This document shows, piece by piece, positions 1 through 64,000 of a stretch of DNA of 64,000 nucleotides. Origin of the DNA: Planctomycetota bacterium (lineage in GTDB: Bacteria > Planctomycetota > Phycisphaerae > SM23-33). The stretch covers positions 129,724-193,723 of the forward strand of contig JAKJER010000004.1 of assembly GCA_022705325.1 (NCBI GenBank), written 5' to 3'. A program made the position numbers and the translations under genes. Numbering within the stretch: position 1 is the stretch's first letter; each line of letters begins with the position of its first letter. Under the pieces are notes generated by a model that did no database searches, was not told the origin of the DNA, and saw nothing but the letters and a program-made list of their open reading frames with translations.

Positions 1-1
1 G

Positions 2-1123
2 CGCAGGCCCGGGAGCTACCTGGCCATCTTCATCAACGGCTACGGCGGGGACCACCTGCCCAGGGAAGCCGAGAAGTTCGACAAGCTCCTGACCGCCATC
101 ACCCGCGAGGGGCATTTCAACGCGATACTCTGCCAATACTCGCCCGAGCGCGAGGAACTCTGCCGCAAGCACGGCGCGGCGATGGTGGTGGACCTGCTGG
201 CCGATCCGCACGTGTACAAGAGCCCCGACCCGTGCCAGGCGCTGCTGAAGAGGCTGCGGGGCAATGCAACCGTGGCCGCTTACCACCTGTGGAGCGACCG
301 GTTCGGCAGCACCGGGCCCGGCCGGGCGCGGGATATCGACAACGTCCACGCCTGGGACCCCACCCACGCCACGTTCTCGGGCACCTACAAGGCCGACGGC
401 ATCGGCTACCTGGCCAAGAGCGATTTCGTCAGCTACTACGACTTCTCGTGGAAGCGAGGCCCGGACAAGAACTTCCCCCACCTGCTGGCCGCGTGGAAGG
501 CGGCCTCCGCCCACGACGGCCGCCTGGGTCGCTACTGCGAGAGCGACGCCGGGCTGGCGGGCAAGGGTAATCCTAACCGCCTGCTGTACATCCAGACCAC
601 GTCCATCGCCTGCGGGCTGCGGGCGGCCATGTGGCACATCGGCTCGCGGATCATGAACATGGAGACGTTCCGGTTCAACCAGTACGGGCTGGACCTGGCG
701 TCGGTGAACGCATACCTCAAGCCCATGCGCGAGGAAATCGCGAAGATCGGCCTGCCGAAAGCGATCTACTCCACGCCGATCACGATGGACGCCAACCATC
801 GACCCGTCGAGGCGAAGGACGGCAAGCAGCCGATGCCTCCCGGCCTGGAGAACCATGCCTTCCCGGGCGACTTCTGGATCCAGCCCGCCGGCGGGGAGTT
901 CGTCATGGGCGTCTCGAAGTACGACGGCGGCGGCAAGGACGTCGTCTTCATCGCCAATCACGACGCGTACGGCGAGCAGAACGTCGTGCTCAAGCTCGGC
1001 CGGGCGGCCAAGCCCAGGCTCTTCAACCGCGCGACCGGCAAGTACGAGCCGCTGACGATCTCCGACGGCAAGATCAGCTTCAAGCTCGACCCGGCCGGCG
1101 GGGCGATCGTGCTGTTCGAGTGA
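2..1123 (+). CDS. hypothetical protein, 5'-truncated at window edge (C-terminal ~374 aa)
   Basis: Open frame continues from position 2 into ORF 182..1123; coherent non-low-complexity translation; stop at 1123. Confidence 0.55.
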   Translation, partial: RRPGSYLAIFINGYGGDHLPREAEKFDKLLTAITREGHFNAILCQYSPEREELCRKHGAAMVVDLLADPHVYKSPDPCQALLKRLRGNATVAAYHLWSDRFGSTGPGRARDIDNVHAWDPTHATFSGTYKADGIGYLAKSDFVSYYDFSWKRGPDKNFPHLLAAWKAASAHDGRLGRYCESDAGLAGKGNPNRLLYIQTTSIACGLRAAMWHIGSRIMNMETFRFNQYGLDLASVNAYLKPMREEIAKIGLPKAIYSTPITMDANHRPVEAKDGKQPMPPGLENHAFPGDFWIQPAGGEFVMGVSKYDGGGKDVVFIANHDAYGEQNVVLKLGRAAKPRLFNRATGKYEPLTISDGKISFKLDPAGGAIVLFE

Positions 1124-1126
1124 GGC

Positions 1127-2410
1127 TCACGCTCCCGGCACGATGGCCTTGTGCTCGCGGAGCGTCCGATGGATGTCGGCCAGGGGGACGTCCAGGGGAG
1201 TGGTCTTACCCTTGGCAGCCAGGGCGGCTGTGGCGCCGGCGGCCTGGCCCATGGCCATGCAGGAGGCCTGCACGCGGAGGGCGGAATTGGCCAGGCGGTC
1301 GCTGCTGACGCACCTGCCGGCGACGAGGATGTTGCGGCTGGTCTTGGGCGCGAGTGCTCGCAGGGGGACGGTCGGGACCACGCCCTTGGCCAGCGGCTTG
1401 GGCTTCACGCCCGTGCGGGTGTGGAGGTCGATGGGGTAGAAGGCGTAGCAGACGGCGTCGTCGTAGACCCGTCCGGCGGTGTAGTCCGCGTGGGTGATGA
1501 CCGTCTCGCCCAGGACGCGGTAGCTCTCGCGGAAGGCGGTCTCGCTCTGCAAGTGGATCAGGCGGGCGGGCTTGCCGCCCTTGGCGGGCGCCTCGCGCAG
1601 TCGCTTGAGAACGGCCTGGCGGCCGGTCAGGTTGGCCTGGGTTCGCGTGACGGAGTTCGACGAGTCGGCCCCGTGGACGTACAGGGCCTGGAGCTGCTCC
1701 CGGCCCGGCTGGTAGGGGTCGCCCACCTTGTACAGGATCGAGCCCGGCTGGGTCTCGTCCTCGCGGAGTCGTTCCAGGCCGATCATGCCGGCCAGATCGC
1801 CCCCGCCCGTGCAGTCGATGATCTGCCGGCACGCGATGCGACGTCGCGTGCCCGGGCCGACGCAGCGGACCGACCAGCCGTCGGCGGACTTCTCGGCGGA
1901 GAGGGGGAACTCGTAGTACGCGATCTTCACACCCGCCTGGAGGCACTTCTCCTCGGCCAGCAGGGCGTACACGTAGGGGTTGATCTGGACCTGGTGCTTC
2001 CAGTGCGGCACCTTCTGGGCCTGGAAATCCGGGAGCTGCCCGCCATCGGTCGCGACGGTCTCGGTTACGAGTTCCCAGCCGATGCCGGCGATGATCTGTT
2101 TGCCCCAGGCGTGAAACAGGCCCGGGAAGGCCACCCCGCCGACGGTCATCGTCCCGCCGAGCTGGCTGCCGCGCTCCACCAGCATCGTCTTGGCCCCCGC
2201 GCGGGCAGCCTGGATGGCCGCGATCGTTCCGGCCGTGCCGCCGCCGACCACCAGCACGTCGGCGTCGTCGTTCAGTTCGCCCGCGGCCGGCGCGGTCGGT
2301 TGGGCCTGCGGGTTGGCATCGGCCGCCCGTGCGGTCGCGGCAGCGGCCGCCGCTGCGCCCGCCAGGCGGAAGGAGTCGCGGCGGGTGATGGCGTTACGCG
2401 AAGTAGTCAT
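1127..2410 (-). CDS. FAD-dependent oxidoreductase with Tat-type signal peptide
   Basis: N-terminal MTTSRNAITRRDSFRLAGAAAAAA twin-arginine motif; GGGTAGTIAA dinucleotide-binding motif; ATG at 2408-2410. Upstream extension of the track ORF rejected. Confidence 0.75.
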   Translation of the reverse strand: MTTSRNAITRRDSFRLAGAAAAAAATARAADANPQAQPTAPAAGELNDDADVLVVGGGTAGTIAAIQAARAGAKTMLVERGSQLGGTMTVGGVAFPGLFHAWGKQIIAGIGWELVTETVATDGGQLPDFQAQKVPHWKHQVQINPYVYALLAEEKCLQAGVKIAYYEFPLSAEKSADGWSVRCVGPGTRRRIACRQIIDCTGGGDLAGMIGLERLREDETQPGSILYKVGDPYQPGREQLQALYVHGADSSNSVTRTQANLTGRQAVLKRLREAPAKGGKPARLIHLQSETAFRESYRVLGETVITHADYTAGRVYDDAVCYAFYPIDLHTRTGVKPKPLAKGVVPTVPLRALAPKTSRNILVAGRCVSSDRLANSALRVQASCMAMGQAAGATAALAAKGKTTPLDVPLADIHRTLREHKAIVPGA

Positions 2411-2532
2411 GCTGGAAGGCCTTTCATCAAACCTCGCCGAACCTACCTGCCGGCAGGCAGGCGGCAAGCCCTTCGACAGCGGCTGGTCACCGTCGAGGGC
2501 TTGCCATTCGGCGATGTCGCATGCTTTGGGTT

Positions 2533-4980
2533 CTACTCGTACGTGAACATGGCCGTGGCCTTGCAGGCCTTGTCGGCCTTCACGCGGACCCAGTGGGCGG
2601 AGAAGCCCTCGGGGAACTCGTGCGTCACGGTCTGCCCCGCTGGCACGGTGATCGTCTTATAGGTTCGCCAGAGGTCCAGTCCGGCGAACTCGACCTCGAC
2701 CTGAATGCTCACGTCGTCCTTGGCGTCGTGGTTGAGGCGAAGGGTCTTCTTGTCGTAGCCGGCCATCAGGTAGCGGTCGCTGGCCTTGCCCGGCTGGACG
2801 GCGGTGTCCTTCCACGGCCCGCCCACGCCGCGGGGCTTGCCCATCTTCCACAGATCGTCGATGTCGCCGAACCACAGGCCGACCTTGCCGTCGTCGCCGG
2901 CGAAGTAGTGCCCGTCCGCCTTGGCCGAGGCGGAGCAGCCGGCGATCACCAGCAGTCCGCGCCACGAGCAGAAGTCGGTGATGCGCTTGTTGTGAGTGCA
3001 GACGGGCTTGATGCGGGCCAGGCCGCCGGAGATGGTTCGCGGGGCGCAGAAGAAACTGCCGGCTGCGTTCAGCAGCGATCGCTCGGTGACCACCTCGCGG
3101 AGGGCCCTGGGCCAGCCGGTCGCGAAGGGCTTGTCGTAGGCCGTGGGGTGCCCTTTGGGCAGGCGGGCCCGCAACTTGCCCTCCATCGCGATCACCGACG
3201 CGTCGTCGATCTCGATCACCTGGTGCTGGATCGCGGTCTTCTCGCGGAGGAACTTGGCTGAGGCGCTGTCGGCCCCGGTGGGCGTGAACTTCATGTCGGG
3301 CGAGACCTGGCAGGTCTTCGCCTCGCCCGCCTTGCCCGAGGCGTCCACGGGCGTGGCCAGCACGCCCAGGAGGATCTTGTCGTCGCCCTCGCTGCGGAAG
3401 ACCGCCGACGTCCAGGCGCCTTCGGCGTCCACGTCGGCCAGGGCGGCGAACGGCTTGGCGTCGGTGACGGCCCCGCCGCCGGGCCCGTAGTGGAAGTACG
3501 CGGAGACCAGCACGTCCTGGTCGCTCTTGAGGCGGATCCACTGGGCGTCGAGGTCCTTGGGGAAGAGGTGGAACGCGTAGCCGCCCGCGGGGACGGTGAT
3601 CTTGCCGCCCTCGACCCACTGTCCGTCGCCGGTCTTGTCCAGCTCGTAGGTGAACGCAGCGTCCTTCTCGCCCTTGTGCGAGAGGTGGAGCATCTTCTGC
3701 GTGTAGCCGGTAAAGAGGTATGGATCGGACGGCTCGTTGGCCTTGGCTGTATCGCCCAGCCACACGCCGCCCCAGCCGGCGGGCTTGCCCGCCTGGGGCA
3801 GGTCGTCCCACCTGGTGAACCAGAAGTTCGAGCACGACTGGCCGTTGAGGCTGTTGAGCGTATCGCTCAGGCCGATCTTGCCGGCGGAGAAGCCGCTCTT
3901 GGCCGTATCGTCGCAGGCAAAGACCAACCGGCCGTTCCAGTCGCAGAAGTCGCCCGTGATCTTGAGGTAGGTCGCGATGGGCTTGAGCCCGCCGGTCTTG
4001 CCCGCGGTGAGCCCGCCGGGGAAGTCGAACCATCCGCCGTGGAGGTTCATCAGGAACCTGCCGCCCGTCACCTCGCGGATTCGCGGCCATTCCGTGTGCC
4101 ACCCGTGCGAGCCGGTGTAGCTGTAGTCGTGGATCGGCATGCGGTAGGTGTGCCACTTGCCCTGGCTGCACACCTTCAACAGCAGCGAGCGCTTGTCCCA
4201 GCCGATGGCCCACAGTGGGGCGTCCTTGTCGGGCGGGCCCAGGATGCCGCCAGGCCCGGTCACGTCCAGGAACTGCCTGCGCTCGATCAGCCGCCATTCC
4301 TTGCCGTCCCATTCGGCCAGGGCGCCGGCGTCCTCGGGACTCCTGGGTTTGGGATCGATGAAGTAGTCGAAGGGCTTGTATTTGTCGACCGAGCCGGCTG
4401 GGTGCTCGCCGTTGTTGGCGACGACCAGCCGCCCCTGTCCGCTGTAGCCGCCCTTGCCGTGCCAGCCGGGTACGGGTCGCTTGAACAGCAGCTTCGGTTC
4501 GAGCGTCTTGACGTCCACTTCGTAGATCAGCCCCTCCATGTCCAGGATGTAGAGCTTGCCCGCGGGGTCATTCAGGTGGCGGGCGGTGGCGGTGAGGCGG
4601 CCGAACATCTTCGAGTAGGGAATCGTTCGCACGTTGCCCTTGTCGTCGATGAAGTACGGGCCGATATTGAGCTGGTTGCTCTCCCGGTGGATCATGCGGT
4701 TGGCGGGCGTGCCGCCGATCGACTCAGGGCGGGTCACGATGGCCAGGTCCGGCGAGATCTCGTAGAGCTTGTCGTCGCTGCCGCTGGGGCAGTGCGGGCT
4801 GTAGGTGATGGCCCACAGCCTGTCCGCCCAGGGCACGACGGCCCCGATGCCGCACTCCCCGCTGTTGCGGTTGTGGACCGCCAGGTGCGGGTAACGCCCA
4901 CTGACGGACAACGGCTCGGCCAGGCCGACCGGGACCAGCACAAGGCCCGCGAGCAACGCGGGGAATACTGACTTCTTCAT
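2533..4980 (-). CDS. secreted hypothetical protein with internal tandem duplication (~2 x 390 aa)
   Basis: Signal peptide MKKSVFPALLAGLVLVPVGLA. Two homologous halves (DFCDWNGRLVFACDD / DFCSWRGLLVIAGCS; ...WIRLKSDQD / ...WVRVKADK). Confidence 0.6.
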   Translation of the reverse strand: MKKSVFPALLAGLVLVPVGLAEPLSVSGRYPHLAVHNRNSGECGIGAVVPWADRLWAITYSPHCPSGSDDKLYEISPDLAIVTRPESIGGTPANRMIHRESNQLNIGPYFIDDKGNVRTIPYSKMFGRLTATARHLNDPAGKLYILDMEGLIYEVDVKTLEPKLLFKRPVPGWHGKGGYSGQGRLVVANNGEHPAGSVDKYKPFDYFIDPKPRSPEDAGALAEWDGKEWRLIERRQFLDVTGPGGILGPPDKDAPLWAIGWDKRSLLLKVCSQGKWHTYRMPIHDYSYTGSHGWHTEWPRIREVTGGRFLMNLHGGWFDFPGGLTAGKTGGLKPIATYLKITGDFCDWNGRLVFACDDTAKSGFSAGKIGLSDTLNSLNGQSCSNFWFTRWDDLPQAGKPAGWGGVWLGDTAKANEPSDPYLFTGYTQKMLHLSHKGEKDAAFTYELDKTGDGQWVEGGKITVPAGGYAFHLFPKDLDAQWIRLKSDQDVLVSAYFHYGPGGGAVTDAKPFAALADVDAEGAWTSAVFRSEGDDKILLGVLATPVDASGKAGEAKTCQVSPDMKFTPTGADSASAKFLREKTAIQHQVIEIDDASVIAMEGKLRARLPKGHPTAYDKPFATGWPRALREVVTERSLLNAAGSFFCAPRTISGGLARIKPVCTHNKRITDFCSWRGLLVIAGCSASAKADGHYFAGDDGKVGLWFGDIDDLWKMGKPRGVGGPWKDTAVQPGKASDRYLMAGYDKKTLRLNHDAKDDVSIQVEVEFAGLDLWRTYKTITVPAGQTVTHEFPEGFSAHWVRVKADKACKATAMFTYE

Positions 4981-5013
4981 GTCCATGCTCCAATCGAAAA
5001 CCGAGAAATCCCC

Positions 5014-6207
5014 TCACCGCGGCAGGTAAACGCCGGCCGGGTCATCCCATTGCCAGTTGCCCAGGTCGAGGCCGACGGGCTTTCGAGGCCAGCCGGCCGA
5101 CAGACGCTGCTGGAGCTGGTCCCAGTGTCGCACGCCGCTGACGGCGTCGGCAGCCTCCACGTTGCAGGCGCCAACGGCCACGGCGGAACAGACCGTCTGC
5201 TCGGGCGAGAGGCCCTTGAGCAGGGCGGCCAGGAAGCCGGCGATGGTGCAGTCGCCCGAACCGGTGGTGCCCACGACGTTCACCTCGAAGCACGGTCCGA
5301 GCATGCGCCTGCCCGCCCAGGCGGCTGGGTCGGCGGGCCGGCAGCGCCCGATCCCGGCCACGCGGGAAACGTCGTCGCTGACCCGGAGGTAGAGCCCCTG
5401 GTCGCCCAGCTTGAGGGCGACGACGGGCGGCCCCATGGCGATCAGGCGCCCGGCAATGTCGTCGAGCAGGTCGGCGTCCACCGCCCGCATCACCTCGCCG
5501 CCCGTCCGCTCCGACAGGCGATCGAACAGCGGGCGGTCCAGCATGAACAGGATCTCGTCCAGGCTGGGCAGGAACACGTCCACCAACGGCAGGACGTTGG
5601 CCAGGAAGGCAGGCCAGTCGGCCCGACCGGCCGGGGAGTCCGGGTCGGGGCGGGCCATGTCCAGGCTGACGGTCAGGCCGATGTCCTTGACCCGCTTGAG
5701 GATGGCGGCGAATTCCAGGCCCGCGTCGGCGTAGCAGCGCCGCATCAGCGGCGGGTAGCCGAAATGGAACAGGCGCGGCGAGCCGGCAAGCAGGTCGTAG
5801 TTTACGTCGTCGCGGCCGAACGTGTCGTTGGCCCCGGGGCAATGGAGGAAGCTGCGGTCGATCCCCGGCGGGCTGAGCACGACGGTGTAGGAGCTCTGCT
5901 CGCCTGACTCGACGGACATGCCTTCGACCAGCTCGGCGGACTGCTGGCCGACCAGGTCGAGAATGGCCCGCCCGAAGACGTCGTCGCCGACCTTGCCCAT
6001 CAGGGCGGTGGGCAAGCCAAGGCGGTGCAGGGCCAACCCCGTGTTGGAGACGGCGCCGCCGGTGGAGATCGTCGCCCGTCCGACGTTGACCAGCTTGCCC
6101 GGCTTGAGCAACGAGCCGAAGTCGCCCGCTCCGCCGCCCTCGAATGTGGGGATGATGTCCAGGCAGATGTGCCCGGCCACGACTACCTGAGTTTCGTGCT
6201 TGGCCAT
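5014..6207 (-). CDS. PfkB-family carbohydrate kinase (ribokinase-like)
   Basis: Start MAKHETQVVVAGHICLDI verified at 6205-6207. N-terminal GG motif (FEGGGAGDFG) and C-terminal GTTGSGDCTIAGFLAAL anion-hole motif typical of PfkB kinases. Confidence 0.7.
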   Translation of the reverse strand: MAKHETQVVVAGHICLDIIPTFEGGGAGDFGSLLKPGKLVNVGRATISTGGAVSNTGLALHRLGLPTALMGKVGDDVFGRAILDLVGQQSAELVEGMSVESGEQSSYTVVLSPPGIDRSFLHCPGANDTFGRDDVNYDLLAGSPRLFHFGYPPLMRRCYADAGLEFAAILKRVKDIGLTVSLDMARPDPDSPAGRADWPAFLANVLPLVDVFLPSLDEILFMLDRPLFDRLSERTGGEVMRAVDADLLDDIAGRLIAMGPPVVALKLGDQGLYLRVSDDVSRVAGIGRCRPADPAAWAGRRMLGPCFEVNVVGTTGSGDCTIAGFLAALLKGLSPEQTVCSAVAVGACNVEAADAVSGVRHWDQLQQRLSAGWPRKPVGLDLGNWQWDDPAGVYLPR

Positions 6208-6474
6208 GGTGCGAAGGATACCGGCGGAAGGGGCCAGGGACAAGGGACTACGGACCGGGGACCGGGGGCTGGAGAGGCCCCCGGGACAACGCGGGCGCGC
6301 ATCTGCCTGCCGTCGTGCAGGCGCCCGAACGGTCGGAATTGTTTGGGCAGGCGCGGTGCGATTTCGTATAAGAAAGGCGAGTTCGCTGTGACCCTGAGCC
6401 GAAAGCTGGGAGGTGGATCTTCCGATGAATAGACGAAGATTGTGCATGCGGAGATTCGTTCAGAAGGGAATCGA

Positions 6475-8226
6475 ATGATCGTTGTACACGTGACGCATGA
6501 GGCAGTGGAGAAGATCGGCGGGATCGGCGCGGTCATCGCGGGGTTGATGAACGCCGAGGCGTACGCCAAGAACGTGACGCGGACGGTGATCCTGGGGCCG
6601 CTGTTGACGACTGATCGACCGGTCAACCGGCGGCTGGGCGAGGGCGGACACGTGCTCTACAGTTCCCTGGACGCCGTTGACCGCCCCCCCTGGCGCGAGA
6701 AGTTCCGTCCGATCGAGCGGACCCACGACTGCGGCATCATCTACGGCACGCGGCGCGTCGACGACCCCTGTACGGGGCGATCGGTCAAGGCCGAAGTCGT
6801 CCTGGTCGACGTCTTTCACGCCAATCAGCACCGCCTGAACCTCTTCAAGTACGAGCTGTTCAAGAAGTTCAACGTCCCCTCCGACCGCTTTCAGCACATC
6901 TGGGAGTACGAGGAGTACGTTCGCCTGGCCGAGCCCGGCTACGAGGCGCTCAAGGCCATCGGCTGCGTCAACGGCGAGGAGTTGGTGATTCTGGCCCACG
7001 AGTACATGGGCATGCCGACCGCGCTGAAGGCGGTCATGGACGGCTCGCCCTGCACTCGGACAGTCTTCTACGCCCACGAGGTGGCCTCGGTGCGTCCCAT
7101 CGTGGAAGCGGCCCGCGGCAACGACACGCTGTTCTACAACGTGCTCGCTGCCGCCGAGAAGGAGCAGCGGACCATCGAGGACGTCTTCCCCAGCGTTCAC
7201 GAGAACTACAAGCACCCGCTGGTGAAGGCTGCCCGCTACTGCGACCATGTGTTCGCCGTGGGCGACTACGTTGAATCGGAGTTGCGGTTCCTGGACCCGC
7301 ACTTCCGCACGCAGGCGATCGAGCTGGTGTACAACGGCATCCCGGCCGAGCCCATGACAGAGCTGGCCAAGCAGGCCAGCCTGGACCGGATGAAGGACTA
7401 CGCCAACGCCCTGGTGGGCTACCACCCGACGTGGATCTTCACCCACGTCTGCCGCCCGGTGGCCAGCAAGGGCATCTGGCACGATCTGGAAGTGCTTCAC
7501 GAACTGGAGGGCCTGTTGAAGGCCCGCGGCGAGTCGGCGGTGTACTTCCTGCTGGGCACGCTGGCGGGGCAGCGCCGCAGCCAGGACATCCGCCACATGG
7601 AGAAGGTCTACGGCTGGCCGGTCAACCACGAGAAGGGCTACCCGGACCTGTGCGGCGGGGAAGAGGGCCTGGGCGACATGTTCGCTCAGTTCAACCGGGA
7701 CCATTCCGCCGTGCAGGCCGTCTTCGTCAACCAGTGGGACTGGAGCCGGCGCTTCTGCGGCGACCGCATGAGCGAGGACATGACCTTCCAGGACGTTCGG
7801 GCGGGCACCCACGTGGAGTTCGGGCTCAGCACCTACGAGCCGTACGGGATCGCGCAGTTCGAGCCGCTGGGGTTCGGCGGGCTGTGCGTGGTGACCAATG
7901 TCTGCGGGTGCGCGGGCTTCGCCCGCTGCGTGGCCGGGGACGAGGACGTCAGCGGCAACATCCTCCAGGCCGACTACCTCCAACTCGACGGTCCGATGAC
8001 CGTCGATCAGATCCTCCACACACCCTACGAGCAGCGCGAGGCGGTGGAGTGGGCCGAGGCCAAGCGCATCGCCGGCCTGATCGCCGACCGCCTGCCCCGC
8101 GACCTGGAGACGCTCCGGGCCCGCGTCAAGAGCGGCTTCGAGCTGGCCAGCCGCATGAGCTGGGAGAAGGTCGTCGAGGACTTCTTCCTGCCCAGCCTGA
8201 AAAAGACGGTCAAGAACAACAAGTAG
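6475..8226 (+). CDS. GT3-type (eukaryotic-like) glycogen synthase family glycosyltransferase
   Basis: Motifs HEAVEKIGGIGAVIAG, ILAHEYMG, TVFYAHEVA and VVTNVCGCAGF align in order with the yeast Gsy2 motifs ATEVANRVGGIYSVL, HFHEW, TTHAT and TTNVSGFG. Confidence 0.6.
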   Translation: MIVVHVTHEAVEKIGGIGAVIAGLMNAEAYAKNVTRTVILGPLLTTDRPVNRRLGEGGHVLYSSLDAVDRPPWREKFRPIERTHDCGIIYGTRRVDDPCTGRSVKAEVVLVDVFHANQHRLNLFKYELFKKFNVPSDRFQHIWEYEEYVRLAEPGYEALKAIGCVNGEELVILAHEYMGMPTALKAVMDGSPCTRTVFYAHEVASVRPIVEAARGNDTLFYNVLAAAEKEQRTIEDVFPSVHENYKHPLVKAARYCDHVFAVGDYVESELRFLDPHFRTQAIELVYNGIPAEPMTELAKQASLDRMKDYANALVGYHPTWIFTHVCRPVASKGIWHDLEVLHELEGLLKARGESAVYFLLGTLAGQRRSQDIRHMEKVYGWPVNHEKGYPDLCGGEEGLGDMFAQFNRDHSAVQAVFVNQWDWSRRFCGDRMSEDMTFQDVRAGTHVEFGLSTYEPYGIAQFEPLGFGGLCVVTNVCGCAGFARCVAGDEDVSGNILQADYLQLDGPMTVDQILHTPYEQREAVEWAEAKRIAGLIADRLPRDLETLRARVKSGFELASRMSWEKVVEDFFLPSLKKTVKNNK

Positions 8227-8249
8227 CCGGTAGCCAGTGGCCGGTAGCG
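8223..8249. repeat. inverted repeat arm L (GTAGCCGGTAGCCAGTGGCCGGTAGCG), partner at 8571-8605
   Basis: Seen directly; the reverse complement shares the GTAGCCGGTAGC and GGTAGCCAGTGG modules with arm R. The two arms flank a low-GC 320-bp segment. Confidence 0.5.
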
Positions 8250-8534
8250 TCAGGTCATCATGAGGACCAGGAGGGCCATCATGGAGATGCACGCCTCCAC
8301 AAGCAGGAACTGCCAGAGCCGGCGATAGGCGTAGTAGACGGATTTCACCAGGACGATAAAGCCGAATATCGTCAATATCCCGATCAGATCATCGAAATCC
8401 AGACCATGCCTTCCAGGGTGATCGAAGCCGATGTCGCCGAACACAATCACCAGCACCAGCAGGATCTGCAGGGCTGTGCCTCCGATGGTCACAGCGAGGT
8501 TCGTGGGATCGATTCTGCGTTTTTTGCGTTTCAT
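8250..8534 (-). CDS. small two-TM membrane protein (95 aa) in a low-GC island
   Basis: MKRKKRRIDPTNLAVTIGGTALQILLVLVIVFG...: two hydrophobic helices; ATG at 8532-8534 with upstream GGGGGA; GC visibly lower than its surroundings. Confidence 0.4.
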   Translation of the reverse strand: MKRKKRRIDPTNLAVTIGGTALQILLVLVIVFGDIGFDHPGRHGLDFDDLIGILTIFGFIVLVKSVYYAYRRLWQFLLVEACISMMALLVLMMT

Positions 8535-8570
8535 TCCCCCGTCTCGCTGTGAAACCTGGAACGGCAGCAA

Positions 8571-8605
8571 CTCCACTGGCTACCGCTCCACCCGCTACCG
8601 GCTAC
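8571..8605. repeat. inverted repeat arm R (CTCCACTGGCTACCGCTCCACCCGCTACCGGCTAC)
   Basis: Seen directly; inverted relative to 8223-8249. Confidence 0.5.
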
Positions 8606-9591
8606 TAGTGTAGAATCTCGCCTTTGGTCACATCGCCCTTGACGTCCAGGAGCTGGATGGAGGCGGGGCAGCGGAAGTTCTTGTGGTCGGCGAAGGTCCA
8701 GACGACCTTCTTGTCCGGCGTGACCTCGATGATCTGCGCGGTCTTGCCGAGGTTGCCGTGTCCCAGCCAGTTGGTCATGACGGTGTTGCCGTTGGGCAGC
8801 CGCTGGAGCCCGGTCATGAACTTGAGGCCCACGCCTTCCAGCTCATCCCTGCGGACCTCCCAGACGACCTTGCCGTCCTTGTCCACCTCTACCACGCCCG
8901 AACCTCGCTTCTTGTCGGCGTCGCCCTCGGCGATCAGAGTGTTGCCGTTGGGCAGACGGATGACGCTGTGCGGGCCCCCGGGCGACGCGCAGGACCAGAC
9001 TTCCTTGCCGTCGGCGTCGTACTCCTTGACCGCCTTGAGCCCGTAGTGGGCCACCAGGTAGTGCCCGTTGGCCAGCTTGCGGGCGTTGCGCATGAAGGCG
9101 TGCCCGCCGCTCTTGCCTTCCGACAGCAGGCGGATCTCCTTGACGATCTTGCCGGAGGGGTCCACCTCCAGAAGCTTGCCGCTGCTGCATTCGCCGATGA
9201 ACGTGTTCCCGTCGGGCAGCCGCTGGCAGGCGTACACCTCGCTGGGCGAGCGGCGGGTCTGGACGTTGCCGTCCTTGCCCTTGGCGGCGGATTCCACCAT
9301 CGTGCCCACGTGCTCGAAGATCACCTTCTTGTCGCGATTGACCTCCTTGACGCCGTGCCCGGTGACGAACAGCACGTTGCCGTTCGGCAGCAGCCAGACG
9401 TCGTTGCAGTTGGGGGCGGGAAACTCCCACTCGATCTTCCCCTCGGCTGAAACGAACGCAACCTTGCCCGCGGAGTAGTCGCCGCAGACGAAGGGATGTC
9501 CCTGGCCTTGCTGGACGGTCTGTTCGGCGGCTGAAGAGAACCCGGCAACAGCGGTCAGGACGAACAGGGCGATCAGGATCCGCGCGGTCAT
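8605..9591 (-). CDS. secreted beta-propeller repeat protein (LPNGN repeats), function unknown
   Basis: Signal peptide MTARILIALFVLTAVAGFSSA. Recurring LPNGNxL blade-like motifs occur about every 45 aa. Confidence 0.6.
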   Translation of the reverse strand: MTARILIALFVLTAVAGFSSAAEQTVQQGQGHPFVCGDYSAGKVAFVSAEGKIEWEFPAPNCNDVWLLPNGNVLFVTGHGVKEVNRDKKVIFEHVGTMVESAAKGKDGNVQTRRSPSEVYACQRLPDGNTFIGECSSGKLLEVDPSGKIVKEIRLLSEGKSGGHAFMRNARKLANGHYLVAHYGLKAVKEYDADGKEVWSCASPGGPHSVIRLPNGNTLIAEGDADKKRGSGVVEVDKDGKVVWEVRRDELEGVGLKFMTGLQRLPNGNTVMTNWLGHGNLGKTAQIIEVTPDKKVVWTFADHKNFRCPASIQLLDVKGDVTKGEILH

Positions 9592-9788
9592 GGTGGAGTC
9601 TCCTTACGGTTATGCTGGGGGTTAACGGCCGGGGATTTCTCCGATTGCCCCAAGGACGAGGTTGACGCGGACGGTGCATGAGAATACGATTAGCAGCACG
9701 GGCCGCACAAGGCCCACCGCAGGCAGGTGGCCGGAGCACGTCTGGTGCCGGCTGGCTGGATGCTGCGGCGTTGTTGGGAGCAGAGCTT

Positions 9789-10694
9789 GTGGCAACGGAC
9801 GCGATACGGCCATTCCGTCATGCTGAGCGGCGAGCGGCGTTCACGCTGGTCGAATTGTTGGTGGTGATTTCCATCATCGCCCTTCTGCTGAGCCTGCTGA
9901 CGCCCACGCTGTCGCGGGTCAAGGCCATGGGCCGTCGAACGCAGTGCCAGGCGAATCTCCGCCAGATCCATACCGCCGCCACCAGCTACCAGGCCATGTA
10001 CCGCGGGGCCCTGGTGTCCGTGCACCCGCCGGTCAAGATGCCTGAGGACGGCGGGGACGAGGCATGGGTCGAACCTCCACCCGGTTGGCAGCAGCGGCAT
10101 CCCAAGTGGCCCAACAACGACAAGTTCTGCGTCAACGACATGCTCCGACAGTTCGTCGGGGGCGGCACGCTGGAGATGGCGGGCACGTCCAAGCGCGGCA
10201 ACGAGGCCTTGTGGTACTGTCCCTCGGCCTTTGAGACAAACAACAGCGCCTGGAACCACCGCCGGCTCGACTACGGCCTCAACCACTACGGGCGGGGCAC
10301 CGGAGAAACGGGCAAGTACTGGGACTCCATGAGCGGGAAAATCGAGGGCAGAAGCAACGAGGGCAACTTCCCCAGGCACGCCAGCAACATCGGCCGGACG
10401 ACGGTCATCTGGTTCGCCGACGCCGAGAATGACACCAGTCCCGAGGACATCGGCGGCGTCTCTCGCGGCAAGCTGGCCGCCGAGGGCGGAGACCACTGGC
10501 CCCTCCAGGTCAGCTTCAACCTCTACGCGTACATCCGCCACCTGATGGGGTACAACGCCGTTCAGTTCGACGGCACGGCCGTCTGGCACGACGGCGAACG
10601 GATCGACCCGGACAAGCCCGAGTCTGAACGGGCCGAAGAGGCCAGGCTCCGGGTGGAGAAGTGGTTCATCTACAAACCGCGGGTCCAAGGCTGA
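9789..10694 (+). CDS. prepilin-type N-terminal cleavage/methylation domain protein (DUF1559-like pseudopilin)
   Basis: AFTLVELLVVISIIALLLSLL class-III signal/pilin motif. No in-frame ATG nearby, so a GTG start at 9789 is proposed (uncertain). Confidence 0.6.
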   Translation: MATDAIRPFRHAERRAAFTLVELLVVISIIALLLSLLTPTLSRVKAMGRRTQCQANLRQIHTAATSYQAMYRGALVSVHPPVKMPEDGGDEAWVEPPPGWQQRHPKWPNNDKFCVNDMLRQFVGGGTLEMAGTSKRGNEALWYCPSAFETNNSAWNHRRLDYGLNHYGRGTGETGKYWDSMSGKIEGRSNEGNFPRHASNIGRTTVIWFADAENDTSPEDIGGVSRGKLAAEGGDHWPLQVSFNLYAYIRHLMGYNAVQFDGTAVWHDGERIDPDKPESERAEEARLRVEKWFIYKPRVQG

Positions 10695-10704
10695 AGGGGC
10701 GTCT

Positions 10705-12198
10705 ATGCGTCGCGGCCTCATCGTTGCCTCCCTTGCCGCGTTCTGCCTGGCGCCCGTCGCGGCCCGTGGCCAGGGCGCACCTGTCGTTCGGGCCAAGTCC
10801 AAACCAGACCGGCAGTGGAGAGAATACCCCACCCGCACATTGGAGCACCTAACGGGCTTTCGCCCCGCCGACCGCCCGATCCCTCTGTCCGCGTATGGCG
10901 GACGGGCCGACCGAAAGCAGAAGGCCACCGGCTTCTTCCGCGTTCAGAATGTCCACGGGCGGTGGTGGCTGGTCGATCCGGAAGGCTGCCTGTTCCTGCA
11001 CGTCGGCGTGGTGTCGGTCCGGCCGAACCTGTCGGCGGGCAGCCGCTCGGCCTACGAGCGGCGGTTCGGCAGCGAGGAGAAGTGGGCCGCCACGGCGGGC
11101 GGGCTGCTCGCCGACCACGGCTTCAACGGCACCGGAGCCTGGAGCGACAACGCCGCGCTGCGGGCCTGCCCGCGACCGCTCGTGTACACGCAGATCTGGA
11201 ACTTCATGAGCGGCTTTGGCGGCAGCAAGAAGCTCACCCGCCAGAAGCCCGGGCACAAGGGCTATCCCAACGACTGCTTCCCCGTCTTCCACCCGGACTT
11301 CGAGCGCTGGTGCGACCATGCCGCCCAGGCGCTGGCGGCCACCAAGGACGACCCGTACCTGCTGGGGCATTTCAGCGACAACGAGTTGCCTTTTCCCGAC
11401 CGCCTGCTTGACAAGACGCTCGCCCTGGACGAGTCGGACGCGGACATGGTCCACAATCTGCGGGCTGGGCGTCAGTGGCTCCAGCGGCGCAAGCCCTTGG
11501 GATCCCTTACGGGGGGCCGATCGGCCTCCAGCCGGGACATCACCGACGCCGATCGCGACGCCTTTCGCGGCTACGTCTTCGAACGATACCTCGAGATCAC
11601 CACGCGGGCCATTCGCAAGCACGACCCCAACCATCTCTGCCTGGGTCCGCGCCTGCACGGACAGGAGAAGAAGAGCCCCGCGGTCTTCGCCGCGGCGGGG
11701 AAGCACCTCGACGCCGTGGCCGTCAACTACTACGGCGTCTGGACGCCCGAGGCGGCCACCCTGGCCGACTGGACCCGCTGGTCCGGCCGGCCTGTGCTTA
11801 TCACCGAGTGGTACGTCAAAGGGGCCGACGCGCCGGGACTGGCCAACACCACCGGGGCCGGCTGGATCGTCCCCACCCAGGCCGATCGCGGGCGCTTCTA
11901 CCAGAACTACGTCCTGGCGCTGTTGGAGTCGCGCAGTTGCGTGGGCTGGCACTGGTTCAAGTACCAGGACAACGATCCGCAAAGCCGCACCGCCGACCCG
12001 TCCAACCTGGACTCCAACAAGGGCATCGTCGATGGGACGTTCCAGCCTTATCTGCCCCTGCTGGAGCGGATGGGCCGGCTCAACGCCCGCGTCTACGAAC
12101 TGGCGGACCATTTCGACCGCAAGACGAGGCGACAGGCCTCGTCCGCCCCAGGCGCCCGCCAGCCTGGTGGGTTGACGTCGCAGGCGGATCGGCAATAA
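10705..12198 (+). CDS. secreted glycoside-hydrolase-like TIM-barrel protein (clan GH-A-like motifs)
   Basis: Signal peptide; HFSDNELPF (acid/base-like NEP) and LITEWY (nucleophile-like) motifs. A 10-nt gap after the pseudopilin gene. Confidence 0.55.
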   Translation: MRRGLIVASLAAFCLAPVAARGQGAPVVRAKSKPDRQWREYPTRTLEHLTGFRPADRPIPLSAYGGRADRKQKATGFFRVQNVHGRWWLVDPEGCLFLHVGVVSVRPNLSAGSRSAYERRFGSEEKWAATAGGLLADHGFNGTGAWSDNAALRACPRPLVYTQIWNFMSGFGGSKKLTRQKPGHKGYPNDCFPVFHPDFERWCDHAAQALAATKDDPYLLGHFSDNELPFPDRLLDKTLALDESDADMVHNLRAGRQWLQRRKPLGSLTGGRSASSRDITDADRDAFRGYVFERYLEITTRAIRKHDPNHLCLGPRLHGQEKKSPAVFAAAGKHLDAVAVNYYGVWTPEAATLADWTRWSGRPVLITEWYVKGADAPGLANTTGAGWIVPTQADRGRFYQNYVLALLESRSCVGWHWFKYQDNDPQSRTADPSNLDSNKGIVDGTFQPYLPLLERMGRLNARVYELADHFDRKTRRQASSAPGARQPGGLTSQADRQ

Positions 12199-12250
12199 TG
12201 TGTGCAGCGGCAGCCAGCGACGACTCGCGGATTCCAGGAAAGCAGCAGCC

Positions 12251-14092
12251 ATGACTACCCATTTGAGACTCCTTGCGGCGGCGGTTCTGGGAGGATTGGC
12301 ACTTACGGGCCTGGAGCGGCCAGCCCGCGCGGACGAGCGCAAGTCCATCACGGACCAACTCAAGACCGCCCCCAAGCCCGCCCCGGCCGTTCCGGCCGCC
12401 CCAAGGCCCACCAAGGAACAGACGCTGCTGACGTACTATCTCCACATGCACCACTACGCCCTGCGGTCGCGCAACTGGCTGGTGCGGTCGATGGCCGTGG
12501 TGGGCCTGTCGAGGATCGACGACCCGAAGGTGACCGAAAAACTGCTGGAGGTGCTGGGCGGGGGCAAGACGGCCCTGTCGGCTGAGGAGTTGGCCAAGGC
12601 CCGCGAACAGCGGGCCAAAGAGGCCAAGGCCATGGCGGCGGCGGGGTTCGTTATCCCCCGCGACGAGGCTTCGGGCAAGACCGATCTGCCGGGCGACAAC
12701 CTGGTGCGGGCCTTTGCCTGGCAGGCCCTGGCCGGGCGGTACGGCTCCATGACCAGCCCGCAGCGCAAGCAGTGGCGCCAGTGGGCCGTGGACCTGTGCC
12801 GCTCCAACAGCCTGCCGGGCGACCTGAGGCTGGACCTGGTTCGCCTGCTGGAGGCCGAGGGGGCCACCGAGGAGAACCTCCAACTCTTCAGCCTGCTGTT
12901 CGCCCATACCAACTGCCTCGACCCCTACGACATGCGGACACTTCAGGCCATGCGCGAGCTGGTGGCCCGATGGAAGCATCCCGAGTTGATCAAGGCCCTG
13001 ATTGCAGCCATGGGAGACCTCAATAAAGCCTACCGGGCGGAGTACCTGCTGGGCGACCTGAAGGCCAATGTGCCCGCGTCGGCCTCGCTGGTCAAGAAGG
13101 GCTCGAAGGTCCTGTGGCGCGAGGTGCAGTCGGCGTGGGTGGAGTGGTTCAAGCAGAGCGGTCCGAAGGACGTGCCGGCGATCAAGCCGGGGCCCTTCCG
13201 CAGCCACGGCTTGCTGCCCAGGCCCGAGAAGATCACGAACGCCGACGACCCGAAATGGCGCCGCGACCTGGAGATCGAGAAGTTCCGCCTGGACCCCATC
13301 GACGTGGCCTTTGTCGTCGACGCCACCGGGTCGATGACGGCCGTCGTCAACTGGGTCAAGAGCGACGTGCTCAAGATGATGCGGGCGTTCAGCCTCATCA
13401 GCCTGGAGCCGCGCATCGGCGTGACGTTCTACCGCGACCACGGCGACGAGTACGTGACCAAGGTCTTCGAGTTGACCGGCGACGCCCACTCCCTGACCCG
13501 GGCCATCCAGTTCGCCCGGGCGGGCGGCGGGGCGGACATTCCCGAGGCCGTCTTCGACGGCCTGCGCGACACCTTCGACAAGATGGGTTGGAGCCGCGGC
13601 CAGTCCATCCGCCGCATTGTCATCCTCGTCGGCGACGCCCCGCCCCACGAGAACACCCTGGACGACATCGAAAAAATGGTCAAGGCCGCCGCCAAGCTCG
13701 GGACGAGCGTGTACTGCATCAAGGTCAAGACGCCCAAAACCGGCGACGTCGGCTGCTTCGATCAGATCGCCAGGTGGGGCAAGGGCAAGAGCATGTGGGG
13801 CGACTTCTCCAAAACCCCCCAGCCGAACTCTACCGACCTGGCCGAGCCGGTCGACCTCAATAGCCCCGACCACCAGATCTTCTGCGAAGTGCTCAAGGGG
13901 ATCACGCCCACAGGCTACCATGACCGCATCGAGCCGTTCGTGACTGTCCTGTCGCAATACGTGCAGACGCCCTCGGCTGAGAACCGCGAGCATTTCGACG
14001 ACGAAAAGACCATCAAGGCCCGCCAGGCCGCCGCCCGCGCCCGCCGGGGCCGGGGCGGCGGGGGGGGGAGGCCCAACCCCAGGGCCCAATGA
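12251..14092 (+). CDS. secreted von Willebrand factor A (vWA) domain protein with helical-repeat N-terminal region
   Basis: MIDAS motif VVDATGSM..., then GGGADIPEA and VGDAPPH. Signal peptide MTTHLRLLAAAVLGGLALTG; ATG at 12251. Confidence 0.7.
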   Translation: MTTHLRLLAAAVLGGLALTGLERPARADERKSITDQLKTAPKPAPAVPAAPRPTKEQTLLTYYLHMHHYALRSRNWLVRSMAVVGLSRIDDPKVTEKLLEVLGGGKTALSAEELAKAREQRAKEAKAMAAAGFVIPRDEASGKTDLPGDNLVRAFAWQALAGRYGSMTSPQRKQWRQWAVDLCRSNSLPGDLRLDLVRLLEAEGATEENLQLFSLLFAHTNCLDPYDMRTLQAMRELVARWKHPELIKALIAAMGDLNKAYRAEYLLGDLKANVPASASLVKKGSKVLWREVQSAWVEWFKQSGPKDVPAIKPGPFRSHGLLPRPEKITNADDPKWRRDLEIEKFRLDPIDVAFVVDATGSMTAVVNWVKSDVLKMMRAFSLISLEPRIGVTFYRDHGDEYVTKVFELTGDAHSLTRAIQFARAGGGADIPEAVFDGLRDTFDKMGWSRGQSIRRIVILVGDAPPHENTLDDIEKMVKAAAKLGTSVYCIKVKTPKTGDVGCFDQIARWGKGKSMWGDFSKTPQPNSTDLAEPVDLNSPDHQIFCEVLKGITPTGYHDRIEPFVTVLSQYVQTPSAENREHFDDEKTIKARQAAARARRGRGGGGGRPNPRAQ

Positions 14093-14110
14093 ACCACTCG
14101 GCGGTCGCGC

Positions 14111-14866
14111 TCAGTTCCTGTCCATGACCTCGTTGGCCATCCATCCGCACGCGCCGGTCCCGACGGGATCGAGCTGGTGCGGGCCAACGCTGTTGGCGTG
14201 TCCGTCGCAGTAGCCTGCGCCGGCCAGGGCATCGTGGCGAAAGTGGAACGTGGCGTAATTGGTCTTGCTTGAGCCGTGCTTGTAGAGCGGGTAGACGTAG
14301 ATCTCCTCGTTCAAGACGGCGTTCTTTGTTCGCGCGGCGTCAGCGAACAGGATGGTCTCGGTCGGGCGTCTGATCTGGTCGAGCCGCGCCGGCCTGGCAT
14401 AGCTGGTCATTCCGCAGGCGCCATCGTCAGTGTCCACGTCGGGATCGCCGGCGACGTACTGGCAGTTGATGCCGTACCCGGAGACCTGGCCCGAACCGAC
14501 GTACTTGACCGACCGGGTCGAGAAGGAAGGGCAGTCGAGCATCTTCTTGTCGCCCAGGTATCGCCACAGCGGGCCGCGCGAGACGTCCATGCAGGCCAGG
14601 CCGCCTTCCTTGTAGTACGCCCCGCACCAGGCGATCGAGTCGGGCGAGCCGATCACCCAGGCGGGCGGATAGGATTCCTCCTCCTGGGCGTACAACTGCG
14701 TTGCCAGTCCCAGGCTGCGAAGGCTGCTCTTGCAGACGGCGGCCTGAGTGAGCTTCCTGGCCTGGTTCAGCGTGGGCATGAGCATGCCCGTCAGCATCGC
14801 GATGATGGCCACGACGACCAGCAACTCGATAAGCGTGAAAGCCCGGGTGTGCGGGGCGCGACTCAT
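14111..14866 (-). CDS. prepilin-type N-terminal cleavage/methylation domain protein (DUF1559-like)
   Basis: MSRAPHTRAFTLIELLVVVAIIAML leader with the conserved Glu+5. Confidence 0.7.
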   Translation of the reverse strand: MSRAPHTRAFTLIELLVVVAIIAMLTGMLMPTLNQARKLTQAAVCKSSLRSLGLATQLYAQEEESYPPAWVIGSPDSIAWCGAYYKEGGLACMDVSRGPLWRYLGDKKMLDCPSFSTRSVKYVGSGQVSGYGINCQYVAGDPDVDTDDGACGMTSYARPARLDQIRRPTETILFADAARTKNAVLNEEIYVYPLYKHGSSKTNYATFHFRHDALAGAGYCDGHANSVGPHQLDPVGTGACGWMANEVMDRN

Positions 14867-15720
14867 GGTTGCGACTCCTGTGTGCGTTGCGGGTTCGACG
14901 TTGAAGGGCGCGTCGACCTGCCGAGCCGGACGGACCGGCTCGCGCCGGCGGCGACGACGATCTGGGGCCGGCCCGAGATCGGGTTGGGCTGGACATGGAC
15001 GGTGGCGCCATATGTCTGCAGGATCTGCTGCGAGGTCAGTACGTCCGCCACAGGCCCGGCGGCCGAGACCCGCCCTCCGTCCAGCAGGACCAGGCGGTCA
15101 CAGTATTCCGCCGCCAGGTTCAGGTCGTGGAATACGCCCGCCACCGTCAGGCCTTGGCGGCAGTTGAGCCGGGCGATGAGGTCCAACAGGGCCAACTGAT
15201 GGGCGATGTCCAGGTGGTTGGTCGGCTCGTCCAGCAGAAGGACCTGGGGCTGCTGGGCCAGGCACATGGCCACCAGGGCCCGCTGACGCTCGCCCCCGCT
15301 GATGTGGGTCACGCTGCGGTCGGCGAGGTGAGAGACGTCGGCCAGCCGCATCGCCCGCTCCGCGATCCGGCGGTCGCGGCGGCTGGGACCGCTCAGACGT
15401 CCCAGGTGCGGGCTTCGCCCCATCATCGCCACCTCGCGAACGCTGTACGGCAGATCCAGCCGCACGTCCTGTGACAGGCAACTCATCGTCCTCGCCAGCT
15501 CGCGCCGGCTGACGGTGCGCAGGTCTCGCCCCCCCAGAAGCACTCGGCCGGCGCGGAGCCCCAACACGCCGCTGACCGCCCGCAGCAGCGTGGTCTTGCC
15601 GCAGCCGTTGGGCCCCAGCAGGCCCAGGAACTCGCCTGGGCGAACCTCCAGGCTCACTCCGTGCAGGACCATCGTCCGCCCGTATCCAGCCGTGATGTTC
15701 TCGGCGGTTAGCATGCTCAT
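14863..15720 (-). CDS. ABC transporter ATP-binding protein (FecE/BtuD-like)
   Basis: Walker A GPNGCGKTT, signature LSGGERQR, Walker B LLLDEPTNHLD. ATG at 15718-15720 forms an ATGA overlap with the permease stop. Confidence 0.8.
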   Translation of the reverse strand: MSMLTAENITAGYGRTMVLHGVSLEVRPGEFLGLLGPNGCGKTTLLRAVSGVLGLRAGRVLLGGRDLRTVSRRELARTMSCLSQDVRLDLPYSVREVAMMGRSPHLGRLSGPSRRDRRIAERAMRLADVSHLADRSVTHISGGERQRALVAMCLAQQPQVLLLDEPTNHLDIAHQLALLDLIARLNCRQGLTVAGVFHDLNLAAEYCDRLVLLDGGRVSAAGPVADVLTSQQILQTYGATVHVQPNPISGRPQIVVAAGASRSVRLGRSTRPSTSNPQRTQESQP

Positions 15721-16688
15721 CCCAACCCGCGCCGGCGACGGCGCAACAGAAACAGGAAGAACGGCCCGCCCAGGAAGGCCGTCACCACGCCGATCGGAAT
15801 CTCCAGCGGCGCCAGGACGGTTCTCGCGAACGCGTCGGCCAGCACCAGCAAGCTCGCCCCCGCCAGGGCCGAGGCCAACACCAGCCTGCGGTGGTCGGGG
15901 CCGCAGGCCAGGCGGACCGCATGGGGCACGATCAGCCCGACGAAGCCGATCAGCCCGCAGGCAGCCACCGTGGCCGCCGTCACCAGCGAGCCGACCAGGA
16001 AGAAGACCACCTTGGTCCGCTCCACCGTCAGGCCCAGGTGGGCGGCGGGTTCCTCCCCGAGCGTCAACAGGTTCAGGCCTCTCGCCAGCAGCGCCGCCGC
16101 CACCGTGCCCGCCAGCACAGTCCCCGTTACCGCCCATAACAGTCCCCAATCGAAAATCTGAAGGTTCCCCAGCAGCCACCAGATTACGTTGTGCATCTCC
16201 TGCGAGGACGAGAGCGAGACCAGGAACATCAGCAGGCTGCCCATGAGCGAGCTGACGATCACGCCGGCCAGCAGGAGCGTCTGGACGCCCACTCCCCCCT
16301 CCGTCTGCCGCCCCAGCAGGTACACCAGGACAATTGTCAACGTGCCTCCCACGAACGCAGCCGCCGGCAGCGTCCATGGGCCAAGGGCGGCCAGACCCAG
16401 CAGGATCGCACCGGCCGCTCCCAACGCCGATCCGGACGAGACTCCCAGCACATACGGGTCGGCCAGCGGGTTGCGCAACAGCGCCTGGAAGATAACGCCG
16501 GCCACCGACAGGCCCGCCCCAGCCACGATCCCCAGTGCAATGCGGGCCAGCCGCAACCGGACGATCCCCGAGTCGAGCAGTTCCGAAAGCGGAACGTGCA
16601 CCGCCCCGGCGAACACCGATGCCAGGGAGGCCGCCGCCAGCACGGCTGTCAGCGCGCCGTAGATGACCCAGTCATTCGTCCTTCGCAT
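15717..16688 (-). CDS. ABC transporter permease, FecCD/BtuC family
   Basis: About 10 TM segments with a typical FecCD-family hydrophobic profile (GxxxGxxxG-like helices). Start MRRTNDWVIYGAL at 16686-16688. Confidence 0.8.
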   Translation of the reverse strand: MRRTNDWVIYGALTAVLAAASLASVFAGAVHVPLSELLDSGIVRLRLARIALGIVAGAGLSVAGVIFQALLRNPLADPYVLGVSSGSALGAAGAILLGLAALGPWTLPAAAFVGGTLTIVLVYLLGRQTEGGVGVQTLLLAGVIVSSLMGSLLMFLVSLSSSQEMHNVIWWLLGNLQIFDWGLLWAVTGTVLAGTVAAALLARGLNLLTLGEEPAAHLGLTVERTKVVFFLVGSLVTAATVAACGLIGFVGLIVPHAVRLACGPDHRRLVLASALAGASLLVLADAFARTVLAPLEIPIGVVTAFLGGPFFLFLLRRRRRGLG

Positions 16689-17625
16689 GAAGGTCGCTCT
16701 CCTTCGGGTCGTTGAGGCCGCCTGTCGGCGTATGCCCATACAACCGCTTCGCCAGGACCCGGACCCCGTCCACCAGTCGCGGTCCCGGCCGCAACAGCAG
16801 GTCGTTCGGGATGTCGCGGACAATTCGCCCCGTCTTGACCGCGGAGATATCGTCCCACCCGATCCGTCCGGCCAGTTCCTCCGTGCTTGCGGAGGACCGG
16901 CTCATGTAGGTGAGGACGATGACGTCCGGGTTCCACTGGATTATTTGCTCGGGGCTGACGCGGGGAAATGGCTGGGGCAGGTTGTGGGCCACGTTGACCC
17001 CGCCGGCGCGGTCGATCACCTCGTCGATGAAGCTGCCCCCGCCGACCGTGGTGATCGGGTCGTTCCAGATCTCGACATACACGCGCGGGCGGCGCTCCGG
17101 CGGGACCGTCCGGTAGAGGCCGGCGGTCCGATCGAGTTCCGCCCGCATGGCCGCCACGACGGGCCCGGCCCGCTCGGGCCTGGCGACCGCCTGCGCGATC
17201 GCATTAATCGCCTCAAACAACTCCCTGAAGTTCCGCGGCTGAACGTCCAGCACTCGCATTCCGGCCTTGTCCAGAGAGCCGGCCGCCCCGCGCTTGTCCA
17301 GCCCCGAGGCGACCACCAGGTCCACGCGCAAGGCCAGAAGGGTCTCGATGTTGGGCGAGCCGAAGCCTCCGACGCGCGGGATGTCCCTGGCCCGAGGGGG
17401 GTAATCGCATTTGTCAGTCACGCCGACCAACAGATCCTCCAGACCCAGGCGAAACAGGATCTCCGTTGTGCTGGGCGCCAGAGACACGATCCGCGTTCCG
17501 GCGGCCGGGCCTCCAGGCCGGATCGTCCGCCGGCCCCCCAACAGGGCGACGCCGGCGGCAAGTCCAGCCGCGACCGCCACCGCGATCAGCCACTTCCACG
17601 CGTTTGGCCCGAGGAGCCGAATCAT
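16672..17625 (-). CDS. periplasmic substrate-binding protein, BtuF/FecB (cluster A-II) type
   Basis: IVSLAPSTTEILFRLGL...DLVV motif typical of cobalamin/siderophore SBPs. Start MIRLLGP at 17623-17625; 4-nt overlap with upstream cobO. Confidence 0.7.
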   Translation of the reverse strand: MIRLLGPNAWKWLIAVAVAAGLAAGVALLGGRRTIRPGGPAAGTRIVSLAPSTTEILFRLGLEDLLVGVTDKCDYPPRARDIPRVGGFGSPNIETLLALRVDLVVASGLDKRGAAGSLDKAGMRVLDVQPRNFRELFEAINAIAQAVARPERAGPVVAAMRAELDRTAGLYRTVPPERRPRVYVEIWNDPITTVGGGSFIDEVIDRAGGVNVAHNLPQPFPRVSPEQIIQWNPDVIVLTYMSRSSASTEELAGRIGWDDISAVKTGRIVRDIPNDLLLRPGPRLVDGVRVLAKRLYGHTPTGGLNDPKESDLHAKDE

Positions 17626-18155
17626 CGTTCCACCCCGACCTGGGCGGGCAGACCCGCGTAGAATGCGTGCTTGAGGCACCGCATCTCCGTGGCGGTGTCG
17701 GCGGCCTCGATCAGGCCCGGCGTAGCGTTCCGTCCGGTCAGAACGATGCACGCGTCGGCTGGCGCGTGCTGTACGCACTCCAGCACGAGACGCTCCTCGA
17801 TCAGCCCGCACGAAACGGCCACGCAGACCTCGTCCAGGATCACGACGGCGTACCGACCGGATGCGACGATCTGCCGGGCCCGCACCAGGCACGCTTGAGC
17901 GGCGGATTCGTGGTCGGCGAAGCAGTCATCCTCTCGCGCGACGAGGAATCCTCGCCCCGCCTGGACGACATCCACCCCGGGCACGTGAGCGGCGGCGGCG
18001 ATCTCGCCGACTGTCGAGTCGTTCTTGATAAACTGGATCACGCAGACCCGCAGGCCGTGTCCAGCCGCCCGCAGCGCCAGGCCCAGGGCGGCGGTCGTCT
18101 TGCCCTTGCCGTCTCCGGTGAACAGAAGAATTCGCGGTCGATCCGTCATCATCAT
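17622..18155 (-). CDS. cobO: cob(I)yrinic acid a,c-diamide (corrinoid) adenosyltransferase CobO/BtuR
   Basis: ILLFTGDGKGKTTAALGLALRAAGHG closely matches the BtuR/CobA P-loop (IIVFTGNGKGKTTAAFG). Start chosen at the MMMTDRPR ATG triplet 18147-18155; the upstream M at 18233 is possible. Confidence 0.75.
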   Translation of the reverse strand: MMMTDRPRILLFTGDGKGKTTAALGLALRAAGHGLRVCVIQFIKNDSTVGEIAAAAHVPGVDVVQAGRGFLVAREDDCFADHESAAQACLVRARQIVASGRYAVVILDEVCVAVSCGLIEERLVLECVQHAPADACIVLTGRNATPGLIEAADTATEMRCLKHAFYAGLPAQVGVER

Positions 18156-18407
18156 CGTTCTCGCATCCATGGATAGAGGGGTCATCCGTTGGGGCCCACC
18201 CAGCGCAGGCGCCCAGGCCGCCCAAGGCGGCACCGCGGGTCAGGGGGAGGGGCCAGGCATGGCGGGAAGTCCTTTCTCGGCGACCTGGTGACGACCGCGG
18301 GCTGGCCCGGGCGCAAGGCCAGACGGCGACAGCCTGGTGGAGATTGCTGGCCGCCACGGGCGGCGCCGGACGAGCGCGTGCTTGCCCGGCCCGTGCGCGA
18401 GCGGGCC

Positions 18408-18446
18408 AACAAGAAGCCCCGGTCTCCGCGAGGGGGGCGCCGGGGC
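18408..18446 (-). terminator. candidate attenuator/terminator hairpin in the riboswitch expression platform
   Basis: Minus-strand RNA GCCCCGG-N17-CCGGGGC followed by UUCUUGUU, between the aptamer and cobO. Confidence 0.3.
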
Positions 18447-18539
18447 ATGGGCGTGCGTTCTGAGACAGTCCCGGCCGCCGATTGACTCGCGAAGGTCAAA
18501 CCAGGTTGGTTGCAGGCAGGTCTTCTGGCTTCCGGGTCA

Positions 18540-18682
18540 TCCTCTCGCCGCGCCTTCCCACCCGGACCACGCGTCCGGACAGTGGCTTTTGCGGCGGTCG
18601 TCGCCGGTTACAGCGGCGCGTCCGCGGCCGATTCACACGGCCTTCCCTTTTCGTCCGCCTGTAGCGGACAACCTGCAACGGC
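18540..18682 (-). ncRNA. cobalamin (AdoCbl) riboswitch aptamer
   Basis: Minus strand reads GUCCGC-UACAG-GCGGAC GAAAAGGGAAGGCCGUGUGAAUCGGCCGCGGACGCGCCGCUGUAACCGG ... AAAAGCCACUGUCCGG ... GGGUGGGAAGGCG. All core blocks are present in order: AAnAGGGAA, GGUGnGAAUCC, CCCGCnnCUGUAAnCGG, B12 box GCCACUG and GGGAAGGC. It lies 5' of the cobO-btuFCD operon. Confidence 0.7.
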
Positions 18683-18686
18683 AGTC

Positions 18687-18715
18687 ACTCTACAACCCGT
18701 CAAGCCGGGTGTCAA
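18687..18715 (-). promoter_or_regulatory. sigma70-type promoter for the riboswitch-cobO operon (TTGACA-17-TAGAGT)
   Basis: Minus strand: TTGACA (18715-18710), 17-nt spacer, TAGAGT (18692-18687). An AT-rich UP-like tract lies immediately upstream (18716-18750). Confidence 0.55.
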
Positions 18716-18803
18716 GTCATGTATTACGTTTATTCTTATTCATATTACGATGCCCGTGGCGCCCGATCCCGGTGCCTGGGGCCATGGGCGGCAGTTCGCC
18801 GGT

Positions 18804-20042
18804 TCACGGGCCCTCGAAGAAGCCCAGGAACACTTCGCGCAGGTCCTTGCCGAACTGCTGCCAGGCCGCCGCCGTGGCGGGTTGTTTCAGGCCGGCGATC
18901 CAGTTGGCGTTGAACTCCAGCACGCAGGCGTCGATGCCGAACCGCTCCAGCAGCCCCTCGCCGATGCTGCCCGGGTTGCGGAAGCTCGAACCCGAACTGC
19001 CCTCGGTGAACCACGTGTGCTTGCGGAGCAGTTGTTCCAGGCGGGCCATGCGGGCCAGGTGTGCGTCGAGCTTCACGTTCGGCCGAGAGATGTGCAGCCC
19101 GCCCCCTTCGTCGTTGTGGAAGTCGATCAGCAGGTCCGGCCGGCGGCCCCGGTCGATCATGCCCTTGAGCCACGTCTCCAGGGCGTGGTTCTCGGGGGCC
19201 AGGCGCGGGTCGGGCGGCTTGTCCCAGTTGCGGTTGAGGTCCTTGCCCAGCAGGTTGAATCGCGTCCAGCCGCGGGCCACGCCGTCCTTGTTGGCCATGG
19301 GCATTACGTACAGGCAGTAGCGCTCCAGGCAGCGGCGCGAGAGGGCGTCGTCAACCAGCAGGGCGCGGATCAGGCCCTGGGCCACCCAGTTGCCGCCCGG
19401 CTCCCATGCGTGCGCCCGCGCCCGCAGCACAACGCGGTGCGGGGCGTCCGGCTTGCCCACGCGGATGACCTCCAGATCCCGGCCTTCGACCGTCTTGCCG
19501 ATCGTCGTGATCTCCACCAGCGGATTCGGTCGGATCTCCGCGATCAGGCGGTCCAGGTCGCTGATGCGGTAGGGCTCCAGGCGGGCCACGAACAGCGAGC
19601 CGCCCTCCAGCTTCACGCGGAAGCGCAGGGCGTTGCCCTCGATCTTCTCGGTGGGCGTGGTGGTCCAGGTTCGTCCGTCCGCCGAGACGAAGCAGGCGGT
19701 CTTCTTGGAGATGGGCGAGCCGGGCCGCCCGTTCCAGACATTGTCGAAGTTGTGCAGGACGACCGTGAGTTCGGCGCCGCTTCGGCCCTGGAGTTGGAAG
19801 AACCAGTGCCCGGCCGCCCGGTTAGGCGAGTTGCGTTCGTAGTCGTACGAGAGATACACGTGGACCGTGCCGTCGGCGTCGACGGACCATTGCAGGGGCG
19901 AGGCGTTCTCGAAGGCTGTGCTGATGAAGGCAAGATCGGCCGGGGCCGATGCCGGTTGGGTCGCCGGGGGTGCTCCTGTGGCGGCATGGATCAGGCAAAG
20001 AGCGGAAGAGACTGCCCAGACGGCCTTGCGATCGCTATGCAT
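18804..20042 (-). CDS. secreted M14-family zinc carboxypeptidase-like protein
   Basis: Signal peptide; HAWEPGG (HxxE zinc ligands), NRNW and DFHNDEGGG motifs characteristic of peptidase M14. Confidence 0.65.
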   Translation of the reverse strand: MHSDRKAVWAVSSALCLIHAATGAPPATQPASAPADLAFISTAFENASPLQWSVDADGTVHVYLSYDYERNSPNRAAGHWFFQLQGRSGAELTVVLHNFDNVWNGRPGSPISKKTACFVSADGRTWTTTPTEKIEGNALRFRVKLEGGSLFVARLEPYRISDLDRLIAEIRPNPLVEITTIGKTVEGRDLEVIRVGKPDAPHRVVLRARAHAWEPGGNWVAQGLIRALLVDDALSRRCLERYCLYVMPMANKDGVARGWTRFNLLGKDLNRNWDKPPDPRLAPENHALETWLKGMIDRGRRPDLLIDFHNDEGGGLHISRPNVKLDAHLARMARLEQLLRKHTWFTEGSSGSSFRNPGSIGEGLLERFGIDACVLEFNANWIAGLKQPATAAAWQQFGKDLREVFLGFFEGP

Positions 20043-20150
20043 GGCAAGTTCCTTTCTGCGGGTCGGGCGGCTTGGCAGTATACCGCACGTGCGTGTTCAG
20101 GCAACAGCACGCGACGCTGGGCGTTTGGAGAGCAGAAAGCCAGGCGGACC

Positions 20151-22133
20151 ATGAGAGAACGAATTGCAGGCTGCATTTTGGTGGTGATGTTGTCAGCGGG
20201 GGCGATAGTCTCGCAGCCGAACGCGGGTGCGGAAGCTCCCCCGGCGGCGCCGGTGAGCAACGGCGGCTTTGAAGCCGGCCGGGCGGACGGACTGCCGACG
20301 GGATGGCATGGCCCGGCCCGCTCCTTCGCGAGGGACGAGTCGATCGCTCGCGGGGCGAGTTCATCGCTGCGCTACCGCAACGGCGACGCGGCCCGCTATG
20401 AACTCTGCACGCAGCGGCTGGCGTTGCAGGCGGGGGCCAAGTACGAGTTCTCGGCCTGGATCAAGACGGACAACATCCGAGGCGGCGACGCCGGCGGCGG
20501 GGCGGCGATCTGCATGGAGTGGTCCGGCAAGGACGGCAAATGGATGGGCGGGCACTACCCGTCGGGGTTGACCGGCACGAAGGACTGGACGCGCGTAGTC
20601 GGCGTGGTTCGCGTGCCGCGGGAGGCAGCATCGTTCACGATCACGTGCTACGGCCGTCCGAAGACGACGGGCACGGCCTGGTTTGACGACGTCGAGGTCC
20701 GCCGCGTCTTCGACCCGCCCCTGGACAGCTTCGTGGCGGCGCCGAACTATCGCGGCTGGCTGAGGGCCGACGACCCGGCAGAGGTCCGCATTCGCGCTCG
20801 TCTGAACCTGCTGGACGTGCAGAGCGGGGCGGAGGAGCTGAAGCTGGAGGCGGCCCTGCGGGATGCGAGCGGACGGGTGCTGGCCCGGGCGGACGCTCGT
20901 CCGAAGGGAGAATCGCACGAGCTGACACTGACGGTCGCGGAGCTGGCGCCCGGGGGGTACCAGGCGGAGATACGCCTGCTGGACGGTCGCGGACGGGAAC
21001 TGGGGCGGAATCTCCACGAGTTGCGCCGCCCGGAGAAGGCCTTCGGCCCGCGCGTCACGATCGACCGTCATGGGCGGACGATTGTCGAGGGCAAGTGCTT
21101 CCTTCCGCTGGGCATGTATTTCAGCAGCATCAACGAGAAGGACCTCCGCCTGCTGGCCTCGGGGAAGTTCAACTGCGTGATGCCCTACGGATCGCCCAAT
21201 CGGGAGCAAATGGACATGGCCCAGCGGCTGGGCATGAAGGTGATCTACTCGGTCAAAGACTTGTACGCCGGTTCAATGCATTGTCCCAAGCACATCAAGA
21301 CGGTCGCCGACGAGGAGCGGGCCGTGCGCGATCGACTGAAGGAGTTCCGAGACCACCCCGCGCTGCTGGCCTGGTACCTGAACGACGAGCTGCCGCAGTC
21401 GTTCATGGACCGACTGGAGGCCCACCAGAAATGGGCGGTCCAGGACGATCCGAACCATCCCACGTGGGTGGTGCTCTACCAGGTGGACGAGCTGGCCGAC
21501 TACGTGCGGACGTTCGACGTGATCGGGACCGACCCGTACCCTATCGGGCGACACGCGCCGAGCATGGCCGGGCAGTGGGCCCGGCAGACAGTGGGGACGT
21601 TTGCAGGCGCCCGCCCGGCGTGGATGGTGCCCCAGGTTTTCAATTGGGGCAACTACGAGAAGGGCGACAAGAGCAGGCTTCGCAGCCCGAGCTATGAGGA
21701 AATGCGGTCGATGGCCTGGCAGTGCCTGTGCGAGGGGGCGACGGGACTGATCTTCTACTCGTTCTACGACCTGCGGCGCAACGTTGACGTGAGCTTCGAC
21801 GAGCAGTGGGGGCGGCTGACGCGGGTGGTGAGCGAGATCGACTCGCTGGCCGACGTGTTGTTGTCGATCGAGCCGACGGGCGAGGTGCGGGCGGAGGCGG
21901 TGCCGGGAGGCAAGTCGTGGCTCCACTGGACGGCCCGGCGGCGAGGCGGGCGCCTGTTCCTCTTCTGCGTCAACAACGGTGACGGGGAGGGAGAGGTGGC
22001 CGTGACGCTGCCCCGCCCGGCCGGGCAGGTGAGGCTCCGCGGCGGCGGGGCGGGCCCGGCGGTGAAGGGACGTTCCTTCCGCGACAGGCTGGGCAAGCTG
22101 GAGGTGAAGGTGTACGAGGTGGAGGAGAAGTGA
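20151..22133 (+). CDS. secreted CBM4/9-like carbohydrate-binding module + GH-A-like TIM-barrel glycoside hydrolase
   Basis: Signal peptide; NGGFEAG...GWHG CBM4_9-type start; YLNDELP and FNWGNYE motifs; ATG at 20151. Confidence 0.55.
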   Translation: MRERIAGCILVVMLSAGAIVSQPNAGAEAPPAAPVSNGGFEAGRADGLPTGWHGPARSFARDESIARGASSSLRYRNGDAARYELCTQRLALQAGAKYEFSAWIKTDNIRGGDAGGGAAICMEWSGKDGKWMGGHYPSGLTGTKDWTRVVGVVRVPREAASFTITCYGRPKTTGTAWFDDVEVRRVFDPPLDSFVAAPNYRGWLRADDPAEVRIRARLNLLDVQSGAEELKLEAALRDASGRVLARADARPKGESHELTLTVAELAPGGYQAEIRLLDGRGRELGRNLHELRRPEKAFGPRVTIDRHGRTIVEGKCFLPLGMYFSSINEKDLRLLASGKFNCVMPYGSPNREQMDMAQRLGMKVIYSVKDLYAGSMHCPKHIKTVADEERAVRDRLKEFRDHPALLAWYLNDELPQSFMDRLEAHQKWAVQDDPNHPTWVVLYQVDELADYVRTFDVIGTDPYPIGRHAPSMAGQWARQTVGTFAGARPAWMVPQVFNWGNYEKGDKSRLRSPSYEEMRSMAWQCLCEGATGLIFYSFYDLRRNVDVSFDEQWGRLTRVVSEIDSLADVLLSIEPTGEVRAEAVPGGKSWLHWTARRRGGRLFLFCVNNGDGEGEVAVTLPRPAGQVRLRGGGAGPAVKGRSFRDRLGKLEVKVYEVEEK

Positions 22134-22157
22134 CCGCTTCGTCAGAGAGCTTCGGCG

Positions 22158-23723
22158 CTAGGCGGGGTCGGAAGGCGTGACCTCGACGGGCGGGAGGGTC
22201 TCCGCGCCGGATGCCTGGGGCGTCTCGACCTCAAGAAGCGAATCGCCGAGCTTGTCAACTTGTCTCAGGAATGCCGTCACCACATCCGGGTCAAGCTGGG
22301 TGCCGGCGGCACTGCGGATGATGGCCGCGGCGTTGCGGCCATGCGTTGCCCCGCGGAACGATCGAGCGGAGGTGATGGCGTCGAAGCTGTCGGCGACGGC
22401 GACGATCCGGGCCGTCAGCGGGATCGCACGTCCCGCCAGCTTGTCAGGATACCCGCCTCCGTCGAAGCGTTCGTGGTGGGAGCGAACACCCGGGATCACC
22501 ATCTCCAGGAATTGCGTACCGCTGAGGACTCTGGCCCCGATCAGCGGGTGGCGGCGCATGAGATCCGTCTGCCGATCATTCAGCCGACCCGTGCAGAGAA
22601 CGATGTCGTCCGGCAGGGCCAACATGCCCACGTCGTGCAGCAGCGCCGTCAGTTCGACCCGCTGGACGATCTGCTCGGGCAAGGCCATCTCGCGTGCGAT
22701 CAGCCTGGCATACTGCCTGACTTTGCGGGCATGGTCGGCCATGTGCGGGTCGCGACGTTCCATCGTGGCGACGACGTCCTGAAGCGCCCGCACGAAAAGC
22801 GACTTGAACTGCGTGTCCAGCGAGGCCAGGTTGTCCTTCAGGTGGGTCATCCGATTCTGGGCGCGACCGTCTCCCGCCTCCGCTTCCTCCAGCACGTGGG
22901 ACTGAACGAACCGGTTCCGCCCTTGTTTCTTGGCTTCATACATGGCGCGGTCGGCCAGGGCAAACAGGTCCCGGGCCGAATGGATCTGCCCGGAGTTCAG
23001 GTCCGCAATGCCGATGGAGGCGGTTGTATTGACCCGCTCCTCATTCAGGACGACCACCTGACTTCGGACGCCGGTCAGGATCCGCTCGGCTACCACCGTG
23101 CTGCTGGTGGCGGAGGTGCCAGGCAGGAGAATGGCGAACTCGTCGCCCCCCAGCCGGGCCGGCAGATCGGTCTTGCGCCCGCAAGAGACCAGGACGTTCG
23201 CCACGGCCTTCAGCAGGTCGTCACCCGCCTGGTGGCCGGCAGTGTCGTTGATGGCCTTGAACAGGTCCACGTCGAGCAGGATCAGCGACAAGGGACGGTT
23301 GAATCGCTGCGCATCGAGGAAGGCCCGCTCCAGTTCCACGTCGAACTGTCGGCGGTTGGACAGGCCCGTCAGGTGGTCCGTCTTGGCTTGGCTGGCGAAA
23401 CCGCCAAAAATCTCCCGAATTCTGCGGGCCAGAGCCAGCGGTTCGGCGTGCAGATTCCGGGTGAACTCCTCTTCGCAGAGGTTGTCTCCGAGCTGGATCT
23501 GGCCTACGCGGTCCAACAGCCTTCGCAGGGGGTTCGCCAGCACCAGGATCGCCACCGCTGTCACCAGGACCACTCCTCCACTGGCCAGGATGAGAAGACC
23601 CGCCATTCGTCCGGTGTTGCCGAAGGTCGCCCCGCTGACACGCATGCCCAGCAGGAAGAACCCCGCGGCGACCAGGACCGCGATCAGGGTCAAAAGAAAA
23701 GCGGATGAGCATCGCAGCTTCAT
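22158..23723 (-). CDS. membrane-anchored diguanylate cyclase (GGDEF) fused to HD-GYP phosphodiesterase domain
   Basis: Two N-terminal TM helices; RLGGDEF active site; HDVGM...HHERFDGGGYP HD-GYP motifs. Start MKLRCSS at 23721-23723. Confidence 0.8.
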   Translation of the reverse strand: MKLRCSSAFLLTLIAVLVAAGFFLLGMRVSGATFGNTGRMAGLLILASGGVVLVTAVAILVLANPLRRLLDRVGQIQLGDNLCEEEFTRNLHAEPLALARRIREIFGGFASQAKTDHLTGLSNRRQFDVELERAFLDAQRFNRPLSLILLDVDLFKAINDTAGHQAGDDLLKAVANVLVSCGRKTDLPARLGGDEFAILLPGTSATSSTVVAERILTGVRSQVVVLNEERVNTTASIGIADLNSGQIHSARDLFALADRAMYEAKKQGRNRFVQSHVLEEAEAGDGRAQNRMTHLKDNLASLDTQFKSLFVRALQDVVATMERRDPHMADHARKVRQYARLIAREMALPEQIVQRVELTALLHDVGMLALPDDIVLCTGRLNDRQTDLMRRHPLIGARVLSGTQFLEMVIPGVRSHHERFDGGGYPDKLAGRAIPLTARIVAVADSFDAITSARSFRGATHGRNAAAIIRSAAGTQLDPDVVTAFLRQVDKLGDSLLEVETPQASGAETLPPVEVTPSDPA

Positions 23724-23879
23724 CGAGGTGCCTCTATTCTGGAATTTCCGGGAGATCCGGACCGTCTTCGGATTCTGCTCGTCGGGGGGCGCGTCTCTCG
23801 CGCCTTGCGGACATACACCCACTTCTGTATCGGCTCGTTCCGCAAGCGACTTCTCCCGTTTTTGCGATCATCGGTTACA

Positions 23880-25826
23880 ATGGCGGCCAGCGAACGCAGG
23901 AGCCTGATTGTGGGTTGGAACGCGATGGGACAGATTGTGCTGGGCTGGTTGGTGTGGGGTTCCGCTCTGCTGGGCGTGGGGTTGTTGCTCCGGCGGCTTT
24001 GGACGCCGCGCGGGCTTCGCCCAGCCGGGTTGCTGGTGACGTTCTGGACCGGCTTGTGCGGCATGATCTTCCTGCTGCAGATATGGCACCTGCTCTGGCC
24101 GGTTGGCTTGACAGCGACGATCGTCCTGTTGGCGTTGGGTGGTCTGGGGCTGGTGTTGGGGCGGCGCGAGCTGGCGATGATGCTGGGCGAAGAGGCCCTG
24201 CGGCGCCCGGTGGTGTTGGTGGCGGCCCTGGCAGCGGGGATGTGGCTGGCCAATCGCGGACTGGGCCCGAACTGCTGCTATGACAGCGGCGTCTATCACA
24301 TCCAATATGTCGAGTGGGCCAAGGCGTATCCGATCATCCCCGGGCTGGGCAACCTCCACTGCCGTCTGGGCCACAGCAATGCCATACTCCTGGTCGCGGC
24401 CGCGATGGACCACTTCCCCGCGCCCGGCCGGGCGAGCCACTTCATGTATCCGTTGCTGGTGCTTTCCCTGTGGCTGGCGATGATCGGTGCAGCGGGGCGG
24501 CTGATCCGCCGCGGGCGGGCGGGCGACGCGGGCGCCGTGTTCTACCTCCTGTTCGCGTTCGTGCTGCTGGAGTGGACGCTGCGCGAGTCGTTCTTCAGCA
24601 GCTTCCACACCGATCTGGCCGGCATGATCCTGCTGCTGGTGGCGACCGGGGTCCTGCTGCAATTCCTGCGAGGCCTGCACGAGTCGTCGCCCGGCCAGGT
24701 GCGGGCGGACCTGGTGACGATGGCGGTCTTCGCGGGGGCGATGATCGCGATCAAGATCAGCATGGGCGTAGCCGCCGTCGCGCTGGGAGCGACGGCTTTC
24801 GTGGCGGCGTGGGTGGCGCTTGGCGACCCGGCTGGGCGAGCGGCGATGGGCGGACCAGCGTGCCGTCCCGTGCGATCACTGCTGGCGACCACGGTGTGGA
24901 TGGCCCTGGCGGGTCTGGCGTTCGTGGCCCCGTACGTCGCGCGCAACGCGATCCAGACAGGCTATCCGCTGTACCCCAGCGGGGCCTTTGCCCTGAACGT
25001 GGACTGGAAGATGCCCGACGCTCGCCGCGACTGGCAGTATCGCCAGATCGCCAATTGGTCGCGGGCCGAGGTGCAGGGGGCGGTGTTGCCGCCGGTGCCG
25101 GAGAACTGGTTTCCCGGCTGGCTGGAGCGATTCCTGGCCCGCAAGCTTCTGCTGGTCCTGCCGCTGGTGCTGACGGCAGGAGCGGTTGTGCTGACGCTGG
25201 CGGTCGGGCGTCGGGGAGAGCAGCGATTGCCCAGGCGGTGTTGGCTGGCGGTGGCGCCGCTGGCGGCGAGCCTGGCGATCTGGTTCGTGATGGCCCCCGA
25301 CCCGCGCTACGGTGGGATGGCCCTGCTGTGGGCCCTGGCGGCGGTGACGGTGTCGCTGGCGGCGGCCCGGAGTCTGTCGCAGGCGCCGGCGTGGGCGGTG
25401 CGGCTGGCTGCGGCGGCGTACGTGGCGGCGGCGTTCTTCCCGATAATCGTGCTGAGCCCTCTGGACAAGGCGGAGATGGAGAATCGGCCGGTGCTGGCGG
25501 CGGTGGTGGACGAGATTCTCATGCCGCCGGGCGAGGACGGAGGCTTCCACCGGCCGCCCAGCTTCCCCAGCACGAGCTACACCACGCCCTCGGGCCTGAC
25601 GGTCACGATTCCGGTGCTTCGCAAGGAGAAGTGGGTCCGCGTGGACGTGGGCGGAGGGATGTTCTTCTGGGGCACCGAGCACGAGAAGGAAACCGAGCTG
25701 TATTACGTGCCCATTCCTTCCACGCCTTATCCCTCGCCGCACCTGGCGCTTCGTAAAGCGGGCGACCTGCGGAGCGGCTTTCGGTTTGTGCCTCTGCCTC
25801 CCGGCGCGGATGAGCAGCACCCGTAG
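23880..25826 (+). CDS. large polytopic membrane protein, GT-C-like (candidate polyprenyl-phosphate-sugar-dependent glycosyltransferase)
   Basis: >12 predicted TM helices with a C-terminal soluble region. Convergent with, and adjacent to, a GT2 polyprenyl-P-sugar synthase gene. Start uncertain (23805 to 23925). Confidence 0.45.
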   Translation: MAASERRSLIVGWNAMGQIVLGWLVWGSALLGVGLLLRRLWTPRGLRPAGLLVTFWTGLCGMIFLLQIWHLLWPVGLTATIVLLALGGLGLVLGRRELAMMLGEEALRRPVVLVAALAAGMWLANRGLGPNCCYDSGVYHIQYVEWAKAYPIIPGLGNLHCRLGHSNAILLVAAAMDHFPAPGRASHFMYPLLVLSLWLAMIGAAGRLIRRGRAGDAGAVFYLLFAFVLLEWTLRESFFSSFHTDLAGMILLLVATGVLLQFLRGLHESSPGQVRADLVTMAVFAGAMIAIKISMGVAAVALGATAFVAAWVALGDPAGRAAMGGPACRPVRSLLATTVWMALAGLAFVAPYVARNAIQTGYPLYPSGAFALNVDWKMPDARRDWQYRQIANWSRAEVQGAVLPPVPENWFPGWLERFLARKLLLVLPLVLTAGAVVLTLAVGRRGEQRLPRRCWLAVAPLAASLAIWFVMAPDPRYGGMALLWALAAVTVSLAAARSLSQAPAWAVRLAAAAYVAAAFFPIIVLSPLDKAEMENRPVLAAVVDEILMPPGEDGGFHRPPSFPSTSYTTPSGLTVTIPVLRKEKWVRVDVGGGMFFWGTEHEKETELYYVPIPSTPYPSPHLALRKAGDLRSGFRFVPLPPGADEQHP

Positions 25827-25870
25827 ACTTCAGTTCCGCTCGCGGCCAGGCGAGGCTGTGGAGTCTGTGT

Positions 25871-27049
25871 CTACTCGCCTGCCTTCGCCTTTTCCGCCAG
25901 CGCCCAGATGACCCGGATAGACGCCCCGGCCAGGGCCAACCAGCCCGAGAGGGCGACGCAGCCGGCGGCGGTCCACAGCAGTCCGAGCCGGGCAGCCGGC
26001 ACGAAGAGGGCGATCAGGAACACCACCAGCGCGACGACGAAGAAGAACACGCCCGCGAAGACGAGTTTCTTGGGCCTGGCCAGGCGATGCAGCAGGCGTT
26101 GGCCCGCGGTGGGGGGCTTGAGCGGGCCCAGCAGCGACCAGTTGGCCTGGCGGCAGAGCAGGCCCGCGAACAGGGCCTGGAGCAGGACGAAGACGAACCC
26201 GCCGCCCAGCACCGCCGTCATCGCGGGCGGCGCGCCCACCAGCCAGGCGAGCAGGGCGGCCACGCCGCCGGCCAGGGCGAATAGAACGCCCATCGCCGCC
26301 ATCATGGCCACCGGCTTGTAGCAGGCTGCGGTGAAGAGAATCGTGGACAGGAACTTGATGCCGTCCTTGACCACGCGAAGCTTCGACTCGCCCACCCGCT
26401 CCTCGTAGGGCATGGGGACTTCCTCGATCTTCAATCGCGGATCGAGCAACGCGGTGCAGCTCATCACCGGGGTGAAGTGCAGCCCGCTGGGCTGGGGGGC
26501 CAGGTAGGGCAGGCAGCTTCGCTTCATGATCCGCATGCCCGAGGCGGAGTCGGTGAGCGACTTGCCCGAGATCAGGGCGATCAGCCCGGCGAAGAAGCGG
26601 TTGCCGATCCGCCGCACCAGGGGCATCTTGGTCTGCGGGGTCAGGCGGGCGCCCAGGACGATATCGGCGTCGGCTTGGTCCAGGCGGTTGACCAGTTGCA
26701 CGCAGAAGCCGGGGTCGCATGTGCCGTCGGCGTCCATGAAACCGACCAACTCGGCGTCGGTGGCCGCGTAGCCGGCCTGGATGGCGGCCCCGTACCCGCG
26801 GTTCTTCTCGAAGCGGACCTTGACGACCTCGTCGTAGCGGTCGGCGATCTCCTGGGTGCGGTCGGTCGAGCCGTCATTGACGAACACCACCAGCATCTCG
26901 CGGACGCTCGTCTGGGCGGTCACCTGCTCGCGGGCGGCCAGGGCTCGCTCCAGCGTCGAACCGATGGCGTCCTCTTCGTTCAGCGCGGGGATCACCAGGG
27001 CCAGGCGCCGGCCCGCGGCGGCGGGTTCATTCTTTTGTTCACTCTGCAC
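25871..27049 (-). CDS. GT2 family glycosyltransferase, polyprenyl/dolichyl-phosphate hexose synthase-like (GtrB/ArnC/DPM1-like) with C-terminal TM helices
   Basis: LALVIPALNEEDAI, VFVNDGSTD and MDADG (DxD) motifs, plus a C-terminal membrane domain. GTG start at 27047-27049. Confidence 0.75.
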   Translation of the reverse strand: MQSEQKNEPAAAGRRLALVIPALNEEDAIGSTLERALAAREQVTAQTSVREMLVVFVNDGSTDRTQEIADRYDEVVKVRFEKNRGYGAAIQAGYAATDAELVGFMDADGTCDPGFCVQLVNRLDQADADIVLGARLTPQTKMPLVRRIGNRFFAGLIALISGKSLTDSASGMRIMKRSCLPYLAPQPSGLHFTPVMSCTALLDPRLKIEEVPMPYEERVGESKLRVVKDGIKFLSTILFTAACYKPVAMMAAMGVLFALAGGVAALLAWLVGAPPAMTAVLGGGFVFVLLQALFAGLLCRQANWSLLGPLKPPTAGQRLLHRLARPKKLVFAGVFFFVVALVVFLIALFVPAARLGLLWTAAGCVALSGWLALAGASIRVIWALAEKAKAGE

Positions 27050-27091
27050 CAGTAGGCTCCTTCATCAGTCTGGCCCGGTCGGCGGCAGGGG

Positions 27092-28075
27092 CTACGAGCC
27101 GTACCCGTCCGGGTGTGCCGAATGCCATCGCCACGCGCTGGCGATGACTTCCTCCAGGTTCCTCACCTTCGCCCGCCATCCCAGCACCTGCTCGGCCCGG
27201 TCGGCCAGGGCATACATGGCCGGGGCGTCGCCGGGGCGGCGGGGAGACTCCACGACGGGGATATCACGTCTGGTCACCTTGCGAGCCGCTTCGATCACCT
27301 CGCGGACGGAATGCCCGCGCTGCGTGCCCAGATTCAGGACCATCTGCCGGCCGGGCTCGAGCCGCTCCAGGGCGGCCAGGTGCGCCTCAGCCAGATCGTC
27401 CACGTGGATATAGTCGCGAATGCACGTGCCGTCGGGCGTGTCGTAGTCCGTGCCGAAGACGGCGACATGCGGCCGTTTGCCGGCCGCCACTTGCAGCACC
27501 ACCGGGATCAGGTGGATCTCCGGGTCGTGGTCTTCGCCCAACGTGCCGTCCAGGGCGGCCCCCGCAGCGTTGAAGTACCGCAGGCAGGCCGAGCCCAGAC
27601 CCCAGGCCGGGCCGCAATCCGCCAACGCCTGCTCCATCATGCGCTTGGTCCGCCCGTATGGGCTGATAGGCTCGGTGGGCATGTCCTCGGTAATGGCGGG
27701 TTTGGACGGCAGGCCGTAGACCGTGCAACTCGAACTGAAGACCAGGCGACAGATCGACAACTCCGCCATGGCCTCCAGCAGGTTGATCGTGTTCACCACG
27801 TTGTTGCGGTAGTATCGCAGCGGAAACTGGACGGACTCCGCCGGCTGGAGGAACGCGGCGAAGTGCAGCACCGCGTCGGGTCGGAAGGCAGCCAGTTCCG
27901 CCCGCAGAGCGGCGCGGTCGGCCAGATCGCCCACGCAGATCTCGTCGGCCGGGGCGGCCGGGCGGTGGCCCGTGCTGAGGTTGTCGTAGATGCGCAGGCG
28001 GTGGCCGGCCTGACGCAGCCGCTTGGCGCAATGGCTGCCCACATATCCGCACCCGCCGGTGATGAAGACGTTCAT
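27092..28075 (-). CDS. galE: UDP-glucose 4-epimerase
   Basis: MNVFITGGCGYVGSH Rossmann motif and YxxxK (SPYGRTK) catalytic motif; about 327 aa. Confidence 0.8.
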   Translation of the reverse strand: MNVFITGGCGYVGSHCAKRLRQAGHRLRIYDNLSTGHRPAAPADEICVGDLADRAALRAELAAFRPDAVLHFAAFLQPAESVQFPLRYYRNNVVNTINLLEAMAELSICRLVFSSSCTVYGLPSKPAITEDMPTEPISPYGRTKRMMEQALADCGPAWGLGSACLRYFNAAGAALDGTLGEDHDPEIHLIPVVLQVAAGKRPHVAVFGTDYDTPDGTCIRDYIHVDDLAEAHLAALERLEPGRQMVLNLGTQRGHSVREVIEAARKVTRRDIPVVESPRRPGDAPAMYALADRAEQVLGWRAKVRNLEEVIASAWRWHSAHPDGYGS

Positions 28076-28161
28076 TCGCAGTTCCTTGGCACTGCGGCGC
28101 CCGGCGGCCGCCCGAAAACAACGCAACCACCTGTCGCCGATACTACTGTATCGGCAGAAAG

Positions 28162-31100
28162 TCAGCGGGTAATGACATACAAGAAGATAGCGCCTGGCGG
28201 AAGCCCGCCGGCCCGCCCGCCGGCGGCCGCGTTCACCTCGAGCACGCCGCTCCGCAGCGCGTCCGCCGGCACGGCCTGCGACTTGATGGTCACGTTCATC
28301 TTCTCGCGATTGGTCAGGCGGGGATCCGCATCGAGCTTGACCAGCTCGATCTTCGACGCCTTCTGCATCGGCAGATGCAGGCGAACGCCCGTGCAGCCGT
28401 CGCCGAAGTCCTTCGCGTCATGCTTGCCGTCGAGTTTTCGGGAGACCAGCAGCACGCAGTAGCGTCCGGCGTCGCGGAAGGCGTAGGCGCCCACCAGGGG
28501 CAGGTCCGCCTTGCCGCGGCGGATGGTTGGGACGCCGCGTTCCTCGACGGCGACCAGGTCGCCCGCCGCCCAGCGGTTGCGGATGGTCATGGCCAGCCAG
28601 GCCGGCGAGGGACGGAAGCCCTGCGAGAAGACCGAGTGGCTGTTCCAGTGGTTGCCCTGCCCGTAGCTGAAATAGCACTGCTCGCTCCAGCCGTAGAGAT
28701 AACTCCGCATCCAGCCGTCGACCGCGCCGACGGCCTGGGCCAGGCTCTTGCCGTACCGCTCGTTGGTTTCGACCTGTCGGGCGTCGGCCCGGCCGGGCAG
28801 AGCGAACCCGCCGGGCCCGCCTTCGTAGGCGGCCATGTCGTACTCGGGGCGGACCTTGGCCAGGGCCTCGCGGGCCTGCCCCATGCGGACCTCTCCTGCC
28901 TCCGGCCCGGCCAGGAAGCTCACCAAGCACTCCTGCACGCCGTGGTCGTCGTAGGTGCGGGCCGAGTAGTCGCCGGTCTCCCACTTGGGACCGACGTAGT
29001 TGGCGTGCCCCAGCAAGGTTGCCCCGGGGCAGGCCTGCATGGCTTCCTCGCCGTAGCCGGTCACACGCCCGTCCTTCTGGATGCGCCCGTCATAATTGCC
29101 GCCGAGGCAGAAGCGGATCTTCGCGTCAAGGTTGCCCTGTTTCCAGTACGGGCTCTTCTTGATCGTGTCGATGAGGTACTGGCAGAACAGGCCATACTCC
29201 CGCCCGCCCTGGTGGACGGCGTTGCGCGTGGCAAAGCCGATCCAGTCGTCGAAGACGCCGTTATGCCACGTCTCGTTGCCGAACTCGATGACCAAGCCGC
29301 CGAATTCATCCACCCAGGGCACGTTCGTTCCCCGCTGCACCGTACGCCGATACGCCCAGGGCTTGGTCTGGGGCGTGTCGCGGGCCGGGTCGTACGTGGC
29401 GGCCAGGTACTCGACCAAAGCGTGCCAGTCCGCCTCGCTGTGCACGATGTGCTGGATGACCAGCCAGGGACGCATGCGGTCGGCGGGGCCCTTGCCGGTG
29501 GCCAGGTCGAACGTCAGGCCCTGCGGCAGCGTCATCCGCAGCGTCGGCTCGACGTACGTCCGCCAGTTGGGCGCGATGTTCGAGTTGGCGTGCCAGGACA
29601 GGATCGACTCCATCGTCGCGTCGCGGTCCAGGAACCAGATGCGATGGGCCCCCTTGCGCCCGGTGGGCGGTTGGGTGCTCAACAACTCCTCCAACACGAT
29701 CGGGTTAGGCACGTAGGGCTTGGCGGTGTCGGCGGGGCTGTCGCAGCGAAAGACGCGGCAGTTGTCCATCCACAGCGTGCCCGGGCCGGTGAAGGTGAAC
29801 GTGTGTCCGAAATGCCAGGTCTCGGTGGGGCGCTCGGGCCCCACAAACTCGTGTGTGTACTTCTTCCACTGCGAGGAGACCTGGAACTCCTTGCGGATGT
29901 CGGGATATCCCCGGCCGAAGGAGAAGGTCACCTTCCCACCATCGGCCAGGCCTTCCTGCCGCAGCCAGACTTCGAGACGGTAGGTCTTGCCGGGGTCGAG
30001 TTGTCCGTACCACAGCGACTCGCCTCCGCGCTGCGTGCCGATGAAGACGAACTGACTGATGGACTGCTCGCCCGCCTGGGCCCGCACCTGCATGCAGCGT
30101 CGGCCCGGCTCGTCCATCTCCGCGGGCGTCTCGCCGTGGGGGGCGAACGAGAAGGACAGCTTCGACGTGTCGCCGTTCCAGTACCAGCCGGGCGAGTCCA
30201 TGGGGTTGCCGATCCCACGGACGCGGGGGTTGACGTAGCGCATGTCGAAGTTGTCGAACGCCCGCTCCAGGACGACGTAATCCCACGCCATGAGTCCGGG
30301 CGTGTCGGCGGTCACATATACCCGCTGTTGCTGGCGGGCGGCGGGGGAGGTGGACCGCTTGAGTCGATAGGCAACAGCGCCGTCGCTGGCCTGCCAAGTC
30401 AGACGGACACAGCCGTCCCCGGCCTGGGCCTTCAGGTCTGCAGGCGGCTGAAGCGGCCCAGAGACGGGATTGGGCTTGGAGGCGTTGAAGACGTACAGAC
30501 GCGACTGACTCTTGCCGCCAGCGTCGGCAACGGTAACGGTGACGGTGGCGTCGGTGGGGCGAGTGGCGACCTTGCCGCTGACGCACCCGGTGTCCGGGTC
30601 GATGCTCAAGCCGTTGGGCAGCCCCGTTGCCTGCCATCGCAACGGCGCCTGGCCGCCGTGGACGTGCGGCGTGAAGGTGATGTTCTTGCCCGGCTGGAGG
30701 TCCGGCAGTTTGTCGCCGTCTCCGACGACGAGAATCTGTGGGCCGGTGTTCGTGCCGGCGGCCGGAGAGGCGCTGGCCTCGTTGGAGGCGGGCGATTCCT
30801 TGCCGTCCGCACCGATGGCATGGACGGTGTACCAGTACGTCCGGCCGTTCTGCACGCCAGAGGCGTCGGTCGCGGCCAGGTTGCCGTGGCGTATCCAGCC
30901 GTTGGGGAAGACGACGCTGTAGGTGTCGGCGACCCAGCCGCCGTCGGGCAGGTTCTTGTCACCCTCGGGCACGATCTGTCCCGCACCGACCAGCACCACG
31001 TGGTGCGAGGCGGACAGGTCAAAGTAGTTTCCGTCCGCTCGCAGGGGCAGGGCTTTGCCCTCCTTGTCGACGATGCGGTAGACCCGCAGGCGTGCGCCGC

Positions 31101-31428
31101 TGAGAAAGCCGCTGGCCCACAGGTCCCACCAACTCGTGCCGGGCCCGTCGATCTCGAACCAGGTCTTGCCTGTCGTTTCATCTCGGCCACACTTCTTGAT
31201 GCGATGAAGATTGCGCCAGACGGGCGGCTCGTTGCCGCTGTTGCGGACGAAGTTGTTGGCCGCCCACTCGATCGCTCCGCACCCCCCCCAGCCGTTGGCG
31301 CCGATGGGGGGCACTTTGTCGGCTGGGCGGAGTACGCGGTCGGTGACGGTGAATTCCGCCATGTCGGCGGCGAGAGTGAAACCGGTCGCCGTCAGGGCGA
31401 TCACGAGAGCAAGCAAGCCGTGGCGCAT
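28162..31428 (-). CDS. large secreted multidomain protein (FN3-like, He_PIG/Ig-like and putative carbohydrate-active domains)
   Basis: Signal peptide MRHGLLALVIALTATGFTLAA (ATG at 31426-31428). LPNGLSIDPDTGCVSGK putative Ig (He_PIG) motif; VRLTWQASDGAVAYRL FN3 motif; 1089 aa. Confidence 0.6.
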   Translation of the reverse strand: MRHGLLALVIALTATGFTLAADMAEFTVTDRVLRPADKVPPIGANGWGGCGAIEWAANNFVRNSGNEPPVWRNLHRIKKCGRDETTGKTWFEIDGPGTSWWDLWASGFLSGARLRVYRIVDKEGKALPLRADGNYFDLSASHHVVLVGAGQIVPEGDKNLPDGGWVADTYSVVFPNGWIRHGNLAATDASGVQNGRTYWYTVHAIGADGKESPASNEASASPAAGTNTGPQILVVGDGDKLPDLQPGKNITFTPHVHGGQAPLRWQATGLPNGLSIDPDTGCVSGKVATRPTDATVTVTVADAGGKSQSRLYVFNASKPNPVSGPLQPPADLKAQAGDGCVRLTWQASDGAVAYRLKRSTSPAARQQQRVYVTADTPGLMAWDYVVLERAFDNFDMRYVNPRVRGIGNPMDSPGWYWNGDTSKLSFSFAPHGETPAEMDEPGRRCMQVRAQAGEQSISQFVFIGTQRGGESLWYGQLDPGKTYRLEVWLRQEGLADGGKVTFSFGRGYPDIRKEFQVSSQWKKYTHEFVGPERPTETWHFGHTFTFTGPGTLWMDNCRVFRCDSPADTAKPYVPNPIVLEELLSTQPPTGRKGAHRIWFLDRDATMESILSWHANSNIAPNWRTYVEPTLRMTLPQGLTFDLATGKGPADRMRPWLVIQHIVHSEADWHALVEYLAATYDPARDTPQTKPWAYRRTVQRGTNVPWVDEFGGLVIEFGNETWHNGVFDDWIGFATRNAVHQGGREYGLFCQYLIDTIKKSPYWKQGNLDAKIRFCLGGNYDGRIQKDGRVTGYGEEAMQACPGATLLGHANYVGPKWETGDYSARTYDDHGVQECLVSFLAGPEAGEVRMGQAREALAKVRPEYDMAAYEGGPGGFALPGRADARQVETNERYGKSLAQAVGAVDGWMRSYLYGWSEQCYFSYGQGNHWNSHSVFSQGFRPSPAWLAMTIRNRWAAGDLVAVEERGVPTIRRGKADLPLVGAYAFRDAGRYCVLLVSRKLDGKHDAKDFGDGCTGVRLHLPMQKASKIELVKLDADPRLTNREKMNVTIKSQAVPADALRSGVLEVNAAAGGRAGGLPPGAIFLYVITR

Positions 31429-31837
31429 GTGGGACTCCTTCATGAAAACGGCACCCAGTATAACGGGCCCGAACGGCCGACCACAGAGGAACCAGGAAAG
31501 AACCGTCCAAGCCACTTCGCACCTGGCTCGTCGGCCAGACGGCGCAACAGGGAAGGCACTAAAGGTGCGACTGACAAAGGCGAGCCCAGCCGACCGCCTG
31601 GCCCCCGACAACCGGAAGACCGATCAGTTCTTCCAGCCCTGCTCGCCTTCTGTCGCGGCCGACGGCGCCAAATCCGTGCTTTAGGCCGATTAGACATTCT
31701 GGGTATACCTGTAAATGTCCTTAATTATTCATGTTATGAAATACGCCATGCCGCAGAGCCCGGCCAGGTCCCACAGTCACGTCGTCGAGCTGGCCGCCTC
31801 TCGTGGCTTGCCGCTCGTCGTGCATAAGAAAGTCTTC

Positions 31838-31866
31838 TTGAGTCTTGTCCGGGTGGCGTGTAGAGT
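31838..31866 (+). promoter_or_regulatory. candidate sigma70 promoter for carB (TTGAGT-17-TAGAGT)
   Basis: Seen directly: -35 at 31838-43, 17-nt spacer, -10 at 31861-66. Lies downstream of an unusually AT-rich 70-bp tract (31685-31750); about 125 nt before the carB ATG. Confidence 0.3.
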
Positions 31867-31991
31867 ATCGCCCGTTTGCCTGGTGCTGGGCTAGGCACGT
31901 TTCTTCGGGAAAAGGAACGTCCCTCGACAACCGCAGGGTGTATCCCTGCGCGCACACGTGCGGTCGGGGGCGGCAAGAACGGAGCACTTTG

Positions 31992-34900
31992 ATGCCACGT
32001 CGCGACGACATCCACAAGGTGATGATCATCGGTTCGGGCCCGATCGTGATCGGGCAAGCCTGTGAATTCGACTATTCCGGCACTCAGGCCTGCAAGGCCC
32101 TCCGCAAGCAGGGCTATCAGATCGTCCTGGTCAACTCCAACCCGGCCACCATCATGACCGACCCGGGGATGGCCGACGTGACGTACATCGAGCCGCTCAA
32201 CCTGGAGCGGATGACCGAGATCATCGAGAAGGAGCGTCCCGACGCCCTGTTGCCCAACCTGGGCGGGCAGAGTGGGCTGAATCTCTCCAGCGAGCTGGCC
32301 CGTGCCGGGGTGCTGGAGAAGTTCGGCGTGAAGGTCATCGGGGTGGAGATCGACGCCATCCAGCGCGGCGAGGACCGCCTGGCCTTCAAGCAGACCATGG
32401 AGAGGCTGGGCATTGAGATGCCCAAGAGCAAGATCGCGTACACGGTGGAGGAGTGCGAAGCCATCGCGGCGGAGCTGGGTTTCCCCGTGGTTGTCCGCCC
32501 CGCCTATACGATGGGAGGCACGGGCGGCGGGCTGGTCTACAACGTCGAGGAACTGCGGGTGATCGCCGGGCGCGGGCTGGCTGCCAGCCTGGTCGGGCAG
32601 GTGTTGATCGAGGAGTCGGTGCTGGGCTGGGAGGAACTGGAGTTGGAGGTCGTCCGCGACGCCAAGAACCAGATGATCACCGTCTGCTTCATCGAGAACA
32701 TCGACGCGATGGGCGTCCACACGGGCGACTCGTTCTGCTCGGCGCCCATGCTGACGATCAGCCCCGAACTGCAGGCCCGCCTGCAGGACTACTCGTATCG
32801 CGTGGTGGAGGCCATCAAGGTCATCGGCGGGACCAACATCCAATTCGCCCACGACCCCAAGACCGGGCGGGTGGTCATCATCGAGATCAACCCCCGGACC
32901 AGCCGCTCCTCGGCCCTGGCGTCGAAGGCTACCGGATTCCCCATCGCGCTGATCAGCTCGATGCTGGCCTCGGGCTTGACGTTGGACGAGATTCCCTACT
33001 GGCGCGACGGCACGTTGGACAAATACACGCCCTCGGGGGAGTACGTGGTGATCAAGTTCGCCCGATGGGCCTTCGAGAAATTCAAAGACGCCCAGGACAA
33101 GCTGGGCACCCAGATGCGGGCGGTCGGCGAGGTGATGGCCATCGGCAAGAACTACAAGGAGGCTTTTCAGAAGGCCATCCGCGGGCTGGAGAACGGCCGG
33201 CACGGCCTGGGTTTCGCCAAGAACTTCAACTCGTTGTCCCTGGAGGAACTGATGGCCCGCCTGCGCGAGCCCACCAGCGAGCGCCAATGGCTCATGTACG
33301 AGGCCCTGCGCAAGGGCGCTGACGTACAGCAGCTATTCGCCCTGACTCATATCAAGCCCTGGTTCATCCAGCAGATGAAGGAGATGGTCGAACTGGAGGA
33401 GCAGATGCTGCAGTATAAGGGGCGGTTCGAGCAGATGCCCGATGAACTGCTGGTTCAGGCGAAGAAGGACGGTTTCGCCGACGCCTATCTGGCCAGGATC
33501 CTCAAGGTCAAGGAGGCCGATGTTCGCGCTCGCCGCACGAAGCTGGGCGTGGTCGAGGGGTGGGAGCCCGTCCCGGTCAGCGGCGTGGAGAACGCGGCCT
33601 ACTACTTCTCCACGTACAATGCCCCGGACAAGACCACCACGACCGACAATCGCAAGGTGATGGTGCTGGGCGGCGGCCCCAACCGCATCGGGCAAGGGAT
33701 CGAATTCGATTACTGCTGTGTCCACGCCGCCTTCGCCCTGAGGGAGATGGGCTTCGAGACCATCATGGTCAATTGCAATCCGGAGACCGTCTCCACCGAC
33801 TACGACACATCGGACAAGCTCTACTTCGAGCCGCTGACGGTCGAGGACGTGCTGGCCATCCACGAGAAGGAAAAGCCCGAGGGTGTTATCGTGCAGTTCG
33901 GCGGGCAGACCCCCCTGAACATCGCCAGAGAGTTGGAGGCCAACGGCGTGAAGATCCTGGGCACCAGCCCCGAGATGATCGACCTGGCCGAAGACCGCGA
34001 CCGCTTCCGCCGGAAGATGGAGAAGATGGGCATCCCCATGCCCGCCAGCGACATGGCCAGCACCATCGAGGAGGCGCTGGGGGCCGCCGCGCGGATCGGG
34101 TACCCGCTGATGGTCCGTCCGTCATACGTGCTGGGCGGGCGCGGCATGGAGGTGGTGCACGACGAGGACATGCTCCGCCAGTACGTGGCGGCCGCGGTCG
34201 ACGTGACGCCCGAACGACCCATCCTGATCGACAAGTTCCTCGACAACGCCATCGAGTGTGAAGCCGACGCCATCAGCGACGGGCACAGCGCTTTCGTGCC
34301 GGCGGTGATGGAGCATATCGAGCTGGCCGGCATTCACAGCGGCGACTCGGCCTGCGTCATTCCACCCATCAGCATCCCCGCCAAGCACCTGGACATGATC
34401 AACGATTATACCCGCCGTATCGCCCAGGAACTCGGCGTGGTGGGTCTGATGAACATCCAGTACGCCATCGCCAAAGACGTGCTGTACGTCCTGGAAGCGA
34501 ATCCCCGCGCGTCTCGGACCGTTCCGCTGGTCTCCAAGGTGTGCAGCCTCAACATGGTCCGCGTGGCCACCCAGCTCATGCTGGGGCGGGGCATGGACGA
34601 GATGAACCTCAACCACCGCAAGGTGCCCCACTTCGGGGTCAAGGAAGCCATCCTGCCCTTCAATATGTTCCCTGAAGTGGACCCGGTGCTTGGGCCGGAG
34701 ATGCGCTCCACGGGCGAGGTGCTGGGCCTGGCCGACTCGTTCGGGCTTGCCTACTACAAGGCCCAGGAGGCCGCCCAGCAGAAGCTGCCCACCGAAGGAA
34801 CGGTGCTCATCAGCGTCAGCGACCGGGACCGCCCGGCCGTTCTGCAGGTAGCCCAGCAGTTCGCGGAGATGGGCTTCCGCCTCCTGGCCACCCGGGGCAC

Positions 34901-35198
34901 CTGCCGCTTCCTGAGCGAGAACAACGTCACGTGCGACTTGGTCCACAAGCTTCGCGAGGGCCGGCCCGACATCGTGGACGCCATCACCAATCGCGAGATC
35001 CAGTTGGTCATCAACACCCCGCTGGGCAAGCGGGGCCAGAGCGACGACTCCTACATTCGCAAGGCGGCCATCAAGTACAAGATTCCGTACGTGACGACGC
35101 TGGCGGCCGCCATCGCCGCCGGACGCGGCATTGCCGCCTCACGCAAGGGCCGAGGCGGCGTCAAGTCGCTCCAGGGCTACCACGGCGACATCGTCTAG
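31992..35198 (+). CDS. carB: carbamoyl-phosphate synthase large subunit
   Basis: MPRRDDIHKVMIIGSGPIVIGQACEFDYSGTQACKALR is canonical CarB; two ATP-grasp halves and an MGS-like C-terminus; 1068 aa; ATG at 31992. carA is not adjacent in this window. Confidence 0.92.
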   Translation: MPRRDDIHKVMIIGSGPIVIGQACEFDYSGTQACKALRKQGYQIVLVNSNPATIMTDPGMADVTYIEPLNLERMTEIIEKERPDALLPNLGGQSGLNLSSELARAGVLEKFGVKVIGVEIDAIQRGEDRLAFKQTMERLGIEMPKSKIAYTVEECEAIAAELGFPVVVRPAYTMGGTGGGLVYNVEELRVIAGRGLAASLVGQVLIEESVLGWEELELEVVRDAKNQMITVCFIENIDAMGVHTGDSFCSAPMLTISPELQARLQDYSYRVVEAIKVIGGTNIQFAHDPKTGRVVIIEINPRTSRSSALASKATGFPIALISSMLASGLTLDEIPYWRDGTLDKYTPSGEYVVIKFARWAFEKFKDAQDKLGTQMRAVGEVMAIGKNYKEAFQKAIRGLENGRHGLGFAKNFNSLSLEELMARLREPTSERQWLMYEALRKGADVQQLFALTHIKPWFIQQMKEMVELEEQMLQYKGRFEQMPDELLVQAKKDGFADAYLARILKVKEADVRARRTKLGVVEGWEPVPVSGVENAAYYFSTYNAPDKTTTTDNRKVMVLGGGPNRIGQGIEFDYCCVHAAFALREMGFETIMVNCNPETVSTDYDTSDKLYFEPLTVEDVLAIHEKEKPEGVIVQFGGQTPLNIARELEANGVKILGTSPEMIDLAEDRDRFRRKMEKMGIPMPASDMASTIEEALGAAARIGYPLMVRPSYVLGGRGMEVVHDEDMLRQYVAAAVDVTPERPILIDKFLDNAIECEADAISDGHSAFVPAVMEHIELAGIHSGDSACVIPPISIPAKHLDMINDYTRRIAQELGVVGLMNIQYAIAKDVLYVLEANPRASRTVPLVSKVCSLNMVRVATQLMLGRGMDEMNLNHRKVPHFGVKEAILPFNMFPEVDPVLGPEMRSTGEVLGLADSFGLAYYKAQEAAQQKLPTEGTVLISVSDRDRPAVLQVAQQFAEMGFRLLATRGTCRFLSENNVTCDLVHKLREGRPDIVDAITNREIQLVINTPLGKRGQSDDSYIRKAAIKYKIPYVTTLAAAIAAGRGIAASRKGRGGVKSLQGYHGDIV

Positions 35199-35238
35199 AC
35201 CCGGCCAGAGGATCCCTCTGACCTTCCTTGGTGATGAT

Positions 35239-35270
35239 GAGCCCACGGGCCACTGCCCGTGGGCTCTTTA
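35239..35270. terminator. rho-independent terminator after carB (convergent gene pair)
   Basis: GAGCCCACGGG-CCACTG-CCCGTGGGCTC followed by TTTA; positioned between the carB stop and the 35292 stop. Confidence 0.5.
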
Positions 35271-35291
35271 CCTGCAACGAACCGTGCTATC

Positions 35292-35855
35292 TCAAGCCTC
35301 GACTTCCTGGGGCTGGGGCACTGCCTGGGCCGGCGGGGCTGAGGCGGCCTCCTTCTGGGCCTGGAAGTTCGCGTACATGGTGCGGAAGACGACGGTGGCG
35401 TAGCCCAGCAGCGACCCGGCCAGACACGTGATCAGCATGACGAGGATCTGGAAACCGGGCGTGGCGTTTCCGCTGGGCATGTTGATGGTGCTGAGGGCGA
35501 AGTAGGCGCCGGCGCCGATGAAGTAGGCCGGAATGTAGTCGATGTAGGGCGCCTTCTCCATGCAGATGACCGTGAAGGTCACCAGCGCTCCGACGACGGC
35601 GACCACCGGATTGGACCCGCCCAGCATGCCGGCCAGCCAGAAGATCAACACGCTGGCCAGCACGCCCAACATGTAGCAGACCATGGCCCGCAGCCCGGCC
35701 TTGGGAGTCGCTCCCGCAATGAAGTAGAGGGCCCACGTCTGGAAGATGGCCCATGAGACCAGATAGGCGGGTGCGAACGAGCACCCATAGATGCAGATGA
35801 AGGCGAGGCAGGCGATGATGCCGGCGTGGGGCAGGAACTTGACGAGTTTGTTCAC
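35292..35855 (-). CDS. hypothetical integral membrane protein (5-6 TM)
   Basis: Hydrophobic helices throughout with a C-terminal Ala/Pro/Gln-rich tail; coherent ORF. Confidence 0.55.
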   Translation of the reverse strand: MNKLVKFLPHAGIIACLAFICIYGCSFAPAYLVSWAIFQTWALYFIAGATPKAGLRAMVCYMLGVLASVLIFWLAGMLGGSNPVVAVVGALVTFTVICMEKAPYIDYIPAYFIGAGAYFALSTINMPSGNATPGFQILVMLITCLAGSLLGYATVVFRTMYANFQAQKEAASAPPAQAVPQPQEVEA

Positions 35856-36112
35856 GAAGCTCTCCTGAAAGTGGAATTTCGGACCGTCCGAAACGACAAG
35901 TGAGCGGTATAATCGTCGCCTACGGTCCAGGAGTCAATCGTCTTCTCGTGGATCCGGAACTTGCGCGGGCCAAAGGTGAGCGATCCGCCGTCCGTCTCGC
36001 CGACAGGGGGGCGGGTTCCGCGACCGGGCCGATCGCGGAAATCTGCGGTTGTCGCGCGCGTTTGTTCTCACCAGAGACGATGGGCAAAGGGCATTCCATC
36101 AGGACTGTGGGC

Positions 36113-36907
36113 ATGAGTCAGACTGGGCAAGACGCATGGACAGTTCGCGCGTTCATCCGGCGGCGTGCGGCGTTCACGCTGGTTGAGTTGCTGATCGTGG
36201 TTTCGATCCTGTCTCTGCTGTTGAGTATTCTGACTCCGACCCTGTCGCGATCCAAGGAACTGGCGCGGCGGGCAATATGCGCCAGTAACCTGCGGAACGC
36301 GGGCAACGCTCTCAACAGTTACGCTTCAGAGAGCCGCCAGATGCTTCCCCCGGTAGGCGCCTGGTATATGAACGACATGATGATGTACATCCTGTACGAG
36401 CGGTACGGCGGGGTGAATCCTGTCGGGTTCAACAGCCTGGGCTACCTGGAGCGCGACGGCTTCGTCCCGATGCACGGGGACATGTTGTTCTGTCCCAGCG
36501 AGACCAACGACTGGCTCTGCAATTCGCGAGGCAACCTGGACAACGGCAACTGCCTGCCGTGGAACGGGGGCTCCGGATTCGCCCCCCAGCAGATGGTGCC
36601 GGCCGACAAGGACAAGTACACCTGGATGAACAAACGGTCGGCGTATATCCGGCGCACGCTGGGCGAGACCAGCGGCGCGAGTTGCCGGGGGCTGGAGCGT
36701 CTGGGCAGCCAGGCGTTCCTGGCCGACATCTTCAACAGCGCCGGCCACGTGCGGACCCGTCACAAGGAGGGGGTCAACGTGTGGTACGGCAGCGGGCGCG
36801 TGGCCTGGATCATCCCGCCCGAGTCGTTGCAGTGGCCCGACGGGTCCTACTCCGGGGGGCACGAGAAACTCCGCCCGCTGTGGGAGCATTTCGACATGAC
36901 CGAATAG
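36113..36907 (+). CDS. prepilin-type N-terminal cleavage/methylation domain protein (DUF1559-like)
   Basis: RAAFTLVELLIVVSILSLLLSIL motif. ATG at 36113 (alternative 36080). A paralog of the 9789 and 14111 genes. Confidence 0.65.
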   Translation: MSQTGQDAWTVRAFIRRRAAFTLVELLIVVSILSLLLSILTPTLSRSKELARRAICASNLRNAGNALNSYASESRQMLPPVGAWYMNDMMMYILYERYGGVNPVGFNSLGYLERDGFVPMHGDMLFCPSETNDWLCNSRGNLDNGNCLPWNGGSGFAPQQMVPADKDKYTWMNKRSAYIRRTLGETSGASCRGLERLGSQAFLADIFNSAGHVRTRHKEGVNVWYGSGRVAWIIPPESLQWPDGSYSGGHEKLRPLWEHFDMTE

Positions 36908-36970
36908 ACGAACAAAGGGCCGACCCGTTGAGGTCGGCCCTTGGACTTGCGGGGTTCTCCGGGCGGCGGG

Positions 36971-37423
36971 TTATCCGTCGCGAGGCTGCGTGGCGGGCTG
37001 GGTGGTCGGCTTGGGCAGCCAGCGCTCCAGCAGTTCCCGATAGTACTCGTCGAACTTCGGTTTCTGCTCGCTCGTCAGCACCAGTTGCATCTGGTTCTGG
37101 AAGGTCAACATCACCCGCTCGATGTCCACGCGCCAGCTATTGCGGATCTCCTGGTACTCGCGGGTTGCGCTGAGGGTGAGGCGGCGGACCTTGTCTTCCT
37201 GTTCCCTGGTCAGACCGACGCGGTCGTCGATCTCCCTCATCCATCTCTCGGCCCGTTCTTCGTTAGTCTTGGGTCTGGCCCGTTCGACGGGCGGGACCAG
37301 CCATTTGTACAGTCCGGCTCCGATGACGGCCCCGGCCAGGAACGTGATGATGGCGGAGACCAGCGGGGCCCACTGAAGCCGGCGTGGCGGCACGAGCGGA
37401 TGATGGTGGGAGTGGTCGGTCAT
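36971..37423 (-). CDS. membrane-anchored LTXXQ-motif (CpxP/Spy-like) periplasmic protein
   Basis: N-terminal TM helix; LTREQ and LTSEQ motifs about 50 aa apart; directly follows the anti-sigma-like ORF. Confidence 0.5.
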   Translation of the reverse strand: MTDHSHHHPLVPPRRLQWAPLVSAIITFLAGAVIGAGLYKWLVPPVERARPKTNEERAERWMREIDDRVGLTREQEDKVRRLTLSATREYQEIRNSWRVDIERVMLTFQNQMQLVLTSEQKPKFDEYYRELLERWLPKPTTQPATQPRDG

Positions 37424-37678
37424 TTAGATCACCGGGGCTACGATGCGCATAATTTCGCTGAAGGCGTCGGTGGGGGCTGGCGGCGCCTGAAACAGGGCCG
37501 CCAGGGCGACCATGGCCGCGGCAGCCGTCGAGGCGGCCGTGAACGCCCACAGCAGGACGTTGCTGGGCCTTCGGGTTTCCCCGATGGCCTCCAGGATTCC
37601 GCCGGCAACATCCACCAGCGGGGGGGCATCGCCCCGTGCCGCCTGGGCCAGCTTGGTCAGTAGTTCATCGGTATTCAT
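37424..37678 (-). CDS. small putative anti-sigma factor-like membrane protein
   Basis: 84 aa, with a C-terminal hydrophobic segment; immediately downstream of the ECF sigma gene. Function assigned by position only. Confidence 0.35.
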   Translation of the reverse strand: MNTDELLTKLAQAARGDAPPLVDVAGGILEAIGETRRPSNVLLWAFTAASTAAAAMVALAALFQAPPAPTDAFSEIMRIVAPVI

Positions 37679-37695
37679 GGGACTCTCCGGCTTCT

Positions 37696-38253
37696 CTATT
37701 CTACTATCGCGGTTTTTCCGCTCTTTTCCAGTATGGCCTTAAGTTTCTTTCGGGCACGGTGGGCCTGGACCTTTACCATGCTTTGACTCCAGCCGGACCG
37801 CTCGGCTGCTTCGGCCACCGAAAGCTCTTCCAGGTACAGCAGCGTCAGGACCAGGCGGTCTCGCGGGGGCAACTGTGCCAGAAGGCTGTGCAGGAATTCG
37901 GCGGCCTCGTGGCTCTCAACGATCCCTTCGTCCCTGGCCACAAACGCGTCCCAGTCCTGCAGGGCCACGGCCTGGTTCGTGGTTCGTCGCCGGCGTTTCC
38001 AGAACCTGTAACCCACGCGCGTGGCGATGCGGTTGAGCCAGTTGGCGAATGGCGCCGTGCCGCGATAGCTCTTGAGGCTCATATACGCATCAACGAACAC
38101 GTCCTGCACAAGCTCTTCCAGTTGCCGGCGGTCCCGTGTGAACCGCCACATCCGCCGAGCGATCTCTTGCTGGTATTGCTCCACCAGCCTCTTGTAGGCG
38201 GTGGCGTCCCCAGCCAGCGTGGCCTGGATTTCCACTGTATCGGATCGCTCCAT
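37696..38253 (-). CDS. ECF-subfamily RNA polymerase sigma-70 factor
   Basis: Region 2 (LVQDVFVDAYMSL..YRG) and region 4 HTH (LSVAEAAERSGWSQSMVKVQAHRARKKL) motifs. Confidence 0.8.
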   Translation of the reverse strand: MERSDTVEIQATLAGDATAYKRLVEQYQQEIARRMWRFTRDRRQLEELVQDVFVDAYMSLKSYRGTAPFANWLNRIATRVGYRFWKRRRRTTNQAVALQDWDAFVARDEGIVESHEAAEFLHSLLAQLPPRDRLVLTLLYLEELSVAEAAERSGWSQSMVKVQAHRARKKLKAILEKSGKTAIVE

Positions 38254-38554
38254 GTACGCATGGTATCCAGGCCCGGCCGGGCTGTCCAGCCATCGCTGCG
38301 GCCTTCCGATACTTCAGGCCATACGGATTGTGGCGCGACCCCTTGGGCTGGTTACACATGTTTCATCCGTCCGGGAGGGACTGTGACGGGACCGCAGGGG
38401 GCGGGCACAAGCCGAGCGGTACCCCGGGCGGCCCGTCTGGGAGAAAAAACGAGCCTGTCGGTGTAACCATCGTCTGCGAGCAGCCACTGACACCCTGAAG
38501 CCTGAATTATCAGGAGCAAACCCAGGAGCTCAAGACAGGAAAGGTTGGTGCAGC

Positions 38555-38962
38555 ATGAAGAATGCAAAAGTCCTTGTGGGAGCAGTCGTTGCAGTGGCGG
38601 TGGTCTTCCTGCTGGCCGAGCCGTCGATGGCCGCCGGAGGGTTCCACTTCTCCCTCGGCGGAGGTTGGGGCGGGCATAGCTATCGCTCAAGCGGTTTCCA
38701 CGGCGGGTTCGGCAGGAGCTATGGCGGGTACAGTTCTCACTACCGTCCCTCTTACCACCATTATCCGTCGTATCAGCATCGTCCTTCGTACAGTTGGCCG
38801 TCCTACAACTATCGGCCGTCGTACTACTCGTACCCCCGGCCGATCTATTCGCCGCCGACTTACTACGTCTCGCCCAGCTACTACTACTCCCGTCCCAGCT
38901 ACTACAGTCCCTCGCCGATGATCATCCGCAGCTATCCCAGCACCTACTACCGGTGCTGGTAG
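38555..38962 (+). CDS. secreted low-complexity Tyr/Ser/Pro/Arg-rich repeat protein (RPSY/YY repeats)
   Basis: Signal peptide MKNAKVLVGAVVAVAVVFLLAEPSMA; AGGAG-like RBS; 27 Tyr in about 110 mature residues; divergent from the ECF sigma gene. Confidence 0.5.
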   Translation: MKNAKVLVGAVVAVAVVFLLAEPSMAAGGFHFSLGGGWGGHSYRSSGFHGGFGRSYGGYSSHYRPSYHHYPSYQHRPSYSWPSYNYRPSYYSYPRPIYSPPTYYVSPSYYYSRPSYYSPSPMIIRSYPSTYYRCW

Positions 38963-38999
38963 ACGACTGAGAAGTTGCCGGGGCAGATGCAAATCAAAA

Positions 39000-39029
39000 G
39001 GCCGGCGCCCGGGAGGGCGCCGGCCTCTT
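39000..39029. terminator. bidirectional rho-independent terminator
   Basis: GGCCGGCGCCC-GGGA-GGGCGCCGGCC: an 11-bp perfect stem with a U-tract (UUUUGAUUU) on the minus-strand side. Confidence 0.55.
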
Positions 39030-39049
39030 GACGTGGTGCGGGGGCTGGA

Positions 39050-39754
39050 TCAGAGGGTCTTCTTGATCTGCGTGATGATGTCCTTGACCACCTGTTTGGC
39101 GTCGCGGGTGGCGGCGGCGTTGGAGATGTTCTCCTTGACTGCCTCGTTGTCGGGCGTCTGCTCGATGCCGGCTGCCACGATCTGCAGGGCTTGTTCGGTG
39201 CGGGCGGAGTTGCGCGTGGAGAGGTAGAGCCAGACGGCCGCAGCCACGCCGGCCAGTCCCAGCAAGACGAGGGCGGCCCATGGGTAGGCCTCAAAGGCCA
39301 TGCCCGCCACGATAAAGGCGGCGCCCAGGCCGATGACGCCCAAGCCGATCTTCCGTCCGCCGGAGACGAACATCAGGACGGCGCCACCGGCCAGGGCGCA
39401 GAGGACGCCGGCGGTAATCAGAAGCACGGGGCCGCGGGCCGGCGGCTCGACCGGTTCCATCCCGCCGAAGTCGGCGCCGTCGCCGGTGACTTTGAGCGGC
39501 TTGACATGGGTGATTGTCTCGCCGGGACTGGCGCCCGCCAGCGACATGACTCGCGTGGCCGAGACGGTCCGCGTGACGGTTCGCTGATCGGCCGTTACGG
39601 GGGCGGCTCCGGTCGGGGGAGCATCCGGCAGCCCACGCTGGTAAGACTCGTGAATCCTGGCGGTGCTGCACCCGCCGGCGCACATGGCGGCCAGCAGCAG
39701 GATGATCGGGACGACCAGCATGAAACACGCGAGATACGGACGGTTGGGATTCAT
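39050..39754 (-). CDS. putative lipoprotein/membrane protein (possible lysis-associated)
   Basis: Signal + lipobox-like AAMCAGGC; central TM helices; amphipathic C-terminus. Lies at the distal end of the phage-like cluster. Confidence 0.4.
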   Translation of the reverse strand: MNPNRPYLACFMLVVPIILLLAAMCAGGCSTARIHESYQRGLPDAPPTGAAPVTADQRTVTRTVSATRVMSLAGASPGETITHVKPLKVTGDGADFGGMEPVEPPARGPVLLITAGVLCALAGGAVLMFVSGGRKIGLGVIGLGAAFIVAGMAFEAYPWAALVLLGLAGVAAAVWLYLSTRNSARTEQALQIVAAGIEQTPDNEAVKENISNAAATRDAKQVVKDIITQIKKTL

Positions 39755-39794
39755 GGCGTTCTCCGAAAGGGGGTTCGAAGGGGCGGTTACGGCG

Positions 39795-40001
39795 TCACTT
39801 GTGCGAGCCCAGGACATAGCCCAGGATCATCAGCACGGTCGCCTTGGTCAGACTCCACAGCCGTGCGGCCCATGTGGCCCGACTGCTGAGCAGGGCGTCC
39901 AGTCGTGTTTCGATTCCCGTCAGGCGATGCTCAATTCGTTGGAACTGCTCGGCGCACAGGACGGGCACACTGGGACTGGAGGGGCGTTCACATTCGGACA
40001 T
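39795..40001 (-). CDS. small C-terminally membrane-anchored protein (68 aa; holin-like position)
   Basis: Soluble N-terminus and a single C-terminal TM helix (VLMILGYVLG). Confidence 0.3.
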   Translation of the reverse strand: MSECERPSSPSVPVLCAEQFQRIEHRLTGIETRLDALLSSRATWAARLWSLTKATVLMILGYVLGSHK

Positions 40002-40055
40002 AGAGGTTTCCTGTCTGGTGTTCCCCCGTGGGGCGGGCGGCCACGGCGTGGAGAG

Positions 40056-40331
40056 TTAGAAACGATCCTCGGGACAGACGAAGGCAGGGTCCTGAAGACA
40101 GGCGTAGAGGTCGCCCGAGACGCCGGTCTGGATGTCCACGCACCTTGGCCCGGCTGTTCCGGGGCCTTTGACCAGGCGCCGACACAGTCGTCCGCATCGG
40201 CTGGCGGTGACGCAGAGCATCAGGCGAAGGGCGAAGGCGGCCTCGGCCTTTCCTTCGACGAACAGGCGAGCCAGGTGGGCCCGCCGGCGACGCAGGCCAA
40301 CACCGTCATCGCCTCGACAGCGTGAAGTCAT
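40056..40331 (-). CDS. small Cys-containing hypothetical protein (91 aa)
   Basis: ATG at 40329-40331 sits 5 nt after the upstream stop. Weak call; the composition is Arg-rich. Confidence 0.25.
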   Translation of the reverse strand: MTSRCRGDDGVGLRRRRAHLARLFVEGKAEAAFALRLMLCVTASRCGRLCRRLVKGPGTAGPRCVDIQTGVSGDLYACLQDPAFVCPEDRF

Positions 40332-40338
40332 GCAGCCC

Positions 40339-40770
40339 TCAGAAGGTGATGGTAACGGTCTGGCCCAAGCAGCGGTCCTGGCCCGGGAGGGAGAAGGTGC
40401 CGACGAAACTCCCGTCGACACAGAAGAGATCATCGGCGGAGACGACGCCCTCGAAGATCAGGTCCTCGGTGCCCGCGTAGGCGGCAATCCATACCCGCCA
40501 GTTTCCGTCGGCGTGACAGGAGATGTTAAGGTTGAAGTCGCTGCCGGTTTCCCAGTCGCACCAGCCGCCGTACCAGACCCAGGCGGCTGGCTCGTGGGGC
40601 ACGTAGCCGGCAAAGACGTAGGGGCCGCCGACGCTGCCGACGCATTCGCACTCGCCAGAATCGACCACCACCAGCGGGGCGGGCTGATCGCTCGTGCTGC
40701 AGGCGGCCTGGCTGCATGGCTGTCCGCAGCAGCAGCCAGCCTGGTGGTAGATTCCGCCCATCAGAGGCAC
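40339..40770 (-). CDS. hypothetical Cys-rich protein (143 aa)
   Basis: CCCGQPC...CEC motif and a coherent beta-rich composition; overlaps the upstream gene stop by 10 nt. Confidence 0.45.
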   Translation of the reverse strand: MPLMGGIYHQAGCCCGQPCSQAACSTSDQPAPLVVVDSGECECVGSVGGPYVFAGYVPHEPAAWVWYGGWCDWETGSDFNLNISCHADGNWRVWIAAYAGTEDLIFEGVVSADDLFCVDGSFVGTFSLPGQDRCLGQTVTITF

Positions 40771-41507
40771 CCTCCGTCCACGCCGTTCTCGTAGGCGAAC
40801 CAGTACTCCACCGTGTCTTGTCCTTGCAGTAGGAAGCGGACCTCGTGCATCCGCACCAGGCAGCCGGCCGGGCAGGGCTGGAGTTCAAAGGAATAGCGGC
40901 TGGAGGCCAGGTTGGCAGGATCCACGCCATTGCCTTCGACGTGTCCATCCTGGCCGGTGTTTGCATCCTCGACACTGTTTCGGCCGGGCAAGGTCATGCC
41001 GGCGTCCGACCGTCCGCCGCCGCCGGCCGACCAACCGCCGTAGCCGGCGGCCGTCTTCTGCACCTCCGTCCAGGCATACAGCCACTGGTTGGATCCGGCT
41101 GCCTGAGAGGCGCCGATGCGGGCCCAGAACACGCCGGTGTCGCCGATGTCCAGGAGCACCTCCAGACAGCCGCCCTGGGAGTCCGGGCGGGCGTACTGCT
41201 CCCAGAACCGGACCAGGGCGCCGACCCGACCGGCAGCGCGATTGTCAAAGTCCCGGGCGGTTCTTTCCCGATGGCCGTCGACGGCGTCTACCCAGCCGCC
41301 TTGGCCTTGGTTGGCCTGGCTGTCCCAGTGCTGTTCCCAGATCGTGTACAGCCCCCCGCCGTCATTCTGGGCTATCCGAGCCACGCCCTGGCGAAGCACT
41401 TCCGGGTAGGCGGTGGGCCTGTCATGCAAGACAATCCTGTCGGCCGCGGCGGCCTGGGCCTGCTGGAGCCGGCGAAAGTCGGTCAATTGTCGGCGGGCGA
41501 TGGTCAT
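40761..41507 (-). CDS. hypothetical phage-like structural protein (248 aa)
   Basis: ATGA overlap with the upstream 731-aa gene; Gly/Trp-rich. Confidence 0.5.
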   Translation of the reverse strand: MTIARRQLTDFRRLQQAQAAAADRIVLHDRPTAYPEVLRQGVARIAQNDGGGLYTIWEQHWDSQANQGQGGWVDAVDGHRERTARDFDNRAAGRVGALVRFWEQYARPDSQGGCLEVLLDIGDTGVFWARIGASQAAGSNQWLYAWTEVQKTAAGYGGWSAGGGGRSDAGMTLPGRNSVEDANTGQDGHVEGNGVDPANLASSRYSFELQPCPAGCLVRMHEVRFLLQGQDTVEYWFAYENGVDGGCL

Positions 41508-43699
41508 CGGGTCACCTGAAGCAGGGGGGTGTCCAGGAGGAGTTCGGTCTTGTTGACGCCTTCGGCGAAGTCCCAGTTCACACCGGCGATCAGCGGCACG
41601 TAGGCACTCGTCGCGGCCGCCTGAAGGGAGATGTTCCTGCCTGCGGTGCCGGCCAGGCCCGTGCCGACCGGGTAACGCTGCGGACGAGCCAGGTACCGTA
41701 GCGTGATCGATCCGTGAACCAGGGCGTCCTCGGCGCTGTCGCGGATTCGCCGGGCGTAGGCGTCGATCGACTCACGGGTGGACTCGTAATCGGTGACGGT
41801 GGTGGGCAGCGAGGCGTCCAGGGGCTGGTCGAGCACATCCCGCCAGCGGAACCGGTCATCCGCCCGCACCACGCGATGCGTGGACAGCGGCCAGGAACTA
41901 CTGCCCCCGCGTGGGGCCTGGCCGACGACGGCCCGGTCACACTCCACACTCCCGAACAGTCGCAGCCGAATGCGCGGGCTCGTGCCCCGCAAGGCGTTGT
42001 TCAAAAGCGTCAGATACGTGTAGTGGCCGTAGTCATTCTTCAGGGCGTCGGCGGCGTCATGATAGGGCCTCCAGAGATGAATCCGCGGGTGGTCGATGGT
42101 GAAACCGGCCCGGTCGCTCCAGATACGCACACAGGGGACGCGAATCCAGGAGTCCTCGGCTGAGTCGATGGCGATCTCCACCCGGGCCGGGTACACCTGT
42201 GCGGCTCCGGAGGGCGCTGTACAGGTGAACGTGGCGGAGACGGGTCTGGGCCGGCGGAGGAAGTCATCTTCCTCGCCAACGCCGAAGGCAGACAGGTCCG
42301 GCAGGACCGCCTTGCCCTGCACGTCGCAGATCAGCCCGCTCAAGGCGCCGTCCTCGTTCCACGCGAACGAGCGGAACACATGGTAGTTCTCGTGCGACCA
42401 GGTGTCGAAGCAGACGGCGAAATCCGCGTGGGCTTGCACCGACGCCCAGCCTCCGCCGCCGACGTTCCCGTACGGATCGGCATAGGTCTGGAGGTCGTTG
42501 GCGCTGTCGGTTCGATCCCAGCAGGGGTGCAGGTCGCGGGTCTGAGGGTCGGCGTGAAACTCCAGGCACACCTGGAGACGTCTCTGGTCGCCGATCACGG
42601 TGACGGCGTTGCAGACCTGGTGATTGTCGCGGACGACATGCAGGCGCTGCACCTCCGACCGGCGTCCTTCCAGGTCGGCCGTCGTGGGCCGGCTCGACGT
42701 CAACGGGGCCATGTACGGACGGGCGATTCCGCTGTCATCGCCGGCGGGCCTGTGCAACGGGAACACCAGGAGAGCGTGGCGGGCCAGGCCATCCTCGTCA
42801 GTGCGGGCCCATGGCTCGACGGCGAAGCCGAAACCGACAGGCAGGAGGACAGCGGCGATCGCCTCCAGCAGATTCAGGCCCTCAACGTTGACTTCCGCGA
42901 TGGGCGTGGCGCCCAGCGTGGCGGCGATGGCGTCCCAGACGGTGGCGGCCGACGAGAGCACCTGGCCGTCGTCCACGTACTCGACCAGGCTCCGCAACGC
43001 CGCATAGGCTGTCCAGTACTCCGCCTCGATGGCCGCTCCGCCCGCGAGGGACACCCGCCGGCCGGGCGGCTCGAAGACGCGACATGCACGCTGCGAGTCG
43101 CCGCGGGTGAGCAGCGACCAGGCGGACTGACTGGCGTTGGGCCGCCCGCTCTCGTTGAAGATCACCCGCAGGTATCCGCCGAAGGTGCTCTCGCGAGTGC
43201 ACTGCTGGGGAGGCAGTTCGCCGTGGATCTCCGACTCGTCCGCGGCAGGCAGCTTGTGCCACTGTCCGCTGACGACCAGCCCGCGCAACAGCACCTCCGG
43301 TCCATAGGCGACGTACTGCACTGATTCAACATCGTCGCTCGACTGGACGAGCAGCTCCTGCTGGGCGATGGAGCCTCGAAACCACTCGATCTCCCGGCCG
43401 TCGGGGGCGGACTCGCGCAGAAGCAAGCGATCGCCGGCTCGGCGAGAGGGGGCGTCATCGACGTGCCGCGGCAGACCCTGTGTCGGCCCCTGGCCCAGCA
43501 GGCAGCGGGCGCGGAGCGTGCTGAGACGGCCGTTGCATCCCCAGGACATCCGGACCGGCTGAAGGTGCGATTGGGGCCTGGGGCAGGACCAATCCGCCTG
43601 ACCGGCCTCGCCGCAGACGGTCGACGCGGCATAGAGGACCAGTCGAGGAGGACGGTAGACGACGCCGGTGTCGGGATGTGTAAAGGTCAGGGTGGTCAT
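41504..43699 (-). CDS. large phage-like tail/baseplate-type structural protein (731 aa)
   Basis: The largest ORF in the distal tail-like gene block. Call is by position and size only. Confidence 0.5.
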   Translation of the reverse strand: MTTLTFTHPDTGVVYRPPRLVLYAASTVCGEAGQADWSCPRPQSHLQPVRMSWGCNGRLSTLRARCLLGQGPTQGLPRHVDDAPSRRAGDRLLLRESAPDGREIEWFRGSIAQQELLVQSSDDVESVQYVAYGPEVLLRGLVVSGQWHKLPAADESEIHGELPPQQCTRESTFGGYLRVIFNESGRPNASQSAWSLLTRGDSQRACRVFEPPGRRVSLAGGAAIEAEYWTAYAALRSLVEYVDDGQVLSSAATVWDAIAATLGATPIAEVNVEGLNLLEAIAAVLLPVGFGFAVEPWARTDEDGLARHALLVFPLHRPAGDDSGIARPYMAPLTSSRPTTADLEGRRSEVQRLHVVRDNHQVCNAVTVIGDQRRLQVCLEFHADPQTRDLHPCWDRTDSANDLQTYADPYGNVGGGGWASVQAHADFAVCFDTWSHENYHVFRSFAWNEDGALSGLICDVQGKAVLPDLSAFGVGEEDDFLRRPRPVSATFTCTAPSGAAQVYPARVEIAIDSAEDSWIRVPCVRIWSDRAGFTIDHPRIHLWRPYHDAADALKNDYGHYTYLTLLNNALRGTSPRIRLRLFGSVECDRAVVGQAPRGGSSSWPLSTHRVVRADDRFRWRDVLDQPLDASLPTTVTDYESTRESIDAYARRIRDSAEDALVHGSITLRYLARPQRYPVGTGLAGTAGRNISLQAAATSAYVPLIAGVNWDFAEGVNKTELLLDTPLLQVTR

Positions 43700-43711
43700 A
43701 GCGGTATGGGT

Positions 43712-44311
43712 TCAAGGGACCACGTCGGTCAAGGTGACGCCTTGGTTGGGCGGCAGGCCGATGGCGACGATGGGGCCGACGGGCCGGGCCGGGCGAGACT
43801 CCACCCCGCCGGCCGTTCGGGCGGCGACGTGGAAATAGCGGGTTTGTCCATGTGCCAGCGTCAGGGTACAGGAGTACTCGCCGTCTCGCGTGAAGGGGAC
43901 GGTGAGAGCCGGTTGGGCGCCGGACATCTGCGGTGAGGGACCGTGGTAGACGGTAAACTCGGCCACGGCGGGGCCGCCGGCCGGGGTGAGGCAGGACCAG
44001 GTGAGGCGGACGCGGGCGTTGCTGATGGCCTGGCCGGCCAGGCCCAGGACCCCGGGCGGCCGCGGGCCCACGTAGAGGCCCTGGGCGTCGGTCTCGAACT
44101 GGACCCAGCAGGAGACGCCGTCTTCCTCGATGTCGTCGGCCACGGCCCGCAGGGCGTAGGCGTAGCGGTGCGAGGGGGCGTGGCCCAGGGCCTCCAGTTG
44201 GACCGAACTGGCGGAGGCGGGCGCGGTGGCCACGGGCGTGGAGAAGTCCACGTCGCAGATACTGCCAAGCCCACGGTAGATCCGGTATCCGGTGAAAGGC
44301 ATGATGGGCAC
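43712..44311 (-). CDS. hypothetical phage-like structural protein (199 aa)
   Basis: Co-directional with a 12-nt spacing; beta-rich composition. Confidence 0.45.
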   Translation of the reverse strand: MPIMPFTGYRIYRGLGSICDVDFSTPVATAPASASSVQLEALGHAPSHRYAYALRAVADDIEEDGVSCWVQFETDAQGLYVGPRPPGVLGLAGQAISNARVRLTWSCLTPAGGPAVAEFTVYHGPSPQMSGAQPALTVPFTRDGEYSCTLTLAHGQTRYFHVAARTAGGVESRPARPVGPIVAIGLPPNQGVTLTDVVP

Positions 44312-44326
44312 CAGGAAGAAAGGGAA

Positions 44327-45088
44327 TCAGGACCAGGTGAGCAGGCCGCTGGAAAAGACCCGCCCGTCATGCTCGGCCAGTACGTATCGCGAAGCGGCGC
44401 CGGCGACGGTGAGCGTAAGGACGACGGCGCCGTCGGCGTCGGAGATCAGTTCATAATCGGCGTTGGCCTGCAACTCGCGCAGCAGCGTGCCGGTGGTGAG
44501 CGCGACGCTGTTGCCATCGGCGGAAGGCTGGCCGTAGTCGCCTGTCGCCACCCACACGCGCAGACGCGTGCGGCCCGGCGGGCCTTGAACGGTGACGGTA
44601 CGCGCATCGTCGACCTCGGCGCCGGCACTGACGGCCAGTCCGCCGGCCGGGCGGAACAACGCGAGCGAACGACAGTCGGTGAGGTCAGCCTGGGTGAATG
44701 CGCCGTCGCTCACGATGATCGACGCCAACGGCACGTGGGGCCCCTGGGGAAAGCCGCTGGTGCTGACCGTCAGTGTGCCGTCAGCCAGGAGGTAGACATA
44801 ATTGGTCTGGTTGTTGGTGAGGCCTTGTGCGGACGATCCGGCGTACGTGCGGGCCTGGAAGCCATCCCAGAACCGTCCCGCGCGGACAGCGAAGGTCGAG
44901 GCAGCGTCCTGGTACACACGGAGGGCGTTGCCGGGCGTCCGTCCGAGCGTGAGCAGGCGGTCCAGGCAGCGAAAGACCGTGGTGTAGTAGGGGCTTTCGC
45001 CGATGGCGGGAAAGACGAAGTCGGTGTCGGCATCGGTCGTGCCGCTGAGGGCGTTCGCTTGATCGCTGGTCAATGGCGTTTCGCTCAT
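44327..45088 (-). CDS. hypothetical phage-like structural protein (253 aa)
   Basis: Co-directional and tightly spaced. Confidence 0.45.
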   Translation of the reverse strand: MSETPLTSDQANALSGTTDADTDFVFPAIGESPYYTTVFRCLDRLLTLGRTPGNALRVYQDAASTFAVRAGRFWDGFQARTYAGSSAQGLTNNQTNYVYLLADGTLTVSTSGFPQGPHVPLASIIVSDGAFTQADLTDCRSLALFRPAGGLAVSAGAEVDDARTVTVQGPPGRTRLRVWVATGDYGQPSADGNSVALTTGTLLRELQANADYELISDADGAVVLTLTVAGAASRYVLAEHDGRVFSSGLLTWS

Positions 45089-45102
45089 GGGAGGTTCCTT
45101 GA

Positions 45103-45828
45103 TTACAGGTCGCGGCTGGGCGTGAAGCTCAGGGTCAGGGTGTCGCTTTGAGGGTCGTACGACTCAACGGTCAGGTTCGACGGCGGCTGGGGCGGCGAGG
45201 TGACGGTGATGGTGGACTCCCAGTCAGCCAACACGTTTCCGCAGGCATCCTCGACGACCGTCCGCAACGGGTACTGTCCGCGGGGCAGAGGCGGGGAGAC
45301 CCAGGCGAGCATGTCGCAGTCGAAGCCGAACTCGCCGTATCCGAAGTACAGGCCCAGCCCGTAGGACTCGGGGGCGTCCCAGCCGAACCCGCCAGAATCC
45401 CACGCGGCGCCGAATCCGCCGGCCCGCTCGCCGTCGTCGTAGACTGGCTGACTGTGGACCAGACGCGAGGCCTGGTCCTCGCCGGCCTGGCCCAGATAGA
45501 CGTCCCATCGATCGTCATTGCGGTAAGGGGCAAGGGTTTGCGGCATACGGACGCGGAGCCTGGAGGCGGGTGCGGCGCCCGTAACCTCCCGCCAGTAATT
45601 GACCTCGGCCTGGGCGGGATCGACCGCCAGCAGGAAGACCCGTTCGTCGCCCCCGAGGGCGGGCAGGGCGAACTCGACCTCGCCTGCCTGAGGGACGGTC
45701 CAGGCGGCCAGCCGCCCGGCGACGTAGGCCTGCACAACCTTGTCCGTATGGGCGGTGCGGGCGCGAATGACTCGCCCCAGGACGGTCGGGTATGAGCCGA
45801 GGTACGAGATGCCTGTGGTGTAGTACAT
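45103..45828 (-). CDS. hypothetical phage-like structural protein (241 aa)
   Basis: Co-directional; Gly/aromatic-rich middle region. Confidence 0.45.
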   Translation of the reverse strand: MYYTTGISYLGSYPTVLGRVIRARTAHTDKVVQAYVAGRLAAWTVPQAGEVEFALPALGGDERVFLLAVDPAQAEVNYWREVTGAAPASRLRVRMPQTLAPYRNDDRWDVYLGQAGEDQASRLVHSQPVYDDGERAGGFGAAWDSGGFGWDAPESYGLGLYFGYGEFGFDCDMLAWVSPPLPRGQYPLRTVVEDACGNVLADWESTITVTSPPQPPSNLTVESYDPQSDTLTLSFTPSRDL

Positions 45829-45936
45829 GAATTCCCTCGTTCGCAGTGCGCCCGCAAGGGCGTCTTGAAGATCGCCTCGAACGGCTGGGTGAAAGCTGTC
45901 TCGCGGCCTGCCTCCTGGCAGGCGGCGTCGCGAACG

Positions 45937-46344
45937 CTACGGCGTCAATTGGCGGACGAGGGCCTGGACACGAAGGACCGCGCGATAGCCCGTGGGCCTT
46001 GGCGAGACGCTCATGAGTCCGGCCGGTCCGTACGACAGCAGCAGACAGTTGGAATAGGCCGTGCCGTCCGCGCCCACATAGGCGGCCACGGTGGCGCCGT
46101 CGGCCAACTCCTGCCGGGCGCGCAGCAGGGTCTTGAGGGCGGCGCAGGCCAGATCGGGGGTGGCGGCCTGGGCGGCCAGCACGCCGCGGACCTGAACCTG
46201 GCGTCCCGCCCGCCCGTGGGCCTGGACGTACTCGCCGTCCACCCCGGGCAGCGTCTCGAAGTAGACGCGGGGTCGGGGGCTGGCCGGCGCGTCGGCGCCG
46301 GCTGCGGAACAGAGCGCAACGGAGTTGAACATGGGGCTGGCCAT
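45937..46344 (-). CDS. hypothetical protein (135 aa)
   Basis: Coherent ORF within the cluster. Confidence 0.4.
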   Translation of the reverse strand: MASPMFNSVALCSAAGADAPASPRPRVYFETLPGVDGEYVQAHGRAGRQVQVRGVLAAQAATPDLACAALKTLLRARQELADGATVAAYVGADGTAYSNCLLLSYGPAGLMSVSPRPTGYRAVLRVQALVRQLTP

Positions 46345-46424
46345 GGGGTCCTCGTGTGAATGGGTCGTGGAGGCGGCTCTGGCTGCGGGGTCTGCGGGCT
46401 CAGCGCAGAAGACCGTCGCCTCCG

Positions 46425-46910
46425 CTAGAACGCCTGGGGCGTGTGGTCCTGGTCTCCACCGCGAACCAGCGGCGGCTGGGTCTTGTCCTGGGACGGCTGG
46501 ACGTGTTGCACGGCGGGCATGTGCACGTCGCCGTAGATGATGATCGAACCGGTGCCCTGGACCGGCAGCGGCGAGGAGACGTCTTTGCTGTCCTGTACGG
46601 CCTGGCGGACGTGCCGGCCCAGTTCCGAGAACTGCGGCAGGTCGCCGGCGTCGATCGGCGAGGTCTCGGCGGCGGCGCTTTCCAGACCGGCGCCGGGCAG
46701 CCTGTCGCCGCTCGGCTGGCTGGGGAAAGACGCACGTGCGTCTGTAGGGGCGGATAGACCGGTCGGTACGGAGTCGGCTGGATCATCCGACGGCCCCGGC
46801 GAGCCGGTCAGGCGATCGGCTGTGGCGGATCGGGGCACGGGAACGCTGGTGACGCCTCCGGCTGCGACGGCGCCGGCGAGTTGGGCGGTAATGGGAATGG
46901 TGATCGACAT
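46425..46910 (-). CDS. hypothetical protein (161 aa)
   Basis: Coherent ORF; Pro/Ser-rich linker regions. Confidence 0.4.
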   Translation of the reverse strand: MSITIPITAQLAGAVAAGGVTSVPVPRSATADRLTGSPGPSDDPADSVPTGLSAPTDARASFPSQPSGDRLPGAGLESAAAETSPIDAGDLPQFSELGRHVRQAVQDSKDVSSPLPVQGTGSIIIYGDVHMPAVQHVQPSQDKTQPPLVRGGDQDHTPQAF

Positions 46911-46940
46911 AGATATCTCCGCTTATGTTGCGGCACGCGG

Positions 46941-47498
46941 TCAGGTTGACGACTTTGCTCGTCTGGCGGCCCGCCACAGGCGTCTGATCCAGCCGGAGCG
47001 AGCGGGTTCGGTTGGCTCGGCGGACAACCGGTCCACCGGCAGGCCGGCGGCCCACGCAAGCAACTGGGCAATCCACACGGGGGGCTGATCGGTGTCGAAG
47101 GCAAGCAGGTCGGCCAGTTGATCGTCGGTCAGGTCGTACTGGCGTCTCAGAAGCCGCCCGGCCAGGTCGAAACAGGCGGCCAGAAACTTGCCGCCCTCGC
47201 CTTCGAGTTCCATGTGTCCGCCGACGCTCTGCCCGCAGCGGCGACAGACTCGTGTTTGCAGCGGGGCGAGCTTGAGCAGGCTGCGTGCCCGGCTTTCGGA
47301 ATCTCTGGCGGAACGGAGGCGGATCCCCGTGCGACCGTCGCCGTCGAAGACCGGCTCGACGCGAAGACCCCGCGGGGGGATGCAGAAGTCGACGCCGTGT
47401 AGCGTGAGTTTCGGACACAGGTCGCCGTGAAGGACCTCGTCGCCGACAGGGCGGGCGCAGCGGCTGCGAAGTTGCTTGAAGTAGGGGAGGCTGCTCAT
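46941..47498 (-). CDS. hypothetical protein with a 4-Cys zinc-ribbon-like motif (185 aa)
   Basis: ATG at 47496-47498 (MSSLPYFKQ). C-x10-C ... CRRC motif. It is the only believable part of the 530-aa track ORF. Confidence 0.45.
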   Translation of the reverse strand: MSSLPYFKQLRSRCARPVGDEVLHGDLCPKLTLHGVDFCIPPRGLRVEPVFDGDGRTGIRLRSARDSESRARSLLKLAPLQTRVCRRCGQSVGGHMELEGEGGKFLAACFDLAGRLLRRQYDLTDDQLADLLAFDTDQPPVWIAQLLAWAAGLPVDRLSAEPTEPARSGWIRRLWRAARRAKSST

Positions 47499-47506
47499 GG
47501 GGACTG

Positions 47507-47911
47507 TCACGCGATCGCCACGGGGTCGGTTGCGCCGTCGCTGCTGGACGCGATGAACTCGACGGTCGCCGACGAGGCGGCATCGTGGGCGACGCTGTTC
47601 GAGACGCCGGTGACGATGACGTTGGAGATGGTGACCGTCTTGTCGGCGGCGCCCTTGGCGTCTTTCCAGACGAAGCTGAGCGTGCCGGACAGTCCGTCCA
47701 GTGCCTCGGCGCCGGCTGGGTCCAAGGTGGTCAGGGCGCCCGAGACGCTGGCCGAGCCGACCTCGGCGACGGGCTCGAAGACGTCGGCGTCGCCGCTGGC
47801 GTGGATCTCGGGGCGTTTCTTGATCACGCGGACGGCTTGGACCCCGTACAGGGCCGTGCCGGCAAGGGTCACGTTTGAGACGTTCTTGAACACCTGATAG
47901 TTGATGGCCAT
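47507..47911 (-). CDS. small phage structural protein (134 aa; tail-tube/Ig-like candidate)
   Basis: Size and composition (Val/Ser/Ala/Thr-rich beta protein) are typical of major tail or Ig-like decoration proteins. Assigned by position only. Confidence 0.45.
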   Translation of the reverse strand: MAINYQVFKNVSNVTLAGTALYGVQAVRVIKKRPEIHASGDADVFEPVAEVGSASVSGALTTLDPAGAEALDGLSGTLSFVWKDAKGAADKTVTISNVIVTGVSNSVAHDAASSATVEFIASSSDGATDPVAIA

Positions 47912-47944
47912 GGGAGGTTCCTTTGGGTTCGGATCTGCGGAGGT

Positions 47945-48442
47945 TCAGTTGGCCGTTGGACCGTCCAGCGTGTAGGTAACGCTGAGGGGCAGGGCGGCGA
48001 TGGCCCACGGTGCGGACTCGGCAGTGTCGAGACTGGGAGGAGCGAAGGCAACGGCGGGCATCGCGTGGCGTCCGTCGCCCCAGTCGCAGGCAGCGGCGGG
48101 GCGAGCCGCGCCGACGGCATTTCGGGCGGCGTTGGCCAGGCGGAGGATCTCTTGCAGGCGGGCCGACTCGTCCACGCCCGCGGGCACCTTGACGGCCAGC
48201 AGGACCTCCATTTCCACCCGGCAGGCCAGATGCTCGTCGGGAGTCGGCTGCTGGTGGGTCCCCAGGTAGCGGACGACGGCTGCGGGCGAGGTGCGGAAAT
48301 GGCACTCCCGGGCCTGCTGGGGCGAGGTGGTCAGCGCGACGGAGGCGAAGACGGCCTGGCCGCCGATGGCGGCGGAGGCCAAGGCGTCGCGGACGTCGGC
48401 CAGGATGGACCAGTCGGTATTGGCTACGGTGATGTCGGGCAT
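47945..48442 (-). CDS. hypothetical phage-like protein (165 aa)
   Basis: ATG at 48440-48442, preceded by a GGAG RBS and a structured leader. Confidence 0.5.
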   Translation of the reverse strand: MPDITVANTDWSILADVRDALASAAIGGQAVFASVALTTSPQQARECHFRTSPAAVVRYLGTHQQPTPDEHLACRVEMEVLLAVKVPAGVDESARLQEILRLANAARNAVGAARPAAACDWGDGRHAMPAVAFAPPSLDTAESAPWAIAALPLSVTYTLDGPTAN

Positions 48443-48563
48443 GGGAAACTCCGGGGATTTGCGATTGTCGATTTGCGATTGTCGATTGGGTTCGCTGGTC
48501 GGGGAGGGCCAATCGACAATCGAAGATCGTCAACCTGCCTGACGGCAGGCAGGTCGAGAATCT
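48443..48563 (-). repeat. structured intergenic element A: 2 x 14-nt tandem repeat + inverted copy + AACCTGCCTG hairpin
   Basis: ATTTGCGATTGTCG x2 (48457-48484); inverted partner CCAATCGACAATCG (48509-48522); hairpin ACCTGCCTG-ACGG-CAGGCAGGT (48533-48554). Confidence 0.55.
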
Positions 48564-49424
48564 CTACAGCCGTGTCACGTACCTGGCCCCGACGGAGCGT
48601 GCGTGGTCGGCTTGTCCGCCGGCGTCGGGGTCGCTGACGAGGGCGAGGTTCCAGGCGGCGATGGCTTCCTTGCGCTTGAGGTCGTGGTAGTCGCGAAGGC
48701 GGCTGTACATGGTGTCGTCGGCGCGTTCGTGGCAAGAGCCGAAGGCCAGCATGAGGGCCCAGTGGACGGCCGTCTCGCGGAGCTGATCGGGACTGGCCAG
48801 GCGGCGGAAGTCCGGGGTGGCTCGGCCGGCCGCGGGCCAGTTACGGTGCTCAGGCGCGCCGAACCCGCCGAGTTGGACGGCGTACTGCTGCGAGGCGGTC
48901 AGCAGGGTCTTGCGCGTGGCGGCGGCGCAGAACCGGGCCATGCCGGCCTGGGTCTCATACACGTCGCTGCCGAGTTGATCGAGGTTCTGGTACTCCTCCC
49001 GCAGGTGCTCATCGACGCAAAGGCAGACCAGAACGGGGACGCTCTGCTCGGGGTCGGCCACGTACCGTTCGAAGAAGAACTCCCCGGCCAGTCGGCTGGA
49101 GTTGACGCTCTGGAGAGTGCAACGGGCGGCGCGGGCGTCGAGGGTGGCCAGGTCGGCCGACCCGGAGGCGACCTGGTGCTCGGCGGCGCAGGCGGGGTCC
49201 TTGTAGAGCCGGACGGTTGCCTGGTCGCCCTCTCTGGTTGAGCGAAGGTAGAGCCAGCCGCCGTGTGTATTGCCCGAGTTGCGGGTGTCCAGCCCGGTAA
49301 GCGACCAGCGGGAGGTCTGGATCTCGTTGCGGTCTTCGTAAGCGTAGGCGTAATCGAAGGCCAGCGGAAGGTCCTGGGCCGGCCCGGACGACGCCGTCGC
49401 GAAGAACGTGAAGGTAGTGGTCAT
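48564..49424 (-). CDS. hypothetical phage-like structural protein (286 aa)
   Basis: Start MTTTFTFFATASS at 49422-49424. Confidence 0.5.
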   Translation of the reverse strand: MTTTFTFFATASSGPAQDLPLAFDYAYAYEDRNEIQTSRWSLTGLDTRNSGNTHGGWLYLRSTREGDQATVRLYKDPACAAEHQVASGSADLATLDARAARCTLQSVNSSRLAGEFFFERYVADPEQSVPVLVCLCVDEHLREEYQNLDQLGSDVYETQAGMARFCAAATRKTLLTASQQYAVQLGGFGAPEHRNWPAAGRATPDFRRLASPDQLRETAVHWALMLAFGSCHERADDTMYSRLRDYHDLKRKEAIAAWNLALVSDPDAGGQADHARSVGARYVTRL

Positions 49425-49438
49425 GGGCGGGTCCTTGT

Positions 49439-50428
49439 TTACGAGACGGCGATGGCTGCGGGGTTGGGGTCGAACTCGTAGCCGGCGAGCTGGCGGTGAC
49501 ACCAGTACGCACCGGCGTCGAGCTTGAAGGCGACCTGGCCCAGGGCGGTGGTGTACTTGGTGCCGGCGATGACGTTGCTGCCGGCCTGGTCGGTGGAAAT
49601 CCAGACGGCTGCCCCGTCCAGCGGGGTGCCCAGGTTGTCGGTGATGGTGATAGTGACGTCGAGGGCTCCGCTGCCGGTCAGGCCGCCGATCGACGCGACG
49701 GCGGTCGCAAGACCGTCCAACTCGTCATCGACCGATCCTCCAGCGGGTGCACCGGGCGAAGGGGCGAGCTTGAGGGCGTCGCGAACCTGCTGTGGCGTCA
49801 GGGCGCTGCCGCCGGCCGGGGCCTGCTCCAGGGCGTTCTCGGTCAGCCGATAGACCGCCCCGTCGGCCTCCAGGGCTGTATCCACCTTGTCCGTGACGGC
49901 CTTGACGGCCGCTACATCGTCGTTTGCCGGGGCGGTATAGTCAGCCGCCGCCAGGCGGGTGTTGACCTGCGTGTTACTGGCCGGATCGGCGGGGAGGTTG
50001 TCGGTCTTGGCCTTGATGGCGGCCACGTCCGAGTTGGCCGGCTCCGTGTAGTCCGCGTCGGCCAGCCGGCTGCCAACCGTGGCGTCGATGCGGCTCAGTC
50101 CGAGGGCGGCTGCGTCGTTCGGGTCGAAGGCGACGACCTGGACGCTCTCGCCTGGGCACTCGGCCGTGTTGGCGGACTTGTAACGTGTCTCGATGGACGT
50201 GCCTGCGGTCTCCACTGCCGACTGAGTCAGTTCGGCGTAGTATCGGCCGTTGCCGACAGAGACCAGCGTCCCAATTCCGGTGTCGGTCCAAGCTCCACCG
50301 TCAGAGGAAATCTGAGGCTGCCCGCTGGCTTCGCCAGTTTCGGGCGTGAGGCCGTCGGTTACGTCCACCAGGTGGAAGTACACTCGCCGGCGACTTGCGG
50401 TGGATTCATTTGCCTTGATGAGTTTCAT
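49439..50428 (-). CDS. fibre-like protein with internal sequence repeats (329 aa)
   Basis: Strong GGAGG RBS; ATG at 50426-50428; repeated ADYTxPANxDVAAxKAxTD units. Confidence 0.55.
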   Translation of the reverse strand: MKLIKANESTASRRRVYFHLVDVTDGLTPETGEASGQPQISSDGGAWTDTGIGTLVSVGNGRYYAELTQSAVETAGTSIETRYKSANTAECPGESVQVVAFDPNDAAALGLSRIDATVGSRLADADYTEPANSDVAAIKAKTDNLPADPASNTQVNTRLAAADYTAPANDDVAAVKAVTDKVDTALEADGAVYRLTENALEQAPAGGSALTPQQVRDALKLAPSPGAPAGGSVDDELDGLATAVASIGGLTGSGALDVTITITDNLGTPLDGAAVWISTDQAGSNVIAGTKYTTALGQVAFKLDAGAYWCHRQLAGYEFDPNPAAIAVS

Positions 50429-50430
50429 TG

Positions 50431-51273
50431 TCAAGCGTACCTCCGTCGGAGGATGTAACGGTTGAAGAAGAACGGGTAGGTGGAAGGCCCCACCGGGACG
50501 ATGAACACTCGCCGTGTGCTGAGCGTTCGCAGCATCCCCCATCGACGAGAGGGATGCCAGAGATCGTAGACCTCCGCGTCGGTGAGCACGCGGTTGTATA
50601 CTCGGACTTCGCCAAGTCTCCCAGCAAAGTACCGGCTGAACGAGCCGCCCCAGTACAGCATTCCGATGGACATGACCGTGGCGGCCGGCTCGTTGGTGGT
50701 TGACGCGTCTGTGCCTTTGGCTGAGCCGTTCAGCCAGGCGATGGAGGAGCCGTTGGCGTTGACAGCCCCGGTGGCCAATGCCCACTGCCCGGTGGGATAT
50801 GCCTGCATACTCTGGGCGGCTGAGGCGTTTGAGCCGTCATATACGCCCATTCTGACCGGGTCGCCTGCTGTGTCGCCCACAAGGTCAAGCGACATGATGG
50901 CCGTGCTGCTTGCGTAGGAGCTTTTGCCAAAAAGCACTTGGCGTGTAGTGCTGCTGGTGGAGTTGAACCAGGCCGAGATCGTGCAGCCCCGGTTGAAGAA
51001 CGGGGTGGCGATCTTGCTCAGTCTGTCGCTGCTTCCGTTGTACAGCGCGGAGCGACCGAATGTCCTGTCGCCCACCACGGATGGGTAGTCGCCGGAGTCG
51101 GTGATGGGATGTCGCCGCAACGCCAGGTCGGATGCCCCGCCAATGACGCTCGACGCCAACCAGAATGGGTAATAGGCAACCAGCCCGCGCGACTGCGGGT
51201 GGGACCAATCGACCGGCTGGGCCAGGTCGATCTGGTCGGCTCGCGGAGGCCCAGGATTGGTCCAGTCTCCCAT
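50431..51273 (-). CDS. LamG (concanavalin A-like lectin, Laminin_G_3) domain protein
   Basis: CTISAWFN...LFGK...GRLGEVRVYNRVLTDAEV matches the Laminin_G_3 signature (xISAWxK...G.IDEVRIYNRALS.EEI). Confidence 0.6.
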   Translation of the reverse strand: MGDWTNPGPPRADQIDLAQPVDWSHPQSRGLVAYYPFWLASSVIGGASDLALRRHPITDSGDYPSVVGDRTFGRSALYNGSSDRLSKIATPFFNRGCTISAWFNSTSSTTRQVLFGKSSYASSTAIMSLDLVGDTAGDPVRMGVYDGSNASAAQSMQAYPTGQWALATGAVNANGSSIAWLNGSAKGTDASTTNEPAATVMSIGMLYWGGSFSRYFAGRLGEVRVYNRVLTDAEVYDLWHPSRRWGMLRTLSTRRVFIVPVGPSTYPFFFNRYILRRRYA

Positions 51274-51275
51274 GA

Positions 51276-51737
51276 TTACGCCCCCGCGTCACTGTGAGGC
51301 GTGACGGTCAGTGCGTGGTCGCTTCCGGTTCCGCTCAAGGCTTGGCCGGTAGCGTCGTTGTAGACCACCAGGACCAGATAGCGGGCCTGTACGCGAACGT
51401 GGCAGGCCGCCACTTGACTGTCGGTGTCGGCGTCGGCCACCAGAGGCTTCAGTTCGTCCAGGTTGCGCAGGTCGTCCACGTCGCTGAAGGCCGCGTCCGA
51501 TCCGCTGCATCCGCCGGGATAGTTGGAGTTGGTCTCGCACCAGGCGGCAAACAGCCGCAGCAGCGTTCCGCTTGTGGGGGCCGAGGCCCACTTCGTCCGC
51601 AGGCGGATGAGTACCTCGGAGGCGTGGTTGGCTCCCAGGTCGATCAGCGTGGACTGGCGGGCCGAGCCGCTGGCCAGCGAGTCGAGCGTGATGGTCGCAG
51701 TTACGGGAGTGTCCTGGGTCTTGTAGAAGGTGGTCAT
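51276..51737 (-). CDS. hypothetical phage-like protein (153 aa)
   Basis: 4-nt overlap with the upstream gene. Confidence 0.45.
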   Translation of the reverse strand: MTTFYKTQDTPVTATITLDSLASGSARQSTLIDLGANHASEVLIRLRTKWASAPTSGTLLRLFAAWCETNSNYPGGCSGSDAAFSDVDDLRNLDELKPLVADADTDSQVAACHVRVQARYLVLVVYNDATGQALSGTGSDHALTVTPHSDAGA

Positions 51738-52183
51738 GATTTCGCAATCCTCCCATCAGGCCTGTCAGGCTTCAGGGCGTTGGAGATGTCGTTGACGGTC
51801 AGGCCAGGGAAGTCCCGCTCGGCGACGGAGCCGGGGCGGGTCTTGTTGGCGTTGATGCGGGCTCGGCTGGAAGGCTTGTCGGCGAGCACGATGTCGGCAA
51901 AGACAGCCGCACTGTCGCCCTGCATGTCCACCTGGCCGGCGATCAACAGAACGCTCAGGTGTTGGAGCTGCTGCGTGGAGAGGTCCATCCGCTCGGTCGG
52001 GTCGATCAGGGCGTCGAACTCGACGGCATCGACGCGGCCACGGGGGACTTGGATGTCGTCCCGTACGCGGCTGAGTTCGGTCAGGATGTCGGCGTCCCGC
52101 CCGAGCCGGGCGTGGTCGGCCAACTGCGGGTCGGCCTGGATCCGGAGACGCAGGCTCTGGGAGTCGGATTCAGTCAGGGGCAT
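51734..52183 (-). CDS. hypothetical phage-like protein (149 aa)
   Basis: ATG at 52181-52183 (MPLTESDSQ). The upstream Arg/Pro-rich extension of the track ORF is rejected. Confidence 0.45.
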   Translation of the reverse strand: MPLTESDSQSLRLRIQADPQLADHARLGRDADILTELSRVRDDIQVPRGRVDAVEFDALIDPTERMDLSTQQLQHLSVLLIAGQVDMQGDSAAVFADIVLADKPSSRARINANKTRPGSVAERDFPGLTVNDISNALKPDRPDGRIAKS

Positions 52184-52227
52184 GATAGTCCTCGATGTTC
52201 GAGTGCAAGGTCGGTCCGCCGCCGGCA

Positions 52228-53169
52228 TCAGCGGCCGGTGCGAAGGCGATGCGGGGCGAGCAGTCCGGCGAGCAGGGCGGGGTCGGCGAGTTCCTTTGTG
52301 CTGAACTGTCTGCACGCCAGGTGGAAGAGGTAGTTTCGTACGGCCGCCGGCGCCTGGTCTTCGCTGGGGCCGAGGTCGCCGTCGGCCATGGAGGCCAGCG
52401 CCCGAGGCAGGTCCGCCAGCGAGCAGCGCCGGGCGACGCGTGCAATGGTGTAGGAAGCGGGGCCGAGGGCCAGAAGCGGACACCCGGCGGCCAGGGCCTC
52501 GTTGCCCGAGTTGGAGTTGATGGTGACGGCGAAGCGAGCGCCCGCCAGCGCGTCCTGGAGGGACCCGTCGATCACCCGGGCCCTTCCGGTCCAGCCGAAC
52601 CGCCAACTCGAGCTGGGATGGACGCGTACGCGGATGTCCAGGTCGCAGGGGGAGGCGTCCTGGACGGCCTGCACCAGGGGCAAAGGGTGATGCAACTCGC
52701 AGCCGTCGAGTTGGCTGTCGCAGGCGACCTGGAGCAGCAGGAGCAGGTAGCCGTGGCGGCGCGAGCGAAGCGGCTGGGGCAGACGCCCGTAGGAGCCGAC
52801 GAAACGGGCCTGGCCCTCCGGCGGGGCCGGGGCACGGAGGATGTCTTGGCGGGCCCACGAGGCGGTGTGACTGAAGCCCTGCGGGTCGAGTTGCGTGAAG
52901 CGATAGCGATCGAAGAAGCCGCGTTCCATGACGATCACGTGCAGGCCGCGGCGGCGGGCGTCGGCGGCGACCTGGCCCCAGAAGCCCTTTCGGCCGTTCC
53001 ACAGAAACAAGGCTTCGGGCAGTTCGGAGAAGCCGCCCAGGCGGCAATCGGCGCTGGGAGCGAGTACCTGCACCGAGTGGCCCAGGACCTCCAGACCCGC
53101 CTTCAACGAGGCGAACGGCTCTTCGGGGTTGGCGAAGCGGCGGTTGTCGCAGAGGATTCCGACTCGCAT
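52228..53169 (-). CDS. Capsule_synth (KpsC/KpsS/LpsZ-like) family glycosyltransferase-like protein
   Basis: C-terminal FAVTINSNSGNEALAAGCPLLALG resembles the conserved Capsule_synth GT-B motif (V.T.NST.G.EAL..GKPV). ATG at 53167-53169. Confidence 0.45.
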   Translation of the reverse strand: MRVGILCDNRRFANPEEPFASLKAGLEVLGHSVQVLAPSADCRLGGFSELPEALFLWNGRKGFWGQVAADARRRGLHVIVMERGFFDRYRFTQLDPQGFSHTASWARQDILRAPAPPEGQARFVGSYGRLPQPLRSRRHGYLLLLLQVACDSQLDGCELHHPLPLVQAVQDASPCDLDIRVRVHPSSSWRFGWTGRARVIDGSLQDALAGARFAVTINSNSGNEALAAGCPLLALGPASYTIARVARRCSLADLPRALASMADGDLGPSEDQAPAAVRNYLFHLACRQFSTKELADPALLAGLLAPHRLRTGR

Positions 53170-53855
53170 GATGGTCCTGTCAGATGGGTGTAGTGAGTGG
53201 CCGTGACGGCTTGAAGGCGGCTTCGGGGCGAGAGGTTCCACAGATGCCCGCCGAGCTGGCGCACGGCCCGTGCGGCGGCGGCGAACTGCTCCTCGACGCT
53301 CGCAGGCGGCGGGCGGTCGTATTGACCCTGCCAGCCCTCTTCGGCATGGTCATAGGGGCTGACCATCCGCGGGTGGCCGCCGTGGTAATCCAGACCCAGG
53401 AAGTAGATGCGCCGGCAGCCCTGGAAGAACGCCCAGTTGGCGGCCATCAGGCAGACGGACGAGTTGGCCAGGACGGCGGCCTCGCGGTTCTCGTCCAGGA
53501 CGGGCCGCTCCTGCCACGGGCCGTCGAAACGGAGGAACTGGTCGCAGTGGGTCACGCGGCGGTCGGCGGGTCCGACCTTCCAGGCCGGGCAGGGCTTCCA
53601 AAGCTCCTCGTGGTACCGGATGCCCCATTTCTGCTCGTGCCAGAGGTTGCGATAGGTGTCGCGGATGACCATGGCGTGGAGCGTCGCGCGGCGGAGGGCG
53701 GCGAAGGCCAGGCAACGGTTGGTGCCGACGATCAGGAGATCAGGGACCCTTCGCAGTGCGGACCAGAACGCCGGCGGCACCGAGTCGATGGACGGCCCGT
53801 TGCCCAGGACGAGGGCGACCTGGCCCGCGGGCGGCTGTCTGCTCGTGTGGGGCAT
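53103..53855 (-). CDS. GT42/DUF115 (CstII-sialyltransferase / Maf / MptE-like) family protein
   Basis: LVLGNGPSIDSV, LLIVGTNRCLAF and NSSVCLMAANWAFFQGCRRIYFLGLDY parallel CstII IAGNGPSL, DVFRCNQF and SGVYMCAVAIALGYKEIYLSGIDFY. 67-nt overlap with the downstream gene. Confidence 0.5.
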   Translation of the reverse strand: MPHTSRQPPAGQVALVLGNGPSIDSVPPAFWSALRRVPDLLIVGTNRCLAFAALRRATLHAMVIRDTYRNLWHEQKWGIRYHEELWKPCPAWKVGPADRRVTHCDQFLRFDGPWQERPVLDENREAAVLANSSVCLMAANWAFFQGCRRIYFLGLDYHGGHPRMVSPYDHAEEGWQGQYDRPPPASVEEQFAAAARAVRQLGGHLWNLSPRSRLQAVTATHYTHLTGPSCESESSATTAASPTPKSRSPR

Positions 53856-54069
53856 GGAGTCTGTTCTCGACGGCAAATGAGACCCCCGGGGGCCGCCCGG
53901 GCCACGGACAGGGAGGCACAAAGGCGGACGCGAAGCGGCGTCGTTCTCCTGTCCGTAGCTGCCGGGCGGCGAGGGGGAAGGAGCGATTCCCCCGGGCGGG
54001 TTCACGATTTCACGGGTCGTCGGACGGTCGAGAACTCATGCGACTCGTCCTTTATCCGTGGATTTCGTG

Positions 54070-55116
54070 CTACACGCTGGCGTTGAAGACGCCCTTGACG
54101 ATCTTGAGCTGGCGGTGATCGTCGTAGTCCTCGTCCCAGTTGGAGGCGGTGGCCAGCTCGGCGTCGGTGGGGTTGTCGGTGGCCGACGCCCACTTCATGC
54201 CGTAGACCTCGTACTCCACGTCGAAGTCCTCGCGGACGTAGGACATGCTGGACTGCTTGAGGATGTCCCGCTGCAGTTCGATGCCCTGGTCGTAGAGGAT
54301 GGTGGCGCCCAGCGAGCCCACGCCCAGGCCCAGCACGACGTATTCGGCGTAGTAGCTGCTGGTGAGGGCGGAGATCAGGGCCGGGGCGTCGCAGACGATG
54401 ACGCGGCGCCCGAAGGCCTGGACCACGTCCTGGTAGATCGTGGCGCCGGCGACGCGGTCGAACTGGTAGTTGCCGATCGAGTCGCCCACCAGGTCGGCGA
54501 AGACGGCCGAGGGCATCACGAAGGCGGCGATGTCCTCGCGGGCGTCGGACATCTTGGCCAGCAGGAGGTTGAGGTGCGCCATCGTGGCGGTGACCTTGGC
54601 CCCGGCGGTCTTGCCCCGGGCGACGTCCAGGATGTGGGCGTCGGCGGCAGGCGTGTCGGCGGAGTCGACGGCCGCCACGGCCGCCGCCAGCAGGTTGTTG
54701 CGGATGCGCAGCAGCTTGTTGTCGGCGAACTGCTGGCCGAGGTTGACCATGGCGGAGGTCATGTCGAACTTCCGCCCGGCCTTGCGGGCCTGGATGTCGG
54801 TGATGCTGACCGGCCCGCAGCCGAGGGTCTGGCGGACGAGCTTGCCGCCGGTCATCTCGAGCTTCTTGACGTCGACGGCGTCGCCGGGGTTGGCGTTGTC
54901 GCGCCGCCCGATCAGGTCGCTGATGGGCTTCCAGCGGGCGGTGTCGGTGAAGTCGCCGCCGGCGGCCATCTGCCGCGCGGGGTCGCTCTCCAGCACGAGG
55001 GTGCCGCCGCTGGCGGCGTTGAACAGGTCGATCTTCTCCACGGTGCGGCGGTATTCCTCCGCGCGCAGCGTGTCTTTGTAGACCATGTCGGAGGGGGCTC
55101 CGTACTCGGTAGTCAT
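54070..55116 (-). CDS. putative major capsid protein (348 aa)
   Basis: Lies immediately after the scaffold-like genes and portal; the size is typical. An unusual low-GC 215-nt leader lies upstream. No family motif could be confirmed by eye. Confidence 0.45.
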   Translation of the reverse strand: MTTEYGAPSDMVYKDTLRAEEYRRTVEKIDLFNAASGGTLVLESDPARQMAAGGDFTDTARWKPISDLIGRRDNANPGDAVDVKKLEMTGGKLVRQTLGCGPVSITDIQARKAGRKFDMTSAMVNLGQQFADNKLLRIRNNLLAAAVAAVDSADTPAADAHILDVARGKTAGAKVTATMAHLNLLLAKMSDAREDIAAFVMPSAVFADLVGDSIGNYQFDRVAGATIYQDVVQAFGRRVIVCDAPALISALTSSYYAEYVVLGLGVGSLGATILYDQGIELQRDILKQSSMSYVREDFDVEYEVYGMKWASATDNPTDAELATASNWDEDYDDHRQLKIVKGVFNASV

Positions 55117-55332
55117 AGGATTCCTTTCGGTTGGGGAAGGTTTGGTTTCGAGACGCGGGTGGGCGTGCTGCCCGGGGTGGGACCAGCAGGCTCTCTATCA
55201 CCAAGCTCACCGAGGCCACTACGATCAGAAAGGAAAAAGAAAGAGATCACGATGTCTTTGTGTTCTCTATCTTCTTTCTTCTTGAGCTTTGCGAGCTTTG
55301 TGCTCTTTGTGATTTGAGCTGCTTGCCGAGGA

Positions 55333-56154
55333 TCAGGACTGGCGCCGCTGCGCCAGTTGGAGATAGGCGGCCGGGCCATGGCGGGCGATGAACTCGGCCT
55401 TGGCCCGCGGGTCGCGGTCGAGCGTGCGGATGTCGACGGCCGGCGGCGCCGTGAACCCGCCGTGGGCGCCGCTGCCGGTGTCGTGCGAGGGCGGCAGGAA
55501 GTGGCTGCCTTCCCGGGCGAGCCAGTCGGCCACGAAGTTGCGGACGCTCACGGGCGACTCGTCAGCCGGGTCAAGCTGGACCGCTCCGTTCTCGTCGAGC
55601 ACGCGGACGGCGGGCTTGTCGTCGTCAAGCTCGACGCGGATCCGCGGGCCCAGCAGGGCGGCCGCCTGCGCGAGCATCCGCTCGCCGTTGGCGCAGCCGC
55701 GTCCGACGCCGCAGGCGGCGAGCGTCTTGTGCAGTTCGCTCAGGCCGGCCAGTTCGCGGACGGCGGCGGTCAGCCGCTCGATGCGGGCGTCCTTGACGGC
55801 CAGGTCGTCGGCGGCCAGGCGCAGACGCTGGTACTCCTCGTGCTGCTCGGGCGGCAGGGCCCGCGGACGGAGCTGTTCCAACTCGCCCTCGGCCTTCTGC
55901 GCCCGCTGACGATACTTACGGCTCTGCCCGGCCTCGCGCAGGTACTCCGCCTTCCAGTCGCGGTCGGCGGCGTCGCCGGGGCGATCGGCGCCGGGCGGTT
56001 CGTCAGCCGGCGGCTCCGCGGCTGCAGCCGCGTCGTCGGTTGCGGTGGATGCCGCCCCTCCGGGCGGCGGATCGTCGGCGGCGAAGAACACCCGGAATTC
56101 TTGCGGACGACGGAGACGGGGAGTTTCGAACCTGCTACGGTAGGATGGGATCAT
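55333..56154 (-). CDS. scaffolding-like coiled-coil protein (paralog 2)
   Basis: Ala/Glu/Arg/Leu-rich predicted coiled coil. Its C-terminal LDRDPRAKAEFIARHGPAAYLQLA is shared with 56213-56791. Confidence 0.45.
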   Translation of the reverse strand: MIPSYRSRFETPRLRRPQEFRVFFAADDPPPGGAASTATDDAAAAAEPPADEPPGADRPGDAADRDWKAEYLREAGQSRKYRQRAQKAEGELEQLRPRALPPEQHEEYQRLRLAADDLAVKDARIERLTAAVRELAGLSELHKTLAACGVGRGCANGERMLAQAAALLGPRIRVELDDDKPAVRVLDENGAVQLDPADESPVSVRNFVADWLAREGSHFLPPSHDTGSGAHGGFTAPPAVDIRTLDRDPRAKAEFIARHGPAAYLQLAQRRQS

Positions 56155-56212
56155 CGGCTTTCCTGTCAATGCACTGGGTTTCGAGTCTCTCTATGGCGGG
56201 CAGGTGTCTCAG

Positions 56213-56791
56213 TCACTTGCTCTTTGCTCTGGCCCTGGCGGCGAGGTCGATGAAGGCAGCGCTGCCGTGTCGGGCGATGAACTGGGCCTTGCGCGCGGGG
56301 TCGCGGTCGAGGGCGGTCAGCAGTTCGACGGGATCGACCTGGTCGACGTCGGCGGCCCCGTTGACGACGGCCCGGGCCTGACGCTGGCTGGCGCTGCGCT
56401 GGAGCGACTGGCGGAGCAGCGGGTTGTCCTGCACCTCGCGCAGGAGGAACTCGGTGGGGTTGGGCTCGATGCGGACCTCGCCGTCGCCCGCGACCCGGCA
56501 CTGGAAGCGGTGAGCGTACGCGGCGGCCGCCTGGCTGGACAGGCCGACGTTGGCGGCTGCCTGGGCCAGGGCCTGGTTCAGCGCCGCGGCCGCGTAGTGG
56601 GTGCGGAGGGCGGCGTTGTCCCGCTCGGCCTGATCGAGCAGGTCGCGCTGGGCGCTGGCGTCCTGGACGGCGGCCAGCAGCTCGTCCACGCGGGCCTGGA
56701 GGTGGGCGTTTTCCTGCTGGAGGGCGGCCAGCGTGTCGGCGTCGGCGGGGGCGTCGGGGGCAGCGGCGGCAGGGGGAGACGTTTCGGACAT
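56213..56791 (-). CDS. scaffolding-like coiled-coil protein (paralog 1)
   Basis: LAALQQENAHLQARVDELLAAVQDA coiled coil; C-terminal LDRDPARKAQFIARHGSAAFIDLA. ATG at 56789-56791. Confidence 0.45.
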   Translation of the reverse strand: MSETSPPAAAAPDAPADADTLAALQQENAHLQARVDELLAAVQDASAQRDLLDQAERDNAALRTHYAAAALNQALAQAAANVGLSSQAAAAYAHRFQCRVAGDGEVRIEPNPTEFLLREVQDNPLLRQSLQRSASQRQARAVVNGAADVDQVDPVELLTALDRDPARKAQFIARHGSAAFIDLAARARAKSK

Positions 56792-56889
56792 AGCGGTTCC
56801 TTTGGCTGGGCGGAGACTGTGTGGCAAGGGGCGGTTCCGTGAAGACGCAAGCGTTTCGGAGGGTCAAGGAGCGGCGGACGACAGAGCCG

Positions 56890-58341
56890 CTAAGACTGGA
56901 AGCTCGCGTTCTCGATCTGTGCCAGGGCGTCGGCGTACGCCTTGTCGTCCTCGCCGGCCAGGGCGTCGAGGACCTTACGGAGCAGGATCTTCAGCAGGGC
57001 CGGAGCGCCGCCGTTGCGGTGCAGGCCCATGGAGACCAGTTCGCGTGCCTGGGCGATCAACTCGTCAGCGCCGGTGAGCACGTACTTCTTGTTGTACTCC
57101 ACGTCATAGCGGACCTGCTCGACGGGCACGCGTTGGCCCTTGTAGCGGCAGACGGCCAGGTGGATCAGTTCCCGCTCGACCTGTTCGAGATGGACGGCGG
57201 TCATGCGCATCTCGTTGTCGAGATCGGTCCGCTCGACGGCGACCTGGACGCCGGAGGTCGCCCGGCCGCGGAGTTCGCCGGCGGCGCCGGTGAGCTTGCC
57301 GATGCGGAGGATCGCCTCCACAAGGGTGCGGGCCAGTTCGATCTTGGCCTGGATGTGGGCCACGTCGCCGCTGATGTTGTGGATCTGCGAGCCGGCGGGC
57401 AGTGCCCAGCAGCCCATGGGCGTGATCTCGGCGGGGATCTTGTCCGCCTCGACGCCGGTGGCGACCAGGAAGGCGATGTTGCGGTAGACGTCGATCTGGA
57501 CCTGCGAGAGCAGGTTGAGCAAGTAGCGGGCGATCGGCGCGATCCGCGTCAGCAGCGACAGCGGGACCTTTGGGTAGTCGCTCCGCACCGACTCCTTGTA
57601 GTAGAACGGCACGACGGGGCAGCGACCCAGGGCGATGGGGCCGCTGGCCACGGTGACCGAGCGGTCTTCGCCCTCGCCGCTGACGCGATAGAGGCGCCAC
57701 TGGTCGCCCGTCAGCGTGAGGTAGCGTCGCTCGCCCGAGGTCGCGTGCGTCTCGTCGTCGGCGGGGGCGGCGCCCAGGTCGTATCGGACCCAGCGGTATC
57801 CTCCACCGTGGTCGCAGGCCCAGTCGAGCCGCTCCAGCGGCCCGAAGGCGTGCAGGTAGGGCAGCAGGCCGAGGCTGCGCTCCTGGGCCAGCGTGAGCGG
57901 CGCCGCCCCGGCCGGGGGCGACTGCTTGTCTACGACGAAGTCCACGCCGTTGACGTAATGCATGACCAGGGCCCGCCGCATGAAGGCGTCGATAGGCGTT
58001 CCGGCGCCGTCGACGTTGCGGAGGAACTCGGCCAGGAAGTCGGCGAAGGGCGAGTCGTCGAACCGCCTGGCGGGCGGGGTGCGGAAGAGGTTGTCCACGC
58101 GGAGGTGGATGAGTTCGCAGCAGGGGTCCAGGGCGAGGGCGGCGTTGCGGCGCCAGGCGTACTGGGCGGGCGGTTCGCCGGCCTGCTCGCCCCCGGAGCC
58201 GAAGGCGTCCAGGTACCGCCCGCCGCGGAGCACGTGCAGGTGCATCTCGGCGAAATCGCGATTGAGTTCCCAGGCCGGACGGAACTGCTCGTACAGCGGG
58301 TGTGCGGCGGCAGGGTCGAAGTCGGTGGGGTGTGCGGTCAT
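56890..58341 (-). CDS. putative portal protein (483 aa)
   Basis: Immediately downstream of the large terminase; portal-like size. Assigned by synteny. Confidence 0.45.
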   Translation of the reverse strand: MTAHPTDFDPAAAHPLYEQFRPAWELNRDFAEMHLHVLRGGRYLDAFGSGGEQAGEPPAQYAWRRNAALALDPCCELIHLRVDNLFRTPPARRFDDSPFADFLAEFLRNVDGAGTPIDAFMRRALVMHYVNGVDFVVDKQSPPAGAAPLTLAQERSLGLLPYLHAFGPLERLDWACDHGGGYRWVRYDLGAAPADDETHATSGERRYLTLTGDQWRLYRVSGEGEDRSVTVASGPIALGRCPVVPFYYKESVRSDYPKVPLSLLTRIAPIARYLLNLLSQVQIDVYRNIAFLVATGVEADKIPAEITPMGCWALPAGSQIHNISGDVAHIQAKIELARTLVEAILRIGKLTGAAGELRGRATSGVQVAVERTDLDNEMRMTAVHLEQVERELIHLAVCRYKGQRVPVEQVRYDVEYNKKYVLTGADELIAQARELVSMGLHRNGGAPALLKILLRKVLDALAGEDDKAYADALAQIENASFQS

Positions 58342-58469
58342 GGAGACTCCTGAATTGCGGAATGCGGATTGCGGAATGCGGAATTCGGCATCGGACCACG
58401 GATTGCGGCGCTGCGAACCTGCCTGCCTTTGGGCAGGTTGCGGAATTCGGAATCCGCATCCGCGGTCAG
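58342..58469 (-). repeat. structured intergenic element B: 2 x 14-nt tandem repeat + AACCTGCCTG hairpin + inverted copy
   Basis: ATTGCGGAATGCGG x2 (58354-58381); hairpin AACCTGCC-N8-GGCAGGTT (58416-58439); inverted imperfect copy (58441-58465). Same architecture as 48443-48563. Confidence 0.55.
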
Positions 58470-59894
58470 TTACGACATCCCCAGCCGCACGACGCCGATG
58501 GCGCTGCTGCGCCGCCGATTGACGTAGAAGTATCGCAAGGCGTCGGGAATGTGCTCGTGCTCCTGGGGGTCCTGGGGCTCGTCGATGTACACGCCGTTCA
58601 CGCGGCGGTTGCGATAGTTGAGCATCGCCTGGACGAACGGTCGATTGCCGCCGTGGTCCACGTAGAACAGCGTGGGCGGTCCGGCCGCCGGACGCAGTGC
58701 CGCCCGCACAAGCTGGATGCCGTTGCGGACCTCGCGGGCCTCAGGCGCCAGGGTGTATGTGCACGGGATGCCGGCCTGGGCGAAGGCCTCGATGGCGCTC
58801 AGGCCCGTCTGGTCGTTGCGGTTCCGTCCGGCCGGGTCGCAGTAGGTGGCGGCGACGTCGCTGAGCCGATGCCCGTGGATGTACGCCGCGTGCCGCCCCA
58901 GCGTGGCGTTCTCGGCCTGGTAGGTGTCCAGCACGGTTACGTTGCCCTGTTTGTCCTCTCCCAGCCACAGGCAGACGAAGGTCGCGACGCCCCAGTCAAT
59001 GGCCCGGTAGACCGTCAGAGTCTCTCCGGCACGGGGCAGGGCGTGGACCTGCGGGTCGAAGGCCGCATACACCAGCCCGCGAGCGGTGGGGCGGGCGCAT
59101 TCGTACTCGGCCCGCCAGGTGTCGATGTCCAGCTTGCTGAAGGCCTTGATGGCGTCGTCGATGGCCAGCAGGCCCTCGGCCTCGGCGGCGATTCCCAACA
59201 GGCGGTCCGGGTCGCCGTGGCGCTCGCGAGACTTGGCCAGGCAGGGTTTTCCCAGCGGGCAGTCTCGACAACCCGCGCCGTTGTCGTGTCGTTCGGGCGG
59301 GCACCTCTCGATGACCTCCCAGACGTTCCACTTGTGCAGTTTCACGCCGTTGGCGGGGCGGTTGTCGATGAGCTTGCCCATCAGCCCGCCGCTGCGGTGC
59401 CAGGTGGAGGTATAGACGGTTCGGGCCGGGCGGCCGGGCGAGGAAGCGAGCATCCCGACGGCGGCGCGGTCGATCTCCGGATCGATCTCGTCCAGTTCGT
59501 CCTCGAAAAGGCGGTGGACCTTGGGCCCGCGGACGGCGGCCTGGCTGGCGGCGACGATCTCCATTCGTCCGCCGCCCACCTCGGTGCGGGTTCGGCGGAG
59601 CAGCGGGCGACGCTCGCTCAGCGCGGTGGTGCACCAGCGTTTCCAGTACTCGTAGAGCGTGCCGGCCTGCGCCTGGCTGCCCGAGAGCACCCGGGCCTCC
59701 AGGCCGTCGGTCCGCGAGAACTCGCAGGCCGCGATGACGGACGCCGAGAGCGTCTTGAGCCCCGAGCGGCAGGCCCAGGCGGCCATGTCCTGATGCGAGT
59801 TGGTGATCGCGTCGGCGACGAAGCGAAGCGGCGTGCTGTGGCCGGGCGTGAATGACTTGTCGGGCAGCACCAGGTCGAAGTGGGTCCGGAGCAT
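58470..59894 (-). CDS. phage terminase large subunit
   Basis: ATPase region with VHRLFEDELDEIDPE (Walker-B-like acidic block) and a C-terminal RNaseH-like nuclease region (YCDPAG...D). N-terminal start uncertain (59894 vs 59999). Confidence 0.7.
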   Translation of the reverse strand: MLRTHFDLVLPDKSFTPGHSTPLRFVADAITNSHQDMAAWACRSGLKTLSASVIAACEFSRTDGLEARVLSGSQAQAGTLYEYWKRWCTTALSERRPLLRRTRTEVGGGRMEIVAASQAAVRGPKVHRLFEDELDEIDPEIDRAAVGMLASSPGRPARTVYTSTWHRSGGLMGKLIDNRPANGVKLHKWNVWEVIERCPPERHDNGAGCRDCPLGKPCLAKSRERHGDPDRLLGIAAEAEGLLAIDDAIKAFSKLDIDTWRAEYECARPTARGLVYAAFDPQVHALPRAGETLTVYRAIDWGVATFVCLWLGEDKQGNVTVLDTYQAENATLGRHAAYIHGHRLSDVAATYCDPAGRNRNDQTGLSAIEAFAQAGIPCTYTLAPEAREVRNGIQLVRAALRPAAGPPTLFYVDHGGNRPFVQAMLNYRNRRVNGVYIDEPQDPQEHEHIPDALRYFYVNRRRSSAIGVVRLGMS

Positions 59895-59988
59895 CCTGCA
59901 AAGCGGCCGGAGGTCCGGCCGCGAGGGCTCGCCTTTCGCGCTCGACCGCTCTGCCCGATCGGGGGCCGGTTGGCAGCGGGTCCTGGGC

Positions 59989-60420
59989 TTACTCATCATC
60001 GGGTGGCTCGATGGGCATGGCCTTGAGGCGCTCGCGGACGTTCTGGAGGTGGCGCCGCAGGCTCAACTCCGACGGGTCATCGCTCGGACCGGGATCGTCC
60101 GTGTCGGGGCCGGGAGGGAAGAGCTGGAGCAGGAACTCGCGGCACTTGCGGCCGAGTTCGCCCTTGTCCTCCTTGCCCACCTGAAAATGGTCGAGGATCA
60201 GTTCCTCCCGCAGACCCTTGCCCAGGCGGGCCGTTTCCGCGTCGGCCAGCCGTCTCATCTGGTCCAAACGTTGTTTGAATGCCGGCCGGCGCTGGCCGTT
60301 CACGAGCGCCACCAGGTTCTTGTACGTCATGTTGTGCTTCGCGGCTATCTGCCTGAGCGGCAGCCTGGCCGAGACCAGGTCGCAGATCAACTCGTCGTCG
60401 TTATAGTAGCTCCGTCTCAT
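59989..60420 (-). CDS. small HTH protein (terminase small subunit candidate), paralog B
   Basis: ATG at 60418-60420. PLRQIAAKHNMTYKNLVALVNGQRRP HTH is a paralog of 60417-60839; acidic C-terminus. Confidence 0.45.
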   Translation of the reverse strand: MRRSYYNDDELICDLVSARLPLRQIAAKHNMTYKNLVALVNGQRRPAFKQRLDQMRRLADAETARLGKGLREELILDHFQVGKEDKGELGRKCREFLLQLFPPGPDTDDPGPSDDPSELSLRRHLQNVRERLKAMPIEPPDDE

Positions 60421-60839
60421 GCGTTTCCCTCGTGGCTGATCGTTCGTGAAAGAATGTACTCGCGCGATCTTCCGGCCGCGCGGGAGGAGCCCGTCCGGAT
60501 GATCCGCATGTGGCGGCGGAAGGCGGCCAGGGCTTTGCGCCGGACAAGAGCCCGCAGGCGGTTGTCGAGTGTGCGGCGGGCCTTGCGGATGTCCCGCTGG
60601 AGGTGAGGACGGCGCTGGCCCGCGGCGATCTTGTTGACCAGTTCGACCGAAACGCCCAACTCGCGGGCGATCTCGGCGGTCGGTCGGCGCCTTCGAGCCA
60701 GTTCGAAGACCAGGACGGCCTCGTCGTACGCTTTGCGCTGGGGGACCACTGGCCGATCCTTGGGCGTTTCGGGGTTCAGATGCTTTGCCTTTCCCGCATC
60801 GGGGGCTGCCGTTGTTTGTCCCTCCCGTGGTAAGGACAT
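60417..60839 (-). CDS. small HTH protein (terminase small subunit or regulator candidate), paralog A
   Basis: ATG at 60837-60839. PTAEIARELGVSVELVNKIAAGQRRP HTH. It is the first gene of the cluster. Confidence 0.45.
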   Translation of the reverse strand: MSLPREGQTTAAPDAGKAKHLNPETPKDRPVVPQRKAYDEAVLVFELARRRRPTAEIARELGVSVELVNKIAAGQRRPHLQRDIRKARRTLDNRLRALVRRKALAAFRRHMRIIRTGSSRAAGRSREYILSRTISHEGNA

Positions 60840-61123
60840 TTCGAAGGGCGTTTTGTGGCAACAAAATCCGAGCGAAAGACTAGATCGGCATAAAATGCTT
60901 TCATTTAAGGCGTTATGAACGAAGAAAAACTTCGTTCTGAGCGGTTTTTCCATCCAGGCAGTGCGCGGGCCGAATCTGGGTTACGGTACTTGCCCGACTT
61001 CGCTCATCAGGACTGCCCGACAAGACAGCCGTTCTTTGCGGCGGGAAGACTTGAGCGTTCTTTTCAGTTGTCAAGAGGCCTGCCAGAACTGACAATCGTC
61101 TGCCGCCTCCGTGCGCAAGGGAT

Positions 61124-61915
61124 ATGACCGTGAGCAGGAAGAAGGACTTCATTCCGGGCATCTTCAACTACTGCGATCGCTGGTGCGAGCGGTGCGAGTA
61201 CACACGTCTATGCCGGCTGGCTGCCGACCTGGAGAAGGCTGAGCGACGCCGGCGCCGCAAGGGCAAGGACCCGGCCGACGACTCGATCGACGGGGCGATG
61301 GAGGAAGTGGGGCGGTCGTTCGAGGTGGTCGCACGGGCTCTGCGAAAGCGGGCCAGGAAAGAGGGCTGGGACCTCGACGCGATCGACACCGCCGCCATCG
61401 ACGCTCACGAGAGCGACCTCCGCCGGCGATGCGAGCAGCATCCGCTGGCCCTGGAGGCCCGCCAGTGGTGCCGCGAGGGCATGAAGCTCGTGAAGGACCT
61501 CCAGCCGCTGCTGCGGTCCGAGGGCGAAGACCTCCAGCGCCGAGGCGACTTCATGGACGTGCAGGACGAGGCCGACCGCTTCGAGGCCTTGGCCCAGGCG
61601 ATGGAGGTGGTGGCCTTCGACTCCACGCTCGTGGCGGCCAAGATGCGCCGCGCGATCGACGGCCTGCTCGAGTCGGCCGACGAGACCGACTTCATGCACG
61701 AGATCGGCCTGGAGGACGCCAACGGCTCCGCCGCGGTGATCCTCCGCTGCCTGAAGCGCGATCGCCCGGCCCTGGTGCGGATCTACGAGCACGACGAGCG
61801 TCTCGAGGAGCAGGCCCTGGGGCTGCTGGCCCGGCTGGACCGCATGGAGAAAGGTCTGGCCGAGGTCCTGCCCGGCGCCCTGACGTTCGTCTGGCCGCCG
61901 AAGGCGGAAGAATGA
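61124..61915 (+). CDS. hypothetical protein with N-terminal CxxxCxxC...C motif, divergent from the phage-like cluster
   Basis: AAGGGA RBS; ATG at 61124. CDRWCERCEYTRLC cysteine cluster; the rest is acidic and helical. Confidence 0.5.
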   Translation: MTVSRKKDFIPGIFNYCDRWCERCEYTRLCRLAADLEKAERRRRRKGKDPADDSIDGAMEEVGRSFEVVARALRKRARKEGWDLDAIDTAAIDAHESDLRRRCEQHPLALEARQWCREGMKLVKDLQPLLRSEGEDLQRRGDFMDVQDEADRFEALAQAMEVVAFDSTLVAAKMRRAIDGLLESADETDFMHEIGLEDANGSAAVILRCLKRDRPALVRIYEHDERLEEQALGLLARLDRMEKGLAEVLPGALTFVWPPKAEE

Positions 61916-61966
61916 GTGCGGCAGTCTCCCTGCGGGTGATGCGGGGGCTGATAACCTGAAGGCGGT

Positions 61967-63115
61967 TCATTTCGAAGGGGCGGCCAGGCTGCTCTTGGCG
62001 TCGTATTTCTCGTGCAGGCGCGTCCAGTAGGGCTTCCAGTACTTGTCGTAATAGTCGAGGGCGGCCTCTTCGATGTGGTCGAGTTCAACGGCCTTGGGCG
62101 CCTTGGCGGGGTCGTAGCCCTTGAGGTGGCCCTGGCCCGCGCGGAGGCGGGGCGAGACGAACCGCCACGGGCGGTCGCCGAGGACCTCGGCCAAAATCTT
62201 CGACAGCTCCGGGTCGTACGTCTTGAGCTGGTCGCGCGTGTGGAGCTGGCTGTGATCGTGGTCCATGGTGCGGTTGGTGTCGTACCAGTCCTGGACGCCC
62301 TCGGCGAAGTACTCCTGGCGGTTCTTGCCGGCATAGCACTGCTTGGGCCCGCCGAAGACGATGAGGACCTTGTCGTCCTTGGCGACTGTCGCCTTTGAGT
62401 CGGCCGGCTTGGAGTTGACCAGGATGCTCCCCCCGTCCATGCAGCGGGCCAGGAAGTCGCGCGGCTGGTCCGGGAAGGACTTGGCCAACGCGTCCAGCAG
62501 GCTGACGGGCTTGTCGCTCTTGACCCGCCGGAACCGCTGGGCGGCGTAGGCGTCGTTGTAGAGGCCCTTGGCCCTGGCGTTCTCGAAGGCGGCTGCCACG
62601 CGCTCGCGCAGGGGCTTGTCGAGGCCCGCCGCGTCGATGACGTGGCCGAACTCGTGGATGAGGATGCTCTCGAGCTGCATGCCGCCCTCGTACTCCAGCA
62701 CGTCCTCCTCGCTGAACAGCGCGGTGGCCCGGCCGTTCTTGGTCCCCAGGTTGCCGCGGTTGCGCCAGTTGTAGAAGTCCAGTTCCTTGCCGGTCTTCTT
62801 GCTGGGGTAGTGGGGCAGGTCGCTGACCAGTTCGGTGCAGCCGACCAGGATGCACAGCACCCCCCGCTCGCTGATGCGGCGGGCGACGTCGGGGCGGAGG
62901 TTCTTCATCACCTGGTCGATCTGCCAGGCGGCTTCGAGGTGGGCGAAGTCCGAGACCTTGTCTGAGGAGACGACGAGCACGTTGTGCACCAACGTGCCCT
63001 TCTTGTAGTAGTCCGTCAGCTTGTACTCGGCCGCCTGCTCCTTGGAGATCGGCTGCACGCGCGGCTGGTCGGCCCGGCCGAGCGCCGCGGCCGCGAGGAC
63101 GCACGCGGCGAGCAT
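61967..63115 (-). CDS. secreted zinc metallopeptidase-like protein (HExxH)
   Basis: Signal peptide MLAACVLAAAALGRA; ILIHEFGHVIDAAGLD zincin motif. Confidence 0.6.
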   Translation of the reverse strand: MLAACVLAAAALGRADQPRVQPISKEQAAEYKLTDYYKKGTLVHNVLVVSSDKVSDFAHLEAAWQIDQVMKNLRPDVARRISERGVLCILVGCTELVSDLPHYPSKKTGKELDFYNWRNRGNLGTKNGRATALFSEEDVLEYEGGMQLESILIHEFGHVIDAAGLDKPLRERVAAAFENARAKGLYNDAYAAQRFRRVKSDKPVSLLDALAKSFPDQPRDFLARCMDGGSILVNSKPADSKATVAKDDKVLIVFGGPKQCYAGKNRQEYFAEGVQDWYDTNRTMDHDHSQLHTRDQLKTYDPELSKILAEVLGDRPWRFVSPRLRAGQGHLKGYDPAKAPKAVELDHIEEAALDYYDKYWKPYWTRLHEKYDAKSSLAAPSK

Positions 63116-63248
63116 CCCCAAGCGGAAGTGAGGGCGGTGCGTCAGGAGTCGCGTACGACAGTGGATCGGCTTATCATCCATGCGGAGAACATATCGCCAT
63201 CGTCCGAGTCAGGTCAAGGCGACTTGCGAGCGGCGGGAGGGCGCCTAT

Positions 63249-63406
63249 CAGTCCGTTGAAAAAGGCCGCCCAACGTAGCATGGGCGTCTCGCCCATGTGT
63301 ACCACGGGCATCTTGCCCGTGGAATTGTCCGAAAGACAGCAACTCCCACGGCCGGGACGGCCGTGGCACACGGGCAAGATGCCCGTGCTACTTTTCCAAC
63401 GGACTG
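63249..63406. repeat. composite nested palindromic element (REP/MITE-like or structured RNA)
   Basis: Outer IR CAGTCCGTTGAAAAAG / CTTTTCCAACGGACTG; inner palindromes CATGGGCGTCTCGCCCATG, CACGGGCATCTTGCCCGTG, CCACGGCCG-GGA-CGGCCGTGG and CACGGGCAAGATGCCCGTG. Confidence 0.5.
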
Positions 63407-63444
63407 CTATGCGGCCCGAGGCGAGTCCGGCCTTCAGGAAGCGC

Positions 63445-64000
63445 TTATGAGTTTACGGGCAGGGCGCGTGCGGCGAGGGCGGCCAGAGCATAGCAGGCGG
63501 CGGCGACGAGCACGAGGCTGCGAAAGCCGACGGCCATGGCCAGCAGCGGGGCGGCCAGCGCGGCCGCCACGGAGGCCACGCCGTTAACCGCCCAAGCCCA
63601 GGGGACCAGGGGCGAGGCCGCTCGGCCGAGTTGACGCATGGCGGAGGGGAAGAGGTGGCCCATGGCCAGGGCAAGCGGCGCGATGATCGCTTCGACCAGG
63701 AGGACCCGCCATGGCAGCGTCAGCGGCTGAACCAGGGTCAGGAGGTCGTCGAGGGCCAGAAGGTAGAACAGGGCGGTGGCGACCACGCAGAGCCCGCCGA
63801 CCCGCATGATCCGTTGCGGCGAGGCCGCCCAACGGGAGGAGGCCGCGCTGCCCATGCCGGCGAAGACAAGAAAGCCCGCGATCACGGCGGCGGCGGAATA
63901 GACGGGGTTGCCTACGGCAAGGATGAGCCTCTGGAAGAAGCCGACCTCCAGCAGCATGAAGCCCGCGCCCATCAAGAGGAAACAGGCGAGCGAAGCGGCT
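63445..64000 (-). CDS. polytopic membrane protein, probably 5'-truncated at window edge
   Basis: Continuous hydrophobic TM helices. The frame is open to the window end upstream of the listed Met. Confidence 0.5.
   Translation of the reverse strand, partial: AASLACFLLMGAGFMLLEVGFFQRLILAVGNPVYSAAAVIAGFLVFAGMGSAASSRWAASPQRIMRVGGLCVVATALFYLLALDDLLTLVQPLTLPWRVLLVEAIIAPLALAMGHLFPSAMRQLGRAASPLVPWAWAVNGVASVAAALAAPLLAMAVGFRSLVLVAAACYALAALAARALPVNS

Follow-up and report, generated by a model that had tools for sequence, protein, structure and literature searches.

Predicted acidic-sugar glycosyltransferases encoded next to the major capsid gene of a Phycisphaerae prophage

INTRODUCTION

Temperate phages carry glycosyltransferases in lysogenic conversion modules of the gtrABC type, which are membrane-associated, work with undecaprenyl-phosphate-linked sugars, lie beside the integrase/att region and are active during lysogeny. 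Glycosylation of the virion itself has been demonstrated, as far as the searchable literature shows, in only a few actinobacteriophages, where it shields the particles from antibodies. For the cluster F1 mycobacteriophages (Che8, Rita), papers citing Freeman 2023 (PMC11256854, PMC12582341) treat the glycosylation of capsid proteins by phage-encoded enzymes as established. According to these citing accounts, the F1 phages have their own glycosyltransferases, often together with a methyltransferase, and the glycans on their major capsid proteins act as a glycan shield. In the same accounts, the hosts are Actinobacteria, the transferase genes lie outside the head operon, close to the 3′ genome end, and the enzymes are not annotated as members of the DUF115 or beta-Kdo families.

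Two families of bacterial enzymes are relevant here. Maf proteins, which act in the cytoplasm, attach nonulosonic acids or even Kdo to Ser/Thr residues of a structural protein, and their catalytic residues are E324/D415 in M. magneticum and D257, D272, and S334 in C. botulinum (bioRxiv 10.1101/2020.06.03.131540). Their substrate is a self-assembling structural protein, flagellin, the acidic sugars are CMP-activated, and the genes belong to flagellar glycosylation islands. GT42 sialyltransferases, such as Campylobacter Cst-I and Cst-II, sialylate lipooligosaccharide glycans. [quoted passage not shown] They pass on Kdo from CMP-beta-Kdo with retention via a covalent Asp-Kdo adduct, and the variants WbbB D232C, KpsC D160C and KrkA D193C carry an adduct of +220 Da. 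Their acceptors are lyso-phosphatidylglycerol, poly-Kdo or O-antigen, and the superfamily also holds a retaining pseudaminic acid transferase, KpsS1 (PMC12887879). Here, we describe a pair of phage genes that resemble these two families.

RESULTS AND DISCUSSION

Genomic context of the gene pair

The window, i.e., the whole stretch of DNA that was analyzed, comprises 64,000 nt of contig JAKJER010000004.1 (assembly GCA_022705325.1) from a Planctomycetota bacterium (Phycisphaerae). All positions are window-based, and the capsid gene and all the genes described 3′ of it are on the minus strand. Two of them, gene A (53103..53855, 250 aa) and gene B (52228..53169, 313 aa), sit in the head operon of a Phycisphaerae prophage, right after the capsid gene. 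The product of the latter (54070..55116, 348 aa), encoded directly upstream of gene A, is a major capsid protein by both Pfam (Gp13-like, PF20036, E 2.8e-48) and PHROGs (PHROG 247, major head protein, E 2e-33), and further upstream are the genes for scaffold (55333..56169), portal and large terminase. These data bear out the initial annotation, which had placed two overlapping ORFs at these positions, directly downstream of a capsid-like gene and inside the morphogenesis operon. It had also situated them between capsid and tail genes, which holds for the capsid side and only roughly for the other, where the genes 3′ of gene B are kept in related phage loci, mostly without annotation and with one weak tail match.

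Gene A starts with MPHTS, and its open frame extends to 54005; gene B starts with MRVGILCDN. The third-position GC of both frames (0.81 to 0.82) is typical of real genes in a genome with 67% GC, and homologues of both were found at E values from 1e-150 to 1e-40. The 3′ end of gene A and the 5′ end of gene B overlap by 67 nt in different frames (53103..53169, verified from the ORF coordinates), which suggests translational coupling. The C-terminal tail of gene A that produces this overlap is common to its closest homologues only (P0001 to P0003) and has low model confidence; in relatives, the two genes overlap by 4 to 25 nt or are separated by short gaps. The capsid gene and gene A are 214 nt apart, and this spacer contains a GC-rich hairpin with a weak T tail (53885..53901, minus strand; consensus scan and sequence). 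It may be a leaky terminator that lowers the expression of the enzymes relative to the capsid protein. This is a lead only, since shuffled sequence would be expected to give as many hairpin-type sites as the region has. A consensus scan revealed no promoter-like site in the 48- to 56-kb part of the window. Membrane-like segments are absent from both proteins, whose maximum 19-residue hydropathy (1.44 for A and 1.38 for B) is under the usual transmembrane threshold. PHROGs has no family for either gene, and NCBIfam gave no usable match. In most other structural genes of the prophage, Pfam detected no domain.

Gene B and the retaining beta-Kdo transferases

By family, fold and motifs, gene B can be assigned with confidence to the retaining beta-Kdo glycosyltransferase superfamily (PF05159/GT107, GT99, GT140). 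The Pfam profile Capsule_synth (PF05159) matched at 26.7 bits versus a gathering score of 20 (E 4.9e-6), and most gene B homologues have a precomputed match to it. Searched against the PDB, the family profile recovered KpsC (6mgc, E 6e-4) and, more weakly, WbbB (E 0.026). The AF2 model (pLDDT 91.7) has a predicted modified GT-B fold of the GT107-GT99 kind, and in the Foldseek comparison with the PDB, ranks 1 to 21 were occupied only by WbbB or KpsC (E 7e-11 to 7e-8, probability 1.00, TM 0.49 to 0.58), with KrkA at rank 43 and ordinary GT-B enzymes at E 2e-7 or weaker.

The catalytic motifs are intact. The residues invariant in the family are E82, Q147, D151, R182, H184, P185, N218, and S219. 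Q147-V-A-C-D151 corresponds to the QXXXD motif, with Q147 and D151 invariant in 30 homologues, and the D151 column aligns with D160 of KpsC (N in the D160N entry 8fuw); the nucleophilic Asp of this motif is D232 in WbbB, D160 in KpsC, and D193 in KrkA (PMC10148158, PMC12887879). R182-V-H184-P185, in which R182, H184, and P185 are invariant, aligns with "KVHP" of KpsC and "RAHP" of WbbB, i.e., with the (K/R)XHP motif that binds CMP in the superfamily (PMC12887879). The general base is Glu66 in KpsC and Glu158 in WbbB (PMC9587256, PMC10148158, PMC12887879). The candidate base in gene B, the invariant E82 (in "MERGFFDR"), aligns with the Glu of the KpsC "LEDGF" (chain index 67 = Glu66), in a stretch that alone is not significant (i-E 45).

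The earlier label "KpsS-like" was right as to the type of enzyme, a KpsS/KpsC-like Capsule_synth protein with intact catalytic motifs, and wrong if taken as orthology. As a KpsS orthologue, gene B was rejected: NCBIfam NF050054 gave 15.9 bits versus a cutoff of 600, over residues 201 to 251 only. Identity to the solved beta-Kdo enzymes is only 15 to 18%, and gene B is a single phage-encoded module adjoining a capsid gene, with no kps capsule export genes in any locus examined.

Gene A and the DUF115/Maf proteins

Gene A is a divergent DUF115/Maf-like protein with a GT42-type fold and a predicted CMP-ulosonic-acid transferase. Its Pfam match to PF01973 alone is not significant (16.3 bits versus a gathering score of 34.6, E 0.009, residues 120 to 157 only), so that, of the two Pfam profiles proposed for the pair in the initial annotation, only PF05159 passed its threshold. 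One homologue (P0005) has a precomputed PF01973 match. An exhaustive profile search with the gene A family gave distant matches (E 1e-10 to 1e-3), of which 26 out of 42 were PF01973 members (best E 1e-29). The alignment of the family with 24 PF01973 proteins by hhalign reached a probability of 99.9% (E 4e-32, 203 columns), although these partners had been chosen with the same gene A profile, and only their Pfam labels are independent evidence. Some of these remote relatives carry fused cytidylyltransferase, TPR or GT1 domains.

Against all PDB chains, including the GT42 structures, gene A had no sequence match, either singly or as a family profile, and it was placed by fold comparison only. 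The model shows the fold of the Maf central domain, which is related to GT42, and the best structural neighbor was a Maf flagellin glycosyltransferase, scoring above GT42. The description "GT42/DUF115-like" thus stands for the DUF115 fold, on structural and profile evidence, with gene A nearer to Maf/DUF115 than to GT42; as one label it is incorrect, these being separate families with a common fold. Gene A shares with Maf (e.g., Magnetospirillum, PDB 5mu5) an N-terminal GNGPS and a central "...A..A..G...I.L.G.D" motif. However, it has 250 aa compared to the 632 aa of 5mu5, the large flanking N- and C-terminal domains of Maf are missing, and its neighbors are phage head genes instead of a flagellar glycosylation island. 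The invariant candidate residues of the family are D66, D105, E125, S133, and D156, and there is a highly conserved, family-specific insert at about residues 65 to 125 (IRDxYR...WKP..WKVGP...THCD). The family is small: a search of 1.84 billion representatives yielded 26 clusters at E ≤1e-30, and wherever the context was examined, the genes were phage-borne.

Conserved position and variable cargo

Related loci, with capsid identities as low as 38%, came from viral contigs of IMG/VR, MAG contigs of Planctomycetota, and further metagenome contigs. The order capsid gene, A, B was found in every one with enough downstream DNA, with A and B in the same orientation and tightly spaced or overlapping. 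The capsid proteins preceding gene A in all these loci are 38 to 80% identical to that of the window. The initial annotation had suggested looking for the pair in homologous clusters of relatives, and in all the orthologous clusters examined the pair was present; the refuting condition set by the annotation itself was withstood. A capsid-based search of IMG/VR for relatives devoid of the pair gave none among those with enough downstream DNA, and neither protein had a tblastn match in 50,697 deposited phage genomes. The pair is missing only from distant cultured phages (capsid identity of 31% or less), in which adaptor genes directly follow the capsid gene.

The interval between A and B is variable. 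In some lineages it contains sugar-tailoring genes (Methyltransf_24/CmcI-like, Sulfotransfer_2, Rhamno_transf, a GT32-like DXD domain fused to B, or a second B paralogue) or genes for radical-SAM proteins. We tentatively regard this region as a variable "capsid glycan island" of Phycisphaerae phages, in which a minimal Maf-like O-ulosonyl transferase and a beta-Kdo-type transferase would bracket lineage-specific methyl-, sulfo-, radical-SAM, and extra glycosyltransferases and give rise to diverse acidic capsid glycans, a view that we hold with less than even confidence.

A gene of the morphogenesis block (48564..49424, 286 aa), without Pfam, PHROG or PDB sequence matches, is conserved in relatives (tblastn, 50 to 57% identity) and directly follows gene B in loci L001 to L007, L009, and L019 to L024. 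In the window, four genes are inserted between the two. The first is a 138-aa ORF (51734..52150) with no Pfam or PHROG match and no homologue in 24 related loci. It is followed by a Ser/Thr-rich ORF of 153 aa (51276..51737, 21% S+T), part of this window-specific insert, and by a 280-aa protein with a LamG/concanavalin-A-like lectin fold (50431..51273; Laminin_G_3, E 1.3e-17; PHROG 8510, virion structural protein, E 1.7e-11). The latter is, by these matches, probably an accessory virion surface protein, and LamG proteins are also found 3′ of the module in L012 and L041. The last is a fibre-like protein of 327 aa (49439..50422) that contains a repeated motif (ADYTxPANxDVAAxKAxTD) and ends in an Ig-like domain, in which the Big_1 and CarboxypepD_reg matches are weak and sub-threshold; no homologue was found at the same place in relatives. 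PDB sequence searches with the fibre-like gene and the 153-aa ORF were empty.

Possible functions of the pair

We propose, at about even confidence, that A and B are the core of a module, expressed late with the head genes, for the O-glycosylation of virion proteins from CMP-activated ulosonic acids. Both enzymes would be soluble and cytoplasmic and would use CMP-Kdo or a CMP-nonulosonic acid made by the host. It counts against the model that a scan of parts of the prophage brought up no CMP-sugar synthetase, which leaves the supply of the donor to the host. Gene A, as a minimal Maf-like enzyme, would start the glycan by linking a sugar to Ser/Thr of a structural protein, in the way that Maf modifies flagellin. 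The acceptor would most likely be the major capsid protein encoded just upstream and possibly accessory surface proteins too. Gene B, as a WbbB/KpsC-like retaining transferase, would extend this glycan by a beta-linked Kdo-type residue through double displacement, in which Asp151 (of QxxxD) would act as the nucleophile and Glu82 as the base, with the RxHP residue His184 at the CMP phosphate. In relatives, the glycan would be diversified by the products of the intervening genes, the methyl-, sulfo-, and additional glycosyltransferases. We infer the identities of donor and acceptor, the order of action, and the role of gene A as a transferase and not a kinase.

Compared to the F1 mycobacteriophages, the host is a planctomycete, the enzymes belong to the CMP-ulosonic-acid type, and glycosylation is a prediction from the genes. 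A and B have in common with the gtrABC-type modules that they are glycosyltransferases of a temperate phage; unlike them, they are predicted to be soluble, and in all loci they lie in the head operon between the capsid gene and downstream structural genes. Some points stand against the virion model: the characterized beta-Kdo transferases use lipid or glycan acceptors, none of them a protein-linked glycan, and gene A has a sub-threshold Pfam score and is devoid of the flanking domains of Maf. A role in DNA hypermodification was discarded, neither fold being known from DNA glycosyltransferases and the genes being in the head module and not in the replication module.

The pair might instead modify the host envelope (lipopolysaccharide, a capsule-like polysaccharide, or a surface glycoprotein), which we consider unlikely, if well short of negligible. 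In one variant, a surface polysaccharide could be capped with beta-Kdo, as WbbB does on O-antigen, so that the receptor is masked and superinfection or readsorption to lysing cells is blocked. Receptor-modifying glycosyltransferases are a well-known class of phage enzymes (gtrABC, by which Shigella and Salmonella phages modify O-antigen), which counts for this reading, and variable tailoring cargo would likewise fit an arms race in which a surface antigen of the cell is at stake. The characterized relatives of gene B all act on the envelope, KpsS and KpsC on the capsule linker and WbbB on O-antigen (PMC9587256, PMC10148158, PMC12887879). The late-operon position of the genes is circumstantial, as late synthesis would suit action on the cell envelope just as well. 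However, in every lineage the genes immediately follow the capsid gene within the head operon, no promoter or membrane-like segment was detected, and the partner enzyme, gene A, is most like a protein O-glycosyltransferase. Classical conversion genes, some of which code for membrane proteins, are expressed in the lysogen and map close to the immunity region or the attachment site. Serotype conversion, the alternative raised in the initial annotation, fits poorly with the gene position and the lack of membrane segments.

It is rather improbable that gene A is a (pyro)phosphotransferase resembling DUF115/MptE or thiamine pyrophosphokinase, or a noncatalytic partner; sugar transfer would then be by gene B only, or the pair would act on a small molecule or a lipid-linked intermediate that has nothing to do with virion proteins. 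It seems very improbable, and is already contradicted by the conservation pattern, that the pair is selfish or decaying cargo that plays no part in the phage life cycle at present. Their absence from the distant cultured phages with the same capsid family, where the adaptor genes come directly after the capsid gene, would agree with an insertion of this type. Yet both genes are intact, each set of homologues (37 to 93% identity) keeps 33 to 35 invariant residues, including the catalytic motifs of gene B, and the position is the same in all the lineages examined.

Implications for phages of Planctomycetota

The presence of A and B right after the capsid gene in the window and in every relative examined suggests, short of proof, that these phages coat their particles with acidic sugars of the Kdo or sialic-acid type, for which no phage precedent has been reported so far. 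If the view of a capsid glycan island is correct, Kdo/nonulosonic-acid glycosylation would be described on a phage particle for the first time, virion glycosylation would for the first time extend beyond the actinobacteriophages, and the beta-Kdo transferase superfamily would gain its first protein-linked acceptor. A system of this kind would widen the acceptor range of both the Maf/DUF115 and the retaining beta-Kdo transferase superfamilies and would supply compact enzymes, of about 220 to 310 aa, for attaching Kdo-like sugars to proteins. A CMP-ulosonic-acid-type system would be hard-wired beside the capsid gene across a whole lineage of phages infecting Planctomycetota, and such a second, chemically different system would make the sugar-coating of capsids a broader phage strategy.

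Two transferase-like genes in the head operon of a prophage

The left part of the window (1-35200; GC content of the window, ca. 67%) is host chromosome, including genes for a GT2 glycosyltransferase (25871-27049), a 1,149-aa protein (28162-31611) that carries an Ig-like domain of the He_PIG type and, also left of the element, carB (carbamoyl-phosphate synthase large subunit, 31845-35198). These cellular genes, together with identical copies of the A, B and capsid proteins recorded in Phycisphaerae/Planctomycetes MAGs (contigs of up to 542 kb), indicate that the element is a prophage in a Phycisphaerae genome. Between ca. 41.5 and 60 kb, nearly all well-supported ORFs lie on the minus strand. 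They include the large terminase (58470-59999), the portal (56890-58341) and the scaffold (55333-56169), all with PHROG matches, a small ORF of about 200 aa in the scaffold region, between portal and scaffold (56213-56827), and the major capsid protein (54070-55116; Pfam Gp13-like, E 2.8e-48). ORFs at 59989-63181 gave zero matches in a Pfam search. Downstream of the capsid gene, on the same strand, come gene A (53103-53855, 250 aa), coding for a predicted DUF115/Maf-like protein, and gene B (52228-53169, 313 aa), coding for a predicted beta-Kdo-transferase-like protein. The initial annotation had placed two glycosyltransferase-like genes here, and the 67-nt overlap that it claimed matches the ORF coordinates. 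Both have a third-position GC of 0.81-0.82, the value of real genes, and their start positions are consistent with those of their homologues. Neither protein has membrane-like segments, and no promoter-like site for the pair itself was found within the late head operon. Capsid gene and gene A are 214 nt apart, and in this gap is a GC-rich hairpin with a weak T tail (CCCGGGCGGCCCCCGGG; 53885-53901, minus strand), which may attenuate transcription past the capsid gene, the count of such sites in the region not being above chance. In relatives, gene A starts from a few to ca. 125 nt past the capsid stop, or past a small intervening ORF if present.

Conservation of the pair next to the capsid gene

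Homologues of A and B were found in metagenomes and in Phycisphaerae/Planctomycetota MAGs, with adjacent locus tags. The morphogenesis proteins of the window were mapped onto 24 loci (4 metagenome, 13 IMG/VR viral and 7 GTDB genome contigs, the last all Planctomycetota MAGs). Every locus with sufficient sequence had the same order, i.e., terminase, portal, scaffold, capsid, (one small ORF), A, B and a homologue of the gene at 48564-49424, so that the insert first noticed in the window is present at the same place in those relatives. Additional loci, located via the capsid protein and via distant homologues, follow this pattern with capsids just 38-48% identical and on contigs of 53-55% GC. We found no relative with this capsid type, at an identity of at least 38%, and enough downstream sequence that was devoid of the pair. 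Cultured phages with distant capsids (≤31% identity) have small unannotated or adaptor genes directly after the capsid gene and no homologue of A or B, and neither gene had a match among 50,697 deposited phage genomes. The homologue of the small gene at 56213-56827 keeps its portal-scaffold position in the related locus L001. In three others (L004, 9487-9990; L005, 5349-5942; L007, 5324-5800) it separates the capsid gene from gene A, so that gene order has been locally rearranged in the head module.

Gene B belongs to the beta-Kdo transferase superfamily

Gene B exceeds the gathering score of Pfam Capsule_synth (PF05159, KpsS/KpsC family; 26.7 versus 20 bits), the family to which the initial annotation had assigned it. 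Its AlphaFold model, built from a 30-sequence family alignment, has a mean pLDDT of 91.7, and the best 21 Foldseek matches in the PDB consisted entirely of beta-Kdo transferases of the retaining type, namely WbbB (GT99, with E 7e-11 at best) and KpsC (GT107), versus E 2e-7 or weaker for ordinary GT-B enzymes. The family profile also matches KpsC by sequence (E 6e-4). This superfamily is defined by a general-base Glu and two motifs, QXXXD, in which the Asp acts as covalent nucleophile, and (K/R)XHP, located at the CMP (PMC9587256, PMC10148158, PMC12887879). Q147 and D151 (Q147-x-x-x-D151) and R182, H184 and P185 (R182-x-H184-P185) of gene B are invariant in 30 homologues, and D151 shares a column with KpsC D160 (Asn in the D160N structure 8fuw). 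The general base is probably present as E82, an invariant residue (MERGF) aligned to KpsC Glu66 (LEDGF) in a stretch that is weak by itself. The earlier term “KpsS-like” therefore holds for the superfamily but not for KpsS proper, which is ruled out by the NCBIfam KpsS equivalog score (15.9 bits versus 600) and by the absence of capsule export genes near gene B. The donor is probably CMP-Kdo, and some other CMP-ulosonic acid is possible, since a retaining pseudaminic acid transferase also belongs to the superfamily (PMC12887879). Some gene B homologues of ca. 540 aa (P0099, P0107, P0114 and P0116) are fused at the N terminus to a GT32-like DXD domain (“Gly_transf_sug”) that resembles the TcdA/TcdB type; these two-module transferases resemble the multi-module WbbB. 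In GenBank, the exact gene A and gene B of the window are both named “hypothetical protein,” and a near relative of gene B (same 90%-identity cluster) in Planctomycetes bacterium ADurb.Bin126 is a “Capsule polysaccharide biosynthesis protein.”

Gene A codes for a divergent Maf-like protein

The Pfam match of gene A to PF01973 (DUF115/MptE-like), expected from the initial annotation, is sub-threshold (16.3 versus 34.6 bits) and covers residues 120-157 only, but fold and remote-profile comparisons support the relationship. PDB sequence searches gave no match. With the AlphaFold model (pLDDT 88), the one Foldseek match below E 1e-3 was the Maf flagellin glycosyltransferase 5mu5. Maf also led the fold neighbours (score 13.6, 177 residues aligned), followed by the archaeal pterin pyrophosphokinase MptE (11.2), the GT42 sialyltransferase Cst-I (10.7), SteA (9.7), thiamine pyrophosphokinase (8.8) and GT29 sialyltransferases (about 7.5-7.9). 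The former label “GT42/DUF115” fuses two families sharing a fold, of which the DUF115 part stands, with the Maf side nearer than Cst-I. An exhaustive profile search (1.84 billion representatives) recovered just 26 clusters at E≤1e-30 and, after a gap, weak matches to E 1e-3, in which PF01973 proteins were 26 of 42, some fused to TPR repeats, a CMP-sugar-type cytidylyltransferase or GT1 domains. Profile-profile comparison of the family with 24 weak matches gave a probability of 99.9%, with partners picked by the same profile and only their Pfam labels independent. The Maf-led fold matches of the model and these remote relatives indicate that gene A codes for a divergent, minimal DUF115-fold protein. 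Maf enzymes O-glycosylate Ser/Thr of flagellin in the cytoplasm with nonulosonic acids, and those of Clostridium and Geobacillus also transfer Neu5Ac and Kdo (bioRxiv 10.1101/2020.06.03.131540).

Variable cassettes and accessory genes

In the window and many relatives, A and B adjoin or overlap each other, and in other lineages tailoring genes are found between them. In the related locus L012 (6641-10514), the A-to-B stretch has a Methyltransf_24/CmcI-like methyltransferase, a putative rhamnosyl transferase and a gene B with an extra fused N-terminal domain, with a second A-like ORF (9834-10514) just downstream of B. A radical-SAM/SPASM enzyme is encoded between A and B in three further loci, together with a methyltransferase and a second B paralogue (L039, 2892-5076), Sulfotransfer_2 (L041, 7626-8905) or Methyltransf_24 and two unannotated ORFs (L043, 7647-10747). 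A Methyltransf_23 methyltransferase is also among the cargo of these four loci. LamG (lectin-fold) proteins come after the module in the window, L012 and L041. Unique to the window are four genes (49439-52150) that separate B from the conserved downstream gene, namely a 138-aa ORF, a 153-aa ORF, the LamG gene and the gene of a fibre-like protein. The latter combines a tandem “ADYTxPANxDVAAxKAxTD” repeat with an Ig-like domain at its C terminus. Ser+Thr make up 17-21% of the last three, versus 7-12% of head proteins. These proteins could belong to the virion surface as accessory components or serve as acceptors of glycosylation. The whole context resembles a hotspot for accessory functions of the virion surface and lends support to a role of A and B in glycan building.

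Possible role in virion glycosylation

In the most economical model, for which we infer donor, acceptor and order of action, CMP-Kdo would come from the host, which is plausible since Planctomycetes are reported to make LPS. Gene A, being Maf-like, would put a first ulosonic acid on Ser/Thr of a structural protein, gene B would append a Kdo-type residue in beta linkage, with double displacement via Asp151, and the cargo enzymes would diversify the product. The invariant gene linkage favours the capsid protein as acceptor. Its lineage has an indel-variable Ser/Thr-rich loop (columns ca. 156-160 of the capsid alignment; some members have “TTDGSTAS” there, which the window lacks) and a conserved C-terminal ...DHRxxxxVKGVFNA(S/T); the capsid C terminus of Paracoccus phage vB_PmaS-R3, a distant cultured relative devoid of the pair, is different and does not have VKGVFNA(S/T). 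Loop and C terminus may be glycosylation sites, as hints from the alignment.

The main alternative is that A and B modify the host envelope, masking the receptor, as the characterized B-type enzymes all use lipid or polysaccharide acceptors. However, both genes sit in the head operon, their proteins are soluble and the partner of gene B is Maf-like. A non-transferase, kinase-like role of gene A, suggested by its kinase-like fold neighbours, is a minor possibility, and the pair being a decaying insert is contradicted by its conservation pattern.

According to the accounts in PMC11256854 and PMC12582341 (citing Freeman 2023), phage-encoded virion glycosylation is established in cluster F1 mycobacteriophages, where the hosts are Actinobacteria and the transferase genes are close to the 3′ end of the genome, whereas A and B lie within the head operon of a prophage in Phycisphaerae. 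Our literature search returned neither a phage head module described as encoding enzymes of the Kdo or nonulosonate type nor a Planctomycetota phage described as glycosylated. The enzymology of A and B is well supported and the pair is strikingly linked to the capsid gene; that they glycosylate the virion is a prediction with about an even chance of being right.
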